Origin: Bdellovibrionales bacterium | GTDB taxonomy: Bacteria; Pseudomonadota; Alphaproteobacteria; JAIXQD01 | Assembly (NCBI GenBank): GCA_050248995.1 | Contig: JBFWRI010000003.1 | Coordinates: 28,619-92,618, forward strand | Direction of reading: 5' to 3' | Length of the DNA: 64,000 bases | Shown: one piece after another, positions 1 to 64,000 of the stretch | Numbering within the stretch: position 1 is the first letter of the stretch | How the letters are laid out: each line of letters begins with the position of its first letter | Notes under the pieces: generated by a model | Databases searched by the model: none | Told to the model about the DNA's origin: nothing | Seen by the model: only the letters and a program-made list of their open reading frames with translations | Translations under genes and position numbers: made by a program

Positions 1-512
1 GCACGCACATCCTTGCGCACGATATCGGCTGTGTGGCGGCGCAGCGGGATATCCAACTGGCCCAGCGGCTCGTCCAGCAGGTACAGCCGCGGCGCCAGCG
101 TCAGCATACCGGCCAGCAACACGCGCTGCTGCATACCGCCCGAGAGCTGCTGCGGACGCAAACTAGCCTCTGCTTCCAGTTGCAGGCGAAAAAGGAAATC
201 AGCGGCGCGGGCCGCATCCACGGGTCTGCCGGCCAGCCGCGAAGGCAGCAAAGCGTTTTCCAAAGAATTTAGCCACGGCGCCAAAGGCGCACTTTGCCCC
301 ATATAGCCGATATCTGCGCTTGGCCGCGCCAACGTGCCTGTAATCGCGCCCGCGTCCTCTTTCTCCAGTCCCGCGAGAATGCGCAGCAACGTCGTCTTGC
401 CGCCGCCGCTGGCGCCCAGCAGCGCGACGATTTCACCATCCTGCACGTCAAAGGCGACGTCCTGCAGCACCGGCCGGTCGAACGATTTTGTAAGACCGCG
501 AACGGAAAGCAT
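1..512 (-). CDS. ABC transporter ATP-binding protein (NitT/TauT family); partial, C-terminus lies beyond window start
   Basis: Minus-strand ATG at 510-512 gives MLSVRGLTKSFDRPVLQDVAFDVQDGEIVALLGASGGGKTTLL... with Walker A GASGGGKTT and downstream LSGGMQQRVLLA signature. No stop before position 1. Not in ORF track because it is edge-truncated. Confidence 0.85.
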   Translation of the reverse strand, partial: MLSVRGLTKSFDRPVLQDVAFDVQDGEIVALLGASGGGKTTLLRILAGLEKEDAGAITGTLARPSADIGYMGQSAPLAPWLNSLENALLPSRLAGRPVDAARAADFLFRLQLEAEASLRPQQLSGGMQQRVLLAGMLTLAPRLYLLDEPLGQLDIPLRRHTADIVRKDVR

Positions 513-1496
513 CTAGTGGTGGGCCTTATGAGCGGATTTTTGCGCAGCTTCGGCAAACCGGTTATCAACCGACTCGGTGGTCGCCTGCGGCTTCTTCAGC
601 TCACCGCTTTCAAGGCGCGTCTGCAGCGTGCGCTGCCACAGCTTGTCATCAACCACGATGCTCTTCGGATAAAGCTTTTCGCCCAGCATCATATCAACAG
701 CATGGTTGCGCACCTTCGCATCCATGTCTGGATACAGCTTGGCCGCCACCTGATAACTGATTTTCGGGTCATTATACATCTGCGTTACGGCGGCCTGCAG
801 TGCCGACACGAACTTCTGCACCAGTTCGGGGCGTTCGGCGATGGTCTTATCCAATGTCTGGATGCCGGTAATGGCCTGCCGGTCGACAAACGGTCCCACG
901 CGCAGCACGCGGCGATACCCCTTGGCTTCGGCCACGCTGATGTTCGGTTCGATATCGACGGCGATATCCACGCTGCCAGCTTCCAGCGCGGCAATTTGCG
1001 CGCCAAACGCTGCTTCGACGATCTTCATCTTGTCCAGCTTGTGGTTGCGCTTGATTTCACTGAGCTGCGTATATGTCGTAGATGGCGCACTGAACGAGCT
1101 GACGCGCAGGCCGTCCAGCTGTTTCGGATCCTTGATATCGGCGATGGCCGGGTTGTTCGTCACGCCTGTCAGGCCAAGACTGGTGATCATCATCGCCACA
1201 ACCTTGCCCGGCCCGCCTTTTTCACGGGCGATGGCGGCAAATACCGGGTCGCCGATCGAAAAGTCGGCCTCGCCGCTCAGCAGCAGGCTAAATGACATGT
1301 TATCGTTGCCCGGGAATTTCAGGCCGACATCAAGACCCTCGGCTTTGAAGTGCCCTTCTTCCATCGCCACATATAACGGCAGATACAACAGGAATTTCCC
1401 CTGCCCGAAATGAGCCAGCGTGACTTTTTGCAATTCGGCAGCCTGCGCCGGCAGAGCAAAAAGAAGTGCGATCAGAAGAGCCCAAGCTTTTGTCAT
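513..1496 (-). CDS. ABC transporter periplasmic substrate-binding protein (NMT1/THI5-like, SsuA/TauA/ThiY family) with signal peptide
   Basis: 327 aa. N-terminal signal MTKAWALLIALLFALPAQA. Family-typical content for sulfonate/HMP-type binding proteins. Stop abuts the ATG of the downstream ATPase (TAGATG). Confidence 0.8.
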   Translation of the reverse strand: MTKAWALLIALLFALPAQAAELQKVTLAHFGQGKFLLYLPLYVAMEEGHFKAEGLDVGLKFPGNDNMSFSLLLSGEADFSIGDPVFAAIAREKGGPGKVVAMMITSLGLTGVTNNPAIADIKDPKQLDGLRVSSFSAPSTTYTQLSEIKRNHKLDKMKIVEAAFGAQIAALEAGSVDIAVDIEPNISVAEAKGYRRVLRVGPFVDRQAITGIQTLDKTIAERPELVQKFVSALQAAVTQMYNDPKISYQVAAKLYPDMDAKVRNHAVDMMLGEKLYPKSIVVDDKLWQRTLQTRLESGELKKPQATTESVDNRFAEAAQKSAHKAHH

Positions 1497-1574
1497 GTTT
1501 CTACCTACAATTAAAAATCTGCATACAACGTACAGGAAGCGAGAAAGCTGCGGAAGTCCGTAAAGACGGCTTAC

Positions 1575-1946
1575 TTAGCGAGTAAGTGCCTTAAGGCGGC
1601 GCTGGCGCAAATAGCTTTTGGCCGCGGCCCGTCCGGCTTTTGGTGCCTTCAGCATGCCAATCCGGTGCTTTTCATCCAACCACATGCCGGTGACCTTCTG
1701 GAAGAATGCATCGCCGCCCGGCTTGCTGACAGAGCCGGTTGAAAGACCCAGAACAAAACTGCTGTAGGAACTTTTACGAAAGAAGGCCAGAAAGCCCAGG
1801 CCAAACTGCGCGCACTGAAGGTCTGATTTATGGTGACGCAGCGCTTCGTCGGCAATGGCGTCAAGTGCGCCAAAATCACGTTTCGCAAGCGCCGCATCGG
1901 CGGCTGTTTTCATTTGTGTATATTTCCTGAAATTATTCTTTTTCAT
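1575..1946 (-). CDS. hypothetical protein (123 aa)
   Basis: ORF preceded by strong SD AAAGGAGA 4 nt upstream of ATG. No recognisable domain. Confidence 0.5.
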   Translation of the reverse strand: MKKNNFRKYTQMKTAADAALAKRDFGALDAIADEALRHHKSDLQCAQFGLGFLAFFRKSSYSSFVLGLSTGSVSKPGGDAFFQKVTGMWLDEKHRIGMLKAPKAGRAAAKSYLRQRRLKALTR

Positions 1947-1969
1947 TTTATCTCCTTTTTAAAGTATCC

Positions 1970-4765
1970 TCAGTGCGCCATCGCCCAGTTATCGGCGATC
2001 CCTGCTTCGCAAACCAACGGTACAGCAACAAGTGCGGGGTCAGCAACGCTTTCCATGACCTTTTTGGCCAGCGCCGCTGTCGCCTCGGCCTCGTCCGCCG
2101 GCGCTTCCAGCACCAGCTCGTCATGCACCTGTAAAATCATGCGGCCTTTCAATCCGACAGCACGCAACGCCGGCGGCAGTGCGATCATCGCCCGTTTCAT
2201 GATATCCGCCGCGGTGCCCTGCAGCGGTGCGTTGACGGCCTGCCGTTCGGCATACTGACGGCGGGCGGCATTCTTGTCGGCGATGCCCGGCACCCAGCAG
2301 CGGCGCCCATACAGCGTTTCCACATAGCCTTTGGCGCGCGCCTTATCTTTCTGCGCTTCCATAAATGTGCGCAATTCGGGGAAGCGGCCAAGATAACCGC
2401 CGATGAAGGCGTTGGCTTCGCCCGGCGAAATACCCAGCTGTTTTGCAAGCCCAAAGCCCGAGATGCCGTAGATGATGCCGAAGTTGATCGCCTTGGCGCT
2501 GCGGCGCTGTGCCGGTGTCACTTCGCTCAGCGGCACGCCCAGCACCTGGCTGGCTGTCAGCGCATGAATGTCGACACCGTCTTTAAACGCCTGCGCCAGC
2601 GCCTCGACGCCCGCCATCGACGCCGCCAGACGCAGTTCAATCTGCGAGTAATCAACGCTGATCAGCTTGCTGCCTTCTTCGGCCACGAAGGCGCGGCGAA
2701 TTTCGCGGCCGTCTTCGGTGCGGATTGGGATGTTCTGCAGGTTCGGATCGGATGATGACAAGCGGCCAGTTGATGTGATGGCCAGCGCGAACGACGTGTG
2801 CACGCGGCCGGTACGCGGGTTGATCTGTTCCTGCAAGGCTTCCGTGTAGGTGCTGCGCAGTTTCGAAACCCCGCGCCAGTCCAGCACTTTCTGTGCAATT
2901 TCATATTCGTCGGCCAACGGCTCCAGTATTTCGACGCCCGTGGCATACGCGCCGGTCTTGCTTTTAGTGCCGCCTGGCAACCCCATTGCGCCGAACAACA
3001 CGTCACCCAGCTGTTTAGGTGAGCCAACATTGAATTCCTGACCGGCCAGTTTATAAATTTCAGTCTCCAGCTCCGCCTGCTGCTTCGCAAAGCGCTGCGA
3101 CAGCCCCGCCAGCACGGCGGCATCAATCTTCACGCCCGCCGTTTCCATATCGGCCACCACGGCCACCAGCGGGCGCTCCATGCGCTCGTAAATCCGCGAG
3201 ATGCCTTCGCGCTGCATATTCCCCTTGATGGCCAGCCACAGGCGCAGCGTGAAGTCGGCATCTTCGGCGGCGTATTGCGTGGCTTTGTCCAGCGGCACAC
3301 GGTCGAAGGTGATCATATTCTTGCCCGTGCCGCAGACTTCGCTGAACGGAATCATCTTGTGGCCGAAGTAGCGCTCGGCCAATTCGTCAAGGCCATGACC
3401 ATGCAGCCCCGCACCCATCACATACGACAGCAGCATCGTATCGTCGTGCGGCGTTACATCAAAACCGTTGGCGCGCAAAACCTGCAAATCAAACTTCAGA
3501 TTATGCGCCACTTTCATGATGGCCGGATCGGTCAGCAGGGGATTCAGCGCGCTTATAACGTCTTTCAACGCCAGTTGCTGCGGCCTTTCGGCCAGCGCCA
3601 GCCCACCATCGCGGTCGATACCGTGGTTCAGCGGGATATAGCACGCATCGCCCGGCGCTACTGCCAGCGATATACCCACCAGCAGTGCTGTTGACGGTGT
3701 CAGACTATCGGTTTCCGTATCCAGCGCCAACGCCTGCACGTTCCTGATCTTTTCAACCCACTTGTGCAGCTGGCCGGTTGTTGTCACACATTCATAGTGT
3801 GCATCCATGCCTGTCAGCGCCATGGCGGATGCTACCGATACCGCTGCTGCGGCTGCAGGCTTGGCATTTTCGGCACGCTCGGCCGATGCTGGTGGCGGGA
3901 TATCGGCCCCCGACAACCCCATGCGCGTGATGATCGATTTGAAACCCTGCTGCTGCAAGAAAGCCGCCAGCGTCGTGTTATCCTTATTCACATTCAGGTC
4001 TTCAAGCGCAACCGGCAGCGGCACATCGACCTTCAGCGTCACAAGCTTTTTTGAAATGCGCGCTAGTTCGGCATTATCAATCAGCGTCTGGCGGCGCTTG
4101 GGCTGCTTGATTTCTTCCGCGCGCTGCAACAGTGTTTCCAGGTCGCCATAAATGCCGATCAGTTCGGCGGCCGTCTTCACACCAATGCCAGGCACGCCCG
4201 GCACGTTGTCGGCGGAATCGCCGGCCAGCGCCTGCACATCCACAACCTTTTCCGGCCCCACGCCGAATTTGTTCATCACGTCATCAAGTGCCAGTGTCTT
4301 GCCTTTCATCGGATCGAACAGCTCGATCCCGTCGTCCATCAACTGCATCAAGTCCTTGTCGCCGCTGACAATCACCACGTCTTCGCCGCGCGCCTTGGCC
4401 GCCAGCGCATAAGACGCCAGCAGATCATCGGCCTCGAAACCTTCCATTTCAATCGCCGGCAGGCCGAACGCGCGCGCTGCTTCTTTTACCAGCGCAAACT
4501 GCGGGATCAGGTCTTCCGGCGGCTCGGGACGATGCGCCTTGTATTCGGGGTAAATATCCATGCGGAAGGTTTTGCGCGCCGCATCGAAAATCACCGCCAT
4601 GTGCGTAGCGCCCAAATCTTTTTCCAGCTTTGCCAGCATATTGCAAAAGCCCATCACGGCACCAACTGGTGTGCCGTCAGCGCGCGTCAATGGCGGCAGT
4701 GCGTGATAGGCGCGGAAGATAAAACCCGAGCCATCAACCAGATAAAGTTTCTTCTTAGTGGCCAT
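1970..4765 (-). CDS. polA: DNA polymerase I
   Basis: 931 aa from MATKKKLYLVDGSGFIFRAYHALPPL (the ORF-track start 4837 is an upstream in-frame extension). 5'-3' exonuclease, 3'-5' exonuclease and polymerase regions are recognisable across the length. Ends DNWAMAH. Confidence 0.95.
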   Translation of the reverse strand: MATKKKLYLVDGSGFIFRAYHALPPLTRADGTPVGAVMGFCNMLAKLEKDLGATHMAVIFDAARKTFRMDIYPEYKAHRPEPPEDLIPQFALVKEAARAFGLPAIEMEGFEADDLLASYALAAKARGEDVVIVSGDKDLMQLMDDGIELFDPMKGKTLALDDVMNKFGVGPEKVVDVQALAGDSADNVPGVPGIGVKTAAELIGIYGDLETLLQRAEEIKQPKRRQTLIDNAELARISKKLVTLKVDVPLPVALEDLNVNKDNTTLAAFLQQQGFKSIITRMGLSGADIPPPASAERAENAKPAAAAAVSVASAMALTGMDAHYECVTTTGQLHKWVEKIRNVQALALDTETDSLTPSTALLVGISLAVAPGDACYIPLNHGIDRDGGLALAERPQQLALKDVISALNPLLTDPAIMKVAHNLKFDLQVLRANGFDVTPHDDTMLLSYVMGAGLHGHGLDELAERYFGHKMIPFSEVCGTGKNMITFDRVPLDKATQYAAEDADFTLRLWLAIKGNMQREGISRIYERMERPLVAVVADMETAGVKIDAAVLAGLSQRFAKQQAELETEIYKLAGQEFNVGSPKQLGDVLFGAMGLPGGTKSKTGAYATGVEILEPLADEYEIAQKVLDWRGVSKLRSTYTEALQEQINPRTGRVHTSFALAITSTGRLSSSDPNLQNIPIRTEDGREIRRAFVAEEGSKLISVDYSQIELRLAASMAGVEALAQAFKDGVDIHALTASQVLGVPLSEVTPAQRRSAKAINFGIIYGISGFGLAKQLGISPGEANAFIGGYLGRFPELRTFMEAQKDKARAKGYVETLYGRRCWVPGIADKNAARRQYAERQAVNAPLQGTAADIMKRAMIALPPALRAVGLKGRMILQVHDELVLEAPADEAEATAALAKKVMESVADPALVAVPLVCEAGIADNWAMAH

Positions 4766-4967
4766 CGTTATCGGCGTGCGGATCCAGCACAAAACGGCGG
4801 CCACAGTAACCGCAATCCACCGTGCCGGCATTGCCAATCGTCAGGTATGTCAACGGGTGGCCCAGTGCGCCGGTTGATGCGCCCGCGCCGCCATCGCAGC
4901 CAATCGTACGCTGGCTGACCGTGATAGTTTCCAAAGGTTCGGTTTCGGGTGCGGGATGCCGGATCAT
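4755..4967 (-). CDS. zf-CHCC family zinc-finger small protein
   Basis: 70 aa. Pattern C..GG...GHP.TYL.....G...CGYCGRRF matches the CHCC zinc-finger domain. Overlaps polA start by 11 nt. Confidence 0.55.
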   Translation of the reverse strand: MIRHPAPETEPLETITVSQRTIGCDGGAGASTGALGHPLTYLTIGNAGTVDCGYCGRRFVLDPHADNDGH

Positions 4968-5059
4968 GGCCTTAAATTAGCGAATTCCAAGGCAGATGCA
5001 ACACGCTGGATTTTGCGGTATTATGGCCCTATAACGTGCCCCATAGCATTAACTGGTAT

Positions 5060-5136
5060 GTTCCCGTAGCTCAACTGGATAGAGCGTTGCCCTCCGAAGG
5101 CAAAGGTTGGAGGTTCAAGTCCTCTCGGGAACGCCA
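5060..5136 (+). tRNA. tRNA-Arg (anticodon CCG)
   Basis: Cloverleaf folds by eye: acceptor GTTCCCG/CGGGAAC, D-stem GCTC/GAGC, anticodon stem TTGCC/GGCAA with loop CTCCGAA, T-arm GGAGG-TTCAAGT-CCTCT, 3' CCA encoded. Confidence 0.9.
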
Positions 5137-5154
5137 GACATCAAAAAAGAAGCC

Positions 5155-5979
5155 ATGGTCACAGTATATCCTCTCAAGTACGGGAAAATTCATCTCAACA
5201 GAGCTCCACGTGAGGAGAGTCGTTTTTACCTGCGCTTGAATCAAGTTATTAATGACATAAAAATGCTCCAGATAATTGGTTACGCTTGCACCGGCTATAC
5301 CCGGAAAGGAGATAAGGATCCTGTAGTACGACACGCCCAGGATGCAATGCTTATCTTTACTTGGAGAATACTTTGTGGGCGACTTTGGGAGGGCTATAAA
5401 CTTCTACGAGAACATGGACAGATAATTAACGCTGCCGACTTATCCGGCGAAGGCGAAACGCCAGAACAAGGAAAAGAATCGCTCAAAAAGGTTCACTCTT
5501 ACTTCAAGGGTAAAAGCCTCATTCAAAAAGTGCGTGATAAAATTGGCTTCCACAATATTGCAGATATTCAAGAAAGTGCCTTTGATTTAATTCCTGCAAC
5601 AGATGTTATGGTTGAGTATATTGGCGATATGCAAGGACATTTCTTTTTCGCCGGTGCTGAATTCCTAAATAGGGCTGCAATCACTGCGCTAACTGAGAAA
5701 CCGACTCTAGACGAGGCAATAAATGCTATAATGCATGATATGTTAATGGTATCCGGACTCTTTATCGATATTGGCGATCGCTACGCTGCATTTTTTTGTA
5801 AAACGTACTTAAAGAAGAAGCTAAAAAAGCCCCTCTCTCCCCATATTATAAATGGGGCACCAGAACTTTTGAATCAAGATTTGCGATTTTTTTGCGAACA
5901 TACAAAAAAGTCTAATAAGCCCGCGAGAATACAGCCATTACCGTTGCTGGCTTGCCGGTCAGCACGCAGGCGCCGCTGA
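5155..5979 (+). CDS. hypothetical protein in AT-rich islet adjacent to tRNA-Arg
   Basis: ORF starting MVTVYPLKYGK (the track start 5107 overlaps the tRNA). Markedly lower GC than flanks. No known motif. The 3' 68 nt overlap the proS stop region. Confidence 0.45.
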   Translation: MVTVYPLKYGKIHLNRAPREESRFYLRLNQVINDIKMLQIIGYACTGYTRKGDKDPVVRHAQDAMLIFTWRILCGRLWEGYKLLREHGQIINAADLSGEGETPEQGKESLKKVHSYFKGKSLIQKVRDKIGFHNIADIQESAFDLIPATDVMVEYIGDMQGHFFFAGAEFLNRAAITALTEKPTLDEAINAIMHDMLMVSGLFIDIGDRYAAFFCKTYLKKKLKKPLSPHIINGAPELLNQDLRFFCEHTKKSNKPARIQPLPLLACRSARRRR

Positions 5980-7432
5980 CACTTTTTTGCGCATCCGACG
6001 GGTAACAGCGAATGGTCACGCTCAGTTCCTTCAGCAAGCCTTCAACTGCCGCTTCATCGCCGCAGAACGGTGCCCGCACAAAGCCGATACCATCGCTGTA
6101 GTTCTTGTCTCCGCTGCCGCTGAAGTATTTCTTGAAAGCATCCAGCGTCGTGATGTCGGTGCGGGTGCGATCGCTGCGCAGCTTGGCCGCGGCATCGAAC
6201 AGGCGCTGCTGGTAAGCCGTCAGGTTGGCTTCCATGCCATTCGCCAGATCATCAATCGCAACAAACTCTTTCTTGCCCATCTGGTCACGCCAGTTGATGG
6301 CAACCGAGCGCTTTTCCAGGTCTTTCGGGCCGATTTCGCCGATCACAGGCACGCCCTTCTTGATCCAGCTCCAGCGCTTGTCGGCGCTGTTCATATCGCG
6401 CGTATCAACCTTCACGCGCACAGGCTTGCCGTCAAACTTCTGCTTACGAATGGCGGCTGCAACTTCTTCCGCATACTTCAACACAGCGTCGTTGTCGGCA
6501 CCTTCACGCAGGATAGGTACCAGCACAACCTGCTGGGGCGCAACCTTGGGCGGCAGGCGCAGGCCATCATCGTCGCCGTGCGTCATGATGATGCCGCCGA
6601 TCATGCGGGTTGAAACACCCCACGATGTTGTGTGCACAAACTCTTCGCGACCTTCCTTGCTTTGGAACTTGATATTTGCCGCCTTGGCGAAGTTCTGGCC
6701 CAGATAATGCGACGTACCGGCCTGCAGCGCCTTGCCATCCTGCATCATCGCTTCAATGGCAAATGTCTGCTCGGCGCCAGCGAAGCGCTCGTTCGGCGAC
6801 TTTTCACCCTTGATCACGGGCATCGCCAGCACGTTTTCAGCCACATCGGCATAGACATCCAGCATCTGCAGGGTTTCGCGCATCGCGTCTTCCTTGTCAG
6901 CATGCGCCGTATGGCCTTCCTGCCACAGGAATTCCGCTGTGCGCAGGAACATGCGGGTGCGCATTTCCCAGCGTACCACGTTGGCCCACTGGTTGATCAG
7001 CACGGGCAGGTCGCGATACGACTGGATCCAGTTCGCGAACGCTTCACCGATAATCGTTTCTGACGTCGGGCGCACAATCAAAGGCTCTTCCAGTTCGCCG
7101 TCGGGCTTCAGCTTACCGTCAGGACCTTTTACAAGACGGTGGTGCGTGACGATCGCCATTTCCTTGGCGAAGCCTTCAGCGTGTTCGGCTTCTTTCTGGA
7201 TAAGACTTAAGGGAATGAAAAGAGGGAAGTAACAGTTCTCGTGACCGGTCGCCTTGAAACGGTCATCCATTTCACGCACCAGCAGTTCCCAGATGCCATA
7301 GCCCCAGGGCTTGATGACCATACAGCCGCGCACGCCCGAATTCTCGGCCATGTCGGCGGCTTTAATAACCTGCTGGTACCATTCGGCATAATTTTCGGCC
7401 CGTGTAGGTGACACGGCGGATGAATTGCGCAT
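5912..7432 (-). CDS. proS: prolyl-tRNA synthetase (archaeal/eukaryote-like type, C-terminal Tyr)
   Basis: 506 aa. Class II aaRS motifs. N-terminal ...YAEWYQQVIKAADMAE... and C-terminal ...VFSRAY are typical of the editing-domain-less ProRS type. Confidence 0.9.
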   Translation of the reverse strand: MRNSSAVSPTRAENYAEWYQQVIKAADMAENSGVRGCMVIKPWGYGIWELLVREMDDRFKATGHENCYFPLFIPLSLIQKEAEHAEGFAKEMAIVTHHRLVKGPDGKLKPDGELEEPLIVRPTSETIIGEAFANWIQSYRDLPVLINQWANVVRWEMRTRMFLRTAEFLWQEGHTAHADKEDAMRETLQMLDVYADVAENVLAMPVIKGEKSPNERFAGAEQTFAIEAMMQDGKALQAGTSHYLGQNFAKAANIKFQSKEGREEFVHTTSWGVSTRMIGGIIMTHGDDDGLRLPPKVAPQQVVLVPILREGADNDAVLKYAEEVAAAIRKQKFDGKPVRVKVDTRDMNSADKRWSWIKKGVPVIGEIGPKDLEKRSVAINWRDQMGKKEFVAIDDLANGMEANLTAYQQRLFDAAAKLRSDRTRTDITTLDAFKKYFSGSGDKNYSDGIGFVRAPFCGDEAAVEGLLKELSVTIRCYPSDAQKSVSGACVLTGKPATVMAVFSRAY

Positions 7433-7630
7433 AGAAAAACTCCCTGAAAACAGAAATTACATGATGGATGAAATAAAGAAAAGCAGGCTTGTCCGCTTAA
7501 AGCGGTCGTATAACTGGGTTCAGGGTCCGGTTCGAAGCCATGGAATAGCCATATCACACGCAGGCCGCAGGTTCCACATAATTGCATCAGGCCTTGCCAC
7601 ACGCGGTTAAAGTGGGAAGGATATCACCGT

Positions 7631-8659
7631 ATGATCCCCGATACGCCCAAAATTCTATTTTGCCTGACCGACGCTACCACCAAGGACGGGTTGCACTTTG
7701 AAGCCATGAACACGGCGTTGGCGGCGAAGGGCTTTATTTTTGCCGGCGAAGGCACAACCACCACCGGCAAGGTGCTGTTGGTCTACTTCACGTACGAAAT
7801 CGCGCCGAAGGAAAACATATTCAGCCGGCGCTATCATCTGCATGCGGCATTGCTCCCCCTCAAGCGCGCGCAAACGCTGGCGGCCGACGGCAGCGCTTTC
7901 GCGGCACTTGTCAGCAAGGCCAAACAGGGCGACCGCGACCTGAGACTGCGGCCCGGCGACGAATTTATTGCCGACCTCTCCAGCAACCGCGCGCGCTCGT
8001 CTGTCTGGGTTATCCGGCGCAACGGGCAGAAGCTGTTACGCAAGGCCTTCAATGCCGGCAGCATAGCATTTGTCGAACGCGAAGTTCTGGCCCGCAGCAT
8101 CATCAAGGATACACGCATGGCACCTATCGTCTTGCGCGAGGGGAATGTGCTGTACATGCCATTCTACCAGACAGGCTATGTCTGGCGCGAGGGCCTGCTG
8201 AACTTTTACCCGCGCCCGAAAGCCGCGCAGATCTTTGATTTTCTCGGCGCGATCAACCGCCAGGGCTATTCAATGATCGATATCAACCCCTCAGCCTTTC
8301 TGTGGGATGAAACTGGCGCTTTAAGGGTCGTTGACTTTGAGTTCTTCACGCAAACCCGCGTTGCCGACGATCTGAGAAAAAGCGTCGATTTCATCGGCGA
8401 TGTCGGCCACCTGCCAGCGCCGGCCAAAAATGGTTACAAACGCTACTGGTATGACCCGCTGGGCGGGCCATGGCCCCGTATTATGGAATATAACAAGGGC
8501 ACACGGCTTGTTGTTAAAGCCCTGCACCTGCTGTTTTACCGTTTGCCAAGGCGCGCGGCCAAGACTCTGGATCGCGCCCGCAAATCGGCGCTTACTTATC
8601 TCGCTGCTGCACGCGACCTGAAAGCGGGCGGGCTAAAAGACGGGTACTTTAATATATGA
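7631..8659 (+). CDS. hypothetical protein with atypical protein-kinase-like (Kdo/RIO-kinase-like) fold
   Basis: 342 aa. Segment SMIDINPSAFLWDETGALRVVDFEF resembles the catalytic loop plus the DFx metal-binding motif of Kdo/RIO-type kinases, with the catalytic His replaced by Met. ATGA overlap with the next gene. Confidence 0.55.
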   Translation: MIPDTPKILFCLTDATTKDGLHFEAMNTALAAKGFIFAGEGTTTTGKVLLVYFTYEIAPKENIFSRRYHLHAALLPLKRAQTLAADGSAFAALVSKAKQGDRDLRLRPGDEFIADLSSNRARSSVWVIRRNGQKLLRKAFNAGSIAFVEREVLARSIIKDTRMAPIVLREGNVLYMPFYQTGYVWREGLLNFYPRPKAAQIFDFLGAINRQGYSMIDINPSAFLWDETGALRVVDFEFFTQTRVADDLRKSVDFIGDVGHLPAPAKNGYKRYWYDPLGGPWPRIMEYNKGTRLVVKALHLLFYRLPRRAAKTLDRARKSALTYLAAARDLKAGGLKDGYFNI

Positions 8660-10107
8660 CACCTGAAACTTTTCTTCGCGATCGCCTTGTACTGCTGGCA
8701 GGCACACCCGCCGCCACAGCCACCGATGTGCGCAACCATGCGCCGCGCGACGTGCTGGAGATGAATGTCAAAAAATCATCGCAGGTCGGCGCCACCAACT
8801 GCGACGCTGCTGTTTTATGCGGAAAAGCCGGCGCTGCCCTGCGTTCGCGCCGGTTTATCGACACCTTTATATATATAGCTCTGCCGTGGGGTTCCGGCTG
8901 GCTGGCCGCCCTGCCCGGCCTGTTGCGTTACGCCCTGCGCGGCGCCCTTAAATATCGCGGTACAATCACGCTGGCCGGTTTTACCCTGCCGGTACCGGTG
9001 TTCGAGAACAAGCGCACGGGTTCGCGCAAGCGTGCCCGTGTTTATGCGCCCAACTGGCCCGCGCTGAAAATCATGCAGATGCTGAACGACACCGACTGCA
9101 TTGCCCTGCGCTGGATTGAAAGCATCGAAGACGGTTCACACACGGGCGATATCGACATTCTGGCCGGCAGCGGCGACTTGCAAACCATCCAGCAGCGTTT
9201 TCGCACGCACGCCGGCACACAGGCAATCGACCTTTATAGTTCGGATGCCAGCGGCGGCTGCGTGTTCAAGGATGTCGCCTACTTCCCGCCCTTCATGGCG
9301 CGGCAGATGCTGGCCACTGCCGTCACGCGGCCCAGCGGCATCAAGGTTGCGAACGACGAATGGCGCTTTGTGTCGTTCTGCTATCATCTGTTGTTCCATA
9401 AATCCGAACAGCTGGCGATCGGTGCCGAGGAATTGACCGAGAAAAGTTTTTCACGCCCTGATTACGTGCGCGAACTGCAAAGGCTGGCAGCCGCAGCCGG
9501 CCAGCCTGCCCCACGCAGCATCACCGACATCGAAAACCTGCTGAAAGCCCGCAACGTATTCCCTGAAATCGACACCATCGGCTTCCTGAGCACCGGCAAC
9601 AGGTTCCTGCAGCATCGCTATTATAATAAAAGCGGCGATTACATGCCGGGTCTGACGGTTTTTCTGGCCCGCGACTTCGGGCTTGAAGGCGATATCACCA
9701 CCGATATCCGCCGCCAGATTGAAAGTGCCGGGTTCAGCATCCTGCATGAACGCCCGGTTGACCCGAACACGCAGCACGCTGTCGTGCACGCCATCCGTGG
9801 CGGCAACTGGTCGGATAGCGTCGCGCCCGGCGGTATCGCACTGCCGCTGCACGCCTATGTTGCATATGACGCGCAGCCGCTGGCAATCAAAGGCGGCGAC
9901 GCCAAGCGTTACCCGCGTCTTGATAACGCGCGTACGCTTTTAAAGAAATCGGTGCGCGAGGGTTACGCCGCACAGGCCGGTGTGCGCAAGGTCAACATCC
10001 TGCATGCCAGCGATAACACTGCCGAAGCCGTCGGCTATGTTGCGGCGCTGGGCGTCGGTGAAATCCCGGCGGTAAAGGAAATCCTTACCCGTTTGCGCAA
10101 GACCTAG
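8656..10107 (+). CDS. hypothetical protein (483 aa), translationally coupled to upstream kinase-like gene
   Basis: Start overlaps the upstream stop (ATGA). No confident domain. GSHTGDIDIL is reminiscent of nucleotidyltransferase motifs but too short to assign. Confidence 0.5.
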   Translation: MTPETFLRDRLVLLAGTPAATATDVRNHAPRDVLEMNVKKSSQVGATNCDAAVLCGKAGAALRSRRFIDTFIYIALPWGSGWLAALPGLLRYALRGALKYRGTITLAGFTLPVPVFENKRTGSRKRARVYAPNWPALKIMQMLNDTDCIALRWIESIEDGSHTGDIDILAGSGDLQTIQQRFRTHAGTQAIDLYSSDASGGCVFKDVAYFPPFMARQMLATAVTRPSGIKVANDEWRFVSFCYHLLFHKSEQLAIGAEELTEKSFSRPDYVRELQRLAAAAGQPAPRSITDIENLLKARNVFPEIDTIGFLSTGNRFLQHRYYNKSGDYMPGLTVFLARDFGLEGDITTDIRRQIESAGFSILHERPVDPNTQHAVVHAIRGGNWSDSVAPGGIALPLHAYVAYDAQPLAIKGGDAKRYPRLDNARTLLKKSVREGYAAQAGVRKVNILHASDNTAEAVGYVAALGVGEIPAVKEILTRLRKT

Positions 10108-10171
10108 ACCTACGCCACCGCTGCCGCTATCCTGTTGGCGGGAGAGTGAGGACGTCGTTAGAGTATAACGA

Positions 10172-11464
10172 ATGTCTCGTGTTGCGTGGCTTTTTCTTGA
10201 TTTGAATTCCTTCTTCGCATCATGCGAACAGCAGGACGATCCCACCTTGCGCGGCAAGCCCGTTGCCGTCGTCCCCTCGCTGACCGACACCACCAGCGTC
10301 ATCGCCGCCAGTTATGCCGCCAAGGCCTTCGGCATCCGCACCGGCACGCGTGTGCGCGAAGCTAAACAGATGTGCCCCGGCCTTATCCTGCGCACCGGGA
10401 ATCACAAACGCTATGTGCAGCACCACAACGCCGTGAAGCGGGCCATTGAAGACGTGCTGCCGATCGAAATGGTGTGCTCGGTTGATGAATTCGCCTGCCG
10501 CCTGATGGGTGACGAGTGTGAGGTGCGCGAAGCGATTGCACTGGCCGAATGCGTCAAGCAATCCATCCGCCAGAAGGCCGGCGAAGCGCTCACCTGCTCA
10601 ATCGGCCTTGCCCCCAATCGCTTTCTTGGCAAGGTCGCTGCCGACATGCAGAAGCCTGACGGCCTGACCGTTATCAGCCTCGATGATATTCCCGGCAAGT
10701 TGCTACGCCTTAAACTGCAGGATTTCCCCGGTATCGGCCCGCGCATGGCGCAACGCCTTATCAACCAGGGCGTCACCACGGTTGAACAGCTCTATGCGGC
10801 CGATATCCCAACCATGCGTGCGCTGTGGGGCGGCATCGAAGGCGAGAAGTTTTACCAGAAACTGCGAGGTGAAGACCCGTTCTACCGCGCAACCGAAACC
10901 GGCAGCTTCAGCCACCAGCACGTTTTAGAGCCGAAGTTCCGCAGCATGGACGGTGTATCCGCTTATGCCCAGCACCTGCTGCTGAAACTGGCCGAACGCC
11001 TGCGCGACCAGCAATATCTGAGCCGTCGCTTAAGTCTTGTCATACGCTACGCCGGCACCTTCCAGCGTGCGCACGCTGAAACGTCGTTCCATGAAACCGC
11101 TGACAGCCTGACATTACTGCGTGCGCTGAAAGACCTGCTGGCACAAATGCCGCGCGGCAAACCTTTCAAGGTGGCCGTCACGGTCAGCGATCTTATTCCT
11201 GCGGCGCGCCGCCAGCTGGACCTGTTCACCGACGAACAGGAAAGCGAACTTTCAACCGCGCTGGACGACATCAACCAGAAGTACGGCCGCGGCACGCTGT
11301 ACTTCGGTGCCACGCAGGCGCTGCAAAAGCACCTGCATGCGCGTATCGCCTTCCAGCGGGTGCCGGATGAACAGGAGTTCGACGCGCGCGACACCACAGA
11401 ACGGGAATTCCAGAAGCACCTGAACCGTATCAGTGCCATTGAAGACCGCCGACGTGGCGGCTAA
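10172..11464 (+). CDS. Y-family DNA polymerase, UmuC-like (translesion synthesis)
   Basis: N-terminus FLDLNSFFASCEQ...GKPVAV matches UmuC ALCDVNAFYASCE...GKPVVV, and SVDEF matches SIDEAF. Catalytic D, D/N and E are present. 430 aa. No umuD-like gene nearby. Confidence 0.8.
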   Translation: MSRVAWLFLDLNSFFASCEQQDDPTLRGKPVAVVPSLTDTTSVIAASYAAKAFGIRTGTRVREAKQMCPGLILRTGNHKRYVQHHNAVKRAIEDVLPIEMVCSVDEFACRLMGDECEVREAIALAECVKQSIRQKAGEALTCSIGLAPNRFLGKVAADMQKPDGLTVISLDDIPGKLLRLKLQDFPGIGPRMAQRLINQGVTTVEQLYAADIPTMRALWGGIEGEKFYQKLRGEDPFYRATETGSFSHQHVLEPKFRSMDGVSAYAQHLLLKLAERLRDQQYLSRRLSLVIRYAGTFQRAHAETSFHETADSLTLLRALKDLLAQMPRGKPFKVAVTVSDLIPAARRQLDLFTDEQESELSTALDDINQKYGRGTLYFGATQALQKHLHARIAFQRVPDEQEFDARDTTEREFQKHLNRISAIEDRRRGG

Positions 11465-11466
11465 GC

Positions 11467-12783
11467 CTATTGCTCGGTCAGTGCATTATCGGTTGCTGTT
11501 CGGATTGGCTTCATCATGTAGGCCAGCACCGTTTTCTCGCCAATCACAATATCACTATCCACTGTCATGCCGGGTATCACTTTGTGCTCCCGCGGATTAT
11601 GACCCGCATAGCCACGTGAGAGTTCAACGCGCGCACGATAATAGTCTTCCAGCGTTGCCTCATCGCGAAAGACACTGGGCGAAATACTTGTAATCGTGCC
11701 AGGGATGCTGCCGAAGCGCACATAGTCGAACGAATCAACTTTCACCTGCACGGTCTGCCCCGTGGTTACCCGGCCAATCTGCCCCGGCGGAATACGGATT
11801 TCCACCACCAGCCTGTCGTCCATAGGTACAATTTCCATTAGCGTCTGACCGGCTGGCACCACGGCGCCGATCGTATTCAGCTTCAGCCCCTTCACATATC
11901 CGGCAACTGGGGCGCGCACATCCAGCCGCGCAACGCGGTCCCGACGCTTCTTGAGCGCTTCGCGCGCTTGGGCCAAATCGGTTTCCGCCCGCTGCAACTC
12001 GCCATACAATGTATCCCGCTGCTGCACGGTCAACGTTGCCAGACGCTGGTGGTACTCCTGCAGTTCGGCGTCGGCCTCGCTGACCTGATGCTTGAGACTA
12101 CCAGCCATACCCTTGCTCGCATTATACTCTTCCTGGCGTTTGATATACATCGTGCGCGCTGCGTAACCCTGTTTGAAAAGCTTTTCATATATGTCACGGT
12201 TTTCAGCCGCCAGCTTCAGGTTGGATTGCGCGACTTCCGATTCCTGCCGCAGCCGGGCCAGCAGGGTTTGTTTCTGGGCAATCTGGTTTTCCAGTACAGT
12301 GCGCTCGGTCTGCAGGGCCTGCTGTGCCGTATTAAACATACGTACCTGTTCATCTGTCTTGAATGCGGGCGCACGGTCTTCAACCAGCGCGCGCAATTTC
12401 TCTGCCTGGAATTCCAGCGCTGCTACCAGCATCTCCTGCTGCCGCATGTCTTCGGTAGTGCCCGCCCCATCCAGCACCACTAGCAATTGGCCTTTCTCGA
12501 CATAGGCGCCCTCTGTCACCGGGATATCCTGGACGATCCCGCCTTCAAGGTGTTGCACCAGCCGTACATAGCCACTGGGAATGATCTCGCCTTTGGTGCG
12601 CACCAGCTCCTTCACCGGCGCCACCGCTGCCCAGCCGACGAACCCGAATGTTGCCAGGCACAGCGTAATAATGGCGGTTCTTACAAGTCGCGACGGGGGT
12701 TCTGCGCCCTGATCCTGCGCTGTTATAAAGGCCTCGATGCTGGCATCGCCAAAAATATCAAGAGGTGTGACATGACGCATGTT
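11467..12783 (-). CDS. type I secretion periplasmic adaptor (HlyD family membrane fusion protein)
   Basis: About 438 aa from MRHVTPLD. One N-terminal TM helix, a long coiled-coil region and a C-terminal beta-barrel-like region typical of HlyD. Last gene of the T1SS operon. Confidence 0.85.
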   Translation of the reverse strand, partial: NMRHVTPLDIFGDASIEAFITAQDQGAEPPSRLVRTAIITLCLATFGFVGWAAVAPVKELVRTKGEIIPSGYVRLVQHLEGGIVQDIPVTEGAYVEKGQLLVVLDGAGTTEDMRQQEMLVAALEFQAEKLRALVEDRAPAFKTDEQVRMFNTAQQALQTERTVLENQIAQKQTLLARLRQESEVAQSNLKLAAENRDIYEKLFKQGYAARTMYIKRQEEYNASKGMAGSLKHQVSEADAELQEYHQRLATLTVQQRDTLYGELQRAETDLAQAREALKKRRDRVARLDVRAPVAGYVKGLKLNTIGAVVPAGQTLMEIVPMDDRLVVEIRIPPGQIGRVTTGQTVQVKVDSFDYVRFGSIPGTITSISPSVFRDEATLEDYYRARVELSRGYAGHNPREHKVIPGMTVDSDIVIGEKTVLAYMMKPIRTATDNALTEQ

Positions 12784-14509
12784 CTTCTCCTGTCTTGGCG
12801 ACAAGCGCCGGCTTACCAATACTGGGCACAACGCCCTGCTTCATCCAGATTACTTTGTCGGCCAGTTGCAGCCAGTTGTTATGGTGGGTAACGAAGATGA
12901 CCGTGCGTTTGCCGCGACATTCATGCAGGAAGTGTCGGAAGTGCGCGCCAGCGTTACTGTTCAATACATGACCCGGCAACTCGTCACATAACACGATCGG
13001 ACGCGCGGCCAGGTAAAGGCGTGCTAGATTTAAGCGGGCGGCCAATGTGTCTGACAATGCGGTGCCCTCTGCTCCCAGCTGCGCATGGATGCCCTGTGGC
13101 AACGCTTCGACAGCGTCCCATGCATCAGCGCGCTGCAGGGCGTCGCGGATATCGGCTTCACTAGCTGCGGCGTTCACCATGCGCAGGTTTTCTGCCAGCG
13201 TTCCGGGCAGGAACTCCGGCTCCTGCGACAGATAGGCAATCTGGCGCCGCAATACGCGGGGATCCAGCTGTCGATGATCTATGCCGTCAAAGCGTACTGT
13301 GCCCATGCCCGGCGTATTCAAGCCCAACAGCAGCCGCACAAGGCTCGACTTGCCGCTGCCATTGCTGCCATAGATGGCCACGATGTCGCCTTTGTTGATG
13401 CGGGCGTTCAGCCCCCAGAATATCGGGTCGGCCCCGGGTGCATAACGCAGCGACACATTCTGAAGCTCGATACCGCCGTGCAGGCGCGCGAAGCCGGGCG
13501 CCGTCGTATGTGCATGACGCTCGGGTGTCAGTGCCATCACCTGCAACACCTGCTGCAACGCCTGACGCACCTGCCCGAAGTGCGGGACAAGGGCACAAAT
13601 CGCCTGCAGCGGATACAGCAGGCGCCAGGTAATGATCATCGTTGCTACCATGGCACCGCCCGTCATTGTGCCACTCCATACACAGTGCAGTGACCAGTTG
13701 ATGATGACAACGCCCGCCACCACCGACAGCAGTGCCGATATATATTGCACGGCTGTTGCCAGCAGATTGTGCCGGCACTGGAGCTGCGTTGCCCGTCGGC
13801 TGATGCTCCGATAACGCTGGACTACCGTATCGGCCATACCAGCCGCATAAATCATCTTCATGTTGTCGATACTTTCCATCAACAGCAATTGCCGCTCAGC
13901 CGCAGCCTGAGTCATCTCGCGTCCCATGCGCTGCCATGTCCCTGCCAGCATCACCAGCAGCAAGCCATAAATGGCCAGCACGCCAAGGCCGACCAGCGCC
14001 ACTGGCCCGGCCAGCAGCCCCAGTACCAATACAAGTATCCCCATATAAGGCACTTCCAAAAGCGTCAGGAACATAGGCCCCGTCAAAAAGTCACGCACGG
14101 ATTCAAACGCGCCGGCGCGGGCCATCTGCGCCGCGACCGGGGCGCGCGCACCTAAGGAAGCAGGCACGAAAAGCAGCCGCCTGAACAATGACTGCCCCAC
14201 ATCACGGTCAAGCCGGACACCCAGCCATGCCACCAGCCGCGAACGTACGGCACGGAGCATGAATTCGGTTAGGAATGCGCACGCCATGCCTGCCACCAGC
14301 ATCGGCAGTGTATCCAGGGCCTGCACGCCAATCACGCGGTCATACACGATCATGCAAAAGACGGGTACGGCCAGCATGAATATATGAACGCCGAGGCTTA
14401 GCAACATCACCGGCATCAGTAGTGGTCGGCAGCGCTCTAGCGTCATGCGCCACCATGTGTCGGCTGCCTGCGGCGGCGACTCAGTTGGTACGACGACTGC
14501 CGCTGTCAC
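12758..14509 (-). CDS. type I secretion ABC transporter half-transporter B (TMD-NBD, no C39 peptidase domain); degenerate signature motif
   Basis: 583 aa. N-terminal 6-TM exporter domain with YDRV motif. Walker A GSNGSGKSS, Walker B IVLCDELPG and H-loop VTHH are intact. The signature position reads ALSDTLAARLNLARL instead of LSGGQRQRIAIAR. Confidence 0.85.
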   Translation of the reverse strand: MTAAVVVPTESPPQAADTWWRMTLERCRPLLMPVMLLSLGVHIFMLAVPVFCMIVYDRVIGVQALDTLPMLVAGMACAFLTEFMLRAVRSRLVAWLGVRLDRDVGQSLFRRLLFVPASLGARAPVAAQMARAGAFESVRDFLTGPMFLTLLEVPYMGILVLVLGLLAGPVALVGLGVLAIYGLLLVMLAGTWQRMGREMTQAAAERQLLLMESIDNMKMIYAAGMADTVVQRYRSISRRATQLQCRHNLLATAVQYISALLSVVAGVVIINWSLHCVWSGTMTGGAMVATMIITWRLLYPLQAICALVPHFGQVRQALQQVLQVMALTPERHAHTTAPGFARLHGGIELQNVSLRYAPGADPIFWGLNARINKGDIVAIYGSNGSGKSSLVRLLLGLNTPGMGTVRFDGIDHRQLDPRVLRRQIAYLSQEPEFLPGTLAENLRMVNAAASEADIRDALQRADAWDAVEALPQGIHAQLGAEGTALSDTLAARLNLARLYLAARPIVLCDELPGHVLNSNAGAHFRHFLHECRGKRTVIFVTHHNNWLQLADKVIWMKQGVVPSIGKPALVAKTGEEHASCHTS

Positions 14510-16230
14510 CGGGCCACCCCATAGCGCAGAGCCGGCTGCGCAACCACACCTGCGTGACGCACAGTCAGCACGCCATGCCGCAGCTCGTAAATACGGTCGG
14601 CCAGCCCGAGGATGTTTTGATCCTCAGTCACCAACACCAGTGTCACGTTGCGCCTAAGACGCATCAGCATACTGAAAACCGAAGCGTAACTGGATCTGTC
14701 CAGCCCCTGGCCGGCATTATCAAACAACCCAGCGCGCGGGCGCTGCAGCAAAACACGCGCGATAGCAATGCGTTGTTTGAGGCCGGGCGATACCGCGTCA
14801 CTAATAGTGTTGTCCAACTGCGTTTCGTACCCGGCCGGCAGCAGCGCCACAGCCGATTCAATACCCAGCGCCGTTGCCAGTAGGCGCACATCAGCGGGTG
14901 GACGATCCTGGAAACCCGTGATGTTGTCCATGATTGTGCCACGCAGGATCAGTCCGCGTGTCGGCAGATAACCGATTGCCTGCGCACGCGCCGTATCAGT
15001 TAGCTGCGATGCATCAACGCCCCCCAGAAGCACGCGTCCGCTGTCGGGCGCATAAAGCCCTGCCATCAGTTCCAGCAGGGCTGTCTTGCCGCACCCGGCC
15101 GGGCCTGTGATAGCAATAGCCTCGCCCGGCATTACCGTCAGCGAAAGCTTGTCAATAACAGGGCTGCAGGCGCCAAACGACAGTTGCGCCTGTTGCAGTT
15201 TCAGCGGCACCGGACCCAGTATCGCGCCGGGCTCAACCCGCCGCGTTTCAAGTTTCATAATCGTGGCAAGCCGCTGGGCCGCCACGTTGATGTCCTGCCA
15301 GCGCAACCACAGGCCAGCTCCGCGCTGAACGTGCTGCAGGATCTGACCCGACAGCATTATCCCAGCCGCCAGCATACCGCCTGTGATCATGCCCTTTACC
15401 GCCAGTACCGCACCAACCCCCATTAACGCCGTTACCATGATCTGGGCGCCCAGATAGCCAAACGTGCCCGACGCGCTTTGCAAACAGGCCAACCGGTAAA
15501 GAACGGGCGCCCCTGCACGCTGCAAGTCATCGTAGCGTTGTGCTACGTCGCTTTCCCAGCACATAGCCTTGATGGTAGGCAGCGCCTGCAAAGCCTGGCT
15601 GGCGAATGTGTGCCGCCTGTCATCATGACGCTCGCGCGCGGCGGTCAGGTCACGCAGAGCACGGCCGTGGCGAACAAACATAAGTATGGCGATGGCAATA
15701 CCGCCGACCGTTACAAAGACCAGAGGGCCGGTCAGGTAGAATGTCAGCACCAGAAACAGGACAGCGAAAGGTATATCGACCAGCAGTGTCGCCGTCATCT
15801 GGCCTCCATAGTATTCTTTGAGACGCTGGACGGCGTTGATATCCTGCACGCGCACAGTGGTTGTCTTGCTGGCCTGGCGACGCGGCTCGATTGCAAGCAG
15901 ATGCGCCAGCGCGGCCGACGACATCGTTTCATCGAACCTAGCGGCCGTTCTGGACGTTACCGTCTGGCGCAACAGACGCAACAGACACTCGGCCAGCGCG
16001 GCAACCAGCACACCCGCGGACAAGATTAGCAGCGTATCGGCGGCACGGCTAATCATCACACGGTCATAAATCTGAATTGTCATCAGCGGCAGCGCCAGGG
16101 CCAGCAGGTTGATGGCAACCGATGATCCCATAACCAGCGCAGCGTGTGGCGTGCGAAGCATCAGGCGGTACGATGACGGGATAAGAGACACCAGATAAAC
16201 CTCAAGTTGTATATGTTGATGACCGTACAA
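14506..16230 (-). CDS. type I secretion ABC transporter half-transporter A (TMD-NBD, no C39 domain); degenerate Walker B/H-loop
   Basis: 574 aa. Walker A GPAGCGKTA. Near-consensus signature VSPGLKQRIAIARVLL. Walker B position GLFDNAG (catalytic Glu -> Asn). H-loop position VTED (His -> Glu). 4-nt overlap with the downstream ABC gene. Start uncertain: TTG at 16230 or ATG at 16161. Confidence 0.8.
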   Translation of the reverse strand: MYGHQHIQLEVYLVSLIPSSYRLMLRTPHAALVMGSSVAINLLALALPLMTIQIYDRVMISRAADTLLILSAGVLVAALAECLLRLLRQTVTSRTAARFDETMSSAALAHLLAIEPRRQASKTTTVRVQDINAVQRLKEYYGGQMTATLLVDIPFAVLFLVLTFYLTGPLVFVTVGGIAIAILMFVRHGRALRDLTAARERHDDRRHTFASQALQALPTIKAMCWESDVAQRYDDLQRAGAPVLYRLACLQSASGTFGYLGAQIMVTALMGVGAVLAVKGMITGGMLAAGIMLSGQILQHVQRGAGLWLRWQDINVAAQRLATIMKLETRRVEPGAILGPVPLKLQQAQLSFGACSPVIDKLSLTVMPGEAIAITGPAGCGKTALLELMAGLYAPDSGRVLLGGVDASQLTDTARAQAIGYLPTRGLILRGTIMDNITGFQDRPPADVRLLATALGIESAVALLPAGYETQLDNTISDAVSPGLKQRIAIARVLLQRPRAGLFDNAGQGLDRSSYASVFSMLMRLRRNVTLVLVTEDQNILGLADRIYELRHGVLTVRHAGVVAQPALRYGVAR

Positions 16231-16312
16231 CCCAAAGTTTAATCAAAAATGACTTCCTCCTACGCCTGTAACCGCACCGCCTGTACATATTTACAGCGAT
16301 ATGCGCGTCGCT

Positions 16313-18337
16313 CTATCCATTGCCGAACAACCCACCACCAAACAGACCACCCGTCAGAGGTTCCACGGCAGGCAATGATGTAATGGTCGCGACCGGCAGG
16401 ATTTCGGCGACGGGCAGTATATCCGCTTCCGGCATACTATCCAACAGCAGCGTGTCCACGATATCCAGCGAACTTTCAACTGCGCCAGCCAGTTCCGGCA
16501 GCATGGTTATGCTTTCGTCAACGAATTGTGTCGGCTCGACTTGCTCTAAAACAGCGGTGGCATCGATATCCTCATCGACCGCTCCGCCTGGTTCCAAGAT
16601 CCCACCCAGCATATCCGGATTCATGTCCGGCAGCATCTCGGTCGTACCAACAACAAGGGTACTGTTATTATCACCTTGCGTATCAAGCGTCAGCCATGAC
16701 GAATTCAGCAGGTCAGTATTCGATTCCGAAGCCGTATGAGAAAGAAGGTCAATGTCGATCAAGTCGTTATCTTCAGCCTGGTCCGACCGGCTAAGGATAT
16801 CAATGTCCACCAGATCGTTATCACTAGCAGTGGCATTGCTGGCATTCTCGCCCAGAATGCCTATATCAAGGTCGATGATGTCGTCGTCCTGAACAGCCTG
16901 TGTCGAGTTACTTCCCAGCAGCGCCACTCCGACGTCAGCGATGTCATTGTCATCACCTGCCTGCTGCGCATTGTTCCCCAATATACCCGCATCAAGATCC
17001 ACGGTATCGCTGTCTGTCAGCACGGCGACGTTGTTGTCTTGCAACAGGGCGATATCGCCGTCGACAGGATCATTGTCCGTGGTTGTGCCACGCTCAAAGC
17101 CCGACCCCGTAACACCTGGCGAGGCAAGATCAATCAGACCGGACGCACCAATCAAGTCTGGGGCCACCGAAGCGATATCGTCCACACCTGCTACGTTAAG
17201 GATATTGCCGGTCTGTTCATTAGCAACGTCCTGAGCCAAGCCCGTTATATTCGTCAGCATATCAAGCCCCCCTTCTGCGCCTGCATCGACGCTATCTGTC
17301 AATGTCGCTTCTAAAAGTGCATTGAAAACATTCCCCCACCCATCCTGTGTGGCGGCCATAACATCTGCCGCCACTGCCGTAACGCCATCAGTCATACCGT
17401 TCACCATCAGCAAAGTGTCCTCAACGAGGTTGCCGGCATCCCCGGCCGCAAGAGAAGCCAACATGTCAGGCAGCGGTTCGGTTACCGGTGATAAAACAGT
17501 TTCCACACTCTCTGTGGCAGCCGCCAGCAGGCGTGTTGCTGTTTGTGTTATGTCAACCACAGTTTCCAGCGTGCTATCAACAACTGGCGCCAAGGCCGGC
17601 AGTTCGGGCAGGATGCTGTTCCCGATTATTCCTTCAGCGATACCCCGTACGGGAGCCTCTATGCTTTCCACGATCTCGCTGACGGTTTCCGCCAGCGGCG
17701 TAACCGCGTCTGTTGCTGCATCTGTCACGGCTTCAATAAGCGTGTCGATGGTTTCACCAACATTATCTGTGATATCTGCAACCGGCAAGAATTCTGGTGA
17801 TATCGTATCAGTGAGGGTCTCGCCTACCGGCAGCCATGCTGGTGCCTTCGTATCTGCTTCCATGGCAGCAGAAGCATCGTTGCCGGCAAAACCGGGCAAT
17901 GACGGCGCCTGAGGCAGGCCCGCGCCAGCTACATTTTCCAGCGAGGTTGGAACACCGGCTATGTCGGACATCAGGAAGGGCGGTGCATCTGCCAACGCAG
18001 TGCCGTCATCCGGCCTTCTACCGTTGGCACCGGCACTGTCTGCTGCCAGATCTGCAGGCAGGCGCAGGCGACCTATAACATCCTCGAGCGCGACATCGGG
18101 AAGCCCGCCGGCCCGCAGTGCCGAAGGGCTGGCCATATTCGCGATAGCAAGATTTTCATCAAGGCGCATCACGCCAGCAAGATGCCTCTCTGAAGCAGCG
18201 TCGTAATTGATAACATGACCGATATTCAGGTTGCCCGTAGCGGCAACATTCTCCAGATCCATATTCAGCGACTGGCCGCCAAAGATATTGGCTTCACTTA
18301 GTTTGCTGGAAACTTTACTTGCAAGGTCAGTCAGCAT
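16313..18337 (-). CDS. putative type I secretion substrate: acidic, Cys-free repeat protein with Gly-rich C-terminus
   Basis: About 675 aa from MLTDLASKV (GGAG 8 nt upstream; the ORF-track start 18523 is an extension). Very high D/E/A/T/V content. Tandem repeats of roughly 20 aa (DNDIADVGVALLGSN / DDDIIDLDIGILGEN / DNDLVDIDILS / DNDLIDIDLLS). C-terminus ...PLTGGLFGGGLFGNG. Directly upstream of the ABC-ABC-HlyD genes. Confidence 0.6.
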   Translation of the reverse strand: MLTDLASKVSSKLSEANIFGGQSLNMDLENVAATGNLNIGHVINYDAASERHLAGVMRLDENLAIANMASPSALRAGGLPDVALEDVIGRLRLPADLAADSAGANGRRPDDGTALADAPPFLMSDIAGVPTSLENVAGAGLPQAPSLPGFAGNDASAAMEADTKAPAWLPVGETLTDTISPEFLPVADITDNVGETIDTLIEAVTDAATDAVTPLAETVSEIVESIEAPVRGIAEGIIGNSILPELPALAPVVDSTLETVVDITQTATRLLAAATESVETVLSPVTEPLPDMLASLAAGDAGNLVEDTLLMVNGMTDGVTAVAADVMAATQDGWGNVFNALLEATLTDSVDAGAEGGLDMLTNITGLAQDVANEQTGNILNVAGVDDIASVAPDLIGASGLIDLASPGVTGSGFERGTTTDNDPVDGDIALLQDNNVAVLTDSDTVDLDAGILGNNAQQAGDDNDIADVGVALLGSNSTQAVQDDDIIDLDIGILGENASNATASDNDLVDIDILSRSDQAEDNDLIDIDLLSHTASESNTDLLNSSWLTLDTQGDNNSTLVVGTTEMLPDMNPDMLGGILEPGGAVDEDIDATAVLEQVEPTQFVDESITMLPELAGAVESSLDIVDTLLLDSMPEADILPVAEILPVATITSLPAVEPLTGGLFGGGLFGNG

Positions 18338-18561
18338 CGCGGTCTCCATATGAATATGTGAAAATGAACGAGCGATAGAAAACACCACGACCTTAGCGCG
18401 CCGGTTTTGCGAACGGCTTAATGGGCGACATATGGATTGCAGAGAAATTGAAATGGATTTTAAGCACTGCGGAACAGAGCGTCGGCTGCGACGTCCTTGG
18501 TATCCTGCGTCCGGATGATGCAAACGGGCACCAGTACCAATGGTTACATGTGTACGTACGG

Positions 18562-19059
18562 TTATGTAGGCGTGCGGCGCGCGCGGTGCTTAGGAATGGC
18601 GCCTGAGGCAGGATGTTGTGAGCGCCGCGCATCACGAGCCTTCATCGCGTCTTTATAATAATACGGGTTCTGGCGCTGGGCCGCCACACCCCCGCGGCTG
18701 ACCGACGCTTCGCTGATCATCAACCCGTGATCCTTCCCCAACGTTTCTTCTACAATGTCCAGCACAAGGTCGTAAGCTTCGCGGATATCTTCTGTTGCTG
18801 CCACTTCCATGCGGAAGCCGACAACGCCGCGCCGGCCATCGCGGGCGTACTTCTGTCGGTTCGGATTGCGGCGCGTATAACGCGCTGTGGGATGGACGGC
18901 AGGACCGATGAAGCTGAAGTGACCGCTGTCGCACAACGCCATTTCCAGTGCATAGGCATCTTTCATCGGCATCAGCGGAAAGTGATATTCGTCGCCATGC
19001 GGCCACGGATTGTCCTGCTGCAGGCGCGGCGTCAGGATAACGAATTCAATTTTTTCCAT
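18562..19059 (-). CDS. hypothetical protein (166 aa), likely co-transcribed with nucleoside hydrolase
   Basis: Start MEKIEFVILTP. Overlaps the upstream nucleoside hydrolase stop by 14 nt. Confidence 0.45.
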   Translation of the reverse strand: MEKIEFVILTPRLQQDNPWPHGDEYHFPLMPMKDAYALEMALCDSGHFSFIGPAVHPTARYTRRNPNRQKYARDGRRGVVGFRMEVAATEDIREAYDLVLDIVEETLGKDHGLMISEASVSRGGVAAQRQNPYYYKDAMKARDARRSQHPASGAIPKHRARRTPT

Positions 19060-20026
19060 GGTGCTTTTCCTGCAAAAGCTTCTTGAAACTGCCACATACT
19101 ATATCGAAGACAGCATCGGGGTCACGTTGCTTTTCCATCACAAGAATATTGCTGTCAGCGCGCGGCGTAAAGACGCTGTGCCCCTTGTTGCCGTCGGTTA
19201 GGTCAACGGCGATGTCACCACGCTGGCCTTCGTACAGGTCAGGCTGCGCCAGGTAAACGGCCGTATGCACGTCATGCATAAACGCTGAAGCACCGAATTT
19301 CCGCATGTCGATTTCAGCCGGCACTTTCATCAGGCTGACGACGGTTTCCAATTCTGGCATCCCTGCCAGCTCCCGTCGCAGTATTGACTCGCGCACCGGC
19401 GTGAAATCCAGCTGCTGAGTGCAGTTCATCGGCAGCACAACCAGCGGCAGACCGCTTGTCATCACAGTTGCCGCATCGTTTGGCGCCATGTGAAAGTTGA
19501 ATTCAGCGTATGGCGTCAGATTACCCTGCCGCACCGGCATATCCTTGGCTGGCAGCGGTTTCGTGCAGGCACCCATAATGACAATCTGCTTCACGCGACG
19601 CATGGCTTCCGGGTCTTTCCTGAACGCGACTGCAATATTGGTCAGTGGGCCAGTGGCCGTAATGGTAACACTGCCTGACGGATGTGCCTTCAGCGTTTCC
19701 AGAATAAAGTCTTCGGCCATCTGCGTTTGCGGCTCGTTTTCAGGCGGCGGCAGCACCACACCGCCAACGCCGCTTGATCCATAAGCATCATCACCTTCAG
19801 GTGATGGCTCGTTACTGGGCCCTGCTGCGCCCGGATATCGCTTAATATCGCTAACGCCAAAAAAGCCTTGGATACTTCCGGCGTTATAAAAAACCTGTTT
19901 CTGGGTTGTGTTGCCGAACGTCGCTGTGATGCCAAGGATTTTGAACCTCTCAGGCTGGGCTGCCAGCACAAGGAATACCTGTGCATCATCGCTGCCCCAG
20001 TCGCCATCACATATAATAAGTTCCAT
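19046..20026 (-). CDS. inosine-uridine-preferring nucleoside hydrolase family protein
   Basis: N-terminal MELIICDGDWGSDDAQVFLVLAA matches the IU-NH aspartate cluster motif (DxDxxxDD). About 326 aa. Confidence 0.75.
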   Translation of the reverse strand: MELIICDGDWGSDDAQVFLVLAAQPERFKILGITATFGNTTQKQVFYNAGSIQGFFGVSDIKRYPGAAGPSNEPSPEGDDAYGSSGVGGVVLPPPENEPQTQMAEDFILETLKAHPSGSVTITATGPLTNIAVAFRKDPEAMRRVKQIVIMGACTKPLPAKDMPVRQGNLTPYAEFNFHMAPNDAATVMTSGLPLVVLPMNCTQQLDFTPVRESILRRELAGMPELETVVSLMKVPAEIDMRKFGASAFMHDVHTAVYLAQPDLYEGQRGDIAVDLTDGNKGHSVFTPRADSNILVMEKQRDPDAVFDIVCGSFKKLLQEKHHGKN

Positions 20027-20119
20027 AAGCGGCCACCTTAGGCGCACTGGAAAAAACCACCAGCCCGAAACGGGATATCAGGCGGCCAGATGCGGTAGCA
20101 ATTTGGCGGCTTGTTGTTT

Positions 20120-20302
20120 TCAGGCGCGTACGGCGCCTGCATTGAACGGATCGTCTCTTTTAGTGTAGATGAATTCGGCAGCGCCCAGCAGAATCACAGC
20201 TACCGGTATGTCCTGGCTGTTGTATGCATCGATGCCTGCCTGCCACAATGTTTGGGCGTCGCGGCTACTTATTGCTTTATGTATGTGCTCAAAATCCGGC
20301 AT
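20120..20302 (-). CDS. small hypothetical protein (60 aa)
   Basis: Strong SD AAGGGGA 5 nt upstream of ATG (MPDFEHIHKAIS...). The longer track ORF 20120..20476 would run through the tRNA-Gln gene and is rejected. Confidence 0.35.
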   Translation of the reverse strand: MPDFEHIHKAISSRDAQTLWQAGIDAYNSQDIPVAVILLGAAEFIYTKRDDPFNAGAVRA

Positions 20303-20337
20303 CGCAATCCCCTTACACCAACATGAAGTGTAAAGAA

Positions 20338-20412
20338 TGGTTGGGGTACCAGGATTCGAACCTGGGAATGTCGGTACCAAAAACCGATGCCTTACCGCTT
20401 GGCGATACCCCA
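20338..20412 (-). tRNA. tRNA-Gln (anticodon UUG)
   Basis: The reverse complement reads TGGGGTATCGCCAAGCGGTAAGGCATCGGTTTTTGGTACCGACATTCCCAGGTTCGAATCCTGGTACCCCAACCA, close to E. coli tRNA-Gln. Anticodon loop TTTTGGT. Confidence 0.9.
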
Positions 20413-20582
20413 CCAATCTGTGCCACCCAAGGGTAGCATGGGCCGCGAAAATAGCGGCCACCCCCTGAAATCGCAAGGCTTATTCGCAAAAACAGGGGCT
20501 TACGACCAAAAAGTCACACTCAGAATGGGCTTGCCCTCACCCCCCTAATTGTTAAAAAATCAGCAATGAATGCTGGTTACAG

Positions 20583-21644
20583 TTGGCCTTGAAAAGCAAG
20601 AAGGCCGGCTTCAGGCCGGTCCGCAGGGTTTTAGAAAAGTTTATGCCGTACTCATCTGACGACCTTCCTTCCTTCCGTCGCGATCGCTCGCAGGACCGCC
20701 CGCCCGTACGGCGTGCACCACCATCAAGCCTGCCCAGCATCGGCAATGGCCAGCGCATGGCGGAAATGGAAGCAACACTGCAGGCGCTACAACAGCAGGC
20801 GCTCGAACTCAACGATTATCAGAACCACCGCCTGCGCAAATGGGTCATGACCGGCCTGATGCTGGTCGCCATTGCCGGTGGCGGCGCTTATGTCTATGGC
20901 ATCATGCAAGCCGACCGGCTTGCCGAACAGCAGGCTGAGGCGCGCGCCGCACAAATTATCGCCGAGGAAAAGGCGGCGGCCGAAGCGGCGGCCAATGCCG
21001 GCATCCGCCTGATCCCGTCGGCTGATCCTGCTGTGCTGAAGTTGCAAAAGAAAGCCGCGACAGGTGATGTGAAAGCGCAATTCGAACTGGCAATGCGTTA
21101 CGAACAGGGCAACGGCGTTGCGCCCGACAAACCGCTGGCGCAAAGCCTGCTGCAGAACGCCGCCGCCGCTGGCAATCCCGATGCGATGATGGAACTGGGT
21201 AGTGCTTATTTAACAGGCCGTTTCGGCAACCCCGATCGCCACGCCGCGCTGCGCTGGCTGGAAGCCGCTGCCACATCAGGCCACGCGCTGGCCGCCTTCA
21301 AGCTGGGCGAACTTTATGAAAGCGGTCTTGATGGCGCGCCCGATAACGCCTTGGCGATGGGTTGGTACCAACGCGCCGCTGGCTTGGGTTCCGACCCCGC
21401 GCTTGTCGCCATCGCTCGCCTGGCACCGAAGAAGCCGCCGATTACGGGCGAGGAAATCAAGCGCATACAGGTTTCGCTGCGCATGCTGGGTTACAACATC
21501 GGCATCGCCGACGGCAAGATCGGTAACCAGACAACGGACGCCATCAAGGCTTACCAGACACAGGTGGGCATGATGGCCGATGGTCGCCCGTCGTACTTCC
21601 TGCTGGAAAAGCTGGAAGAAGAACGCACCATGCAGGGCGGTTAG
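20583..21644 (+). CDS. Sel1-repeat protein with TM anchor and C-terminal peptidoglycan-binding domain
   Basis: TM helix MTGLMLVAIAGGGAYVYGIM. Sel1-like repeats (AQFELAMRYEQGNGV..., MMELGSAYLTGRFG..., AAFKLGELYESGLDG..., AMGWYQRAA). C-terminal PG_binding_1-like segment IKRIQVSLRMLGYNIGIADGKIGNQTTDAIKAYQ. True start possibly internal (MPYSS at 20643 or MAEME at 20757). Confidence 0.7.
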   Translation: MALKSKKAGFRPVRRVLEKFMPYSSDDLPSFRRDRSQDRPPVRRAPPSSLPSIGNGQRMAEMEATLQALQQQALELNDYQNHRLRKWVMTGLMLVAIAGGGAYVYGIMQADRLAEQQAEARAAQIIAEEKAAAEAAANAGIRLIPSADPAVLKLQKKAATGDVKAQFELAMRYEQGNGVAPDKPLAQSLLQNAAAAGNPDAMMELGSAYLTGRFGNPDRHAALRWLEAAATSGHALAAFKLGELYESGLDGAPDNALAMGWYQRAAGLGSDPALVAIARLAPKKPPITGEEIKRIQVSLRMLGYNIGIADGKIGNQTTDAIKAYQTQVGMMADGRPSYFLLEKLEEERTMQGG

Positions 21645-23020
21645 GCTTCTGCCGTTGCGATAGCGCCGCTAGGCTTTAATTCATCTGCCGGACGTTTACT
21701 GGCCGGAGCAACTTCAGCTATAACTTCTTGCAGCTCAGCAAGACTCGGCGCCTGCGCCGCATCAGAAACGCTGCTCATCAGCGCCATGGGCCGCTGCAGC
21801 AAATCTAGGGCGAATGCGCGCACATCGGCAGGCGACAGCGCATCACAGATGGCCATCTTTTCAGCGGGCGTGATAAACGGGAAGCCATCTCCAATCATTG
21901 CCACTGTATCATTGATGATCATGGGGCCTGTCTTTTCGTAGCGCGTATCGCTGTCGCGCGCACCACGATGAATCATCCTGAACTTTTCTTCATCAACTTC
22001 TATTCCCGCCTCAACAACATACTGGATAAAACCGCGCCAGGCCTGCAGGGCCTGTTCTTTGGTGTTATAGGGAAAGTTTATACTCATTGATGCCATGGCA
22101 AGATTGTTGCTGGGCCAGCAGCTGGCATCATACCCTTTCTTTTGCTTCAATGTATAATCACGCCAGTAACGCGACAGATACTCAGCCGCAAGCGCAGATT
22201 TTATCTGCTCTCTGACATCGAGCGGCACAGGCAAGTCAAAAACTATGAAGGCCGAGTTTTCTTTTATGTGCTCGCTCACATTGACAGTTTCACCAGAATG
22301 AAATGGCATTGGCGACTTGCGCATATATTCGCCCGGCTTCACTGCAGAGAAAGTATCATCAAGGGCTTTCGCCAACTCCAGCGGAAAAGTGGGGCCGGTA
22401 ACAACAAAGAGAAACCGTGAAGCTGTGTAATACTTGCCGTGAAAGTCTCGCAGGTCTTCGACCGTTGTTCCTGCAGCATCGCTTACTTCACCGATGCGAC
22501 TAATACCAGGGGCAAAGCAATCCGGGCGGATCTTTCGGACAAAGTCTGCCTGAGCTTCCCGGTCAGGATTTTGCGCCATCTGCCGTTCCCGAAGATGAAT
22601 CTCGCTGATAATCCGTATACGCTCAGCATCCATGGCGGTGGGATTTATACTAGGCGTCAGCGCTGACCGCACAAGGCTGGTCATAGCCGGAACCAGCTCA
22701 TCCTTGCGCAATGTTATGGTTTCACCATAGCCCGATGCGATATTTGTCAGAAAGTCCGACGTCGAAGCGCCGATATGCTGGTAGTAGTTTTTCTCAAAGT
22801 ATTCAGAGAGACTTATATCAGGAACTTCATCCGAACCTTCGAACAGCATGTGTTCAAGAAAGTGTGCGAGGCCCGGCTTACGGTCATAGTCGTCATAGTG
22901 TCCGGCAAATACATAGGCACCGACGGCATAGTTGGGTGACGGCGTATGCTGGATGTAAAGAAGCCGCGCGCCGTTCGCCAGTTCGACTTCACAACCCCCA
23001 TCATGTTCGATAATTTTCAT
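21641..23020 (-). CDS. M16 family zinc metallopeptidase (pitrilysin/insulinase-like)
   Basis: Inverted zinc motif HFLEHMLFEGS (HxxEH) near the N-terminus. 459 aa. Lower GC than neighbours by eye. Confidence 0.8.
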   Translation of the reverse strand: MKIIEHDGGCEVELANGARLLYIQHTPSPNYAVGAYVFAGHYDDYDRKPGLAHFLEHMLFEGSDEVPDISLSEYFEKNYYQHIGASTSDFLTNIASGYGETITLRKDELVPAMTSLVRSALTPSINPTAMDAERIRIISEIHLRERQMAQNPDREAQADFVRKIRPDCFAPGISRIGEVSDAAGTTVEDLRDFHGKYYTASRFLFVVTGPTFPLELAKALDDTFSAVKPGEYMRKSPMPFHSGETVNVSEHIKENSAFIVFDLPVPLDVREQIKSALAAEYLSRYWRDYTLKQKKGYDASCWPSNNLAMASMSINFPYNTKEQALQAWRGFIQYVVEAGIEVDEEKFRMIHRGARDSDTRYEKTGPMIINDTVAMIGDGFPFITPAEKMAICDALSPADVRAFALDLLQRPMALMSSVSDAAQAPSLAELQEVIAEVAPASKRPADELKPSGAIATAEA

Positions 23021-23156
23021 GCAACTAGTTTTAAAGCTCTTGGCTGAAAGTAAAAGACATTTAAGGCGCTGTAAGAGAACAAGAAAAGCTGAAATACTGT
23101 CGCACCTACAGCTTGTTTAGCTCTTTACTTTCGTAATTCTCCCATAAATTCAGATC

Positions 23157-23936
23157 ATGTTTAGCCACAGTCTCACCCTTGGCGACGATATCGCGTTGAT
23201 GCGCGCCGATCCTGATGTGCCGATTGCGCAAGCACTGGCGTGGCACCGGCAAGCGTGGAATTTTGACGGCGAAGAAGATATCGTGCACGAACTGGCGCAC
23301 GTTCTGCTGGCAGCGGCGGGCGTGACACCGTCGCAAGGCACATGGTTGGCCGAGCTGTATGTCACCAACCTTTTTCAGGCCATTCATCGCACGGTTGAAA
23401 CGGGCGCCACCTGCCCAACAGCGGCCGAACTGGCGGATGCGCACCGCGCGCCTGTCATCAAGGGTTTCGCCGCCAAGGTGCTGGTGGCCGAAAACCTGCA
23501 GAACACCCTTGCTTGCCTGCTGGCGCGCGCGGCCGGCCGCACCGAACGCGAGATCCTGCATGAAAACCATTATGACCGCGCCAACCTGATGGATGCCTGC
23601 CGCAAAGCCGGAATTGATGTGACATGGCGCCGCACGTCCAACCGCACAACCGGCTGGAGTGCCGATAACTGGCATTACGATCTGCTGACGCCGGGCGCAA
23701 ACAATTTGCCTGTTGCCGAATTCTTCCTGCCGTCGGCCGACGAAGCGCAGGTCGTTTACGCCAAAGTCTTGCCGCGGCTTACCGGTGTGATTGATTATAT
23801 CCGGACGAATCTTAATGGTATGGACATGGCGGCGGTGCGCAACCATCTGGCAGCGGCACCCTGCTCGCTGTTGCTGGGCCCTGCGCCGGCCCCGACTGCA
23901 TCCTTCATCATGACAGCTGACAAGTTCATCCCGTAA
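23157..23936 (+). CDS. hypothetical protein (259 aa)
   Basis: Codon usage is protein-like. The overlapping minus-strand ORF 23106..23846 is Arg-rich antisense-like and rejected. Confidence 0.45.
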   Translation: MFSHSLTLGDDIALMRADPDVPIAQALAWHRQAWNFDGEEDIVHELAHVLLAAAGVTPSQGTWLAELYVTNLFQAIHRTVETGATCPTAAELADAHRAPVIKGFAAKVLVAENLQNTLACLLARAAGRTEREILHENHYDRANLMDACRKAGIDVTWRRTSNRTTGWSADNWHYDLLTPGANNLPVAEFFLPSADEAQVVYAKVLPRLTGVIDYIRTNLNGMDMAAVRNHLAAAPCSLLLGPAPAPTASFIMTADKFIP

Positions 23937-23951
23937 ACTTGTCAGTAGAAA

Positions 23952-26681
23952 CTACATCTTCCCGTGACACTGCTTGAATTTTTTGCCGCTGCCGCACGGG
24001 CATGGCGCGTTGCGCTGCACCGTGGCCGACCATGTCGCCGGGTCATCCTGGTTGAAGGCTGGCTTGCGCATCACCTGTGCCGTCGGCAGGCGGCGGTCTT
24101 CCATGCCTTCCGGCAGGGCATCGCTGAAAGGATTGCTGCTGCCGTGGCTTTCGGCGGCCAGTGCCGCCTGCTGGCGGGCCCGGGCGGCCATTTCCTCGGG
24201 TGATGGCACGCTGATCTCGGTCTTGATTAAAATCGATGTCGCCAGACGGCGCACTTCATCCATCAGGCTGCCGAACAGCAGGAATGCTTCGCGGCTGTAT
24301 TCGTTCAGCGGGTCGCGCTGTGCCATCGCGCGCAGGCCGATACCCTGCCGCACATGGTCAAGCGCCAGCAGGTGTTCTTTCCACGTCATATCCAATGTCT
24401 GTAGCACAACGGCTTTTTCCGCCTGGCGCAGACCGTCGGCGCCCAATGTATCTTCTTTTAGTTTCATGCGTGCCGCGCACGCAGCTTCGATGCGCTCCTT
24501 GATCTCGGTGGCCGTCACGCCGTCTTCGGCGGCCCACGCCTCGACCGGCAGATCAAGGCCCAGCAAGCCATATACATTGTTCTTCAGGCCTTCTACATCC
24601 CACTGCTCGGCATAGCTGTTTTCGGGCACCGCGGGGTCGACAAGATTATCGATCACCTCGGCGCGCATGGCCGCAACCATGTCGGAAACGTCTTCCGCCT
24701 GCATCAGCTCGCGGCGCTGGTCGTAAATCACGCGGCGCTGGTCGTTCATCACGTTATCAAACTTCAGCAGGTTCTTGCGGATATCGAAGTTGCGCGCTTC
24801 GACCTTCTCCTGCGCCTTCAAAAGGCCACGCGTAATCAGCGGGTGCTTGATGACCTCGCCATTGCGCAAGCCCAGCGACTGCATCACGCCCTGCATGCGG
24901 TCGGTGCCGAAGATACGCAGCAAGTCGTCTTCAAGACTCAGGAAGAATTTCGATGCGCCGGGATCGCCCTGGCGGCCTGAACGGCCACGCAGCTGGTTAT
25001 CGATACGCCGGCTTTCGTGGCGCTCGGTGCCGATCACATACAGGCCGCCGGCGCGCTTCACATCCTGCGCCGCCGTCGCGATCTCGGCCTTGATCTGCGC
25101 TTCCTTCGCTTCGCGTACCGGCCCTGCTTCCATCTCGCCCAGCTCTTCGGCGATACGCATGTCGGCGTTGCCGCCCAGCTGGATATCGGTACCGCGGCCT
25201 GCCATGTTGGTGGCGATTGTCACCGCACCCGGCCGTCCGGCCTGCGCGATAATCGCCGACTCCTGTTCGTGGTGACGCGCGTTCAGCACGTTGTGCGGTA
25301 TCTTGCGGCGCTTCAGCTCTTCCGACAACTGCTCGGAACGTTCGATCGACACAGTACCCACCAGCACAGGCTGGCCACGCTCACGGCACTGCAATATCTG
25401 CTTGATGATCGCGTCGTATTTTTCCTGCATTGTGCCGTAAACTTCGTCGTCATGGTCCTGGCGCGCAACGGGCACGTTGGTCGGCACCTCGATCACATCA
25501 AGGTTATAGATCTGCCCGAACTCCGGCGCTTCGGTCATCGCTGTGCCGGTCATACCCGCCAGCTTGGGATACAGACGGAAATAGTTCTGGAACGTGATCG
25601 ACGCCAGCGTCTGGTTCTCGCGCTGGATGCTAACGCCTTCCTTGGCTTCCAGCGCCTGGTGCAGGCCTTCGCCGAAGCGGCGGCCTTCCATCATGCGGCC
25701 AGTGAATTCGTCGATGATGATGACCTTGTCGTTGCGCACGATGTAATCGACATCGCGGCTGTATAGCGTGTGGGCGCGCAGCGCCTGCTGCACATGGTGC
25801 ACCACGTCGACGTTGGCCGGACCGTACAGGCCGCCCGGCTGTAGCATGCCAGCATCAGCCAACAGCTGTTCAATATGTTCCTGCCCCGCCTCGGTCAGCA
25901 TCACATTGCGGTGTTTTTCATCCTTCTCGTAATCGACAGGCTGCAGTTGCGGAATGATGCGGTTGACCTTCACATATAGCTCGGAACTATCTTCCGCCGG
26001 GCCGCTGATGATCAGTGGCGTACGCGCTTCGTCAATCAGGATGCTATCGACTTCATCGACGATCGCAAAGTTGAACGGCCGCTGCACCAGGTCATCCAGA
26101 CGGAACTTCATGTTGTCGCGCAGGTAATCAAAGCCGAATTCATTGTTGGTGCCATAAGTGATATCGGCTTTATAGGCGGCCTGACGCTCGTCATCCTCAA
26201 TGCCATGCACGATGCAGCCGGTCGTCAGCCCCAGAAAGGCATACACGCGGCCCATCCATGCACTGTCGCGCTTGGCCAGATAATCGTTGACGGTGATGAC
26301 ATGCACACCCTTGCCTGACAGCGCATTCAGGTATGCAGGCAGCGTTGCAACCAGCGTCTTACCTTCGCCGGTCTTCATTTCAGTGATCTTGCCTTGGTGC
26401 AGCACCATGCCGCCGATCAGCTGCACATCGTAATGACGCTGGCCCAGAACACGGCGGGCCGTTTCGCGCACGGTAGCAAAAGCCTCGGGCAGGATACTGT
26501 CGAGTGTTTTACCCGCGGCCAGCTGGCCTTTCAGCTTGGCGGTCTGGCCGCGCAGCTCGGCGTCAGAAAGAGCACGCAGTTGCGGCTCCAGCGCATTGAT
26601 CTTATCTACCAGTGGCTGGACGCCTTTGACGTATTTTTCGTTCGCGTCGCCGAAAATGGCCCGCGCCAGTGACCCAAGCAT
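23952..26681 (-). CDS. secA: preprotein translocase ATPase SecA
   Basis: 909 aa. N-terminus [11 protein letters not shown]...[19 protein letters not shown]-terminal zinc-binding tail [14 protein letters not shown]. Confidence 0.97.
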
Positions 26682-26827
26682 TGTAATCCCAGTCGTTGAA
26701 AACCCTTAACTGCCGCGAAATTAGGGCATTTTGGCGGCAGTTACTAGCCACTATTGCCCACCGCCCGCAACCCTGCTTAAGTCGGCATCACGCCCGCGCT
26801 TTACAAGGGGCGACAGGAGAAACCCCG

Positions 26828-27742
26828 ATGAAATACGCCATTTTATTCACTGTGCCACTGTTCGCCGCCCTGCTTGCCGTTGCCACACCCGTCAACGCCG
26901 CCGAGCCCAAACCCCAGACCGAACCCACGACGCCTAAGCCCGACGCCGGCGGCGATACAGTGATTGCTGTTGTGAATGGCGAGAAAATCACCAAGGCCGA
27001 CCTGGCCGACACCATCGCCGGCCTGCCGCCGCAGTTTCAGCAACTGCCGCTGCCTGCAGTCTATCCGCAGCTGCTTGAGCAGATGGTTGTCGAACGCGTC
27101 ATCCGCAAGGCCGGGTACGCCAACAACATCGATGCCACGCAGGAAGTGCGCAACCGCATGAAAGACGTTGAAAAGAAAATCGTTGCCGATGAATACCTTC
27201 GTCGCGAAGTCGCCAAGAAAATCACCGACGCCCAGCTGAAGGGCGAATACGACAAGTATGTGAAGGGCTTCAAAGGCGAACCGCAGGTGCGCGCCAGCCA
27301 CATCCTTGTGAAAACCGAAGCCGAAGCCAATGCGATTCTAAAAGAGCTGAAGAACGGTGCCGATTTTGCTGCCGTGGCAAAAGAGAAGTCGCTGGACAAG
27401 GGCGCTGCCGCAGCCGGCGGTGACCTGAATTACTTCAGCAAGGGCCAGATGGTCGAAGCGTTTGAAAAAGCCGCCTTTGCCATGAAGACAGGCGATGTCA
27501 GCGCCAAGCCCGTGAAGACGGAGTTCGGTTATCACATCATCAAGCTGACCGACAAGCGCACGTCGCAGCCCGATACGTTCGAGCAGATGAAACCGCAACT
27601 TGAAACCGTGGCCAGCCAGGACGCTGCCAAAATCGTGGTCAAGGAACTGATGCAGAAGGCTGAAGTTCAACGCTTTGACCTTGAAGGCAAGCCACTGGCC
27701 AAGAAAGTCGAAATCCAAGAGCAGCCTTCCAAGAAGAACTAG
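26828..27742 (+). CDS. periplasmic parvulin-type peptidyl-prolyl cis-trans isomerase (SurA/PpiC-like)
   Basis: Start at MKYAILFTVPLFAALLAVATPVNA (signal peptide; SD AGGAGA upstream). Parvulin domain ASHILVKTEAEA...FGYHIIKL. The track start 26696 is an upstream extension. Confidence 0.8.
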   Translation: MKYAILFTVPLFAALLAVATPVNAAEPKPQTEPTTPKPDAGGDTVIAVVNGEKITKADLADTIAGLPPQFQQLPLPAVYPQLLEQMVVERVIRKAGYANNIDATQEVRNRMKDVEKKIVADEYLRREVAKKITDAQLKGEYDKYVKGFKGEPQVRASHILVKTEAEANAILKELKNGADFAAVAKEKSLDKGAAAAGGDLNYFSKGQMVEAFEKAAFAMKTGDVSAKPVKTEFGYHIIKLTDKRTSQPDTFEQMKPQLETVASQDAAKIVVKELMQKAEVQRFDLEGKPLAKKVEIQEQPSKKN

Positions 27743-27746
27743 GGCG

Positions 27747-28406
27747 ATGTCTGACGAGTATCAGGTTCTTCCAAAAGATCTGATGGGGGCATATTACGAC
27801 GCCTGCCAGAGGTTCCGCGAGGAAGAGTTCGGCGCTGATGTTCCCATTCCTCTTGAGCAGACACGATTGTACGAGAAGGAGAATGTAAATTTCTACCGGG
27901 TTTATGGTTTGTTTACTGAAGACACCACGATCGTAAAAGCACTCGCGCAGCTTTTTCTGATCAGCGAGAAAGAATACGAATTGATGCGAAAGGGCGATCG
28001 GGACGAGCGCGAATTGAGACCCTGGTCCCGCGAAGACGGCGCCGCTGTGTTATGGGTTGCTACTGTTGTCAGCTCTATTCCCGGCGGCGCGGCCAAGGTC
28101 ATCACCGGCCTCGTTGATGACCTTGAAACGCACCCCTACACCAAAGATATCAAAACCGTGGCTGCCTTCGTTACCGGGCCCAAGGGCTATTTGTTCGCCG
28201 AGGCCTGCGGCATGAAGCAGCGGCCGGAAAAATACCACGACGATTTACCGTTCTTTGAAATGCCGTTCGAGGTCAGCGCACTGGCCCGTGCCGGTGATAT
28301 CTTATCGCGCGCATGGAATATCGACGCTGCGCGCGAGAAGCTGCAGAAGTTCAAGGAAGAGCGCGGCGGTATCGTCACCCTGCGTGACGGCAGCTTTAAG
28401 TCATAG
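27747..28406 (+). CDS. hypothetical protein (219 aa)
   Basis: Start MSDEYQVLPKDL. No known motif. Somewhat lower GC than neighbours. Confidence 0.5.
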   Translation: MSDEYQVLPKDLMGAYYDACQRFREEEFGADVPIPLEQTRLYEKENVNFYRVYGLFTEDTTIVKALAQLFLISEKEYELMRKGDRDERELRPWSREDGAAVLWVATVVSSIPGGAAKVITGLVDDLETHPYTKDIKTVAAFVTGPKGYLFAEACGMKQRPEKYHDDLPFFEMPFEVSALARAGDILSRAWNIDAAREKLQKFKEERGGIVTLRDGSFKS

Positions 28407-28417
28407 GGGTACCATTT

Positions 28418-28870
28418 ATGAATTGCCTGTTCTGCGGTTTTGTTGATGGCTCTGTCCCTTGCCACAAGGTGTGGGAAGATGACAAACACATGGCCTTCCT
28501 GACCATTTTTCCCAACACGCCGGGCGTGACCGTGGTGATTACCAAGGACCACCACGACAGCTATTTCGCCGATGTCCCCGAAAGTGTGCGCACCGGTCTG
28601 GTGAACGCCGCAGCAACCGTCGCTAAAAAGATTGATGCTGCATTTCCTGATGTCGGTCGCTGTGCGATGGTATTCGAAGGCTTCGGCGTCAACCACATTC
28701 ACGCCAAGCTGTTCCCGTTGCACGGCACGGCACTGCCCGAGTGGAAGCCGATCAAAAGGGACCAGCGCAAATTCTTCGACCAGTACGAAGGCTTTATCTC
28801 GTCACACGACTGCGAACGTGCTGATGATAAGGTTCTAGCTGATATCGCCGCAAAAATCCGCGCGGCCTAG
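28418..28870 (+). CDS. HIT (histidine triad) family protein
   Basis: N-terminus MNCLFCGFVDGSVPCHKVWEDDKHMAFLTIFPNTPGVTVV is typical of HIT. Variant triad VNHIHAKLFP. Confidence 0.7.
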   Translation: MNCLFCGFVDGSVPCHKVWEDDKHMAFLTIFPNTPGVTVVITKDHHDSYFADVPESVRTGLVNAAATVAKKIDAAFPDVGRCAMVFEGFGVNHIHAKLFPLHGTALPEWKPIKRDQRKFFDQYEGFISSHDCERADDKVLADIAAKIRAA

Positions 28871-29637
28871 CGCACCGGCGCGGCCACTTCGGCGGCAGCA
28901 GCGCTTAAATCGTTCTGAAACTCTTCGTCGTTCAGCAGGCTGCCCAGCATGATAGCTGCCAATGTGCGCCCGCCTTCCAAGTCAACCGGGTAATGCACGC
29001 CCGCCTGCACGCGATGCCAGGCGATCTCGCTGGCACGTTCACGAAGTACACCGCGTTTCTCTGGGAACAGTAGGCCCAGCACCTCGGCCAGCAAATGGTT
29101 GACCGACGTATGGCCGCTCGGATAAGAACCGCCGCGATCTTTGGGCGGCAACAATAGTTTGATTTTCTTGTCGACCAGATGCGGGCGCCGCGCCTGCCAG
29201 AACTTTTTGGCCTTCTTTGTTGCCGCGACACCCGTGTCTTCTGTCTTTTGCAGTAATGCAAAAGTCTTGGGATAGGCTGTTGCTGTGAATCCTTCACCAA
29301 TAACCGCTATAAGAGTCTCAGACGACTCTACATCTTCATTCAAAAGACCTGTCATCGCATCGGCTGAAACGTTTTTCTGCGCAGCACGCACCTGTGCCAG
29401 TTGCTTCTTGTGTGCCTTGCTGCCTTCGGCCGGCGGTGACGGCAGAAGTTCGGGCGACAGCGCGCCGGCAGGCAGATAAACATCTTTCGCTTCGCCGTGC
29501 GGCGCGGGCGCAACCAACACATGAGCCGGCGGTGCGATTTCGGCCAACACCGGCAACGGCGGTGCCTGGTTGGCGGGCGTGACGGCCGCCTGCGCAGGCA
29601 GCGCCAGCAACATCGCCAGAAGCAACAAGGTACGCAT
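28867..29637 (-). CDS. PAP2-family acid phosphatase (periplasmic)
   Basis: Signal MRTLLLLAMLLALPAQA. PAP2 motifs ...RRPH..., YPSGHTS, SEIAWHRVQAGVHYPVD. Convergent 4-nt overlap with the HIT gene. Confidence 0.7.
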   Translation of the reverse strand: MRTLLLLAMLLALPAQAAVTPANQAPPLPVLAEIAPPAHVLVAPAPHGEAKDVYLPAGALSPELLPSPPAEGSKAHKKQLAQVRAAQKNVSADAMTGLLNEDVESSETLIAVIGEGFTATAYPKTFALLQKTEDTGVAATKKAKKFWQARRPHLVDKKIKLLLPPKDRGGSYPSGHTSVNHLLAEVLGLLFPEKRGVLRERASEIAWHRVQAGVHYPVDLEGGRTLAAIMLGSLLNDEEFQNDLSAAAAEVAAPVR

Positions 29638-29674
29638 GTGTTTCTGATAGCAGGAATTCGCTTGACTGCCTAGC

Positions 29675-30136
29675 ATGCGCTCTTCATGTTTCACGACAGG
29701 ATTTCACATGTGCTGCGACGACGAAAAACTTCCACCCATTATCCCGTTCACCCGGCGTATTCTTGTAGCCGCCGCAGCGCTGTATGATGCCGACGGCCGC
29801 GTGCTGATTTCCGAGCACATCAAGCCACGCTGGCGCGGGTACTGGGAGTTTCCGGGCGGTCTAATCGAAGAAAACGAGGTTCCCGAACTTACGGTCATCC
29901 GCGAACTCAAGGAAGAACTTGGCATCACCGTGTGCCGCGGCTGCCTGCAGCCCATCACATTCGCTAGTTATGTGTACGAAGAACTGGGCCACATGTTGAT
30001 GGCACTGTATGCCGTGCGTAAGTGGGAAGGCACGCCCACATCGCTGGAAGGCAAAAAGCTGGCGTGGGTGAAGCCGAACGAGCTGAAAGACTGGAACCTG
30101 CTGCCGGCCGATATCCCGCTGATCAGCTATCTTTAA
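29675..30136 (+). CDS. NUDIX hydrolase (MutT-like)
   Basis: Nudix box GYWEFPGGLIEENEVPELTVIRELKEELGI. Start possibly at MCCDD (29708). Confidence 0.75.
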   Translation: MRSSCFTTGFHMCCDDEKLPPIIPFTRRILVAAAALYDADGRVLISEHIKPRWRGYWEFPGGLIEENEVPELTVIRELKEELGITVCRGCLQPITFASYVYEELGHMLMALYAVRKWEGTPTSLEGKKLAWVKPNELKDWNLLPADIPLISYL

Positions 30137-30769
30137 TTATTGCGGCGCAGTTTGCGGACCAACAGCTGCCGCTGCGGCGTCTCCACGCAGAATTGTTACC
30201 GTCGGACGCGCTGCTGCAAGATCTTCCACCTGCACTGCAATGTCGTTGTCAAGCAGGACAAGCGTGTAGCTCGTGGCAACACCTGCGTCGTTACGCGCTT
30301 CCACCATGGCCATGCGCTCGTTAAATATATTCGGCATATTGGGTTGTGTGGCCAGATAGGCGTGCGCTTCAAATATGGCTGTTAATGCAGTCCGGGCCTG
30401 CGCCGGCGTATAATCGGAGCCTAAAATCCAAAGCCGCTCATCAACAAGGTACAATGACAAAGTGCTGCTCTCCCCATCATGCGATGGCGGCATGCGGCAC
30501 GCTACAACCCCTTCATTATACGCTGTACGTTGGTGAGCGGGCGAAAGGCTGTCAAACCACGTGGTGCCCGGCGTTACACCCTCAATCAAACCCAGAACGC
30601 TGCTGCAGGTGAGCAAGGAGCGCATTTCTACTTGATGGCTGGCAATGGTCGCCGCGTACGAGGCGGCGCGTGCATCACGCGCCCGGTCTGCGCCGGATGG
30701 ACCTATGGTAGCACAGCCTGATAATAGGACGGCGGAGACCGCGCTGGCGGCCAACAATGACGTTTTCAT
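30137..30769 (-). CDS. hypothetical lipoprotein
   Basis: Signal plus lipobox AVLLSGC. 210 aa. Confidence 0.55.
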   Translation of the reverse strand: MKTSLLAASAVSAVLLSGCATIGPSGADRARDARAASYAATIASHQVEMRSLLTCSSVLGLIEGVTPGTTWFDSLSPAHQRTAYNEGVVACRMPPSHDGESSTLSLYLVDERLWILGSDYTPAQARTALTAIFEAHAYLATQPNMPNIFNERMAMVEARNDAGVATSYTLVLLDNDIAVQVEDLAAARPTVTILRGDAAAAAVGPQTAPQ

Positions 30770-30865
30770 ATCTGTTCCTTGTTATGGGAACAGTACTAGG
30801 CGTTTACCCACCTGAAAGTCAATGTTTGCAGACGCAGCGGCCATAAGCGTAAGTAATACTTGGTT

Positions 30866-31903
30866 TTACTCATCGCCGGCCTCGGCCGTATCTTCGCCCG
30901 CCATCATTGCCCCGGCTACAAGGCCGGCATTGGCGCGGATCTTGGCTTCCAGTTCGTCGGCAACTGCCGGGTTTTCCTTCAGGTAGGTCTTGGCGTTTTC
31001 ACGCCCCTGACCAATGCGCTGGCCGCCATAAGCGAACCACGAACCCGACTTTTCAACCACACCGGCGGCAACGCCGAGATCCAGCAGTTCGCCGGTCTTG
31101 GATACGCCTTCGCCATACATGATATCGAATTCCACCACGCGGAACGGCGGTGCCATCTTGTTCTTCACCACTTTCACGCGCGTCTGGTTACCAACAACCG
31201 TATCCTTATCCTTGATCTGGCCGATGCGGCGGATATCAAGACGTACTGAGGCATAGAACTTCAGCGCGTTACCACCCGTGGTGGTTTCAGGGCTGCCGAA
31301 CATCACGCCGATCTTCATGCGGATCTGGTTGATGAAGATCACCAGACAGCCGCTGCGTGAAATCGTGCCGGTCAGCTTGCGCAGCGCCTGACTCATCAGG
31401 CGGGCATGCAGGCCCATGTGGCTATCGCCCATTTCGCCTTCAAGTTCGGCTCGCGGCACCAGCGCAGCAACGGAGTCGACAACCAGCACATCAATCGCGC
31501 CGCTGCGTACCAGCGTATCGGCGATTTCCAGCGCCTGTTCGCCGGCATCCGGCTGCGAGATGAGAAGTTCTTCAACGTTCACGCCCAGCTTCTTGGCATA
31601 GGCCGGGTCCAGTGCGTGCTCGGCATCCACGAAAGCGCAGGTACCGCCTTTGCGCTGCGCAGCCGCAATCGCGTGCAGCGCCAGTGTTGTCTTGCCCGAG
31701 CTTTCCGGGCCGAAAATCTCGATCACGCGACCCTTAGGCAGGCCACCGATACCCAGCGCGATATCAAGGCCCAGCGAGCCAGTTGAAACCACTTCGGTTT
31801 CTGCAACCTGCTGGCCGGTGCCGAGCTTCATGATCGAGCCCTTGCCGAACGCGCGTTCAATTTGCCCCAGGGCGGCGTCCAGCGCTTTTTGCTTATCCAT
31901 CAT
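30866..31903 (-). CDS. recA: recombinase RecA
   Basis: [28 protein letters not shown]... with Walker [10 protein letters not shown]. The track start 31984 is an extension. Confidence 0.97.
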
Positions 31904-32052
31904 ACTTGCAGATTCCTTCTCAACGATCCGGAGGGGGGAGGGGGAGGACATCGGTGAAAACTCCACGACTAGATGTTCTGGCACAAGCGCCGGTTGCCTT
32001 CAAGTTTGGGGCGTTTGGAGGACCACCCCGGGGAATTTGAAGAATGATTTGT

Positions 32053-32067
32053 TGTACTTGTTTTGTT
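32053..32067. promoter_or_regulatory. candidate alpha-proteobacterial LexA (SOS) box, one mismatch (GTAC-N7-GTTC)
   Basis: GTACTTGTTTTGTTC in the recA/amn divergent intergenic region, 20 nt from a perfect box. Confidence 0.35.
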
Positions 32068-32086
32068 CTCGTCTGTCCAGAGGAAA

Positions 32087-32101
32087 AGTTCTAGTTTTGT
32101 T
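32087..32101. promoter_or_regulatory. alpha-proteobacterial LexA (SOS) box GTTC-N7-GTTC upstream of recA
   Basis: GTTCTAGTTTTGTTC, a perfect direct-repeat box about 185 nt upstream of the recA start. Confidence 0.55.
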
Positions 32102-32180
32102 CTTTTTTATGTTGTTACTTGGCAATGACTTAGCATTCTTAATGGTTTTATAGCGGAAATGGGCGCAGACTGGGTCGAAC

Positions 32181-33650
32181 ATGACGACAATGTTCACATC
32201 AGCAACCACAGCCCCTGAATTCTTTACCGACCCGGCCGAGGCCCTGGCCGCCGTGCAGCAGATTTACGCCGCCAACACGGCATGGCTGCGCCAGTCGCTA
32301 AAGGATTTTACGCACGGCAAGATGCTGCCGGCGAAAGCCACTGCCACTTATCCCTATATTGCACTGACCACCACCAAGCAGACGCACGTCGATCCTCGCC
32401 TGGCCTACGGCTTCGTTCCCGGCCCCGGCCGCTATGAAAGCACGCTGACACGTCCCGATATCTTTGGCCGCTATTACATTGAACAGTTCGCGCGCCTGAT
32501 GAAAAACCACGACGCGCCGCTGGAAGTCGGCGTCAGCACGCAGCCTATTCCCGTGCACTTTGCACACCCGGCCGGTATCGCGGTTGAATCCGACCTGACA
32601 CCCGATCACATGCGCGCGATGCATGATTACTTCGATGTTCCCGACCTGACACGCCTTGATGACCGCGTGGCCAACGGCACGGCAACGGCGCCCGCATCGT
32701 CGATCATGCCGCTGGCGCTGTTTACCGCCGAACGCGTCGATTACTCGCTGCACCGCCTGCGCCATTACACAGCGACCGACGCCGACCACTTCCAGAACTT
32801 CGTCATCTTCACCAACTATCAGTTTTATGTTGATGAATTCATCCGCACCTGCCACGACCTGATGGGCAAGGATGGCCATGATTATACGGCTTTCGTCGAG
32901 CCCGGCGGCTTTACCACCCGCAAGGGCGGGGCTGTTTCGGGCGAGCGCTGCGCGCGCATGCCGCAGATGCCGGCCTATCACCTGCAGCGTGCCGGCAGCG
33001 GCGGCATCACCCTGATCAACATCGGCGTCGGCCCGTCAAACGCGAAAACGATTACCGACCATTGTGCCGTGCTGCGCCCGCATGCGTGGCTGATGCTGGG
33101 GCACTGCGCCGGCCTGCGCCGCGAACAGCGCCTTGGCGATTATGTGCTGGCGCACGCCTATGTGCGCGATGACCACGTACTGGATTCTGACCTGCCCATC
33201 TGGGTGCCGCTGCCGGCGCTGTCGGAAATCCAGACTGCGCTGGAAACCGCCGTGCGCGAAGTCACCGGCCTGTCGGGTTATGAAGCGAAAAGCATCATGC
33301 GTACGGGTACGGTGATGAGCATCGATGACCGCAACTGGGAACTGCGCAGCGGGGCCGAGCTGTGGCCGCGCTTCTCGCAATCGCGCGCCATCGCCCTCGA
33401 TATGGAAAGCGCCGCCATTGCCGCCAACGGCTTCCGCTTCCGCGTGCCGTACGGCACGCTGCTGTGCGTTTCCGATAAACCGCTGCACGGCGAGATCAAA
33501 CTGCCGGGCATGGCCGACAAGTTCTACCGCGAACGCGTTGACCAGCATTTAAAGGTCGGTATGCGGGCCATGGAAATGCTGGCGGCAATGTCAACCGAAC
33601 AGCTGCACAGCCGCAAGCTGCGCAACTTCGTCGAAACTGCTTTCCAGTAA
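32181..33650 (+). CDS. amn: AMP nucleosidase
   Basis: 489 aa. Collinear with E. coli Amn (…FVIFTNYQFYVDEF…, GITLINIGVGPSNAKTITDH, LDMESAAIAA, VPYGTLLCVSDKPLHGEIKLPG). Confidence 0.92.
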   Translation: MTTMFTSATTAPEFFTDPAEALAAVQQIYAANTAWLRQSLKDFTHGKMLPAKATATYPYIALTTTKQTHVDPRLAYGFVPGPGRYESTLTRPDIFGRYYIEQFARLMKNHDAPLEVGVSTQPIPVHFAHPAGIAVESDLTPDHMRAMHDYFDVPDLTRLDDRVANGTATAPASSIMPLALFTAERVDYSLHRLRHYTATDADHFQNFVIFTNYQFYVDEFIRTCHDLMGKDGHDYTAFVEPGGFTTRKGGAVSGERCARMPQMPAYHLQRAGSGGITLINIGVGPSNAKTITDHCAVLRPHAWLMLGHCAGLRREQRLGDYVLAHAYVRDDHVLDSDLPIWVPLPALSEIQTALETAVREVTGLSGYEAKSIMRTGTVMSIDDRNWELRSGAELWPRFSQSRAIALDMESAAIAANGFRFRVPYGTLLCVSDKPLHGEIKLPGMADKFYRERVDQHLKVGMRAMEMLAAMSTEQLHSRKLRNFVETAFQ

Positions 33651-33654
33651 ACCT

Positions 33655-34536
33655 CTAACTTATAAACATTCCACAAGAAGCCATCACGTCGAACCCGACG
33701 CGCGGCACAATGCGGCTTTCTTCGCTTCCCAACCCATCCTTCAGGATTTTGAAGTTGCGTTCAATCACATCCTCGTCCGGTTCGCGGCCCTGTTTTTCGG
33801 AATACGGGTTATAGCGCACAAGGTTGAACTTGGCGCGTAGCCCGTGCGCGCGCACGGCGCCGACGATGTTTTTTACGTTTGCTTCGCTGTCGTTCTCGCC
33901 TTCAATAAACGCGCCGTGAATAACCGCGTGCTGCTTCACACCCTTTTGCCAATCGGCAATCTTCTGCAGCGCCGCATGCGGCTCCATTGCCTTCGGCAGC
34001 CAGCGGCGGCGGAAATCGTCATCCAGTGAATACAGCGAGTAATAGATGAACACATCCGGCTTGTCGCCGAACACATCGGCCAGATCCACGCTTTCCAATC
34101 CCTTTGGCATAATCGTGGAAATATTGAACTTGGCTTTCAGCCCCTGCGCGGCAGCAAGCTCTTTCAGGCCGTTATAAATCGTATCGAAGTCTTTCAGCAT
34201 GTGCGGGTTGGCCAGCGGCTCGCCCCGCGCCATCCAGTTGAAGTTCACGCGCTGCGCCTTTCCTTCAGAACGCTTTACGCCGGCATAGTAATTCAGCACG
34301 TCGCGACCCTGCGCGATAATCTCGCCCGGCGTCAGGTCGACATACTTTGTCTGGCCGGTCTGCGTTAGAAAACAAAAGCGACACGCACGGTTGCAGCCGG
34401 TTTGTGATGAAAGATAGGCGATGAAGTAATCGTCGCTGCGGCGCACATAACGCACCTCGACCTTGCCAACTGTATCGTGCTCTGAAATCCAGTTTACCGA
34501 GCGGTCCTGCTCGGAGAATAATATTTGTGTTTTCAT
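33655..34536 (-). CDS. RlmN/Cfr-family radical SAM protein lacking the N-terminal domain
   Basis: 294 aa from MKTQILFSEQ (SD GGGAGA). CxxxCxxC motif SSQTGCNRACRFC. Collinear with RlmN through the MGEPL, STSG, NL(V/I)xxNP and C-terminal DVMASCGMF (RlmN DIDAACGQL) segments. The position of RlmN Cys118 is Tyr. Confidence 0.75.
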   Translation of the reverse strand: MKTQILFSEQDRSVNWISEHDTVGKVEVRYVRRSDDYFIAYLSSQTGCNRACRFCFLTQTGQTKYVDLTPGEIIAQGRDVLNYYAGVKRSEGKAQRVNFNWMARGEPLANPHMLKDFDTIYNGLKELAAAQGLKAKFNISTIMPKGLESVDLADVFGDKPDVFIYYSLYSLDDDFRRRWLPKAMEPHAALQKIADWQKGVKQHAVIHGAFIEGENDSEANVKNIVGAVRAHGLRAKFNLVRYNPYSEKQGREPDEDVIERNFKILKDGLGSEESRIVPRVGFDVMASCGMFIS

Positions 34537-34721
34537 GAAATCTCCCGTGAGTGAAGTACCTACGGGAAACCAGAAGAACGTTGATTCCGGAAACTGCCTA
34601 GACATCAAACCCTATGGGCTTGGGGCGTGAAAACACCATATATAGGTGAAACACTACATCTTGTTTTTCACAAAGTTTTCCCCACTAGGGAAACATGCCG
34701 TGAAACAAAAGTAATTGTGGA

Positions 34722-35666
34722 TTAAGCTCCCATCAGTGCTTTGGCAAAGCTTTCGGCGTCAAACGCCTGCAGGTCTTCAATGCCTTCGCCGACGCCCAGC
34801 GCCACGATGGGCAGCTTGTGTTGTGTGGCCAGCGCCACCACCATGCCGCCCTTGGCGGTACCATCCAGTTTCGTCACGACAAGGCCCGATACATTCACCA
34901 TCTCGCGGAACACCTGAGTCTGGCTCAGCGCGTTCTGGCCCGTGGTGGCATCCAGCACCAGCAGCGTGGCATGCGGCGCCGTGGCATCCACTTTCTGGAT
35001 TGCGCGCACAACCTTTTTCAGCTCTTCCATCAGCTCGGCCTTATTCTGCAACCGCCCGGCGGTATCGATCAGCAGCACATCGGCGGCCTCGCGCTGCGCG
35101 CGCTCGACAGCTTCAAACGCAAGGCCAGCCGCATCGGCGCCGGTTTCGCGCGATATCACCGGCACGCCGGCACGGGCGCCCCATGTTTGCAACTGCTCCA
35201 CGGCTGCCGCGCGGAAGGTATCGCCCGCTGCCAGCATCACATTCTTACCGGCCTGCTTGAATTGCGCGGCCAGCTTACCCAGCGTTGTGGTTTTGCCGCT
35301 GCCGTTCACGCCCACCATCAGAATAACGAATGGCTTGTGTGTTTCAACGTTCAGTGGCTGCGCCACAGGCTGCAGGCGCGCGGCAATGTCAGTGGCCAGA
35401 AATGCACGCACTTCGGCATCATCGACATCCTGGCCAAAACGCTGCTTGCCGAACGCGGCGGTGATTTCAGCTGCCAGCGCGGGGCCCAGATCGGCCGTGA
35501 TTAAAATTTCTTCCAGTTCTTCCAGCGCAGCATCATCCAGCCGGCGCTTGGTGAAGGTATCGGTGATGGATGTGCTGATTTTATCGGCTGACTTCGACAA
35601 GCCCTCGCCCAGCCGCACCAACCACGACTTCTCTTCGGGCTTGTCTTTCTTGAACAGGCCTAGCAT
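34722..35666 (-). CDS. ftsY: signal recognition particle receptor FtsY (short form, NG domain only)
   Basis: PFVILMVGVNGSGKTTTLGKLA, DTAGRLQNK, TKLDGTAKGG motifs. 314 aa. Confidence 0.93.
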   Translation of the reverse strand: MLGLFKKDKPEEKSWLVRLGEGLSKSADKISTSITDTFTKRRLDDAALEELEEILITADLGPALAAEITAAFGKQRFGQDVDDAEVRAFLATDIAARLQPVAQPLNVETHKPFVILMVGVNGSGKTTTLGKLAAQFKQAGKNVMLAAGDTFRAAAVEQLQTWGARAGVPVISRETGADAAGLAFEAVERAQREAADVLLIDTAGRLQNKAELMEELKKVVRAIQKVDATAPHATLLVLDATTGQNALSQTQVFREMVNVSGLVVTKLDGTAKGGMVVALATQHKLPIVALGVGEGIEDLQAFDAESFAKALMGA

Positions 35667-44418: not shown

Positions 44419-45794
44419 CGCCCGGTCTCCATTTTTTGTTCAAGCGTTTTCACACGTTGGCGCAGCTCGGCATTTTCTGCGGCCAGCTGGCGCAAAGACT
44501 CAATAATCGGCGCCACAAGCCCCCCATAGTTTACACCTTTGATGCCTTTTTCGTTGGTAGAGACTAGCTCGGGGAACACTTTTTCAACATCCTGCGCCAG
44601 AACACCTAGATTAGGCCGATGCGAACTCTTCAAAGTATAGCTGACCCCATGGATCTTCAGCAACTGATCCAGTGGTCTTTTTAGTTCTGCGATGTTGTCT
44701 TTAAGCCGCCGGTCGGAATCATAGATGAAGCTGGCAGCACGTAATTCACCATTAACAGTCAAGTCGCTGGCCAACGTCAGCGTAGGATCAGCAGCACCGC
44801 CGCCGGCGGTCAGCGCGCGCGAAGCCCCACCGTAATCAAAAAGAATTGACGTTACATCGGCAACATTAGGTGTTGTTACAGTTCCTGTCGCCGCGATAGA
44901 GCTTGCAGCCACAATATCCCCGCCACCCATTTCGATTTGGCCGCCGCCCATTTCGACACTACCACCGGTCATGCGCAAATCGCCGCCGGCCATAATGATG
45001 TTATTTGTCGCGTCTGTCATACGGATATTGTGTGACGATGCATCCGCATCAAGGAAGGATGCCGCCGCTGCGCCCCCCATATACAGGTCGGTTGTCATCG
45101 TGGTCATCGTCGGTGCACCGCTGACAAGGACGCGTGATAGAAAATCACCCGAGGAGCCGGTCGTCAGGTCCAGCGAACTGATAAAAGCAAGGCCCGCCGA
45201 ACGATTAACCGGCGGCGTCACCCCGCCAACAGTAAAATCCGTGACGGGCATTGAGACCGCACCATACGCCGTACGAACCACATCCACAGCCTCGTCAAAC
45301 ACCGAGGCACCTTCGGCGCCGACAAGGCTGGCGATCATCGCGCGCGAGATGGGCGTACTTGCCGTGCCACCGCTGGTGAAGATACCGATCGCGAACATCG
45401 GGTAATCCACGCTGCTGACCGTAACATCGGTCAGGCGGCGCAATACGGCCGAATATGTTGCACCGCTGGGGCTTGTCGCCGGCAAAGTACTATTACGGAA
45501 AGTCTGCACATCGGCTGTAATCGAGCGCGTTGCGCCTTCGGCGATTGGGGTTCCCGCTACATCCCCCGTGCTGGCATCCATGTTGGCATTAAGATAGGCG
45601 CGCGCGCCCTTCAGCCATTGCTGGATCTGCTGTGCCGTAGCCTGGTCCTGAATCTGACGACTGCTGGCAGCCGTCAGCTGGAACAGGCCGGCGACCAGAA
45701 TACCCAGAACAGTCAGAACGATGGCCAGTTCGACCAAGGTAAAGCCCCGCTGGCGATGATGGATATTTTCCGACGACATCATGTATCCCCGCAC
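44415..45794 (-). CDS. type IV minor (tip) pilin-like protein fused to beta-helical repeats and a C-terminal S74 intramolecular-chaperone (tail-fibre/endosialidase) autoproteolytic domain
   Basis: Prepilin N-terminus ...HHRQRG|FTLVELAIVLTVLGILVAGLF (Glu at +5). Central periodic repeats (GGDLRMTGGSVEMGGGQIEMGGGDIV). The C-terminal about 100 aa DSDRRLKDNIAELKRPLDQLLKIHGVSYTLK...GVLAQDVEKVFPELV...GVNYGGLVAPIIESLRQLAAENAELRQRVKTLEQK matches the Peptidase_S74 (CIMCD) domain pattern. Confidence 0.7.
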   Translation of the reverse strand: MRGYMMSSENIHHRQRGFTLVELAIVLTVLGILVAGLFQLTAASSRQIQDQATAQQIQQWLKGARAYLNANMDASTGDVAGTPIAEGATRSITADVQTFRNSTLPATSPSGATYSAVLRRLTDVTVSSVDYPMFAIGIFTSGGTASTPISRAMIASLVGAEGASVFDEAVDVVRTAYGAVSMPVTDFTVGGVTPPVNRSAGLAFISSLDLTTGSSGDFLSRVLVSGAPTMTTMTTDLYMGGAAAASFLDADASSHNIRMTDATNNIIMAGGDLRMTGGSVEMGGGQIEMGGGDIVAASSIAATGTVTTPNVADVTSILFDYGGASRALTAGGGAADPTLTLASDLTVNGELRAASFIYDSDRRLKDNIAELKRPLDQLLKIHGVSYTLKSSHRPNLGVLAQDVEKVFPELVSTNEKGIKGVNYGGLVAPIIESLRQLAAENAELRQRVKTLEQKMETGR

Positions 45795-45806
45795 TTTAAA
45801 TGAGGT

Positions 45807-46334
45807 TTATAGGGTTGTCACCATAGCTAATGCACCAACCGGTATTGTTGCGGGCACCCGCACCTGTGTTCCCGAGACGGACTCGATGTAACTAATCCCA
45901 CCGCCCGATTGCACGATGCCTATGGATGGATCATTAAAATAACGCGTACCTACCTGCGATCGTAATTCAGAAAAACTTATAGCGTTTAGTGTTCCCGTTG
46001 ATATCACATAAGTGACGACAACGCGTTCCGACGCTGATAAGCCGACAGTCGTGCCGGGATTGAAGGAAAGCGTCGGACCGGTAACAGTCAGCCCGGTTGC
46101 CGATGAATTCGTCAGGTTGCCGGCACCATGGGTGCACATGAGCGTATTTTCACTTGTTGCCCCAAGCGACGAATTGATACGCGATTCATTCACAGCGGAG
46201 TTATGGCAGCGGCGCATGATTTCAGCAGCGGCCACTTTGGTATCCTGAAACATGGCCAACTGATCGGTGCCGTACAAAAAGTACAGGCTGGTAAAAACGC
46301 CGGTAAAAACGACAATGCCGAACCAAAGTCCCAT
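45807..46334 (-). CDS. bitopic membrane protein of pilus cluster (function unknown)
   Basis: 175 aa. Single N-terminal TM MGLWFGIVVFTGVFTSLYFLY. No prepilin cleavage motif. Confidence 0.4.
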   Translation of the reverse strand: MGLWFGIVVFTGVFTSLYFLYGTDQLAMFQDTKVAAAEIMRRCHNSAVNESRINSSLGATSENTLMCTHGAGNLTNSSATGLTVTGPTLSFNPGTTVGLSASERVVVTYVISTGTLNAISFSELRSQVGTRYFNDPSIGIVQSGGGISYIESVSGTQVRVPATIPVGALAMVTTL

Positions 46335-46431
46335 GCCGCTATCCTACCAGTAAGGGCTTAATAGAACCAAAAAACTGGAAGCCAAAAAATGGCGGAAAAA
46401 CGGGCATTTGCCGCTTTTCCGCCATGATTTC

Positions 46432-47004
46432 TTAGGTTCGGATGTTAAACACCATGGTGACATCGTTTGCCGTAGCAGTTGCACTGCAGGCTGATGTCAG
46501 TGTTGTAACCGTTACGGGAATGGTGCCGCCCGCAGTAGTATAGGTCGACGAGGCCACCGTAATCGACGTCACGCCCATAGACGTGGCCGAAATCGAGCTG
46601 CCGGCAATACGCGATACCATTTCAATGCATGACGACTTCGACAAATCCTGGAACTGGACCGAGAATGTCGATGTTGACGGCGCAGCAATAACAACCGAGC
46701 CATAAGGGCTATTTGCCGTTGTGCCCGACACCATGTCTGCCGGCACGGCGTTCGCGTTGATAGCCGAGGCCGTGTTGAACGCTGTATCGATTGATGACTG
46801 GCCCGAGTGCAACTGACGGATATTGTTGACGATATTCAGCAGCTGGGTTTGAGCTGTCTGCTTGCGGTTATTTTCATACACGCTTGATGCTGCGACGTAC
46901 ACGCCGCCAACGATCACACCGATGACTGCAAGAACGATAGCGATTTCAATCAGGTTGAAGCCACGAATGCTCTTGCTGTTCTTTTTTACCAGATTACCCA
47001 CCAT
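46432..47004 (-). CDS. type IV prepilin (major pilin candidate) with 15-residue leader
   Basis: MVGNLVKKNSKSIRG|FNLIEIAIVLAVIGVIVGG (Gly -1, Phe +1, Glu +5). Excellent SD AGGAGGAGAAA. The track start 47097 is an extension. Confidence 0.75.
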   Translation of the reverse strand: MVGNLVKKNSKSIRGFNLIEIAIVLAVIGVIVGGVYVAASSVYENNRKQTAQTQLLNIVNNIRQLHSGQSSIDTAFNTASAINANAVPADMVSGTTANSPYGSVVIAAPSTSTFSVQFQDLSKSSCIEMVSRIAGSSISATSMGVTSITVASSTYTTAGGTIPVTVTTLTSACSATATANDVTMVFNIRT

Positions 47005-47036
47005 TTTCTCCTCCTGGCGGCCACGCCGCACATTGG

Positions 47037-48122
47037 TTAACTCATCCCAGCATTCGAAATTTGCGTTGTGACGCCAACGATCGACAGCATGGCCCATGCT
47101 ATTACAGCGCCAACAGCAATCAAGCCGAAAAAGCGGACAACTTCAGCCTGTCTTTTTAACCTCTCGATTTGTTCACCCATCCAGTCATGGGTAACCGATT
47201 TCATCACATCAGCGACGTCGGCGCGCTCGGCCAGAATTTCAAGATCAAGGGCAACCTGAGGGTCGGGGAAGTTCATGTGAGTAGCCCGAAGGGCCTCGCC
47301 AAGGTTCCGGCCCCGTAACACTTCCTGCCGGGCGAGGAAAATACGCTCTTTAAGCCAGGGAGTCGCCTGTTCTTCAAGAACTTCGAGCCCGCGTTTCAGC
47401 GGCACGTTGGCGTTAAGCAGGGCTGATAACGACAACAAAAAGGCGCTGCCCTGCCAGATGCGGTACCACGACCATGGTGGATAGGCATCCAGCTTGATGC
47501 GCAGCGCTCCGTCAAAATAGGGTAGCGTCAATCCGATTGTGGCAATGATGCCGGCGAAGAGCAGCAGCACGAGAATACCGAACGAGTCGATAAAGTCAGA
47601 GACAAACACCATACCTGACATACTCGCCACAACTTCGGGCGGCGCGAATTCCTTCATGGGCGCGATCATATTGACGCCGAACATCCACAGCACCGCCATA
47701 AGAAGAAGCATCATGAAAATCGGATAACTGACAGCCTGCATGATGGCCTGCTTCATTTCCTTGCCGGTTGTGCCCATCTCTAGAATAACGGAAAGCGAGC
47801 GCGCCACAGCACCAGACTCTTCGCCCGCGCGGATCATGAAAAGTTCATTCATGGGCACCCAGCCATCCATTGCTTCGGCCAAGCTAGCACCAGCGCGATC
47901 TTTGTTTAGCCACTCGCGCAGCGCGCGGGCCGTTGGCCGGTCGGGATACTTCCCCATATCCGTCACGTTATACCAAAGCCGTTCCAGCGACCGCCCCAGA
48001 CTTTCATTCATCGCCAGCATGCCCTGCAGCTTGCGGTACACACGGAAACGCTCGCTGCGGTTACTTTTAAAGCGCAGCTGCGTCACTTTGTACTTTAAAT
48101 CATCAAGATCGTTGATGTTCAT
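47037..48122 (-). CDS. type II secretion / type IV pilus inner-membrane platform protein (GspF/PilC/PilR-like)
   Basis: 361 aa polytopic membrane protein with a cytoplasmic N-domain and the position in the cluster expected for the platform gene. Confidence 0.65.
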   Translation of the reverse strand: MNINDLDDLKYKVTQLRFKSNRSERFRVYRKLQGMLAMNESLGRSLERLWYNVTDMGKYPDRPTARALREWLNKDRAGASLAEAMDGWVPMNELFMIRAGEESGAVARSLSVILEMGTTGKEMKQAIMQAVSYPIFMMLLLMAVLWMFGVNMIAPMKEFAPPEVVASMSGMVFVSDFIDSFGILVLLLFAGIIATIGLTLPYFDGALRIKLDAYPPWSWYRIWQGSAFLLSLSALLNANVPLKRGLEVLEEQATPWLKERIFLARQEVLRGRNLGEALRATHMNFPDPQVALDLEILAERADVADVMKSVTHDWMGEQIERLKRQAEVVRFFGLIAVGAVIAWAMLSIVGVTTQISNAGMS

Positions 48123-48125
48123 GAC

Positions 48126-50168
48126 CTAGTTTTCCTGACCAGTATAATCGGCGGCGGCCATCATGATACGTGAGGGGCCACGGAATGTACCTATTACTTT
48201 TTCGACTTCCTGCAGCTCGCGTTCGCGGATCAAAAGACCCATCTCAAATTCAGCATCATAGGGCGAAACTTCGCCTCTTAATACCTTACTAAGGGCATGC
48301 TGCGCCATAGTCAGGCCACTCAAACCGTGCGGTGACAGCCAGTAGGCACGCGCATCATCGATATTATGCTGCTCAAGCATACCCATCAACTTGGCGTCGG
48401 CCTCTATGACCTCGGCAGCGACCGTTCGTCCAACCCGGCCCTTGTAACAGTGACGGCAGCCATCGGGATTTTCGACGAAAACGCCGCGCAAATCAGGCTC
48501 TGACAACTGCTCAAATGTCTGCGTTCGGCTTTCGGCGAACTTGCGTTCAGCGTGCATCATCGCTGCGGCCCCGCGCACACGCCGCGCAAGCTGTTCGGTC
48601 TTCGGGTCAACCCGTGCCGCATCCATAATCGGCAGACGGCAATGGCGGCACAGACCACGCATCAGGCGTTGGCACATCATACCGCGCATCAGGTGGTGAT
48701 CATACACGAGATACGGCTCGATACCGATATCGCGCAGACGCTGCGGCACAGCAAGCGCCGAGTAAACGTGGAGCGTAGTGTATACCTGACGCCCTGTCAG
48801 TGCCAAACGGAACAAAAAGTTCGCCGACTGCAGGTCGCGCGTTTCGCCGAGCATGACAATATCGGGGTCAAGACGCAGGGCGGCACGCATGATACCGATA
48901 AACGTGCGTTCGCGCTGCTCATCGTTGACGGTTGCCGAGACGCCGATTTGACGAGCTCCGATAACGCCGCCCTCGGGCGGATCTTCGATCATAAGGCAGT
49001 TGAGCTGACCGTTGGTCTCGGCCATGCGGCGATTCAGCACGACGCGCAGCGTTGTCGTTTTACCTTGGTTCACCGGTCCGGTGATGCAGCGGATACAGCC
49101 CGGCGTATAGCGCAGGATGCGCACAAGTTCTGTCTGTTCGGGCGAGAAGCCAAGACTGTCGACGTCTGCCGCCATAAAGCCTTCGCCGAAGATATAAAGG
49201 TTGTCATACTGCAGCCGCATATCAAGATAGCGACCCCCATCTGCCAGCGGCATCCACTGGCAACGAACACTGATAATACCCTCCGGTAAGGCAATGCTGT
49301 CAGACCCGCCTGACGGCACAAGCATGGCGGCCTGTGGTTCCAACCAGTTCGCGGTGGCCCCTGATTGCACCGAGGAGTGTGAAAACACAGCGGACAGGAA
49401 TTGCTCGCCTTCCTTTTGCGTCCATGTTTCCCAGAGGCGCAGCGCACCATCAATACGGAATTCGACCTTAGTGCGAGAACCGCTAGCTTCGATGTGTATG
49501 TCGTTCGCTCCCGCTTCACGTGCTTTCAACAAAGTTTCGACAATCTTACGGCGGATCGAGTTGTCATCGAGGCGTGCGGAAGCCACTTGACGGTCAGCAA
49601 AGTGATATGCTTCACGAATGCGGTCGGGCGTCACATATACCGGCTCGCCGATCTTGAACCCCTGGCGCTTCGCAGTCAGCGCCACTGATGTGACTAGCGG
49701 CGAGTTTTTATGGCTTGCTGACACCAACCACAGGCCATTATCGAATAAAGCGCAAAGATTACGGGATTCAGGGGCGATCTTCAGCGGACCACCGGCAGCG
49801 GTAAGAACCGTGCCTTCAAATACGAGTTTGCGACCGCTGTCCTTGGTCACAACGGCTTCGCCCGATTCAGGAGTGCTCGCGGTCCGGCTTTCTGCCATAT
49901 TAGTCGCTTCCTCGTCACCTGATGATACACGAGTGATATTACCCTGTGATGAACTTTTCGGATGGGATGACAGACCTTGTTCCTGGCGACGATTTTCAAC
50001 CAACTGGTCAACGCGTTCGGAGACACGCCGCTTGGCATCAGCAGTTTGGGCCGTTGAGTTTTTTGCTGGTGCAGACGGGCGGGGACGCCCTTTTCCTGGC
50101 GCAGGCTTTACAGCCTTTTTGCTTTTGCCCCCGAAAAGGTTCGATACTTCATCGAAAAATTTTATCAT
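48126..50168 (-). CDS. GspE/PilB-family secretion ATPase (pilus assembly ATPase) with about 200-aa low-complexity N-terminal extension
   Basis: Walker A GPVNQGKTTTL. Asp box/Walker B DPDIVMLGETRD. His box. Tetracysteine CRHC...CRHC zinc motif. N-terminal region rich in K/P/S/A. Confidence 0.85.
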   Translation of the reverse strand: MIKFFDEVSNLFGGKSKKAVKPAPGKGRPRPSAPAKNSTAQTADAKRRVSERVDQLVENRRQEQGLSSHPKSSSQGNITRVSSGDEEATNMAESRTASTPESGEAVVTKDSGRKLVFEGTVLTAAGGPLKIAPESRNLCALFDNGLWLVSASHKNSPLVTSVALTAKRQGFKIGEPVYVTPDRIREAYHFADRQVASARLDDNSIRRKIVETLLKAREAGANDIHIEASGSRTKVEFRIDGALRLWETWTQKEGEQFLSAVFSHSSVQSGATANWLEPQAAMLVPSGGSDSIALPEGIISVRCQWMPLADGGRYLDMRLQYDNLYIFGEGFMAADVDSLGFSPEQTELVRILRYTPGCIRCITGPVNQGKTTTLRVVLNRRMAETNGQLNCLMIEDPPEGGVIGARQIGVSATVNDEQRERTFIGIMRAALRLDPDIVMLGETRDLQSANFLFRLALTGRQVYTTLHVYSALAVPQRLRDIGIEPYLVYDHHLMRGMMCQRLMRGLCRHCRLPIMDAARVDPKTEQLARRVRGAAAMMHAERKFAESRTQTFEQLSEPDLRGVFVENPDGCRHCYKGRVGRTVAAEVIEADAKLMGMLEQHNIDDARAYWLSPHGLSGLTMAQHALSKVLRGEVSPYDAEFEMGLLIRERELQEVEKVIGTFRGPSRIMMAAADYTGQEN

Positions 50169-50198
50169 TTCGTTACGCCGTCAGACGTCCGCCCCTGT

Positions 50199-51038
50199 TT
50201 AACGAGGACGGATGACAACCGGCGCGCCATTGGTTTCAACAGTCAAGGTTTTCTTGCTGCCGCTCTTCCCGCTAAGGGTAACACCAGTGGCGCTAATCTT
50301 TTGGACTGTCCAGCTGCCAACTTTCTCACCCTGAGTAACCGTTTGCCGCTTACCGCTACCATTTGCCAAAACAGCACGATAAGAACCGTTGATGCCCGCA
50401 ATCTGTTCAACAGTATAATCGTTACGCTCAACCGGCGGCGCCACAACAGCCGGCGTTGGACGAATGTTTACATTGCTGCTCACAGGCGTCACGGGAAGAT
50501 TAAGTGCACTAGCGGGTATGGTGCCGATGTCCGCCATGCGGCCTGAGCTACGCCCGATGCTCTTGCGTTCATCGCGCGCTTTCTCGATATCGTTGATCCG
50601 CCGTTCGATCTCCAGAAGAAGATCAAGCCGTGTCAATGCGTCTTGCGCGCGAGCCATATCATCGAGCGAAACGTTTTTCTCTGCATTACGCAAGTCATCA
50701 ACCACCGAGGTCACAACCTTAGGAATGTTTGAATCGGGCTTGGCCGGCGTTGTTACAGTGCTTAGCACAGGCGTGGGTGATGCAACCCCCGGCATGGTCG
50801 TTACGGTTACCGGGTTATTTTGTGGACCGCCAACACTTGTTTCAGAAAAAGCGGGTGGAGACGCCATCGGCTCGCCGGCATCAGCAGGCATAGACGGTAC
50901 GGCATTCGGAATTGCAAGCGGAGCAGTCGACGGCGGCGGAAGCGTGACCGTGCCCTGTGCATAACTTTGAGATACAGCGCTGCCAAGCGCTAAAAGCGCT
51001 ATTAAAAACACTGTAATTCGCTGACTAACGCAGCTCAT
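50199..51038 (-). CDS. secreted Pro/Thr-rich protein, possible PilP-like pilus biogenesis component
   Basis: Signal MSCVSQRITVFLIALLALGSAVSQSYA. C-terminal beta-rich segment. Assigned by position between the PilO-like and ATPase genes. Confidence 0.35.
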   Translation of the reverse strand: MSCVSQRITVFLIALLALGSAVSQSYAQGTVTLPPPSTAPLAIPNAVPSMPADAGEPMASPPAFSETSVGGPQNNPVTVTTMPGVASPTPVLSTVTTPAKPDSNIPKVVTSVVDDLRNAEKNVSLDDMARAQDALTRLDLLLEIERRINDIEKARDERKSIGRSSGRMADIGTIPASALNLPVTPVSSNVNIRPTPAVVAPPVERNDYTVEQIAGINGSYRAVLANGSGKRQTVTQGEKVGSWTVQKISATGVTLSGKSGSKKTLTVETNGAPVVIRPR

Positions 51039-52299
51039 ATAAAAACCCCTCAACTGTCCATCCCGACGTCCATGTCAGGCTATTGATCACCAAACCCGGA
51101 ATGGCAACATAGGATTGCCAAGTAAACCAAGGGGCAGTTTGGCTTTTGAGGGTTATTTTTTTCTTAAGCCACGGTTTAGGAGGTGGCTGGGGTTGCCCGG
51201 GTGCAACAGTTGGCGGTGGTTCTTCCGGTAAGTCAACAATTACGATTGGCCAATTATTATTCAGAATCCTCTTATTCAGTTCTCCTGAAGGCCACAACTC
51301 TTCTGGGCCGCGCGGCGGCACGTTGATTAACTGAATGGTACTGACAGCCGACATATTATCTTTGGCAATTGTGCTATGCGGCGGAATTTCTGCCGGGCCT
51401 TTTGTGCGGCGCCAGTTCACCGTCAATGTGGCGCCTTGGCAGGTGATTTCAGCACGAACCCACCCGGATAATGAAGCCGGCGTCTGACTTAATGCATTAC
51501 GACAAGCGTCAAGCCACACTTCGTTGAGTGGACTATCCTCCCATTCGCGCTTCGGTGGTGGTGGTGGTGGTGGTGGTGCAAGCTGTGTACCGCGTTGCAG
51601 CTCTGCAAGCGCTTGCTGTTCGGCGGTCATCCGCTGCAGGCTCTCCTGTTCCTGCGACTGCTGCCACAGGAACATCAGGTAACCGACAATAAAAAGAAAA
51701 AGGACAGCGCCGGCGGCAATCATATAAGTGCGTATTGGCAGATGTACGTTCTGCAGGCGCGCATCGGCCCGCCCCTGCATGAGCAGACTGAGTGGCATCG
51801 CGTCGCTGTTGGCGATGCCCCATGTATCGGGAACGTACAGGCGCTGCAGTCCGCCCAGCGCGATTTCATCTTGCAGACGTTGCTTAGCCTGTTGTTCGTC
51901 TGCATAAAGAATATCGCCATCAGGCGCAATAAGGTCGTCACGCGAAATGACAAGCCACCAGCCCTCAGGGACCTTGAAAACGCCGCCCCATGAACCCGGC
52001 TGTTCTTCTGCTAGCGATGCCGCGCCAGTCGGCAAACCGGCGCTGTGCCCGAATTCCTTCTGTCCCAAACCGAACTGGGGAACGCGGCCTGCCTGATTGC
52101 CTGGACGAACAGCAAAGAAATCGGCCATTTGTCCGGGCTGCCGTGCGGCCTCGCGCGCCGCCTGGCTGACACGCCCCGACGGGGACGGCTGCCAGTAAAG
52201 GCCAACGGCATACTTACGGCGGCCAAGTGTGATGGTGCCGCCGGCGGTCACAACCGGCGATGTTGCTAGCCCGGCGACTTGATCTTCATAATCGACCAT
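51025..52299 (-). CDS. bitopic inner-membrane pilus biogenesis protein (R64 PilO-like architecture)
   Basis: About 180-aa cytoplasmic N-domain, TM YMIAAGAVLFLFIVGYLMFLW, periplasmic domain with a polyproline tract (PPPPPPPP). Confidence 0.4.
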   Translation of the reverse strand: MVDYEDQVAGLATSPVVTAGGTITLGRRKYAVGLYWQPSPSGRVSQAAREAARQPGQMADFFAVRPGNQAGRVPQFGLGQKEFGHSAGLPTGAASLAEEQPGSWGGVFKVPEGWWLVISRDDLIAPDGDILYADEQQAKQRLQDEIALGGLQRLYVPDTWGIANSDAMPLSLLMQGRADARLQNVHLPIRTYMIAAGAVLFLFIVGYLMFLWQQSQEQESLQRMTAEQQALAELQRGTQLAPPPPPPPPKREWEDSPLNEVWLDACRNALSQTPASLSGWVRAEITCQGATLTVNWRRTKGPAEIPPHSTIAKDNMSAVSTIQLINVPPRGPEELWPSGELNKRILNNNWPIVIVDLPEEPPPTVAPGQPQPPPKPWLKKKITLKSQTAPWFTWQSYVAIPGLVINSLTWTSGWTVEGFLYELR

Positions 52300-52311
52300 A
52301 AAACCCTACGA

Positions 52312-53970
52312 TCAGGAATTCGGGAGCCGGCGCGGCACGTTGATTTCGCGCGGCGTAATCGTCACGAAAGAAATATCGCGCAGCTTTGAATTCCGGACAG
52401 ACCCACCAAGCACCCAGTTATAGGGATTGGCGAAACCGCTGTTGTCGGCGGTAATCTTGTCATCATCAAAACCTGACAGCACCAGCGAGTCGCCGTTGTT
52501 CAGCAGGGCCTGCTGAACAAAAACGCGGCTGCTTGTTTCGGGCAACTGCACCTGGTTATCACCCTCTTCGGGGAACGCAGCGATGTTAATAAGATCGATG
52601 ACCGACAGCGAGTACTGGACCAGCATGCGGCCGTCACCCAAAATGCGCGGCGTCACCTGCAATGAGAAGCCTTCGCGCACGACACCCGGTGTCAGTGTGG
52701 ACTGCAGGAAGTTGCTGTCACCTGACTGGCTGGTTGAAACAGATGCCAGGTAGCCAACGTCGCGGCCGATACGGCGTGATGCCGGGCGATTGTTAAGCGT
52801 CGTCATTGGGATACGAGCCACGCGCGAGACATTACCCAGCGTTGACAAGGCGCGCACGAAGGCTTCCGTACCGTTCCACTTCGATGTCGGGCTAAGGACT
52901 TGCACCGAGAGCCCCTGCCCACCATCATCTTCGCTCAAGCGGATTGGCGGCCCTGCAAAGCCAAGAGAAGGCCAGTCAGCGTCCTGGAACAGCATCGTGA
53001 AATCGACGCCATAATTTTCCGAGTCATTTAGTGAAAGCGTAAACAGCTCGACCGTGATGGCTACCTGGCGCGTGCTGCGGGCATTTTCGTTATCTATATA
53101 CTGCGCGACAGTGCGCATGATTTCAGGCGTTGTAATAACAGTAATGGTGCCCGACGACGGGCTGCCCTTTACAGCACCAACACCGCCCAGGATCGTGGTG
53201 ACGGTCTCTTGCAGCTCAGTCCAGTAATCAAGCGTGGCTGTCAGCTGAGATTTTTGATCCAGACTGCTTGTACCGCTGGATGCGCCCGTTGTGGCTGTTG
53301 TTGACGATGATCCTCCACCCGTGTCGGCCTGCAGACCGTCTGTGAATTCTGCCTTGCCAGCCATAGCCTCCACAACAAACGTGCGCGTTTCATAGCGCGA
53401 CATGACAACAGCGGCGCCATCATATTTCCAACTGACACCAAAATGCCCAGCGACAGTATCTAAAAGCCCTGACAAGGGCCCTTCGTAAGCGACTGTCATC
53501 GGAGCCGCACCGTCGCCCGAAGATGTGCTGCTGGCCTGCGCGTTGGCAGCATTCTGTGTTGCCGAGCGTGATTGTACTGTGCGGTTTGCCGGAGCAATAT
53601 CCTGCGCGCTAGTTGCTCCTAGTTTTTCAGCACCATCTGTTAGCCGCACGGGCACGCCAACCTGCGATGTGATAAATACCGCGACATCGGCCAATGACAT
53701 CGATTCACCACTAACCAGAACAACTGCCTTTGGATTTTCATAACGGGTTGGCAGTGGAAGGCCACGGCGCATCTGAATCGATTTGTTACCGGCCCAAACC
53801 TGATTGGTGACCTGCAGCGGATCATATGAAACAGCCGAAGCGGGCTGCTGCGACTGTTGCGCGCCTGCTTCTGCATATGGTTTGCGTTCACGAACCTGCT
53901 GGCGTATCTCGGGCCCTGAACATGCGGTGATCAGCAGCGCCGCCAAGATAAGAATGTTATAGAAACGCAT
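52312..53970 (-). CDS. secretin (GspD/PilQ superfamily), lipoprotein type as in type IVb systems (BfpB/PilN-like)
   Basis: Lipobox LLITACSG. C-terminal secretin domain (…VTPRILGDGRMLVQYSLSVIDL… / LVLSGFDDD). Confidence 0.75.
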   Translation of the reverse strand: MRFYNILILAALLITACSGPEIRQQVRERKPYAEAGAQQSQQPASAVSYDPLQVTNQVWAGNKSIQMRRGLPLPTRYENPKAVVLVSGESMSLADVAVFITSQVGVPVRLTDGAEKLGATSAQDIAPANRTVQSRSATQNAANAQASSTSSGDGAAPMTVAYEGPLSGLLDTVAGHFGVSWKYDGAAVVMSRYETRTFVVEAMAGKAEFTDGLQADTGGGSSSTTATTGASSGTSSLDQKSQLTATLDYWTELQETVTTILGGVGAVKGSPSSGTITVITTPEIMRTVAQYIDNENARSTRQVAITVELFTLSLNDSENYGVDFTMLFQDADWPSLGFAGPPIRLSEDDGGQGLSVQVLSPTSKWNGTEAFVRALSTLGNVSRVARIPMTTLNNRPASRRIGRDVGYLASVSTSQSGDSNFLQSTLTPGVVREGFSLQVTPRILGDGRMLVQYSLSVIDLINIAAFPEEGDNQVQLPETSSRVFVQQALLNNGDSLVLSGFDDDKITADNSGFANPYNWVLGGSVRNSKLRDISFVTITPREINVPRRLPNS

Positions 53971-53975
53971 TCCGC

Positions 53976-64000: not shown

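Follow-up and report, generated by a model that had tools for sequence, protein, structure and literature searches.

How did a single AT-rich gene come to lie exactly between tRNA-Arg(CCG) and the convergent proS, is its product really without relatives, and what could that product do? In the window (that is, the whole 64-kb stretch of DNA that was analysed), the initial annotation had seen here a single-gene islet inserted directly 3' of the tRNA, and GC content, a slot that is empty or variable in relatives and exact borders bear that reading out: the 775 nt between the two genes are horizontally acquired DNA cut down to a single gene. The locus is laid out as follows.

5007..5035, plus strand: putative tRNA-Arg promoter, with TGGATT at 5007-5012, a 17-nt spacer and TATAAC at 5030-5035
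5060..5136, plus strand: tRNA-Arg (anticodon CCG), intact, with its CCA end (ARAGORN; Rfam tRNA, 67.7 bits); left border of the islet
5137..5911, no strand: islet, an AT-rich foreign segment of 775 nt that fills the space from the tRNA 3' end to the proS stop codon
5155..5979, plus strand: ORF of 274 aa plus stop; the HEPN-like family part covers residues 1 to ~252 (5155-5910), and a tail follows at residues 253-274 (5911-5976)
5251..5253, plus strand: codon of N33, a polar position of predicted helix 1 that hardly varies (N in 130/134 members)
5389..5391, plus strand: codon of E79, a conserved acidic residue in the predicted second long helix, 56-86 (E in 132/134 members)
5533..5553, plus strand: codons of R127-D-K-I-G-F-H133, the predicted HEPN Rx4-6H active-site motif (from family conservation and helix position)
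5912-5914, minus strand: proS stop codon, right border of the islet, where similarity to the relative L095 starts again
5912..5979, no strand: antiparallel overlap of 68 nt between the ORF tail and the 3' coding end of proS (convergent genes)
5912..7432, minus strand: proS, an archaeal/eukaryote-like prolyl-tRNA ligase of 506 aa (Pfam tRNA-synt_2b PF00587, HGTP_anticodon PF03129 and ProRS-C_1 PF09180)

The frame in the ORF list runs from 5107 to 5979 and opens with a TTG inside tRNA-Arg, its first ATG being at 5155; this ATG is the real start, since alignments with homologs begin at residue 1-2 of the protein translated from it. The islet does hold one ORF, as annotated, but the product is of 274 aa rather than 275, the latter being the number of codons with the stop included. 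Since proS spans 5912-7432 on the minus strand, the frame enters it by 68 nt, an overlap that had already been pointed out and whose tail lies outside the protein family described below. Within ~10 kb, the neighbours are polA, a zf-CHCC gene, proS, two unknowns, a Y-family polymerase and HlyD/ABC transporters.

Foreign DNA between tRNA-Arg and proS

The interval of ~0.8 kb had been described as much lower in GC than its surroundings, with a formal computation proposed as a check, and this computation makes it anomalous: the islet has a GC content of 0.410 where all 775-nt windows average 0.565 (sd 0.033), a deviation of z = -4.7 that makes it the single lowest-GC stretch in the 64 kb. The same holds for third codon positions, where the GC3 of the ORF (0.377) is the lowest among 51 long stop-free segments (median 0.654) and contrasts with 0.694 in proS, 0.702 in polA and 0.693 in the next gene. 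Inside the ORF itself, the family part has a GC3 of 0.377 and the 22-aa tail one of 0.59. Given that the source is a MAG and that GC changes abruptly at both borders, could AT-rich DNA of another organism simply have been joined in during assembly? That is a negligible prospect: an independent Logan assembly of 1651 nt (run SRR27751816) matches positions 5078-6728 exactly and covers both junctions, so the junctions are real and no assembly artefact; moreover, the ORF is continuous across the right one, and unrelated assemblies, too, show a low-GC gene standing alone.

Relatives tell how the slot behaves. The closest one (ProS 80% identical), which was compared by gene map only, has proS, zf-CHCC and polA in the same order, and only 233 nt between proS and zf-CHCC, as opposed to 944 nt in the window. 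In the relative L095, tRNA-Arg(CCG) and proS flank a different gene, of 221 aa; its tRNA-Arg is ~95% identical to that of the window, similarity is lost right after the CCA, and between both sequences it ends exactly at the CCA end of the tRNA and starts again at the proS stop codon. On the proS side, a spacer of 49 nt that contains a GC-rich hairpin is retained in L095, and nothing of the kind stands at this junction in the window. Three states of occupancy are thus seen among relatives (a 233-nt gap, a different gene of 221 aa and the HEPN-like gene), and the comparison of this interval across genomes that had been proposed finds the family gene missing at the slot in both close relatives compared. 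Further away, synteny is lost in ProS relatives at 74%, 71% and 68% identity; a GTDB scan with ProS gave relatives all at <=62% identity, and a tRNA-Arg adjoining proS was found in 0/30 of those scanned for tRNAs.

A gene that was ancestral at the locus and lost in the sampled relatives, its low GC having some cause other than foreign origin, would also leave such a distribution, and it has in its favour that only two close relatives were compared (one by gene map alone) and that neither att sites nor an integrase were found. Nonetheless, we regard this as very improbable: GC3 is 0.38 in the ORF against ~0.70 in all neighbouring genes, L095 has a different gene in the slot, the family gene is absent from all 80 more distant proS neighbourhoods checked, and the family itself is patchy, its nearest homolog being only 47% identical and placed between unrelated genes, and the GC of the gene being below that of the flanking DNA in 8/10 other loci. 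The foreign composition of the islet, its absence from the relatives and its exact borders are matters of observation; as for the route, the islet may have arrived through tRNA-Arg used as an att site.

Traces of the machinery for such an arrival were sought at several levels. No copy of the tRNA ends (17 or 25 nt at the 3' side, 19 nt at the 5' side) occurs elsewhere in the 64 kb at <=3 mismatches, so that the degenerate direct repeat of the tRNA 3' end that had been suggested as something to look for did not turn up, and the islet contains no att repeats, its local repeats being short and inside the ORF. There is no integrase or other mobility gene within ~10 kb, and tandem-repeat, Rfam and terminator scans of the islet returned nothing except tRNA-Arg. 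The statement that neither integrase nor att repeat is visible was, in this respect, accurate over the 64 kb searched for repeats and the genes within ~10 kb.

A widespread protein family with HEPN features

The gene had been called an orphan, and a word-indexed protein search would seem to agree, its sole match being the window protein itself. An exhaustive HMMER search overturns this view, with at least 400 cluster representatives (clusters counted at 50% identity) at E <= 1e-3, 72 of which reach E <= 1e-10. The family is ~253 aa long and its homologs align to query residues 1 to <=255, which leaves out the 22-aa C-terminal tail encoded on the antisense strand of proS. Family relatives recur as solo low-GC genes, some of them on mobile or defence islands, and the genes upstream of them are mutually unrelated (a methyltransferase, PfkB, SNase, unknowns), with no conserved neighbour; in one homolog, the next gene follows after 9 nt.

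Curated collections are of little help here. The window protein gave nothing useful against Pfam, NCBIfam, PADLOC and PHROGs, NCBIfam and PHROGs scans of the members of a family alignment gave singleton noise only, and so did family profiles against PDB sequences (noise only). By single-sequence hmmscan, only sub-threshold matches appeared, to HEPN_AbiU2 in 2/61 members and to Ribonuc_2-5A in 2/74. Regarding mobile elements, plasmids searched by tblastn with three family members gave no match, nor did 50,697 phage records searched with the window protein, and a hand-made degenerate motif probe of IMG/VR yielded 10 loci, nine of them chance matches and one weak. The family is widespread and unnamed, and Pfam, NCBIfam, PADLOC and PHROGs all lack a model for it.

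Is there really no recognisable motif, as first stated? Across the family, R127 is found in 134/134 members and H133 in 133/134, forming an R-x5-H motif. At position 128, 118/134 members have N (92), D (16) or H (10), D being the residue of the window protein, so the signature reads R-[NDH]-x4-H. This is the pattern of the HEPN superfamily, which is defined by an Rx4-6H motif whose first residue is followed by a polar one, mostly N, D or H (PMC3710099). The structure prediction that had been recommended for this 275-codon product gives the other half of the answer: the AF2 model has a pLDDT of 90.7 overall and is confident over residues 1-249 (56-64 for residues 250-274), the single-sequence AlphaFold model being useless (pLDDT 38). 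In its predicted core, four helices form an up-down bundle and an insert separates the second from the third, a confident, HEPN-like fold whose top structural matches are HEPN; Foldseek searches against PDB and BFVD gave no significant match. In the model, helix 122-131 has R127 close to its end, and the loop that links it to helix 136-145 (residues 132-135) contains H133, which is the HEPN placement. Together, signature and predicted fold dispose of the claim that the protein carries no motif.

The superfamily is also described as having a further conserved acidic residue, placed in helix 2 close to Rx4-6H and typically part of Ex3[KR] (PMC3710099). E79 falls in the predicted helix 56-86 within a conserved [RK]76-x2-E79, and Ex3[KR] is absent around it because position 83 is hydrophobic. 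N33, E79, R127 and H133 are all kept in the window protein. As a point of reference, the original HEPN study reported HHpred values of 75-98% to recognised HEPN families, and its definition of the superfamily includes metal-independent RNase activity relying on the H and R of the motif (PMC3710099).

Membership of the family, the conserved residues and a confident model whose top matches are HEPN are results that can be stated as such, and with them we assign the family to the HEPN superfamily, the fold part of this assignment resting on predicted structure. The alternative is that these helical proteins share a conserved polar site but are not HEPN RNases, being perhaps regulatory, scaffolding or ligand-binding four-helix bundles, in which Rx5H would have arisen by convergence; we hold this to be unlikely, while giving it more weight than any other competing account of the locus.

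Expression, integrity and possible function

With a leader of 18 nt from the CCA end of tRNA-Arg to the ATG at 5155, how would the gene be transcribed? Promoter and terminator scans of the islet found neither a promoter nor a hairpin between the tRNA and the ATG, and because of this proximity the ORF is probably transcribed from the putative tRNA-Arg promoter, whose block and spacing are conserved in L095 (TGGATT, 17 nt, TATAAA); the consensus scan did not call this promoter because only 8/12 positions match the generic consensus. Co-transcription with tRNA-Arg would imply that the ORF transcript is released by tRNA processing. At the other end, no intergenic spacer or terminator exists at the ORF/proS junction in the window, and the stop codon proper to the family gene is missing or out of frame, translation continuing for 22 codons into the antisense DNA of proS. 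An in-frame A_AAA_AAG slippery site is found at the end of the ORF. A run of six A lies at 5904-5909, and a hairpin that may serve for termination at 5958-5988.

These features may also be read as decay, that is, as a non-functional remnant whose promoter and stop were lost with deleted island DNA and whose gene is silent or becoming a pseudogene. The 18-nt leader with no promoter, the missing native in-frame stop, the proS-antisense tail of 22 aa with low model confidence and the convergent transcription of proS, which would be antisense to the gene, all speak for it. Against it, the frame is intact over the full length of the family, the invariant N33, E79, R127 and H133 are kept, the AF2 model is confident over residues 1-249, and the conserved tRNA promoter could plausibly drive the gene as well, so a remnant of this kind appears quite improbable to us.

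We favour, with moderate confidence, a joint reading in which a trimmed foreign islet of one gene sits in a variable slot (empty in one close relative, occupied by another gene in L095 and by the HEPN-like gene here) and encodes a member of the HEPN superfamily that is likely an RNase toxin or Abi effector. By analogy with characterised HEPN proteins, the product would most likely be a metal-independent RNase, inactive by default, whose active site is formed by dimerisation and which acts as a solo toxin or abortive-infection effector, with HepS and ApeA as precedents. More speculatively, and only as a minority possibility, this could be an undescribed family of solo HEPN RNases (~253 aa, Rx5H, at least 400 clusters), maybe an abortive-infection or addiction element sufficient by itself, which travels as a minimal insertion of one gene and brings along no mobility genes; in the genome studied here it would be wired to the tRNA promoter, coupling toxin expression to the transcription and processing of tRNA-Arg, and A_AAA_AAG could give two C-terminal isoforms.

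HEPN RNases are the kind of enzyme that bacteria use as toxins and as anti-phage suicide switches. A further solo family, abundant in metagenomes and invisible to curated domain and defence libraries, would extend the catalogue of defence genes and offer a tractable one-gene test case. The islet in itself is an ordinary kind of feature; what the locus illustrates is that a word-indexed search can make a gene seem orphan despite hundreds of profile-search relatives, and that a tRNA-flanking slot can have three states of occupancy in one clade with no trace of integration machinery.

Comparison with known systems

Two-gene arrangements are the first to be considered. HEPN-MNT toxins (7ae2, 8xdj, 5yep) have ~130-140 aa and are always paired with an MNT antitoxin gene, unlike the window protein and the relatives examined, with no MNT and no other conserved neighbour; there is no room for such a partner here, with only 18 nt to the tRNA on the upstream side and an overlap with proS on the downstream side, and a HEPN-MNT or other two-gene toxin-antitoxin system was rejected because neither partner nor conserved neighbour exists. 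An integron gene cassette was likewise rejected, given that there is no attC, no convincing inverted repeat and no nearby integrase, and no space for an attC downstream, as the ORF runs into proS. The cassette comparison is of interest for 3jrt (Vpc_cass2), an integron cassette HEPN protein of Vibrio paracholerae (Anantharaman et al. 2013, PMC3710099), with 10% identity in structural alignment and no sequence-level match; the family is ~90 residues longer, with extra C-terminal helices, the hosts differ (that of 3jrt belongs to Gammaproteobacteria), and the islet has neither attC nor integron.

AbiU2 (PF18734, HEPN_AbiU2) and other lactococcal Abi HEPN proteins are stand-alone abortive-infection proteins on mobile DNA, and a protein from an integron cassette, bearing a HEPN AbiU2 domain, has been reported as protective against T4 and T7. 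Two family members match HEPN_AbiU2 weakly (best E 0.018, far below the Pfam threshold), and the window protein has no match to it at E <= 10. HepS (“HEPN Solo”, STM14_3211), an abortive-infection protein of the prophage Gifsy-1 (Sargen et al. 2026, PMC13043305), has Rx4H (R100-H105) where the family has Rx5H, and is prophage-borne (PMC13043305), whereas the family was not found in the phage collections searched; no sequence relationship was detected with the phage records searched by tblastn, and the LT2 Gifsy-1 record showed no ORF with R100-x4-H105. HepS and ApeA cut tRNA anticodon loops on sensing phage infection, and they are solo HEPN proteins that constitute complete anti-phage systems.

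As for the insertion itself, tRNA-adjacent islands and islets provide the frame of comparison. The islet differs from them in having only 775 nt and one gene, with no tyrosine or serine integrase at the tRNA-proximal end and no direct repeat of the tRNA end (attL/attR); it resembles them in that foreign DNA begins at the exact 3' end of the tRNA, in its anomalous composition and in the variable occupancy of the slot.

The segment between tRNA-Arg and proS

The AT-rich islet (5137-5911) separates a tRNA-Arg gene from the convergent 3' end of proS, and the features that define it are the following:

5060-5136, + strand: tRNA-Arg (anticodon CCG), called by ARAGORN (Rfam tRNA model, 67.7 bits)
5107-5979, + strand: the ORF as mechanically listed, with a TTG start inside the tRNA
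5155-5979, + strand: the ORF of the window protein from its first ATG, 274 residues plus stop
5912-7432, - strand: proS, 506 aa, archaeal/eukaryote-like (Pfam tRNA-synt_2b, HGTP_anticodon, ProRS-C_1)

The window protein is encoded by a single + strand ORF, as the initial annotation had it, the 275 aa given there being 274 residues plus the stop; with the ORF ending at 5979 and proS at 5912, the reading frames do overlap by the 68 nt reported. The low GC content ascribed to the interval was borne out by calculation: 5137-5911 has a GC of 0.410, where all 775-nt windows average 0.565 (sd 0.033); this is z = -4.7 and the minimum of the whole 64 kb. Third-position GC is 0.377 in the ORF, compared with 0.694 in proS, 0.702 in polA and 0.693 in the next gene downstream, and is the lowest among 51 long stop-free segments (median 0.654). 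Both junctions of the islet are reproduced in an independent Logan assembly (contig L081, 1651 nt, run SRR27751816), which matches 5078-6728 exactly. Just past proS, two adjoining + strand ORFs without a Pfam match (7631-8659 and 8656-10107, 342 and 483 aa) overlap by 4 nt, and a Y-family DNA polymerase gene follows this pair at 10172-11464.

The gene is not present at this locus in all relatives, so the islet interpretation stands. In P0161, whose ProS is 80% identical (340-kb contig), the gene map runs proS, a 233-nt gap, zf-CHCC and polA; the window has the same three genes, with 944 nt (4968-5911) between proS and zf-CHCC. The shorter gap fits the 169 nt of the window's leader and tRNA plus ~64 nt, and is too small for a 250-aa gene. 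A 2.3-kb metagenome contig, L095, found with a clade-specific degenerate probe designed on ProS, has tRNA-Arg(CCG) and the 3' end of proS in convergent orientation, 1.06 kb apart. Its slot (320-1378) holds ~340 nt of AT-rich DNA and then a different, GC-rich ORF (664-1329) for a 221-aa Ala/Gln-rich protein that bears a lipoprotein-like signal (…FLVAC…) and matches no Pfam model; a GC-rich hairpin terminator separates this ORF from proS. In the pairwise comparison with the window the tRNAs are ~95% identical, and similarity ends exactly at the CCA, to restart at the stop codon of proS. The foreign DNA of the window takes up the entire slot, leaving no spacer on the proS side. Taken together, the three loci indicate that the slot has three states in one clade, and 5137-5911 is very probably an insertion.

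Synteny with the window is already lost in relatives at 74%, 71% and 68% ProS identity. Among the distant relatives of a GTDB scan (ProS identity up to 62%), no tRNA-Arg was found beside proS in the 30 scanned for tRNAs, and none of 80 proS neighbourhoods contained a family gene. In the 74% relative (L096), where tRNA-Arg is absent, proS is directly followed by a 69-aa ORF (1619-1828) with a weak HGTP_anticodon match, seemingly what is left of the C-terminus of a second prolyl-tRNA synthetase, and then by a convergent, AT-rich gene of unknown function. The taxonomic label of the source MAG, 'Bdellovibrionales bacterium', may be unreliable, since those ProS relatives that have a source name are labelled as Alphaproteobacteria or Pseudomonadota MAGs.

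Regarding the route of insertion, the integrase and att repeat not seen in the initial annotation were not found here either: neither tRNA end has another copy in the 64 kb (up to three mismatches), the local repeats of the islet are short and lie inside the ORF, with no att repeat, and there is no integrase or other mobility gene within ~10 kb. All three substitutions between the window and L095 tRNAs fall in the T-loop, a sequence pattern compatible with a past crossover in the 3' part of the tRNA, but the sample is far too small to carry that argument. In L095 itself, the first 18 nt of tRNA-Arg (GTTCCCGTAGCTCAATGG) are present twice, 82 nt apart (162-179 and 244-261), the partial first copy standing at the tRNA-start position relative to a conserved promoter-like block and the complete tRNA coming afterwards. 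The arrangement resembles an att-like scar, or else a partial duplication at the tRNA 5' end; it is absent from the window.

An unannotated HEPN-like family

The protein had been described as an orphan with no recognisable motif, and neither description can be kept. A word-indexed search of 5.8 billion proteins, which by itself would have seemed to agree with the former, returned solely the window protein itself, named 'hypothetical protein'; when 1.84 billion cluster representatives were searched exhaustively with HMMER, at least 400 proteins reached E <= 1e-3 and 72 of them E <= 1e-10, the best being P0002 (255 aa, 47% identity). Match lengths are mostly 240-275 aa (median 253). Since the homologs align from residue 1-2 of the ATG form, the start codon is ATG 5155. 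At the other end, no HMMER match aligns past query residue 255, and residue 253 is the first whose codon reaches proS DNA, which places the last 22 residues, the ones behind the 68-nt overlap, outside the family. The public names found for members are all 'hypothetical protein', except one evidently mistaken JGI label, and scans with Pfam, NCBIfam, PADLOC and PHROGs gave a significant match for none of them. The novelty is an unannotated family, the islet and the HEPN superfamily both being of known kinds.

Two alignments of family members (61 and 74 sequences) have a mean column identity of 21-28%, against which a few positions are strongly conserved.

Conserved positions among 134 family members
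Position 33: N, 130 of 134
Position 79: E, 132 of 134
Position 127: R, 134 of 134
Position 128: N 92, D 16 or H 10, 118 of 134
Position 133: H, 133 of 134

The family consensus R-N-K-x-A-F-H (R-D-K-I-G-F-H in the window protein) is, judged by sequence, the Rx4-6H signature of the HEPN superfamily, and R127-x5-H133 is found in nearly all members. In this superfamily a polar residue, mainly N, D or H, usually follows the motif R, helix 2 carries a second conserved acidic residue in many of the families, and inserts are frequent between helices 2 and 3 (Anantharaman et al. 2013, PMC3710099). AlphaFold2 with the 61-sequence alignment gave a confident model (pLDDT 90.7, pTM 0.86), in which only the last 22 residues are of low confidence (pLDDT 56-64); the single-sequence model (pLDDT 38) was useless. 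In the confident model, helices 19-50 and 56-86 form a long hairpin, the second of them bearing E79. An insert (87-121) precedes a helix (122-131) with R127 near its end and H133 in the loop after it, and a helix (136-145) is followed by more C-terminal helices. Four of the five HEPN sequence and structure features tested were found in the window protein and its family, and its membership of HEPN is likely.

Genomic context was examined on the contigs of eight other members. A near-perfect parallel to the islet is P0009 (L087), a lone gene of 32.5% GC that is flanked by ccmC and an SDR gene; its genome has ~56% GC, the next gene is 9 nt away and no tRNA is nearby. P0002 has a methyltransferase gene 8 nt before it and a convergent gene 13 nt after it (GC 44.5% vs 57.6% in the flanks). 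P0003 lies downstream of a PfkB kinase gene, P0008 after an SNase gene within an element carrying an rve integrase and a primase, and P0067 near a Schlafen/AlbA_2 gene. P0004 is found in a conjugative-element fragment that also has a Tn3 transposase fragment and, beside a TrwC relaxase gene, a compact island (L092/L093). This island encodes AAA_15/21, a 346-aa unknown protein, GmrSD_N, a 570-aa KAP/AAA_16/NB-ARC-like NTPase and, 22 nt downstream of the NTPase gene, the family member; in that lineage the last two could form a two-gene system. The GC of the family gene is below that of its flanks in 8 of 10 loci, and no conserved partner gene, upstream or downstream, was seen in the loci examined. 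Searches of 72,556 plasmids and 50,697 phage genomes did not find the family, and in IMG/VR there was one weak match at most. The overall picture is that of a solo gene moving horizontally, at times within defence or mobile islands.

Expression and 3' end of the ORF

The ATG at 5155 begins 18 nt past the tRNA, this short leader contains neither a promoter-like site nor a stable hairpin, and a block upstream of the tRNA (TGGATT, 17 nt, TATAA[C/A]) is kept in the window and L095. Due to these three observations, the ORF is probably co-transcribed with tRNA-Arg, from which it would be freed by tRNA 3' processing. The sole consensus promoter-like site in 4700-6300 (TTCAAA, 17 nt, TATAAT; 10 of 12 positions) is on the - strand at 5845-5873, inside the islet and antisense into the ORF; the site count is not above that of shuffled sequence, and this one probably arose by chance in an AT-rich stretch.

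At the islet/proS junction (5904-5915), the zero frame of the ORF contains A_AAA_AAG (T250-K251-K252), the classic -1 slippery heptamer, after which the -1 frame continues with GTC TAA. Either a -1 shift or a lengthening of the A6 run to A7 would yield a 253-aa protein, the family median, ending 4 nt instead of 68 into proS. Given a second in-frame copy at 5823-5829, these may be merely Lys-Lys codons in AT-rich DNA. Further downstream, a terminator-like hairpin on the + strand (5958-5988: GTCAGC, 11-nt loop, GCTGAC, then AC and TTTTTT) lies within the proS coding sequence, with the TGA stop of the ORF (5977-5979) in its 3' arm; its T-run is a 6-nt (two-codon) proS insertion relative to L095. 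The consensus terminator scan missed it because its loop is longer than 8 nt, and the wider region has a non-significant fold z-score.

Possible function and comparison with known systems

HEPN proteins that retain Rx4-6H are metal-independent RNases leaving 2',3'-cyclic phosphate ends (PMC3710099), and recent work has shown that single HEPN proteins can be whole abortive-infection systems. HepS, from prophage Gifsy-1, works without a partner gene; inactive by default, it cleaves tRNA anticodon loops once switched on by a phage tail-tip protein (PMC13043305). ApeA, upon activation by deoxydinucleotides, cleaves tRNA anticodon loops too (bioRxiv 10.64898/2026.01.26.701840), and a HEPN AbiU2 domain protein from an integron cassette reportedly protects against T4 and T7 (bioRxiv 10.64898/2026.03.17.712381). 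By analogy with these precedents, we propose that the window protein may be a solo effector, a HEPN RNase that would act as a toxin or in abortive infection. Such a role in defence or as a toxin, argued from that same analogy, is a tentative assignment, possible rather than probable, and the best explanation overall is one that we hold with moderate confidence.

When membership of known classes was evaluated, the candidates rejected were a Pfam HEPN_AbiU2 member, a HEPN-MNT toxin-antitoxin pair, an integron cassette and a classic integrase-bearing tRNA island. In its predicted working the window protein resembles a solo HEPN Abi protein, and the position of its gene is that of a tRNA-flanking islet.

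Follow-up and report, generated by a model that had tools for sequence, protein, structure and literature searches.

Does the set of minus-strand genes described here encode a type I secretion system (T1SS), and if so, what drives it and what does it export? The initial annotation of the window, by which we mean the whole 64-kb stretch of DNA that was analysed, had described a complete type I secretion operon with its own cargo gene. Our analysis supports much of that description and modifies it in two respects: the predicted motor is asymmetric, and the operon is smaller than its relatives. The reading that we favor, at a probability of roughly two in three, is a T1SS-type operon in which an obligate heterodimer of half-ABC transporters, with one functional ATP site, exports the 674-residue protein encoded upstream.

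The minus strand holds four co-oriented ORFs in the order cargo, ABC_A, ABC_B and HlyD (Table 1), and their positions agree with the tight packing and gene order originally proposed. The putative cargo gene is separated from ABC_A by 121 nt. The two ABC genes overlap by exactly 4 nt (GTGA), as had been claimed, an arrangement of translational coupling that is found here and in every relative. The overlap of ABC_B with HlyD is 23 nt rather than the ~26 nt first given, and the cargo has 674 rather than 675 residues, the larger figure including the stop codon; cargo length was identical in the NCBI annotation and in an independent Logan gene call. The longest ABC_A ORF begins at a TTG codon at 16230. 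Misassembly does not explain the locus: over positions 7286–20394, the Logan assembly of run SRR27751816, made separately, agrees with the window, with one mismatch in 13,109 nt and identical gene lengths.

Table 1. Genes of the operon and segments of the putative cargo protein, in window coordinates.
Feature	Coordinates	Strand	Length, signals and basis
Putative cargo gene	16313..18337	-	674 aa; ATG at 18337, GGAG 7 nt upstream; stop at 16313-16315; ORF and gene calls
ABC_A, TMD+NBD half-transporter	14506..16191	-	561 aa; GTG at 16191, GAGG 8 nt upstream; stop at 14506; PF00664 and PF00005
ABC_B, TMD+NBD half-transporter	12758..14509	-	583 aa; GTG at 14509; stop at 12758; PF00664 and PF00005
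HlyD-family type I secretion periplasmic adaptor	11467..12780	-	437 aa; ATG at 12780, GGAG upstream; stop at 11467; TIGR01843
Cargo-family N-terminal block (LSEANIF...LENVAATGNLNIGHVINYD...G)	18170..18301	-	aa 13-56; alignments
Cargo central region, predicted long helices	17288..17782	-	aa 186-350; AlphaFold2, shallow alignment, pLDDT 72-80
Six 21-residue Asp-rich repeats, core DNDhhDhDhxhL(G)	16718..17101	-	aa 421-535; period analysis, AlphaFold2
Cargo C-terminal 60 aa, ending in GGLFGGGLFGNG (family GLFG/LLGHH-type motif)	16316..16495	-	C-terminal alignment

Assignment to type I secretion comes from the three transport proteins. The adaptor scored 343.7 bits against TIGR01843 (cutoff 208.65), with profile positions 1–422 of 422 covered. 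Both ABC proteins passed the Pfam models PF00664 and PF00005, and their top NCBIfam models were those of the T1SS transporters LssB, HlyB and PrtD, at 304.6 and 382.1 bits, scores that lie well below the cutoff of 693.1. Among PDB entries, the best half-transporter for ABC_A was HlyB (7SGR, 8DCK; E = 3e-46), which was also the top half-transporter for ABC_B. With an adaptor that passes a curated T1SS model and two ABC proteins that match T1SS models best, the assignment has support, and the operon appears to be of the T1SS protein-export type, with activity in the host predicted. The reported lack of a TolC-family gene likewise held for the window: PF02321 had no match in any ORF of at least 400 aa in the 64 kb, and tblastn of the window with the in-cluster outer-membrane component (OEP) of one relative, L006, returned nothing below E = 1. 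Type I secretion operons usually have their TolC encoded at another place (PMC3034196), so that the absence of tolC from such an operon is nothing unusual as an annotation matter, and a TolC-family channel encoded elsewhere in the genome is plausibly borrowed.

Alignment to HlyB separates the two ABC proteins. The Walker B motif of ABC_A reads LFDNA, with DN where HlyB has D630–E631 and thus Asn at the position of E631, and its H-loop reads TEDQ, with Glu at the position of HlyB H662. ABC_A also has no N-terminal accessory domain and no Q-loop Gln, and its signature is VSPGL; its Walker A is intact. This degeneracy (hhhF[DEN]NAD; VS[EDQ]D) is kept in 41 cluster representatives (P0002–P0042) that span 35–100% identity and both identity groups; canonical T1SS ABC proteins from the same search retain LSGGQ, DE and H. 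In the Walker B region, ABC_A has drifted further, to NAG from the NAD of its relatives. The motif states thus suggest that ABC_A is a conserved non-catalytic ATPase partner. In ABC_B, Walker A (GSNGSGKS), Walker B (CDEL) and the H-loop (THH) are all intact and the signature, LSDTL, is degenerate; its closer relatives retain DE and His and have a non-canonical signature, SSGL, from which SDTL deviates further. An apparently dead ATPase in ABC_A, paired with a catalytic ABC_B of degenerate signature, implies that the two would form an obligate heterodimer in which a single ATP site is functional. Heterodimeric exporters show this combination of a degenerate site with a partner whose signature is non-canonical, and in TM287/288, TmrAB, BmrCD and TAP1/2 one NBD has similarly lost its Walker B Glu and its H-loop His (PMC7756269, PMC8277102). 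Those proteins export drugs or peptides on their own, with neither HlyD nor TolC, whereas the genes here have a T1SS context and a large protein cargo. The initial annotation had overlooked the non-equivalence of the two ABC proteins.

Azospirillum oryzae encodes a fused homologue, WP_246457216.1 (1354 aa, NZ_CP054616.1), with the architecture TMD-NBD1-CLD-TMD-NBD2 and with 30% identity to ABC_A and 34% to ABC_B. This is the domain order of ABC_A followed by the ABC_B of the window's relatives, which carry a C39-like domain (CLD), and it supports the proposed heterodimer because the same order is found in a single polypeptide. NBD1 of the fused protein has no H-loop His but, unlike ABC_A, keeps the Walker B Asp–Glu, and NBD2, which corresponds to the active domain, has a degenerate signature. 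The gene adjoins a T1SS-type HlyD adaptor gene and a gene for a giant Ig-like repeat protein, which differs from the cargo gene of the window in being divergently transcribed. The current annotation of the fused protein is only 'ATP-binding cassette domain-containing protein'.

The product of the first gene is acidic (pI 4.05; 116 Asp+Glu, 14 Lys+Arg), contains no Cys and has an N-terminus that does not resemble a signal peptide. Searches of this protein against Pfam and NCBIfam gave no match and no recognised T1SS target domain, and neither the RTX nonapeptide GGxGxDxUx nor Pfam HemolysinCabind was found in it. Alignments nevertheless place it in what appears to be a previously unnamed family. 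About ten related loci, mostly from metagenome-assembled genomes (MAGs) of uncultured Alphaproteobacteria, share the ABC_A, ABC_B and HlyD core, and a protein of this family lies directly upstream of ABC_A in 8/8 closer loci (L001, L002/3, L004, L006, L007, L008 and L009), the flanks being otherwise unrelated. The likeness among these proteins consists of the N-terminal block, an acidic Cys-poor composition and a GLFG/HH C-terminus. Within the block, N30, T34, G35, N36, N38, G40, Y45 and D46 are invariant among seven locus-derived cargos, the protein of the window keeps every one of them, and the block also occurs in P0122–P0133.

The whole-protein model was poor (mean pLDDT 54), and the central region gave structure matches only to generic helical bundles. 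For the period-21 repeats, AlphaFold2 with a shallow alignment predicted beta strands at a pLDDT of ~80 (39 for the single-sequence repeat model), and the modelled repeats resemble beta-solenoids, Ca-dependent and RTX ones among them; the repeats are predicted to be beta-solenoid rungs. We rejected membership in the RTX protein family, the cargo having six 21-residue DNDhhDhD repeats in place of GGxGxDxUx. The C-terminal 60 residues are presumed to act as an uncleaved secretion signal; the amphipathic C-terminal segment is weak.

Because a family member sits directly upstream of ABC_A in eight otherwise differing loci, the acidic protein is very probably the cargo, as originally annotated. Could the pump instead export another protein, or a non-protein molecule, with the acidic protein merely a co-transcribed neighbor? 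The cargo's want of a recognised target domain would be compatible with this, and more distant loci pair the same pump with a cadherin/Big_9 giant (L013) or an RTX-like protein (L014), which shows that cargos of more than one family can accompany it. Yet the large adjacent gene of those distant loci is itself a typical T1SS substrate, the adjacency is invariant in the closer loci despite their unrelated flanks, and high acidity, absence of Cys and of a signal peptide, and C-proximal Asp-rich repeats give the protein the look of a T1SS substrate (PMC3034196). We regard a different substrate as extremely unlikely.

If the acidic protein is the cargo, its export signal could lie at either end. 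The N-terminal 55 residues are the best conserved part of the family, the bodies being wholly different, and G55, commonly with G or S after it, is almost invariant. The block might thus be a leader of the PCAT/NHLP type, with Gly ~55 as a double-glycine-type site of processing or docking, in place of a C-terminal signal. NHLP exporters (TIGR03796, TIGR03797 and TIGR03794; Legionella LB2SS) also combine two ABC proteins, one with a C39-type domain, with an HlyD-family protein, their substrates have a conserved N-terminal region, and the window's relatives similarly pair a plain ABC protein with one carrying a C39-homologous domain (PMC6959600); matches to TIGR03796 and TIGR03797 were obtained as well. 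Several results make a leader very unlikely. At the catalytic position, the C39-like domain of most relatives has Tyr-Gly and a conserved Cys is lacking, and Pfam Peptidase_C39 did not match the domain even at E <= 1. Tyr-Gly also occupies this position in HlyB. The window has no C39-like domain yet keeps the N-terminal block, cargos of 500–1400 aa are not bacteriocin-like and differ from the short peptides of NHLP systems, and the extreme C-terminus of the cargo is conserved too. ABC_A scored 176 and 159 bits on NHLP models versus 305 on the T1SS model, and HlyD 76 versus 344. An NHLP-type system was also rejected on its own models, with scores of 176.5 to 213 bits against cutoffs of 709–853 and 75.9 against 156.2, and with no peptidase domain.

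The claim that the operon is complete did not survive comparison with its relatives. In all relatives with a complete ABC_B, this protein starts with a C39-like domain of ~150 aa and aligns from LssB profile positions 5–22, whereas ABC_B of the window aligns from LssB profile position 135 and from HlyB residue 141, and tblastn with the relatives' domain detected no remnant of it anywhere in the window. ABC_B was rejected as a group 2, CLD-containing ABC protein for the same reason. A REC-type response-regulator gene follows HlyD in all relatives with downstream sequence, a hybrid kinase gene is present in most, and an OEP/TolC gene lies in or next to the cluster in two (L006 and L002). No response-regulator, hybrid-kinase or OEP/TolC gene of these kinds is present in the window, and the second assembly agrees. 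The window copy is thus reduced relative to all relatives seen.

Such losses could mean that the operon is a decaying, non-functional remnant that secretes nothing and whose intact ORFs have merely not yet been hit by stop codons. Deletion of the C39-like domain abolishes HlyA secretion in the HlyB paradigm (PMC11026475), and by analogy the window copy, without this domain, might be impaired. A remnant would also be consistent with the extra motif drift in the ABC_B signature and the ABC_A Walker B, with cargo repeats that fall short of those of L006 and L007 in number and regularity, and with a cytoplasmic HlyD N-terminus that is shorter and diverged in alignment with relatives (463–466 aa in the closer group). 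We nonetheless consider decay unlikely. All four ORFs are full-length, with ribosome-binding sites and translational coupling retained; Walker A is intact in both ABC proteins, as are the Walker B DE and H-loop His of ABC_B; and the cargo N-terminal block has every invariant residue. The three transport proteins are similarly diverged from their relatives (47–60% identity), with no sign of acceleration in any one of them, and T1SS ABC proteins without a C39-like domain, such as those of the PrtD type, function normally (PMC8277102).

On the favored reading, an active heterodimeric system, the inner-membrane motor would consist of the two paralogous half-ABC exporters. Its sole competent ATP site would be formed by the Walker A, Walker B Asp–Glu and H-loop His of ABC_B together with the conserved xSPGLKQR signature of ABC_A; the ABC_A site, facing the degenerate ABC_B signature, would bind nucleotide without hydrolysis. 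With HlyD and a TolC-family channel from elsewhere, the 674-residue protein would be exported unfolded, probably C-terminus first. Outside the cell, its six Asp-rich repeats would adopt a beta-solenoid fold, with Ca2+ binding as the probable trigger, and would take the role that RTX nonapeptides have in classical substrates. The N-terminal block would exit last, and a role for it in surface retention or docking is a guess.

The proposed system resembles the E. coli HlyA/HlyB/HlyD/TolC system (group 2) in the fold family of its half-transporters, its HlyD adaptor, an acidic repeat cargo whose gene comes first, and a TolC encoded elsewhere; the window's relatives also carry a non-peptidase N-terminal domain of the HlyB/LssB type. 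It differs in having two ABC genes, one with a dead NBD, where the haemolysin system has a homodimer, and the window has no C39-like domain, RTX nonapeptides or acyltransferase gene. The best-known precedent for a T1SS with two ABC proteins is the Vibrio MARTX system. There too, both ABC proteins are needed and act with one adaptor (RtxB, RtxD and RtxE), and TolC is unlinked (PMC3034196). A MARTX-type four-component T1SS was excluded by gene order, as rtxBDE is divergent from rtxHCA (PMC3034196) whereas cargo, ABC_A, ABC_B and HlyD genes form one operon here, and by the cargo: MARTX toxins have several thousand residues and their own repeat types, unrelated to those of the 674-residue protein.

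It is possible, though we hold this only tentatively, that these loci represent an undescribed T1SS clade with an asymmetric heterodimer, found in Alphaproteobacteria MAGs and fused in Azospirillum, and that the window holds a naturally CLD-less and regulator-less derivative. The hallmarks of the unnamed cargo family of this candidate clade would be an N-terminal block of 50 residues, a GLFG/HH C-terminus and, in place of RTX repeats, Asp-rich beta-solenoid repeats of 21 residues. Descriptions of type I secretion usually have a homodimeric ABC protein with two equivalent ATP sites, and in the HlyB class the C39-like domain is indispensable. If the window copy is active, a large protein could be secreted by the type I route with a single ATP site and without a C39-like domain, and the conserved N-terminal block would work independently of that domain. 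The clade would be a naturally occurring system with one permanently non-catalytic site, its two roles split over two genes or, in Azospirillum, fused. It would make testable how many ATP sites are needed, what the C39-like domain contributes and what the conserved N-terminal cargo element does. The Asp-rich repeat and the family would also join the likely T1SS substrates, neither being picked up by the predictors and family libraries now in use. Should the MAG belong to a Micavibrio-like predator, a bearing of the cargo on prey contact is conceivable as speculation.

Adhesin and surface-layer systems offer a further comparison. The order of cargo, ABC and adaptor genes, with an outer-membrane protein encoded elsewhere, is shared with Caulobacter RsaA/RsaD/RsaE, and both this system and LapA-type systems (LapBCE with LapDG) resemble the window in a cargo with a conserved N-terminus, a variable body and C-proximal acidic repeats; unlike the window, both have a single ABC protein. 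A LapA-type retained adhesin was rejected, as the cargo matched nothing in Pfam or in NCBIfam, which includes a model of the LapA-type retention module, and there were no LapG- or LapD-type genes: a Pfam scan of neighboring window ORFs found no gene for a transglutaminase-like peptidase or an EAL protein. At a true Lap locus, L018, genes of the LapG and LapD types adjoin a single T1SS ABC gene.

The four consecutive minus-strand ORFs (11467–18337) that the initial annotation had read as a cargo–ABC–ABC–HlyD operon were found as described. ABC_A and ABC_B overlap by exactly the 4 nt claimed (GTGA), and ABC_B also overlaps HlyD, by 23 nt rather than the ~26 nt reported. A 121-nt spacer separates the cargo gene from ABC_A, and 2 nt lie between the stop codons of HlyD and a convergent Y-family polymerase gene. 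The cargo length was identical in the NCBI record (a hypothetical protein in a MAG labelled "Bdellovibrionales bacterium") and in an independent Logan gene call, and a second assembly (run SRR27751816) reproduced window positions 7286–20394 with one mismatch; because its structure is the same, the operon is not a binning or assembly artefact. Neither a search for promoters and terminators nor a folding analysis of the spacer between the cargo gene and ABC_A gave anything over shuffled background, and Rfam models run across the operon and leader found no riboswitch and one tRNA, ~2 kb upstream of the cargo gene. Between this tRNA gene and the cargo gene lie a gene for a nucleoside hydrolase and an ORF of 165 aa without known function. 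GC content is somewhat lower in the cargo region (0.54 versus 0.58–0.61).

Coordinates of operon genes, neighboring features and features of related loci (window positions unless a locus is named; L-numbers denote context loci used for comparison)
Feature	Position	Strand	Description
Cargo gene	16313–18337	minus	674 aa; ATG at 18337 preceded by GGAG
ABC_A	14506–16191	minus	561 aa; GTG at 16191, GAGG upstream
ABC_B	12758–14509	minus	583 aa; starts at GTG of the GTGA shared with ABC_A stop
HlyD adaptor	11467–12780	minus	437 aa; ATG at 12780
ORF pair and Y-family polymerase	7631–11464	plus	ORFs of 342 and 483 aa; polymerase of 430 aa
165-aa ORF	18562–19095
tRNA gene	20341–20412	minus	Rfam 62.9 bits
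Pilin-like ORF	44415–45794	minus	459 aa
Pilus cluster	45807–57622	minus	type IVb/Tcp-like
T2SSF	47037–48122	minus	pilus cluster
T2SSE ATPases (two)	48126–50168; 55584–56750	minus	pilus cluster
PilO-like	51025–52299	minus	pilus cluster
Secretin	52312–53970	minus	pilus cluster
TcpQ-like	53976–55169	minus	pilus cluster
Response regulator after HlyD	L001 15234–16205; L006 14714–15682; L013 15263–16201; L014 8795–9721
ABC_B of more distant loci	L013 11710–13893; L014 5197–7416
Fused ABC WP_246457216.1	L017 8863–12927		Azospirillum oryzae plasmid NZ_CP054616.1; HlyD adaptor adjacent

We favor, at a probability of roughly 0.68, a type I secretion (T1SS) pump in which an ABC_A/ABC_B heterodimer with one hydrolytic site would power export of the upstream protein, with HlyD and an unlinked TolC completing the path, as in HlyBD/TolC. 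The HlyD adaptor scored 343.7 bits against a cutoff of 208.65 bits for the curated T1SS HlyD model. Both ABC proteins contain PF00664 and PF00005, and their top subfamily models were T1SS LssB, HlyB, and PrtD, at scores far under the trusted cutoffs. In PDB searches, E. coli HlyB was the top half-transporter for ABC_A, and the HlyB–ABC_B alignment ran end to end. ABC_A and ABC_B are only 26% identical and are therefore old paralogues. The MARTX RtxB/D/E system is closest in its parts list, with two ABCs and TolC encoded elsewhere (PMC3034196). The locus falls outside the RTX, group-2 C39-like-domain, MARTX, NHLP, and Lap families, and family libraries hold no name for the cargo or the ABC pair.

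The two nucleotide-binding domains differ in their catalytic motifs. In the alignment of ABC_A with HlyB, lfDNagqgld stands opposite ifDEatsald and lvlvtEdqn opposite iiiaHrls; ABC_A thus has Asn in place of the catalytic Glu631 and Glu in place of the "linchpin" His662. The word "linchpin" for the H-loop His is borrowed from a paper title among the references of PMC7756269. This pattern is nearly uniform among 41 ABC_A relatives from both sequence groups (P0002–P0042), which mostly keep Walker A, lack the Q-loop Gln, and have the signature xSPGLKQR, Walker B hhhF[DEN]NAD, and H-loop VS[EDQ]D, whereas canonical T1SS ABCs in the same match list have LSGGQ, DE, and H. In ABC_B and its closer relatives, Walker A, DE, and THR/THH are retained, with SSGL (SDTL in the window) replacing SGGQ. 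Each site of an ABC dimer combines the Walker and H-loop motifs of one subunit with the signature of the other, and the site pairing the ABC_A Walker motifs with the ABC_B signature is therefore degenerate on both faces. The predicted working site combines the ABC_B Walker motifs with the conserved SPGLKQR of ABC_A; in a dimer of two ABC_A subunits, neither site would be catalytic. The same architecture with one degenerate site has been reviewed for TM287/288, TmrAB, and BmrCD (PMC7756269, PMC8277102). Full-text literature searches returned no paper on a T1SS ABC pair with a degenerate site, an absence that is weak evidence.

Judged from sequence, the pairing of A with B has independent support in the 4-nt coupling, which is present in every locus, and in a natural fusion. 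The Azospirillum oryzae protein is a single 1354-aa chain (TMD–NBD1–C39-like domain–TMD–NBD2) with a T1SS adaptor encoded alongside; the H-loop His is missing from NBD1, the NBD2 signature is LSPSL, and PGAP labels the protein only "ATP-binding cassette domain-containing protein." As a full-length T1SS ABC that is asymmetric within one chain and comes from cultured bacteria, it would be an experimentally tractable relative. The fused gene is divergent from one for an Ig-like protein of >5000 aa, and A. lipoferum, A. sp. B510, and A. ramasamyi gave similar matches.

ABC_A relatives form a closer group (~33 cluster representatives, 43–54% identity) and a more distant one (35–38%); ten related contexts were compared, with L001, L002/L003, L004, and L006–L009 as closer and L013 and L014 as more distant relatives. 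The closer loci always encode, in order, a large acidic protein without Pfam domains, ABC_A (555–563 aa), ABC_B (711–762 aa), and HlyD (463–466 aa). On contigs that extend further, a response regulator (~320 aa), a hybrid histidine kinase (~900 aa), and another REC/Hpt protein come next. The distant loci keep ABC_A, ABC_B (727–739 aa), HlyD, and a REC+HATPase_c_2 protein, and have as cargo partner either a giant cadherin/Big_9 protein or an RTX protein of the classical GGxGxD type. Every relative with downstream sequence has a REC regulator of ~310–325 aa directly after HlyD, with a hybrid histidine kinase next in most cases, and an RsbW-like HATPase_c_2 domain was recorded on this regulator in L004, L008, L013, and L014, which suggests that this T1SS clade is under dedicated phosphorelay control. 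A TolC-family outer-membrane gene is clustered in L006 (co-oriented) and L002 (convergent), and flanking genes vary from locus to locus. ABC_B in L013 and L014 has lost the H-loop His (FVSDRE, FVSQRD) and kept the Walker B Asp–Glu; neither NBD there has a canonical H-loop.

With a large acidic protein always preceding ABC_A in the closer loci, we consider it very improbable that the pump exports something other than the upstream protein. The window cargo has a pI of 4.05, no Cys, 116 acidic versus 14 basic residues, a non-hydrophobic N-terminus, and no Pfam or NCBIfam match. We assembled 11 full-length family members, seven from the loci and four others (P0122–P0125). Extreme acidity, 0–2 Cys, and 5–14 basic residues were measured in eight locus-derived cargos. 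All 11 members have the N-terminal block L(E/D)ADLY...Q...EN(I/V)(A/S)(A/S)TGNLN(I/V)GxV(I/V)xYD...G, in which N30, T34, G35, N36, N38, G40, Y45, and D46 are invariant among the seven locus-derived cargos. The C-terminus is GLFG, LLGHH, or a close variant in 10 of the 11, P0122 ending differently, and C-terminal tails were weakly amphipathic in a hydrophobic-moment scan. Recognition of an N-terminal leader, as in PCAT or NHLP systems, is in our judgment unlikely; under the favored pump reading, the cargo would leave C-terminus first. Middle regions are unrelated between members. A subset including the window cargo has repeats of 21 residues (23 in P0125), xAVxDNDhhDhxhxhLGNxhS, L007 having ten copies and the window cargo six less regular ones at residues 421–535; RTX arrays are absent from all members examined. 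In the favored reading, the Asp-rich solenoid would fold after leaving the cell and so drive or lock export.

A word-index search with the cargo returned only itself, and phmmer against 1.84 billion representatives gave four weak matches, through the repeats only, which inspection of their N-termini identified as true family members. A genome scan with the N-terminal block found only four loci, two already known, and a profile search found only short proteins or fragments of 55–110 aa. These probably represent gene calls cut short on small contigs, and we did not accept them as evidence for stand-alone domains. Eight such metagenomic proteins (P0126–P0133) contain little beyond the block, with two on contigs of 12.7 and 33 kb; they may be real small proteins or result from frameshifts or truncation in gene calling. 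Foldseek with the whole cargo model matched only insignificant BAR-like helical bundles, and single-sequence AF2 of the repeat region gave no usable model (pLDDT 39). LapA-type retention or LapG cleavage at an AAT motif was dropped, as the di-alanine is not conserved.

The operon had been called complete, but several parts found in relatives are missing. All relatives with a complete ABC_B have ~150 extra N-terminal residues on it; in L001 and L006, this segment aligns to the full-length LssB/HlyB profiles from positions 5–22, identifying it as a C39-like domain, whereas alignment of the window ABC_B begins at LssB profile position 135 and HlyB residue 141. The relatives' domain has no conserved Cys and in most has Tyr-Gly at what we take to be the place of HlyB Tyr9-Gly, which fits a non-peptidase C39-like domain. 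Pfam Peptidase_C39 did not match it even at E ≤ 1, a PDB profile search gave a chance match only, and hhalign against an approximate sequence of the HlyB domain aligned 41 columns in a topologically sensible way, at E = 0.058. By tblastn, no remnant of the C39-like domain, regulators, or outer-membrane gene was found anywhere in the window; the REC regulator gene after HlyD is absent. The HlyD cytoplasmic N-terminus is ~20 residues shorter than in relatives and diverged. In HlyB/HlyD, this segment contacts the C39-like domain, and deletion of the domain abolishes secretion (PMC11026475). These losses and the HlyB precedent make "complete" the wrong word and put the activity of this copy in question; it could be an inactive remnant of a full system, which we regard as possible but rather improbable. 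The cargo N-terminal block is wholly kept although the C39-like domain is absent, and its function is therefore not only to bind that domain. Beyond the asymmetric motor and unnamed cargo family, this naturally C39-like-domain-less copy is a point of interest.

The initial annotation's statement that the window has no TolC gene held in a Pfam scan of all ORFs of at least 400 aa, and tblastn with a relative's clustered outer-membrane gene found nothing; absence of a nearby tolC is ordinary for a T1SS operon. Elsewhere the window carries ordinary chromosomal genes (polA, proS, secA, recA, prfA, gap) and the type IVb-like pilus cluster.

The source MAG's NCBI label, Bdellovibrionales, differs from those of all operon relatives, whose named records are MAGs labelled Alphaproteobacteria, Rickettsiales, or Pseudomonadota. 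NCBI taxonomy places Micavibrio under Bdellovibrionales and GTDB places it in Alphaproteobacteria. The window GC of ~0.57 is near that of M. aeruginosavorus (54.7%; PMC3189940), and the source organism may be Micavibrio-like. Facing HlyD, two translationally coupled ORFs without Pfam or NCBIfam matches precede the Y-family polymerase (IMS + DUF4113), possibly forming a mutagenesis cassette. The ORF at 44415–45794 is an unusual pilin-like fusion: its N-terminus matches the type IV pilin methylation motif (PF07963, E 1e-8) and its C-terminus the Peptidase_S74 intramolecular-chaperone domain (PF13884, E 2.6e-14), which normally belongs to tail spikes and fibres of phages.

Follow-up and report, generated by a model that had tools for sequence, protein, structure and literature searches.

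Four co-directional genes lie on the minus strand of the 64,000-nucleotide stretch of DNA that was analysed (the window, as it is called below). According to the list of open reading frames (ORFs), they encode an acidic protein of 736 aa, two ABC half-transporters that are referred to here as A and B, and an adaptor:

16313-18523, minus strand: candidate secreted substrate, a 736-aa maximal ORF, acidic
14506-16230, minus strand: ABC half-transporter A, a 574-aa ORF with the layout TMD-NBD, without an N-terminal domain
12758-14509, minus strand: ABC half-transporter B, a 583-aa ORF with the layout TMD-NBD
11467-12831, minus strand: HlyD-family T1SS periplasmic adaptor (membrane fusion protein), maximal ORF of 454 aa that overlaps the 3' part of B

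An earlier note on this DNA, made from the letters alone, had placed two adjacent TMD-NBD genes at this locus, and both are found at exactly the coordinates it gave, each with an ABC_membrane and an ABC_tran domain. None of the four ORFs is interrupted, and their junctions overlap. The overlap between A and B is 4 nt long, with the GTG start of B sharing the letters GTGA with the TGA stop of A. Gene calls give shorter products for three of the ORFs, namely 561 aa for A (start near 16191 according to PGAP and Logan), 437 aa for the adaptor (start near 12780) and, on an identical Logan contig, 674 aa for the candidate substrate (start near 18337). The same operon is present in an independent sequencing run (Logan contig), in which B is identical and A differs at one internal residue. 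Scans of the operon for promoters and terminators returned nothing better than shuffled sequence did.

The assignment of the operon to a T1SS is supported by its adaptor, which passes the TIGR01843 cut-off (343.7 bits against 208.65, with positions 1-422 of the 422 in the model aligned), and by related loci, which contain TolC genes and RTX substrates. The adaptor also matches the domains HlyD_3, HH_AprE and Beta-barrel_AprE. A TolC gene (PF02321, OEP, 204 bits) is linked to the pump in many of the related loci, and the RTX substrates there reach 275 bits with HemolysinCabind. In the window, tblastn with the family's TolC proteins found no match across the 64 kb. TolC is often unlinked in T1SSs, which makes this absence a weak argument.

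The top NCBIfam models for both A and B are three T1SS ABC families (LssB, HlyB and PrtD), with scores of 305 and 382 bits that fall far under the cut-off of 693, and weaker matches extend to MsbA, CydDC and bacteriocin exporters. Most of the heterodimers known to have a degenerate site are, moreover, drug or peptide pumps (PMC7756269), so that A and B might be taken for a heterodimeric exporter of a small molecule, lipid or peptide instead of a protein-secreting T1SS. This is the least probable of the alternatives considered and we give it very little credence, as it sits poorly with the rank of the T1SS families above all others for both proteins, with an adaptor of the T1SS HlyD type that passes its threshold, with a full-length B orthologue that spans the LssB model from end to end, C39-like region included (positions 13-684 of 696, 415 bits), and with the large RTX or acidic proteins encoded directly upstream of the pump in 46 loci.

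The nucleotide-binding motifs were placed with phmmer alignments to HlyB (7sgr) and ABCB4/BSEP and with a MAFFT alignment that included RtxB and RtxE of the MARTX system, and the residue counts for the family refer to 67 complete A/B pairs. The motifs of A are as follows:

15166-15183, minus strand: A-loop of A, with Phe; aromatic in 65/67 family A proteins
15082-15105, minus strand: Walker A of A, GPAGCGKT (aa 376-383), intact; Lys in 59/67 of the family and Arg in 7/67
14953-14970, minus strand: Q-loop of A, YLPTRG, with Gln replaced by Thr; Gln in 0/67 of the family
14755-14793, minus strand: signature of A, VSPGLKQRIAIAR (aa 480-492), a conserved family-specific variant of LSGGQ[RK]QR
14698-14736, minus strand: Walker B of A, RAGLFDN, with the catalytic Glu replaced by Asn505, then the D-loop GQGLD with its Asp kept
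14620-14634, minus strand: H-loop of A, LVTED, with His replaced by Glu; His in 0/67 of the family (D43, N12, E8)

The alignments put the changes of the Walker B Glu to Asn and of the H-loop His to Glu where they had been noted from the letters. They are family traits, as the catalytic Glu position holds Asn in 58/67 and Glu in 0/67 of the A proteins, all 67 of which keep the D-loop Asp. The missing Q-loop Gln is a further degeneracy that had gone unremarked. The description of the A signature as near-consensus does not survive alignment, however, because the first Gly is changed to Pro and the Gln to Leu in the window, and the motif is better described as a divergent variant that the family has conserved (P65, G67, L52, K61, Q67, R66 and I67, of 67). 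The core P-G-L-K-Q-R is near-invariant, while the position of the signature Ser is mostly Pro (P42/S8 of 67).

In B, the pattern of losses is the opposite one:

13433-13450, minus strand: A-loop of B, with Tyr; Tyr in 67/67 of the family
13346-13369, minus strand: Walker A of B, GSNGSGKS; Lys in 67/67 of the family
13217-13234, minus strand: Q-loop of B, YLSQEP; Gln in 55/67 of the family
13019-13057, minus strand: degenerate signature of B, LSDTLAARLNLAR; SGGQ in 0/67 of the family, with an entropy of about 1.4-2.7 bits per position
12959-12997, minus strand: Walker B of B, IVLCDE, with Asp-Glu intact, and the degenerate D-loop GHVLN
12881-12895, minus strand: H-loop of B, FVTHH, with His present; His in only 18/67 of the family (Y23, D13, Q7)

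The core of the B signature reads LSDTL, in which GG has become DT and Q has become L, and the alignments agree with the initial reading that B keeps Walker A, Walker B and the H-loop beside a ruined signature. Within the family, the Walker B Asp is present in 67/67 and the Glu in 65/67 of the B proteins, and none of the 67 has the D-loop Asp (HVLN in the window in place of SALD), a loss that had not been noticed before. Judged by these residues, the Walker-side motifs of B in the window are catalytically competent.

The catalytic Walker B Glu is thus missing in exactly one NBD, that of A, and the non-consensus signature lies in the opposite NBD, that of B. At least 67 other genomes have kept the same pairing, and a relative of A is encoded in at least 129 species genomes. 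Wherever enough flanking sequence was available, the order was A, B, adaptor (67/67 loci), usually with a 4-nt overlap at the junction. A was found without B in 0/80 loci, the 12 loci that lack a full B being contig-end truncations, and searches that started from B homologues arrived at an A gene directly upstream of B in four of the five places reached. A and B are only 26% identical and neither is closer to the other than to RtxB or RtxE, which points to an old and maintained partnership. On careful alignment neither subunit is canonical and neither gene was seen alone, so that the conditions which the earlier note had set for its own refutation turn out in its favour. The survey of paired genes that the earlier note had proposed returned 67 complete A/B pairs, and the complementary degeneracy it had described not only holds across the family but extends to the D-loops, the Q-loop and the A-loop. 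That the degeneracy arose by chance, or marks a pseudogene, is ruled out by the recurrence of the same complementary pattern in these 67 independent pairs.

A and B are each a complete TMD-NBD half-transporter and classical T1SS ABCs are homodimers, so two separate exporters, A2 and B2, might share one adaptor and serve different substrates or conditions. Mixed assemblies are even conceivable, as there are three ABC dimers per HlyB/HlyD assembly (title of PDB 7sgr). An A2 dimer would, however, have two sites without the catalytic Glu, the Q-loop Gln and the H-loop His, and a B2 dimer two sites with a degenerate signature and without the D-loop Asp. Selection has preserved exactly the two halves of one A/B site and relaxed those of the other, and the genes co-occur strictly and overlap. 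Two homodimers are therefore very unlikely. The T1SS module that the four genes encode is predicted, with good confidence, to be driven by an obligate heterodimer of A and B in which the two ATP sites are not equivalent. The complementary motifs in 67 pairs, together with the constant presence of B beside A, support this well. The heterodimer with one consensus and one degenerate site proposed in the earlier note is upheld in this respect by motifs, pairs and co-occurrence, from which we infer that A and B physically dimerise.

In the proposed mechanism, site 1 would be composed of the Walker A, Walker B Asp-Glu, Q-loop and H-loop of B together with the signature (x-P-G-L-K-Q-R) and D-loop of A. 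This site is consensus-like, and hydrolysis would be expected there and at no second site. Site 2 would bring together the Walker A, the Glu-less Walker B and the Q-less and His-less loops of A with the degenerate signature and D-loop of B. It probably still binds ATP, since the Walker A Lys and an aromatic A-loop are kept, without hydrolysing it efficiently, and its role may be that of a "glue" site, structural or regulatory, like those of TM287/288, TmrAB and BmrCD. The other parts of the pump would be the HlyD-type adaptor and a TolC encoded elsewhere. Against this model, site 1 is itself non-canonical, as the Ser of the A signature is missing in most members and the Gly-to-Pro and Gln-to-Leu changes fall within it. 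An H-loop His is essential to HlyB, yet 49/67 of the B proteins have Tyr, Asp or Gln in its place. This makes fast ATPase activity at site 1 questionable for the family as a whole, although B of the window does have the His.

B of the window differs from its relatives at the N-terminus. Among the best 120 B homologues, 115 are 700-799 aa long, against 583 aa in the window, and the orthologues carry an N-terminal C39-like domain of around 140-150 aa that window B is missing. Among the relatives with this domain are the cultured Desulfosediminicola flagellatus and Marinagarivorans algicola. The alignment of window A and B to the NCBIfam LssB model begins only at model position 135-154, and tblastn with the orthologous domains found no match within the 64-kb window. 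In the orthologues, the domain gave no Pfam match to PF03412 (C39), a profile search against the PDB returned a single weak match to PCAT1 (E=0.58), and conserved Cys and His at the C39 catalytic positions were not found. The Pfam blank raised the possibility of a novel domain, which was ruled out by a C39-like fold, as AF2 models searched with Foldseek gave 3b79 and 3zua (HlyB) as top matches with a probability of 1.00. Membership in the PCAT (C39 peptidase) group was also rejected, as window A and B have no N-terminal domain and the orthologues have no conserved catalytic Cys/His. The statement in the earlier note that neither protein has a C39 or C39-like domain is therefore correct for A and B of the window but fails as a property of the family. 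Set against the orthologues, the absence is a derived peculiarity of window B and not a family trait.

Genes for REC-HATPase_c_2, histidine-kinase and Hpt proteins lie downstream in related loci, and tblastn found no REC-kinase in the 64-kb window. Having none of the C39-like domain, TolC and signalling genes seen in relatives, the window locus could be a decaying copy, that is, a remnant that no longer functions. The short B protein would suit this, as would the dinB-like gene that directly follows the adaptor and Gly501 of A, which falls within the hydrophobic strand of Walker B, at a position held by Leu or Ile in the family and by Val in the sister contig. Lecher et al. are also said to have found in 2012 that the C39-like domain of HlyB is required for secretion. 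Even so, the four ORFs remain intact with overlapping junctions, every family-invariant motif residue is retained, the C39-like domain has been removed cleanly and the GTGA junction recreated, the operon is near-identical in an independent sample, and an unlinked TolC is common in T1SSs. Decay is thus unlikely, although it is the most plausible of the alternatives to a working A/B heterodimer.

The 736-aa ORF directly upstream of A is rich in acidic residues and poor in basic ones (D 10.5%, E 5.6%, K 0.7% and R 2.7%), and it ends in LTGGLFGGGLFGNG before the stop, with GGLFGGGLFGNG as its last 12 or so residues. It has no Pfam or NCBIfam match, and a search of the gene for tandem DNA repeats found none. 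Homologous ORFs occupy the same position in three related loci (L002, L007 and L008). A tail of the G-G-L-F-G type is present in 27/46 acidic upstream ORFs, compared with 4/560 background ORFs. Most likely, the A/B pump exports the adjacent acidic protein with its GGLFG tail, and the conserved tail may serve as a tag of a new kind, for secretion or for recognition.

Taken more broadly, the family may constitute an undescribed and widespread class of T1SS, found in Rickettsiales and other Alphaproteobacteria, Micavibrio, Desulfobulbales, some Gammaproteobacteria and Bdellovibrionota. The ABC dimer of such a class would be asymmetric by nature, with a catalytic and a regulatory ATP site, and its ancestral form would have had only one C39-like domain for substrate docking. 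The class would be coupled to a conserved phosphorelay (REC-HATPase_c_2, hybrid kinase and Hpt), and would export highly acidic proteins, many with the previously unrecognised G-G-L-F-G tail at the extreme C-terminus. The window copy would be a natural "minimal" variant that has lost both the docking domain and the phosphorelay. We see the chances of this full reading as evenly balanced. The family is currently under generic annotation only, and no description of it was found in the literature on heterodimeric or degenerate T1SS ABCs, GGLFG or the Micavibrio T1SS. The T1SS mechanism has been worked out almost wholly on homodimeric pumps of the HlyB, PrtD and LapB types, and in a symmetric dimer it is hard to dissect the number of ATPs spent on each substrate and the part that each site and each C39-like domain plays. 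If the reading is right, evolution has already split a catalytic from a non-catalytic site and put the docking domain on a single subunit, so that their roles could be assigned by mutations in single genes, and T1SS mechanics would be linked to the well-studied asymmetric exporters TM287/288, TmrAB and TAP. The family is also frequent among predatory and host-associated bacteria, such as Micavibrio and Rickettsiales-like lineages, in which secreted proteins of the RTX or acidic kind probably serve as effectors.

Among known systems, the heterodimeric exporters TM287/288, TmrAB, BmrCD, LmrCD, PatAB and TAP1/2 have one degenerate nucleotide-binding site (PMC7756269). A and B resemble the TM287/288 type in their adjacent half-transporter genes and in having one NBD without the catalytic Glu and a partner with a non-consensus signature. 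The pumps of that type, however, work on their own in the inner membrane, where they move drugs or peptides without an HlyD adaptor or TolC, whereas A and B lie in a T1SS operon and are most similar to the LssB, HlyB and PrtD families. Their degeneration also goes further, with the Q-loop and H-loop gone in A and the D-loop in B, a conserved Asn stands in place of the catalytic Glu of A, and in their relatives a C39-like domain is found on one subunit only. The LssB/LapB- and HlyB-type pumps provide the best NCBIfam matches and share the C39-like fold with the B orthologues and RTX substrates with some of the loci. Being homodimers, these pumps contain both the consensus site and the C39-like domain twice, while the A/B family is encoded by two genes and has a single consensus site per dimer, with no more than one C39-like domain (and none in the window). 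It scores 305-415 bits against the cut-off of 693.

The earlier note's premise that classical T1SS ABCs are homodimers leaves MARTX RtxB/RtxE and the NHLP two-ABC systems out of account (PMC3034196, PMC4316617, PMC6959600). NHLP/Nif11 loci have two ABC genes, one with and one without a C39-type domain, beside an HlyD-family protein (PMC6959600), as captured by the models TIGR03796 (ABC1 with C39 peptidase), TIGR03797 (ABC2 without it) and TIGR03794 (adaptor). Their substrates are leader-peptide bacteriocins, in contrast to the large acidic or RTX proteins of the A/B loci, and the N-terminal domain of the A/B family, unlike the NHLP C39, lacks the conserved Cys/His. Membership in the NHLP pair (TIGR03796/TIGR03797) was rejected, as A and B reach 158-213 bits against cut-offs of 709-853. 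In the MARTX T1SS of Vibrio (RtxB, RtxD, RtxE and TolC), two different ABCs are needed and a heterodimer has been suggested (PMC3034196, PMC4316617). In RtxB and RtxE of pR99 (NC_009701), however, every one of Walker A, Q-loop, LSGGQ, Walker B DE, SALD and His is canonical. The two share 43% identity, compared with 26-28% between A/B and RtxB/RtxE, and at 701-722 aa have room enough for an N-terminal domain. The MARTX gene order is ABC-adaptor-ABC (rtxB-rtxD-rtxE), as opposed to ABC-ABC-adaptor for A and B. A place for A and B within the MARTX RtxB/RtxE group was rejected on these three grounds of canonical motifs, identity and gene order. Two-ABC T1SSs are already known from MARTX, but with canonical motifs in both subunits.

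The two half-transporters under study, A and B, lie within four co-directional ORFs (11467-18523, minus strand), with the TGA stop of A overlapped by the GTG start of B.

16313-18523, minus: acidic 736-aa protein, no Pfam or NCBIfam match
14506-16230, minus: ABC half-transporter A, 574 aa, ABC_membrane and ABC_tran
12758-14509, minus: ABC half-transporter B, 583 aa, ABC_membrane and ABC_tran
11467-12831, minus: HlyD-type adaptor, 454 aa, TIGR01843 passed at 343.7 bits (cut-off 208.65)

The top NCBIfam models for A and B are the T1SS ABC families LssB, HlyB and PrtD, with scores (305 and 382 bits) far short of the cut-off of 693. The source of the window in NCBI is a MAG labelled 'Bdellovibrionales bacterium', and an otherwise identical contig from an independent sequencing run also has this operon, its B unchanged and its A different at one internal residue. 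This is residue 501 (14728-14730), in the hydrophobic Walker B strand, which is Gly in the window (RAGLFDN), Val in the second contig (RAVLFDN) and Leu or Ile in the family; the difference is most readily taken as a strain polymorphism within an already degenerate site. The plus-strand stretches 7631-10107 and 10172-11464 take in two ORFs that overlap each other (342 and 483 aa), neither with a Pfam match in the gene table for that contig, and after them a DinB/pol IV-like gene (IMS family) convergent with the secretion operon.

HMMER alignments to HlyB (7sgr) and ABCB4/BSEP, together with a MAFFT alignment including RtxB/RtxE and other T1SS ABCs, put every ATP-site motif where the earlier note had read it, and bore out both the Walker B Glu to Asn and H-loop His to Glu changes in A and the degenerate signature of B beside its retained Walker A, Walker B and H-loop. 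Its description of the A signature as near-consensus did not survive, as VSPGLKQR is not near-consensus LSGGQ; in the family Pro mostly replaces the Ser, with Pro also at the first Gly position and Leu at that of the Gln. Two further losses came to light, the Q-loop Gln of A and the D-loop Asp of B.

Table. ATP-site motifs of A and B in the window, with counts among 67 complete A/B pairs
Walker A: A GPAGCGKT, intact; B GSNGSGKS, intact; Lys in A 59/67 (Arg 7), B 67/67
A-loop: aromatic in A 65/67, B 67/67 (all Tyr)
Q-loop: A YLPTRG, Gln lost; B LSQEP, intact; Gln in A 0/67, B 55/67
Signature: A VSPGLKQR, core P65-G67-L52-K61-Q67-R66-I67 of 67; B LSDTL, degenerate, variable in the family (about 2 bits per position, never SGGQ)
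Walker B: A LFDN, Glu to Asn; B LCDE, intact; Asp in A 45/67 (Asn 15), B 67/67; catalytic Glu in A 0/67 (Asn 58), B 65/67
D-loop: A QGLD, Asp kept; B HVLN, Asp lost; Asp in A 67/67, B 0/67
H-loop: A VTED, His to Glu; B VTHH, intact; His in A 0/67, B 18/67

A search with A returned about 40 clusters sharing its odd motifs. When one genome per GTDB species was scanned, 129 proved to encode an A relative, and 80 loci were retrieved. Wherever the flank is long enough, the genes run A, B, adaptor. The possibility that each gene stands alone in relatives was not borne out for A, which occurs without B in none of the 80 loci, the 12 lacking a full B being contig-end truncations; a search from three B homologues found an A-type gene directly upstream in four of five places. 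The sole apparent exception to the intact pair is a metagenome contig (L082, 6072-6935) in which A is cut to a 287-aa NBD-only ORF beside an inverted che/kinase block, whether by rearrangement or through an artefact of assembly; its sister contig L083 has a normal 560-aa A. The complementary degeneracy proposed for the window holds across the 67 pairs: the elements of the site made of the B Walker side and the A signature and D-loop are conserved, and those of the reciprocal site are relaxed or replaced.

With the observation thus confirmed, the alignments and the 67 pairs also support its interpretation, since the pattern matches obligate heterodimeric ABC exporters, in which a consensus site is paired with a degenerate one (PMC7756269). 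A and B probably assemble into a heterodimer that powers type I secretion and hydrolyses ATP at one site; an A2 homodimer would lack the catalytic base, and a B2 homodimer would lack a functional signature and D-loop. A keeps both its Walker A Lys and an aromatic A-loop residue, which suggests that the degenerate site still binds ATP. The partnership would be ancient, as A and B share only 26% identity and are no closer to each other than either is to RtxB/RtxE (MAFFT alignment). The H-loop His of B, present in the window, is replaced in 49 of the 67 relatives, an unexpected variation in a T1SS ABC because the 'linchpin' His of HlyB is essential; catalytic rates may therefore be low, or the mechanism atypical, in much of the family. 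By clade, the residue is His in that of the window, Gln in Rickettsiaceae-type loci, Asp in Desulfobulbales, and Tyr in Micavibrio and many Alphaproteobacteria.

The earlier note's statement that neither protein has a C39-like domain is true of the window and not of the family. Window B has 583 aa, B orthologues 690-790 (700-799 in 115 of the 120 best homologues), and a full-length orthologue spans positions 13-684 of the 696 in the LssB model. PF03412 found no match in the additional 140-150 or so N-terminal residues, and an AF2 model of this region (pLDDT 86.9) matched the C39-like or C39 domains of 3b79, HlyB (3zua), PCAT1 and ComA, all with probability 1.00. The model thus points to a C39-like domain, predicted to be non-catalytic because no conserved Cys or His was found in it. 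As B orthologues carry it, the ancestral state is a docking domain on just one subunit of the dimer. Window B, the only complete short form seen, has cleanly lost it, as is visible when the A/B junction (14440-14509) is compared with 11647-12165 of the related locus L002.

In about 60 loci (L002-L081) a REC and HATPase_c_2 (RsbW-like) protein of about 315 aa is encoded directly 3' of the adaptor, usually followed by a hybrid histidine kinase of about 1000 aa and an Hpt protein (e.g., L010 15246-19739; L064 15219-20257), an arrangement that suggests a conserved phosphorelay linked to secretion. Many loci also have, upstream and in divergent orientation, a TolC gene and one for an OmpR-type regulator. 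None of these genes occurs in the 64-kb window, whose adaptor is followed by a dinB-like gene, and the absence of the C39-like domain and the REC-kinase genes may be a co-loss of functionally linked parts, seen at this one locus. That the window copy is decaying rather than a minimal variant is improbable, as its ORFs are intact and it retains the family-invariant residues.

A large and highly acidic ORF directly precedes A in 46 loci. Some are RTX proteins (HemolysinCabind, 275 bits) and therefore fit with a T1SS; most, including that of the window, have no Pfam or NCBIfam family match. A G-G-L-F-G-type tail ends 27 of the 46 (among them those of L007, L009, L021, L037, L046, L048, L050, L051, L054 and L063-L081) versus 4 of 560 background ORFs, and the window protein ends in ...GGLFGGGLFGNG (16316-16351, minus strand) at its extreme C-terminus. 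A literature search for the motif returned nothing related to secretion, and the tail may be a new C-terminal T1SS tag.

Two-ABC systems are not new. The MARTX T1SS requires both RtxB and RtxE, possibly as a heterodimer (PMC3034196, PMC4316617), but in V. vulnificus pR99 these have all motifs canonical, are 43% identical and are ordered ABC-adaptor-ABC, so this precedent is, judged by its motifs, not site-asymmetric. NHLP bacteriocin loci pair an ABC with a C39 domain and one without (PMC6959600); the A/B pair is set apart by model scores far under the NHLP cut-offs. In an extensive review covering T1SS and tripartite pumps, degenerate sites come up only in connection with TM287/288, BmrCD and TmrAB (PMC8277102). 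Targeted literature searches found no description of the A/B family, NCBIfam has no dedicated model, and source annotations are generic ('ATP-binding cassette domain-containing protein', 'peptidase domain-containing ABC transporter'). Because Micavibrio loci belong to the family, GMV0109 of Micavibrio aeruginosavorus ARL-13 (PMC3189940) may be an overlooked A-type partner. Heterodimeric ABCs in which one site is degenerate are already known, as is the T1SS setting; what appears novel is a widespread, conserved family that combines the two, with a single catalytic site, no more than one C39-like domain, a linked phosphorelay and acidic cargo bearing the GGLFG tail.

Follow-up and report, generated by a model that had tools for sequence, protein, structure and literature searches.

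In the RTX type I secretion systems (T1SS) of Escherichia coli (HlyA/HlyB/HlyD/TolC) and of Serratia, Pseudomonas and Dickeya (RTX proteases with PrtD-type ABCs), the substrate gene immediately precedes the genes for the ABC and the HlyD-type protein. RTX proteases typically have a pI of 4.0–4.6, and their RTX repeats follow the protein body and precede an uncleaved C-terminal signal (PMC3034196). The Vibrio MARTX T1SS consists of RtxB, RtxE, RtxD and TolC, and MARTX secretion requires both ABCs (PMC3034196).

In the window (the whole 64-kb stretch of DNA analysed), the RTX gene order was found again: a gene, here called the cargo gene, lies directly upstream of the genes for two ABC half-transporters (ABC1 and ABC2) and an adaptor, all on one strand (Table 1). 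As in RTX substrates, its product is very acidic and Cys-poor, and its C-terminal third contains Asp-rich tandem repeats and then a tail without repeats. Unlike RTX substrates, it has neither GGxGxDxUx nor PF00353, and its repeat, the D-N-D unit, measures 17–23 aa with the core D-N-D-Φ-Φ-D-Φ-D-Φ-x-Φ-L (Φ, hydrophobic); in addition, two different ABCs stand here in place of a homodimer, and the N-terminus of the cargo is conserved, not the C-terminus. Judged from sequence, the cargo is most likely secreted, with a new aspartate-rich repeat replacing the classic Ca2+-binding repeats of RTX proteins.

Table 1. Features of the cargo gene, its product and the adjacent transporter genes (window coordinates)
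Feature	Position	Strand	Residues or length	Basis or remark
Cargo gene	16313-18337	minus	674-aa product	ORF and homologue alignment
N-terminal family motif (ENVAATGNLNIGHVINYDA)	18197-18253	minus	aa 29-47	family alignments
Acidic amphipathic region	17138-17800	minus	aa 180-400	hydrophobic period ~3.7 residues (11/3, hendecad-like), predicted helical
Six tandem D-N-D units	16718-17077	minus	aa 421-540	PSSM, inspection
D-N-D unit starts	17077, 17014, 16951, 16888, 16822, 16771	minus	aa 421, 442, 463, 484, 506, 523	spacing 21, 21, 21, 22, 17 residues
Acidic C-terminal region without Lys/Arg	16358-16717	minus	aa 541-660	composition
Gly-rich tail (LTGGLFGGGLFGNG)	16316-16357	minus	aa 661-674	G-x-L-F-G-G motif common to relatives P0004, P0005, L010 and L011
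ABC1, half-transporter	14506-16230	minus	561-574 aa by start codon	ABC_membrane and ABC_tran
ABC2, half-transporter	12758-14509	minus	583 aa	ABC_membrane and ABC_tran
HlyD-family type I secretion periplasmic adaptor	11467-12831	minus	437-454 aa	TIGR01843

The cargo protein and its family

The product is identical to the NCBI MAG entry 'hypothetical protein AB7G06_01685 [Bdellovibrionales bacterium]'. Its start was placed at the ATG at 18337, with GGAG 8–11 nt upstream; a longer ORF with a TTG start reaches 18523, and the ATG was preferred because the N-termini of the homologues align to it, the extension being unneeded. GC1/GC2 of the gene are typical for coding sequence in this genome, and a promoter/terminator scan of 16100–18700 turned up no signal beyond what shuffled sequence gives, and no attenuator in the gap separating the cargo gene from ABC1. 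With 0 Cys, 116 Asp/Glu versus 14 Lys/Arg and a pI of 4.05, the protein agrees with the preliminary description, which had called it Cys-free and extremely acidic. The 30 N-terminal residues have a mean hydropathy of −0.11, lack a hydrophobic core and do not form a Sec-type N-terminus, and the cargo thereby shows the acidic pI, the few or no Cys and the missing Sec signal peptide expected of T1SS substrates.

The part of the protein outside the repeats had been taken for low complexity, which does not hold for aa 180–400, where a strong 3.7-residue hydrophobic periodicity was found. The same periodicity (~3.7 residues) occurs in the relatives P0003 and L010, and helices were modelled by AlphaFold2 at residues 185–382 (pLDDT 45–59). 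At the C-terminus (GGLFGGGLFGNG) the Gly-rich tail is as previously described, the protein ending in ...PLTGGLFGGGLFGNG. No Lys/Arg occurs in the C-terminal 130 aa of the cargo, the final 60 aa contain none in 8/8 family members compared, and family C-termini are rich in Gly, Leu, Phe and His. An uncleaved secretion signal is presumed to lie in aa 541–660, hints of it being the lack of Lys/Arg in the last 60 aa and the weakly shared G-x-LFGG motif. Strand, conserved N-terminal motif, hendecad-type helical region and asymmetric ABC pair had not been part of the preliminary description.

The family is defined by its N-terminal motif (consensus ENxSATGNLNIGxVIxYD), not by the repeats; T34, G35, L37, N38, I39, G40 and D46 are invariant across relatives. 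Within these 500–950-aa proteins conservation is by far the highest in the N-terminal ~45 residues, and the C-terminal region is poorly conserved. Between members the central modules are swapped, comprising 11-residue-periodic amphipathic helices, N/T-rich tracts and D-N-D repeats (18–23 aa); one member (L015) combines the N-terminal motif and a T1SS neighbourhood with a body without D-N-D repeats. Exhaustive phmmer searching of 1.84 billion representatives yielded 4 relatives only, and a profile of the N-terminal motif together with a metagenome scan yielded ~11 additional ones (in 5.8 billion sequences the profile recovered further members with E-values of 1e-12 to 1e-23), so that the family amounts to ~16 sequences among the billions searched. 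A k-mer-seeded homology search with the whole cargo or a 5-member alignment returned the cargo itself only, low-complexity words having saturated the candidates, and among PLSDB plasmids tblastn found nothing similar to the cargo. No match to Pfam or NCBIfam was obtained at E<=5 for any of 8 family members; in the PDB the family profile gave only coiled-coil noise at E>=0.09 and the N-terminal motif profile nothing at E<=10. The family is rare, undescribed and confined to uncultured bacteria.

Retained adhesins of the LapA type carry an N-terminal retention module in which a LapG site, (T/A/P)-A-A-(G/V), is conserved. A LapA-like retained adhesin under LapG/LapD control was considered for the cargo and rejected on the N-terminal alignment, in which no LapG site is conserved: the di-alanine is not kept, because the cargo has VAATG and the relatives have SATG with a single Ala. 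A gene for a Peptidase_C93 (LapG-like) protein lies ~6 kb from the homologue in one locus only (L014).

The D-N-D repeat block

The D-N-D unit has the consensus x-G-x-D-N-D-Φ-Φ-D-Φ-D-Φ-x-Φ-L-G-N and measures 17–22 residues in this cargo. Tandem D-rich repeats of about 20 aa had been reported for it before; these were found again, now in six copies, where 'at least five' had been counted, and in the same area, the real span (Table 1) lying slightly upstream of the 16690–17010 given earlier. When a PSSM was trained only on 31 units from other family members, the six cargo units scored 11.8–23.8 bits, whereas composition-preserving shuffles gave 0.03–0.04 matches of at least 8 bits (maximum 2), even if restricted to the D-rich region 401–560; the lag-21 autocorrelation of the protein has z = 5.1. 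The units are statistically real and are common to family members. Searches of the PDB with two repeat blocks gave no match at E<=10, and the earlier claim that the repeats lie outside described domain families is borne out by this result and by the empty Pfam/NCBIfam searches above. In full-text literature, 0 papers contained the motif strings TGNLNIG, DNDLIDL, DNDLIDI or GNDNDL.

The preliminary description had also considered the DNA highly repetitive and possibly recombinogenic. Tandem Repeats Finder reported nothing at a score of at least 30 for the cargo gene, the best DNA copies being 30 nt long with 63–77% identity, and the recombination idea is therefore unsupported for this gene. In the relative L013 the repeat DNA consists of 7.6 near-identical 54-nt units, with a protein period of exactly 18.

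Asp occupies positions 0, 2, 5 and 7 of the unit, a spacing that on inspection is not known to fit any EF-hand, DxDxDG, dockerin, thrombospondin-3 or cadherin DxNDN consensus. AlphaFold2 models of the cargo (5-sequence alignment, mean pLDDT 37.8) and of the more regular relative P0005 (mean pLDDT 39.4) place one strand in each unit, with a confidence too low for structural conclusions. The repeats may bind Ca2+ or act in adhesion, as the preliminary description had suggested.

Transporter genes, synteny and alternative readings

The adaptor passes NCBIfam TIGR01843 (343.7 bits versus a cut-off of 208.65, model positions 1–422). ABC1 and ABC2 share 26% identity; their scores with the LssB (TIGR03375), PrtD (TIGR01842) and HlyB (TIGR01846) models are 304.6, 241.7 and 240.1 bits for ABC1 and 382.1, 272.4 and 276.3 bits for ABC2, which is below the curated cut-offs of 693, 510 and 726, these still being the best-scoring families. 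As in the PrtD group, the ABCs lack an N-terminal peptidase domain: no Peptidase_C39 or C39-like domain was found in ABC1 or ABC2, and both proteins begin at the transmembrane domain; the LssB matches start at model positions 135–154, past the peptidase domain. Among half-transporters of the PDB, HlyB (7sgr, 8dck) and PrtD (5l22) match best. By tblastn within the 64-kb window, neither outer-membrane factor genes nor matches to the response-regulator/kinase genes of relatives were found, and a contig scan with ABC2 returned only unrelated ABCs (23–30% identity).

Nucleotide-binding motifs were compared with EHEC HlyB as reference. The domain of ABC1 is degenerate (Q-loop Gln lost, Walker B FDN, H-loop His replaced by Glu in TEDQ, signature VSPGLKQR); in ABC2, Walker A, Q-loop, Walker B (DE) and the H-loop His are competent, and the signature (LSDTLAAR) and D-loop are degenerate. 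The defects of these paralogous half-transporters are complementary and map to one composite ATP site, and the same asymmetry is kept in the L008 orthologues and in a fused homologue from Azospirillum. One dead and one competent site in an asymmetric pair point to a heterodimer of ABC1 and ABC2 with a single consensus ATP site.

A cargo homologue is located directly upstream of an ABC1 orthologue in three further loci (L007, 44% identity; L009, 45%; L015), and in L008 the order is ABCa (38%), ABCb (41%), adaptor (44%), response regulator/histidine kinase, cargo, outer-membrane factor; at its N-terminus the ABC2 orthologue of L008 is longer by ~160 aa, for which Pfam has no match at E<=5. Across relatives the cargo gene thus stays linked to genes for an ABC exporter and a HlyD-family adaptor, as is typical of T1SS substrates. 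That the protein is T1SS cargo, as first proposed from the window, is well supported by gene neighbourhood, because homologues stand beside orthologous ABC1/ABC2/adaptor sets in five loci (window, L007, L008, L009 and L015) with different surroundings. As a whole, the data are best explained by a dedicated T1SS substrate with Ca2+-folding repeats and a role at the surface or in a matrix, to which a probability of about 0.6 is assigned. Against this reading, the conservation of the N-terminus and not of the C-terminus is the reverse of what a purely C-terminal signal predicts, both ABCs score below the T1SS subfamily cut-offs, the window holds no outer-membrane factor, and the N-motif relatives L010 and L011 have no T1SS within 6–8 kb; against Ca2+ binding in particular, the unit is by inspection no RTX nonapeptide, EF-hand or DxDxDG loop, and none of the computations lends it support.

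It is unlikely that the cargo is a divergent RTX protein, whose D-N-D unit would be an RTX-like Ca2+ turn (G-G-x-D-N-D-x-Φ-x, with D instead of G) plus a non-RTX return strand, forming the 'one-sided' beta-roll of a degenerate RTX offshoot. Units such as GGDDNDLLD or GGNDNDLID in P0005 and L013 match 4/5 specified RTX positions, the L013 period of 18 equals two nonapeptides, and in several members an RTX PSSM made from EhxA scores highest at positions that are in register with the D-N-D units (3 matches of at least 6 bits in P0005 versus 0.5 expected); the block is also located upstream of the C-terminus, as RTX blocks are (PMC3034196). In the cargo, however, the same PSSM reaches a maximum of 2.3 bits, under the shuffled mean maximum of 4.2, and the reciprocal D-N-D PSSM fails to pick out the EhxA RTX units. 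GGxGxD is absent from the cargo, and no frame of the 64-kb window encodes an RTX nonapeptide; PF00353 (HemolysinCabind) has no match at E<=5 in the cargo or 7 relatives, and RTX proteins of the PDB gave none at E<=10. Position 4, a Gly in RTX, is invariably Asp in the unit, most cargo units have lost the GG pair, and periods of 21–23 do not suit an 18-residue beta-roll turn. The label 'non-RTX' given to the protein earlier is supported by these searches.

Recognition might instead depend on the N-terminal motif as a leader or docking peptide directing export, as in double-glycine bacteriocin/NHLP systems, with the C-terminus irrelevant. The ~45 N-terminal residues are the most conserved and track the T1SS even in the repeat-less L015, the two ABCs and the HlyD-type protein resemble NHLM_micro_ABC1/ABC2/HlyD (weaker but clear matches), the bacteriocin/NHLP systems likewise use two ABC proteins and a HlyD-type protein, and the extra ~160 residues in L008 could be read in this sense. 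A distinctly unlikely reading results all the same: neither window ABC has a C39-type domain, the L008 extension matches nothing in Pfam, the N-terminal alignment contains no conserved Gly-Gly cleavage motif, proteins of 500–950 aa are not peptides, the LssB/HlyB/PrtD models score well above NHLP, and the adaptor scores above the cut-off of the HlyD model for T1SS. Of the marks of bacteriocin/NHLP-type export (PCAT ABC with leader peptide), neither a Peptidase_C39 on an ABC nor a conserved GG of a double-glycine leader was found. Finally, the cargo might be an unsecreted acidic protein of cytoplasm or envelope (a cation buffer or regulator) beside an exporter of another substrate. Its lack of recognizable domains, the position of L010 and L011 away from a T1SS and the frequency of REC-domain genes near relatives would fit, yet the linkage in five independent loci, an operon without another candidate substrate and the T1SS-substrate-like composition (no Cys, pI 4, C-terminal 130 aa without Lys/Arg) make it very improbable.

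Proposed export route and comparison with known systems

As the dedicated substrate of a T1SS made of ABC1, ABC2 and the HlyD-type adaptor, whose outer-membrane factor must be encoded elsewhere in the genome, the cargo would stay unfolded in the low-Ca2+ cytosol, an assumption made because of its net charge of ~−100 and lack of Cys. It would be exported C-terminus first through an ABC1/ABC2–adaptor–TolC-like channel. The D-N-D block immediately precedes the last ~130 residues, a place taken by the RTX blocks in classical substrates; outside the cell its units may bind Ca2+ and form a stack of short amphipathic beta-strands (Φ-D-Φ-D-Φ), and this folding would block back-sliding. The conserved N-terminus would leave last and might anchor the protein to the cell surface or channel, or make a second contact with the transporter, and the exposed helical and repeat body would act as a surface or matrix (adhesive) protein. 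Tentatively, and with considerable doubt, a distinct T1SS class may be envisaged in which the ATGNLNIG motif is a new kind of docking or retention determinant read by a dedicated ABC heterodimer with a single active site, combined with previously unknown, Ca2+-triggered D-N-D folding repeats that evolved independently of RTX and with modular, rapidly swapping passengers, possibly for surface attachment in Micavibrio-like predatory or host-associated Alphaproteobacteria.

Should secretion and folding upon Ca2+ binding prove true, the repeats would be a second, RTX-unrelated answer to the problem of staying unfolded inside and folding outside, would inform T1SS energetics and would offer a new switchable scaffold. 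According to textbooks, recognition of T1SS substrates is by the C-terminus only, a view challenged by a family in which the N-terminus is strongly and the C-terminus poorly conserved. The transporter would be a natural protein-secreting ABC pair with a single competent ATP site, so that the number of ATP sites needed for threading becomes directly testable. For now, practical impact is limited by the extreme rarity of the family, which occurs only in uncultured bacteria.

Among known systems, the Caulobacter RsaA-type T1SS surface proteins are alike in the logic of their architecture (N-terminal anchor, Ca2+-dependent body, C-terminal signal), judging by titles cited in PMC3034196; unlike in RsaA, anchoring of the cargo is purely hypothetical, and no sequence similarity to RsaA was found. 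With Vibrio MARTX the likeness is one of gene set (two distinct ABCs, one adaptor, tolC unlinked). In contrast to MARTX, the cargo, of 674 aa, has repeats of an unrelated kind and lacks effector and autoprocessing domains, and the window ABCs lack an extra N-terminal domain and show a clear split into consensus and degenerate ATP sites. The closest cultured relative of the transporter found is a fused two-half ABC with a HlyD adaptor on the Azospirillum oryzae plasmid NZ_CP054616.1. Its first half is ~30% identical to ABC1 and degenerate, its second 34% identical to ABC2 and canonical, and its adaptor 34% identical to that of the window; unlike in the window, the halves are fused (1354 aa), and the neighbouring cargo is an Ig-like giant adhesin of >5400 aa without the ATGNLNIG motif or D-N-D repeats. 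The ATP-site pattern is that of the heterodimeric type I ABC exporters TM287/288, TmrAB and TAP1/2: one subunit lacks the Walker-B Glu and the H-loop His, its partner has a degenerate signature, and both sets of defects map to one composite site (PMC7756269). Whereas these are exporters of small molecules or peptides without adaptor or outer-membrane partner, the pair in the window appears to be coupled to a HlyD-type adaptor and a protein substrate.

The probable cargo gene and its repeat protein

The cargo gene is a single long ORF, with plus-strand translation full of stops; its start is an ATG at 18337, which is preceded by GGAG and to which the homologue N-termini align. The 674-aa product has 0 Cys, 76 Asp and 40 Glu vs 14 Lys/Arg (pI 4.05), lacks a hydrophobic Sec-type N-terminus and contains no GGxGxD anywhere, as expected from the preliminary description of a very acidic, Cys-free, non-RTX protein. 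GC1 and GC2 of the gene match those of the other window genes, and its GC3 (0.55) lies well below that of the adjacent transporter genes (0.64–0.69) and of the housekeeping genes (0.69–0.74); the low value may stem from rapid evolution, from weaker selection on codons or from acquisition from elsewhere.

Six tandem D-N-D units were found where at least five had been claimed. A PSSM whose 31 distinct units all came from other members of the family scores them at 11.8–23.8 bits; shuffled controls (whole protein, or D-rich segment alone) gave 0.03–0.04 such hits. From 38 distinct units of six proteins the consensus x-G-x-D-N-D-Φ-Φ-D-Φ-D-Φ-x-Φ-L-G-N (Φ, hydrophobic) was drawn, with a linker of 3–8 residues and near-invariant positions D0, N1, D2, D5 and L11; the period is 21 in the cargo protein and its relatives P0002–P0004, 23 in the relative P0005 (15 units) and 18 in the family member at locus L013. 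The cargo repeats are real at the protein level only: TRF found no DNA tandem array in the gene, and its best DNA copies measure 30 nt at 63–77% identity, so the idea of highly repetitive, recombinogenic DNA fails for this gene. At L013 a 54-nt unit is repeated 7.6 times at 87% identity and encodes GGNDNDLIDLGLLNGGT[AV]; copy number therefore changes within the family, and the 18-residue-period repeat seems to have expanded there recently.

Residues 180–400, previously set down as low complexity, are not featureless, since they show a sharp 3.7-residue (11/3) hydrophobicity period, which is also present in P0003 (11-residue autocorrelation, z = 6.6) and, at 3.65, in the relative at L010. V/I/L/A occupy one face and T/D/E/S the opposite one, basic residues are almost absent, and the AF2 model has long helices across the segment; this is the mark of amphipathic helices with hendecad (11-residue) periodicity. 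The last 130 residues contain zero Lys/Arg and end in LTGGLFGGGLFGNG; in P0004, P0005, L010 and L011 a G-x-LFGG motif likewise lies close to the C-terminus, in many cases ahead of a His-rich end.

Coordinates of features in the window and at loci of cargo-family relatives (L006–L015) and in Azospirillum oryzae (L016)
Sequence	Feature	Position	Strand	Remark
Window	Cargo gene	16313-18337	-	
Window	Acidic amphipathic body	17138-17800	-	aa 180-400
Window	Six D-N-D units	17077 down to 16718	-	unit starts at aa 421, 442, 463, 484, 506, 523
Window	ABC1	14506-16191/16230	-	downstream of cargo gene, same strand
Window	ABC2	12758-14509	-	overlaps ABC1 stop
Window	HlyD-family adaptor	11467-12831	-	passes TIGR01843
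Window	165-177-aa ORF	18562-19095	-	directly upstream of cargo gene; no Pfam/NCBIfam match
Window	Overlapping ORFs	7631-8659, 8656-10107	+	precede Y-family DNA polymerase; no Pfam/NCBIfam match
Window	Y-family DNA polymerase	10172-11464		
Window	ORF	5107-5979	+	no Pfam/NCBIfam match
Window	tRNA gene	5060-5133	+	
Window	tRNA gene	20341-20412	-	
L006	REC-domain gene	1013-1429		
L007	REC-domain gene	9328-9759		
L012	REC-domain gene	270-992		
L014	REC-domain gene	8329-9689		
L008	REC-HATPase_c_2 protein, hybrid histidine kinase	6101-9831		
L015	REC-HATPase_c_2 protein, hybrid histidine kinase	7595-10647		
L014	Peptidase_C93 (LapG-like), PAS-HD, ShlB/POTRA two-partner-secretion transporter	3039-3689 and 1189-2880		
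L013	54-nt tandem array	549-959		
L016	Fused ABC halves, HlyD adaptor	8863-14304		plasmid NZ_CP054616.1

Family membership and resemblance to RTX

A word-seeded homology search matched nothing but an identical protein, deposited from a MAG under the name 'Bdellovibrionales bacterium'. An exhaustive phmmer run over 1.84 billion cluster representatives returned four relatives only (E 7e-13 to 9e-4); all share an N-terminal motif, ENxSATGNLNIGxVIxYD, in which seven residues are invariant. A metagenome scan and a profile search with this motif added about 11 sequences, several of them assembly fragments. The relatives at L010, L011 and L015 have the motif and lack D-N-D repeats, carrying N/T-rich tracts and 11/33-residue A/P/V/T repeats instead; family membership is thus set by the motif, and repeat modules can be exchanged between members. 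That this is not a described family was borne out: no Pfam or NCBIfam match at E<=5 was obtained among eight members, and in PDB sequence searches the repeat blocks and N-motif had no match at E<=10, while the whole-family profile gave coiled-coil noise only (E>=0.09). Weak, non-significant Pfam/NCBIfam matches were limited to helical families with 11-mer repeats, such as perilipin, apolipoprotein and ApoO, whose matches in relatives reflect this shared periodicity, and to collagen-type composition noise. A full-text search of the literature library for the motif strings found no paper.

A remote relationship, with the family as divergent RTX proteins, was weighed on the repeats themselves. 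Units of P0005 and L013 (GG[DN]DNDΦΦ[DE]) fit the RTX nonapeptide at 4/5 specified positions, the L013 period of 18 equals two nonapeptides, and a PSSM of 11 nonapeptides of EHEC EhxA gave 3 hits of >=6 bits on P0005 vs 0.5 expected; on the cargo protein the highest score of this PSSM is 2.3 bits, against a mean maximum of 4.2 for shuffled sequences, and the reciprocal D-N-D PSSM fails to pick out the EhxA units. The resemblance is weak and in register, and for the cargo protein not significant, and such kinship is considered unlikely. The defining tests place the cargo outside the RTX proteins proper. Within a known kind of system, it represents a new and very rare family of proteins and type of repeat.

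Linkage to transport genes and proposed mechanism

Around them the window carries housekeeping genes of the chromosome (polA, proS, Y-family polymerase, nucleoside hydrolase, secA, recA); at gathering threshold, Rfam matches nothing in it but the two tRNA genes. The 64-kb window contains neither a TolC-like gene nor homologues of the regulator genes seen in relatives. An ABC1 orthologue lies directly downstream of the cargo homologue at L007 (44% identity), L009 (45%) and L015, where it is fragmented and was recognised by its VISHGLKQR signature. L008 and L015 share one gene set, comprising ABCa, ABCb, adaptor, REC-HATPase_c_2 protein, hybrid kinase, cargo and a convergent outer-membrane factor; identities at L008 are 38% (ABCa to ABC1), 41% (ABCb to ABC2) and 44% (adaptor). 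A T1SS was not found within the contigs of L010 and L011. The adjacency to orthologous T1SS-type genes at L007, L008, L009 and L015 supports the earlier proposal of a T1SS cargo.

REC-domain genes immediately upstream of cargo homologues at four loci, and the kinase genes of L008 and L015, suggest phosphorelay control of the system; the window has no such gene. At L014 only, Peptidase_C93, PAS-HD and ShlB genes lie about 6 kb from the cargo homologue, a possible hint of LapG-type processing there.

The analysis established the family with its motifs and repeats, its linkage, kept across loci, to an adaptor of the T1SS type and an asymmetric ABC pair, and a substrate-like composition. That the protein is a T1SS cargo is considered probable (roughly 0.75), and its function is inferred. 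The cargo would be exported unfolded via ABC1/ABC2, adaptor and TolC. Its D-N-D block, sited where RTX blocks sit, would bind Ca2+ outside the cell and fold into stacked amphipathic strands, preventing back-sliding; such Ca2+-driven folding is put forward tentatively. The N-motif would emerge last, anchoring the cargo or making a second contact with the machinery, and the helical/repeat body would serve as a surface or matrix protein. Of the preliminary description, the observation thus stands and the interpretation is supported in part.

Since NCBI's Bdellovibrionales includes the alphaproteobacterial predator Micavibrio, and P0005, the best-annotated relative, derives from a MAG labelled 'Alphaproteobacteria bacterium', the present MAG may be a Micavibrio-like alphaproteobacterium. 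In Micavibrio, a role in attachment to prey has been proposed for T1SS substrates (PMC3189940); by analogy, a link of the cargo to such attachment would be a guess.

The asymmetric ABC pair and known systems

ABC1 and ABC2 both begin at the transmembrane domain, with no C39 or C39-like domain on either. Their best NCBIfam models are LssB, HlyB and PrtD T1SS, all below cut-offs, and their best PDB half-transporter matches are HlyB and PrtD. Being only 26% identical to each other, they are an old, maintained pair. Their motifs were read by alignment with EHEC HlyB as reference.

Nucleotide-binding motifs of the two half-transporters
Motif	HlyB	ABC1	ABC2
Walker A	GRSGSGKS	GPAGCGKT (kept)	GSNGSGKS (kept)
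Q-loop	Gln present	Gln lost	Gln kept
Walker B	ILIFDE	...LFDN (catalytic Glu to Asn)	IVLCDE (kept)
H-loop	IAHRLS	VTEDQN (His lost)	VTHHNN (His kept)
Signature	LSGGQRQR	VSPGLKQR	LSDTLAAR (degenerate)
D-loop	SALD	QGLD	HVLN (degenerate)

The defects are complementary, so all severe ones fall in one composite site, and the L008 orthologues have the same asymmetric pattern. This implies a putative heterodimer in which pairing would be obligate and only one ATP site competent; wider interest lies in this predicted single-active-site heterodimer and in the conserved cargo N-terminus.

Heterodimeric exporters that combine a consensus site with a degenerate one have this pattern. Among T1SSs, the use of two ABC proteins is known from the MARTX systems of Vibrio (PMC3034196). 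In Azospirillum oryzae, a cultured alphaproteobacterium, the halves that are separate in the window are fused (1354 aa; first half degenerate, second canonical), with a HlyD adaptor next; these genes are divergent from that of a giant Ig-like protein (>5400 aa), and asymmetric two-ABC T1SSs therefore also serve giant adhesins.

Follow-up and report, generated by a model that had tools for sequence, protein, structure and literature searches.

The window, the whole 64-kb stretch of DNA that was analyzed, carries on its minus strand a complete open reading frame (ORF) for a minimal RlmN/Cfr-like radical SAM protein (positions 33655 to 34536; 293 amino acids plus the stop codon), with a single domain and a predicted size of ∼33 kDa. 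The ATG start codon (34534 to 34536) is preceded, 4 nt upstream, by a Shine-Dalgarno-like GGGAGA (34541 to 34546); both were read directly from the minus-strand sequence. A preliminary description of the region had placed a radical SAM gene here, downstream of mtaB and ftsY after a 185-nt gap, and the frame, order, and spacing all proved correct, with mtaB (35660 to 36919) and ftsY (34722 to 35666) likewise on the minus strand. The gap (34537 to 34721, on the same strand) is AT-richer, with a GC content of 0.475 in the interval from 34400 to 34799 that covers most of it, and holds four of the six copies of the motif GTGAAA(A)(A)CA present in the whole window, clustered at 34627 to 34707. No riboswitch or other known RNA family was detected in this leader by an Rfam search, and no sigma-70-like promoter or terminator was called in it on the strand of the gene. 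The gene itself (GC, 0.54; GC3, 0.67) is within the compositional range of the host, so that its composition does not support recent horizontal transfer.

According to the preliminary description, the protein lacks the N-terminal domain of RlmN, unless the true start lies further upstream. Such a start is ruled out by an in-frame stop and by the ftsY stop codon, 185 nt from the ATG, which leave no coding capacity for a domain in the gap. The sole longer reading of the ORF, from a TTG at 34608, adds 24 residues that show no homology. Furthermore, the homologs in the same family begin at the same position, ∼275 of them with matching length. A few family members possess N-terminal extensions of 75 to 200 amino acids; a Pfam search of these extensions returned no match and thus no informative domain fusion.

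Relationship to RlmN and Cfr

The protein was aligned by MAFFT with the RlmN proteins of Escherichia coli and Sinorhizobium meliloti and with Staphylococcus aureus Cfr. It is collinear with E. coli RlmN (YfgB; 23S rRNA m2A2503 and tRNA m2A37; TIGR00048; PDB 3RF9, 3RFA, and 5HR7) from residue 78 (Arg78, aligned with Met1) to residue 358, including the C-terminal loop with the methyl-carrying cysteine, as had been proposed. Residues 1 to 77 of RlmN, the HhH2-type RNA-binding domain, have no counterpart. The start had been put about 100 residues later than that of RlmN; it is indeed later, but by ∼77 residues relative to E. coli RlmN and by 64 relative to Cfr. The two proteins are 23% identical and have in common the radical SAM core, the beta-sheet extension, and the C-terminal loop, together with the CxxxCxxC motif, Glu105, GEP, N286-D287, N307, N312, and the G-x-D-x-x-A-x-C-G loop with Cys355 (RlmN numbering). 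Besides the missing domain, the window protein differs from RlmN in a 6-residue insertion after GEPLAN, in the loss of the alpha1/beta2 loop segment, and in three substitutions, Cys118 to Tyr, His235 to Tyr, and Glu278 to His.

To our knowledge, RlmN and Cfr alone have been characterized among the class A radical SAM methylases, and the ping-pong mechanism by which they use two cysteines is a textbook case. Two conserved cysteines are the defining feature of the class (PMC9692996); the mechanistic roles of RlmN C355, C118, and E105 have been described (PMC9692996, PMC13001441, PMC2836569), and the E91A substitution abolishes the activity of Cfr (PMC2836569). The cluster-binding motif lies at 34372 to 34395, where the codons of Cys48, Cys52, and Cys55 (in GCNRACRFC), aligned with RlmN Cys125, Cys129, and Cys132, were checked. 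The activity-required glutamate is present as Glu27 (34456 to 34458), aligned with RlmN Glu105 and Cfr Glu91. The C-terminal loop, VGFDVMASCGMF (residues 280 to 291; 33664 to 33699), includes the string DVMASCGMF singled out in the preliminary description, and its Cys288 (33673 to 33675) aligns, as claimed, with the methyl-carrying RlmN Cys355 and Cfr Cys338. The resolving cysteine, RlmN Cys118 or Cfr Cys105, is replaced by Tyr41 (34414 to 34416), within the string IAYLSSQ, as had been described. The protein contains only four cysteines in total, Cys48, Cys52, Cys55, and Cys288; thus, the methyl-carrying member of the class A cysteine pair is present and a tyrosine occupies the place of the other.

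These features hold throughout a large family, consisting of ∼422 clusters at 50% identity (E ≤ 1e-30), with identities of 40 to 71% within the family versus 23% to RlmN and Cfr. Tyr41 is invariant (272/272 aligned members), contrary to the suggestion that a proper alignment might reveal a conserved cysteine at the position of C118. The CxxxCxxC motif is kept in 270/270 members, Cys288 and Glu27 are each found in 271 of the 275, and His207, which aligns with RlmN Glu278, is invariant over the 275 sequences; Tyr41, Cys288, and His207 are all present in each of the 152 locus-derived copies, both viral and cellular. No second conserved cysteine was identified in the alignment of the 275 sequences, position 40 being a cysteine in only 19%. 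Altogether, 44 positions are at least 95% identical across these sequences, and the mean column identity is 57% (27 sequences), a pattern that points to a family under purifying selection throughout.

The conserved positions partly coincide with those of the known enzymes. Of the 49 most conserved positions of the family, 24 carry the same residue in both E. coli RlmN and Cfr, and one more, S140, matches RlmN alone (S213), for a total of 25. The shared set includes E105, S120, Q151, G179, E180, N184, S233, R242, N286, D287, N307, N312, G348, D350, A353, C355, and G356 (RlmN numbering), and the SAM-site residues common to RlmN and Cfr are kept, namely, the GEP motif, the serine of S-L-H/S-L-Y, N-D, NxxxxN-P, and Glu27. 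Other positions are invariant in a family-specific manner, with Y37, Y41, Y165, Y166, Y169, W179, and H207 standing in place of RlmN/Cfr core residues. Cfr (23S rRNA m8A2503 methyltransferase, antibiotic resistance; PDB 9P0P), from which the window protein again differs in lacking the N-terminal domain and in the replacement of Cys105 by tyrosine, holds the A2503 U-turn with W101, S103, S151, S153, S187, Y252, and other residues that are not conserved in the family. The mapping of these rRNA contacts is uninformative, however, because the same positions differ even between Cfr and RlmN. Cfr is a resistance enzyme of clinical importance; nothing suggests that the window protein would confer PhLOPSA resistance.

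Profile searches gave a consistent picture. The protein scores above the gathering cutoff of the Pfam radical SAM family PF04055 (31.5 versus 29.5 bits), whereas its scores against the RlmN equivalogs TIGR00048 and PRK11194 (66 versus 290 and 48.9 versus 633 bits, respectively) and against the Cfr models TIGR04432, NF000424, and PRK14453 (52.2 versus 550, 55 versus 530, and 50.2 versus 468 bits, respectively) are 4- to 10-fold under the curated cutoffs. In a tblastn search of the 64-kb window, no canonical rlmN was found; the matches were limited to generic radical SAM motifs in mtaB and in two further genes. A further relative, the Sphaerobacter thermophilus radical SAM methyltransferase annotated as a probable RlmN (PDB 6FZ6), is 20% identical to the window protein; it comprises 340 to 366 residues, including an N-terminal region, and window protein residues 40 to 290 align with residues 121 to 355 of its chain. 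The AlphaFold2 model of the window protein has a pLDDT of 90.6, dropping to an average of 62 in the block from 281 to 290 and below 50 in the last five residues (289 to 293). It matches radical SAM structures, with TM scores of 0.73 to RlmN (Foldseek) and 0.91 to the BFVD model B3FJU2, a member of the same family as gp434 from phage 201phi2-1.

Two alternative readings can be weighed on this evidence. The first is that of a decaying remnant of an RlmN-like gene that has no function, as the missing domain and catalytic residue might suggest. An intact ORF with a good ribosome-binding site, a GC3 value in the host range, the 44 nearly invariant positions, and a confident structure model make this extremely improbable, and the family conservation pattern refutes it. 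The second is that of an ordinary rlmN with a miscalled start or a recent truncation, still acting on 23S A2503 and tRNA A37. The best matches of the protein outside its own family are indeed RlmN and Cfr, and automatic pipelines label its homologs “adenine C2-methylase RlmN” or “Cfr family”. Against this reading stand the reading frame, the length and start shared with the homologs, the score of 66 bits against a cutoff of 290, and the family-wide loss of the resolving cysteine, to which the distribution described below can be added; taken together, these effectively refute it and leave it with a very small probability. RlmN is universal, whereas the window family is accessory, phage-borne, and sporadic. 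The family most likely split off from the RlmN/Cfr lineage of class A radical SAM methylases as a clade of its own, with strong internal conservation, and the gene is probably not the housekeeping rlmN of the cell. The scores, the 23% identity, and the sporadic, phage- and mobile genetic element (MGE)-dominated distribution thus support the distinct RlmN-like subfamily postulated in the preliminary description. A full-text literature search turned up no paper describing this family and no experimental characterization; it is an uncharacterized relative of the known RlmN/Cfr enzymes.

Distribution and genomic neighborhood

In the Rhodospirillales-like alphaproteobacterial genome from which the window derives, the gene occupies a slot of variable content between ftsY and amn. 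Two relatives, with FtsY proteins 77% and 70% identical, keep the order prfA-prmC-DUF4167-mtaB-ftsY-X-amn and carry unrelated genes, of 196 and 157 amino acids, in slot X. By this comparison, the gene does not behave as a vertically inherited, syntenic gene of the lineage, a further argument against an ordinary rlmN. MtaB is also a tRNA A37 C2-modifying radical SAM enzyme. Nevertheless, a functional tie to mtaB was rejected: the adjacency appears coincidental because the close relatives keep mtaB-ftsY-X-amn with other genes in X, and neither ftsY, amn, nor mtaB was found near the locus of any other family member. The closest homolog (71% identity) lies between TauE and asparaginase genes.

Across genomes, the family is sporadic; a pattern-based scan of 185,579 species genomes yielded only 89 confirmed matches. 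It is found in jumbo phages, including 201phi2-1 (gp434), CcrColossus (gp283), Phabio, Psa21, D6, and Brevundimonas jumbo phages, as well as in T4-like phage contigs, megaplasmids, and scattered bacterial chromosomes. The window protein matches PHROG 27142 over almost its entire length (E = 3.7e-109; 366 bits; residues 8 to 292 versus profile positions 11 to 299 of 300). This PHROG, which includes 201phi2-1 gp434 and CcrColossus gp283, belongs to the same family (45 to 50% identity, with Tyr41 and Cys288 kept) and bears the name “Fe-S-cluster redox domain-containing”, an old COG0820-derived label. Its members are phage encoded, whereas the window copy is a solitary chromosomal gene. In a neighbor-joining tree, viral and cellular copies are interleaved. 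By its distribution and phylogeny, the family appears to be primarily phage- and MGE-borne and the gene to be accessory. A prophage context of the chromosomal copies was considered and rejected, given that 12 cellular loci share essentially only the radical SAM gene with the viral loci. A few of these 12 show one or two other weak matches to viral loci.

The neighbors of the family genes in phages are DNA recombination and replication genes. This could indicate an enzyme of DNA modification or repair, which might, for instance, C-methylate purines in phage DNA or reverse lesions, rather than one that acts on RNA. However, the phage regions in question are also general early-gene, hyperplastic regions, and a positional equivalence to the T4 DNA-modification genes a-gt and b-gt was rejected on the T4 map, the genes occupying the same modules only. 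The gene is also present in the nucleus-forming jumbo phages of the 201phi2-1 group, for which we know of no reported DNA base modification, and no restriction or repair genes accompany the solitary chromosomal copies as partners. A DNA substrate is thus possible, although we consider it unlikely.

Linkage to AbiEii-family genes

At 38 loci in Planctomycetota and Myxococcota, the radical SAM gene adjoins an AbiEii-family gene (PF08843, E values down to 1e-25; PADLOC AbiEii, down to 1e-63), which is followed by a gene for a TIGR02996/LRR protein. The radical SAM and AbiEii genes are mostly divergent; at one locus (L015), they are codirectional and 2 nt apart. The linkage persists even though the AbiEii proteins are just 29 to 78% identical to each other. 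In the neighbor-joining tree, the linked radical SAM copies form one clade, and one metagenome-assembled genome contains two such modules (loci L021 and L034). Among the flanking genes that were checked, none showed an AbiEi antitoxin domain. Conversely, tblastn detected no AbiEii homolog in the 64-kb window, none of the viral loci encodes one, and a PADLOC search with the radical SAM protein gave no significant match other than a weak one to the generic viperin motif (E = 0.005).

These observations raise the possibility that the radical SAM protein acts as a partner of, or antidote to, nucleotidyltransferase toxins of the AbiEii/MenT type in a toxin-antitoxin-like or defense module, with the solitary and phage-borne copies providing immunity or counterdefense. 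In such a module, the protein might modify a nucleotide, the toxin, or the tRNA that the toxin targets. The persistence of the linkage despite the divergence of the AbiEii proteins, the missing AbiEi domain, and the two modules in a single genome agree with such a role, as does the carriage by phages and MGEs, which is typical of conflict genes. Still, the linkage is confined to one clade and extends neither to the window nor to the viral loci, the radical SAM protein lacks a significant PADLOC match, and the methyl-cysteine loop would favor a nucleobase-type sp2 carbon as the target, with which tRNA is compatible. As an account of the family, partnership with the toxin is hence a tentative proposal, with a rather low probability.

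Target and mechanism

The reading that we prefer, with a probability of roughly 0.5, is that the gene encodes a functional, single-domain accessory radical SAM enzyme of the RlmN/Cfr lineage that performs RlmN-type methyl transfer via a methylated Cys288 to a different target, with Tyr41 in place of the resolving cysteine. Sequence and fold show that Cys48, Cys52, and Cys55 bind the [4Fe-4S] cluster and SAM. As the conservation of the C-terminal loop suggests, a first SAM would methylate Cys288, and a second would be cleaved to a 5′-deoxyadenosyl radical that takes a hydrogen from the methylated cysteine. Given the absence of the HhH2 RNA-binding domain and the divergence at substrate-contact positions, the target would be a nucleic acid or nucleotide other than 23S A2503 or tRNA A37. 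The invariant Tyr41 would then resolve the covalent adduct, replacing the Cys118 general base; it may serve as a proton acceptor or as a proton-coupled electron relay and may cooperate with His207 and other residues whose invariance is specific to the family. Alignment with RlmN and Cfr predicts that Tyr41, His207, and Cys288 lie in proximity, and under this mechanism, a Y41F variant would be expected to trap the substrate covalently, much as RlmN C118A accumulates a covalent adduct.

Several observations sit less comfortably with this mechanism. No precedent exists among class A methylases for a tyrosine in the role of the resolving base. The near-neutral pI of the family (median, 6.5) provides no argument for a large RNA-binding surface, the recombination and replication genes next to the phage copies fit a DNA target about equally well, and the AbiEii linkage could indicate a protein or nucleotide substrate. 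The loss of one of the two class A-defining cysteines, the invariant Tyr, His, and Trp residues in place of the RlmN/Cfr core residues, and the small, single-domain, near-neutral protein are also compatible with an enzyme that is not a methyltransferase at all. In that case, Cys288 and Tyr41 would form a hydrogen atom or radical relay for some other radical SAM chemistry, acting on a nucleotide or a small molecule, and the loop would have been kept for a different purpose. A Cys/Tyr radical relay operates in the spore photoproduct lyase, a radical SAM DNA repair enzyme. The resemblance to that enzyme, a nucleic-acid-acting radical SAM protein with a conserved Cys and Tyr, would be a mechanistic analogy only, and we regard a non-methyltransferase function as improbable. 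RlmN-type methyl transfer to a different nucleobase target is the most likely function, with a target that is probably different and a mechanism that is probably modified relative to RlmN and Cfr; RNA is weakly favored as the substrate class.

A more speculative scenario, to which we assign a low probability, would combine several of these elements. The protein would be a single-domain RlmN descendant engaged in phage-host conflict. Its methyl-Cys/Tyr pair would place a C-methyl or methylene-derived modification, of a kind so far undescribed, on DNA, on a nucleotide, or on RNA (tRNA or another). Its partner in Planctomycetota and Myxococcota would be the AbiEii-type toxin, in a three-gene module with the LRR protein, and the phage, plasmid, and orphan copies would act in counterdefense or immunity.

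Hundreds of clusters keep the methyl-carrying cysteine, universally replace the resolving cysteine with a tyrosine, and have dropped the RNA-binding domain. If the tyrosine performs the resolving step, the two-cysteine mechanistic rule would have to be revised; otherwise, the family would represent an enzyme carrying out different chemistry on a different substrate. Found in well-studied jumbo phages and linked to AbiEii in two phyla, the family may mark an unrecognized nucleic acid modification in phage-host conflict.

A single-domain relative of RlmN and Cfr

The gene for the minimal RlmN/Cfr-like radical SAM (rSAM) protein is a single intact ORF (window 33655-34536, minus strand; 293 aa plus stop) that begins with an ATG (34534-34536, minus strand) preceded, 4 nt upstream, by a GGGAGA box. 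The ORF map bears out the previously described order of mtaB, ftsY, a 185-nt gap, and the rSAM gene; the convergent amn gene lies 4 nt past the rSAM stop codon. For residue mapping, the query was aligned with five family members, the RlmN proteins of Escherichia coli and Sinorhizobium meliloti, and Staphylococcus aureus Cfr. Met1 of the query corresponds to RlmN Arg78 (E. coli numbering), so that the protein lacks ∼77 N-terminal residues compared with RlmN, that is, the entire HhH2 RNA-binding domain, and 64 residues compared with Cfr. The N-terminal accessory domain is therefore missing, as the preliminary description held, whereas its estimate of a start ∼100 residues later than in RlmN was too high. 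A start further upstream that would restore this domain is excluded because the ftsY stop codon lies just 185 nt before the ATG and the sole longer reading of the ORF, opening at a TTG 72 nt before that codon, adds only 24 residues without any match. Family homologs start at the same residue as the query.

The gap upstream of the gene contains four copies of a GTGAAA(A)(A)CA motif within 81 nt (34627, 34646, and 34700, direct; 34662, inverted), and a related sequence, TGAAAACAC, overlaps the rSAM start codon (motif region 34527-34707). Elsewhere in the 64-kb window, the two strands together contain just two further copies, and the motif is absent upstream of the rSAM homologs in other loci. 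This cluster may be an operator array.

Pfam detects only the generic Radical_SAM domain, barely over the threshold (31.5 versus 29.5 bits). In NCBIfam, the protein best matches RlmN (TIGR00048; E = 2.9e-18, over positions 77 to 340 of the 355-position model) and the Cfr models, with scores 4- to 10-fold under the curated cutoffs (66 versus 290 bits for RlmN; 52 to 55 versus 530 to 550 for Cfr); none of the curated NCBIfam or Pfam models matched is specific to the family. The best PDB sequence matches are Cfr (9p0p; E = 1e-9) and RlmN (3rf9, 4pl1, and 5hr6; E ∼ 1e-8).

The protein contains exactly four cysteines. Cys48, Cys52, and Cys55 align with the cluster cysteines of RlmN and Cfr, and Cys288 aligns with RlmN Cys355 and Cfr Cys338, in agreement with the earlier assignment of the methyl-carrying residue; Glu27 aligns with RlmN Glu105 and Cfr Glu91. 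The position of the resolving cysteine (RlmN Cys118; Cfr Cys105) is occupied by Tyr41, the substitution noted from the sequence at the outset. Two conserved cysteines are the defining feature of class A radical SAM methylases: in RlmN, C355 bears the methyl group, and C118 abstracts the C2 proton, resolving the covalent enzyme-RNA adduct; RlmN C118A or Cfr C105A variants remain cross-linked to RNA (PMC9692996; PMC13001441). The E91A and C105A variants of Cfr are inactive (PMC2836569). Thus, the query is a single-domain protein that retains the cluster, the SAM-site residues, the Glu105 equivalent, and the methyl-Cys loop, and hence the SAM-to-cysteine half of the system, without the canonical resolving residue.

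Conservation and separation of the family

A search of 5.8 billion proteins yielded 2,844 matches to the window protein, the best 120 of which are all ∼290 to 300 aa long and 49 to 71% identical to it. RlmN is near-universal in bacteria, yet when 1.84 billion cluster representatives were searched with a profile, 422 were recovered at E ≤ 1e-30 and just 2,809 at E ≤ 1e-3; most canonical RlmN clusters therefore probably do not score significantly, and the family is probably well separated from RlmN. When 275 members are aligned, every aligned sequence has Tyr41 (272/272) and the cluster cysteines (270/270), whereas Cys288 occurs in 271/275 and His207 in 272; all of these residues are invariant in 152/152 copies from viral and cellular loci. 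Apart from the C118-to-Tyr41 replacement, invariant differences of the family from RlmN and Cfr include Tyr169 for H235, His207 for E278, Arg104 for M178, and tyrosines at positions 37, 165, and 166. The only further Cys-rich column is position 40 (codon 34417-34419; Cys in 19%), which directly precedes Tyr41 and varies among V, C, and A; on a beta-strand, this residue would be expected to face away from the catalytic center. A few members (P0122, P0173, P0197, and P0210) carry mutually different N-terminal extensions of 75 to 200 aa without Pfam matches, which could be substrate-targeting domains or miscalled starts. The window gene is a real, selected member of a distinct RlmN/Cfr-derived clade.

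An accessory and mobile gene

Although the metagenome-assembled genome (MAG) is labeled Bdellovibrionales at NCBI (protein records MGE3769657-60), the named proteins that its FtsY most resembles come from Azospirillum, Thalassospira, and Dongiaceae (64 to 68% identity). The order prfA-prmC-DUF4167-mtaB-ftsY-X-amn, where X is the position of the rSAM gene, is common to two related contigs (FtsY 77% and 70% identical); recA and a NUDIX gene follow amn in the 77% relative, and the contig of the 70% relative stops at amn. Judging from FtsY similarity and this synteny with alphaproteobacterial contigs, the label looks wrong. Position X is variable among close relatives: in these two, it is occupied by a 196-aa or a 157-aa gene (P0275 locus; L175 7112-7585) without Pfam matches and, by BLASTP, unrelated to the rSAM gene. 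Among the loci compared, none of the other family members has ftsY, amn, or mtaB nearby, and the closest homolog (71%) sits between TauE and asparaginase genes. The rSAM gene is thus an accessory insertion specific to this lineage, and its proximity to mtaB is a coincidence. The host-like composition of the gene (GC3 of 0.67) argues against a recent acquisition. The 64-kb window contains no canonical rlmN; at 8294-8356 and 14431-14592 (both plus strand), tblastn weakly matches the radical SAM motif region, indicating two putative radical SAM genes besides mtaB, neither RlmN-like.

The family is equivalent to PHROG 27142 ("Fe-S-cluster redox domain-containing"), which the window protein matches over its full length (E = 3.7e-109). 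Isolated jumbo phages with a member include Pseudomonas phages 201phi2-1 (gp434), Phabio, Psa21, D6, RVTF4, and Viktualia, Caulobacter phages CcrColossus (gp283) and CcrPW, and eight Brevundimonas phages, with annotations ranging from "hypothetical protein" to "rRNA large subunit methyltransferase N." IMG/VR holds 77 family loci, many on 300- to 465-kb contigs. A scan of 185,579 species genomes, which depends on conserved peptide patterns and so gives a lower bound, confirmed 89 matches in Planctomycetota, Myxococcota, Saccharibacteria, a few Alpha- and Betaproteobacteria, Nocardia, and Pseudomonas and Paracoccus megaplasmids; PLSDB adds a Rhizobium replicon and a Miltoncostaea plasmid (PGAP name, "hypothetical protein"). 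On the Miltoncostaea oceani plasmid NZ_CP064357.1, a 3.9-kb ORF (L176 1980-5858) between nrdI and nrdF, ∼2 kb upstream of the rSAM gene, carries the annotation LAGLIDADG homing endonuclease and may be an intein-containing nrdE. In a neighbor-joining tree, cellular and viral copies interleave, and the neighbors of the window protein are viral loci and copies from Roseivivax, Paracoccus, Acetobacter malorum, Acidiphilium, and Achromobacter. The rSAM gene is accessory and mobile.

In 38 Planctomycetota and Myxococcota loci (within L015-L077), the rSAM gene adjoins an AbiEii-family nucleotidyltransferase gene (PF08843; PADLOC AbiEii, with E values as low as 1e-63), after which comes a third gene encoding a TIGR02996/LRR protein (for example, L040 3516-6876, L029 3559-6891, and L015 5869-9111). 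The orientation is mostly divergent; in L015, the genes are codirectional and 2 nt apart. Two modules (L021 and L034) occur in the Planctomycetota MAG MFD02248.bin.2.136. The linkage holds even though the AbiEii proteins are merely 29 to 78% identical, and the linked rSAM copies form a single clade. A role as the enzymatic partner of AbiEii-type toxins is a serious rival explanation; no AbiEi antitoxin domain was found in the flanking genes checked at module loci, and no AbiEii homolog in the 64-kb window or the viral loci.

Predicted chemistry and targets

The initial half of RlmN catalysis would be retained: SAM would methylate Cys288, and the 5′-dA radical would then generate a Cys-S-CH2 radical for attack on an sp2 carbon. 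Resolution of the adduct would fall to Tyr41, perhaps with help from His207. Chemistry other than methyl transfer is less likely. The substrate would be one other than A2503 or A37. AbiEii/MenT toxins nucleotidylate tRNA acceptor ends. An RNA target is weakly favored on the grounds of family ancestry, the connection to AbiEii, and the occurrence of members in jumbo phages that form a nucleus; mapping of the Cfr RNA-contact residues onto the family gave no pointer to the target, and the near-neutral pI of the family does not support a large RNA-binding surface. DNA is a serious rival target, given the recombination and replication neighborhoods in metagenomic T4-like phages, where the rSAM gene overlaps the end of the gp46 (Rad50-like) gene or lies between UvsX-like and UvsY-like genes; in other viral loci, it adjoins an NAD-dependent DNA ligase gene.

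The proposal of a distinct RlmN-like subfamily is upheld by scores far under the curated cutoffs, the family-wide Tyr41, and the distribution across phages, plasmids, and scattered chromosomes. No description of the family was found in full-text literature searches, and the names it bears in databases were transferred automatically from COG0820, RlmN, or Cfr. The family is relevant to radical SAM enzymologists and phage biologists, comprising class-A-like radical SAM enzymes that fail one defining feature of their class.
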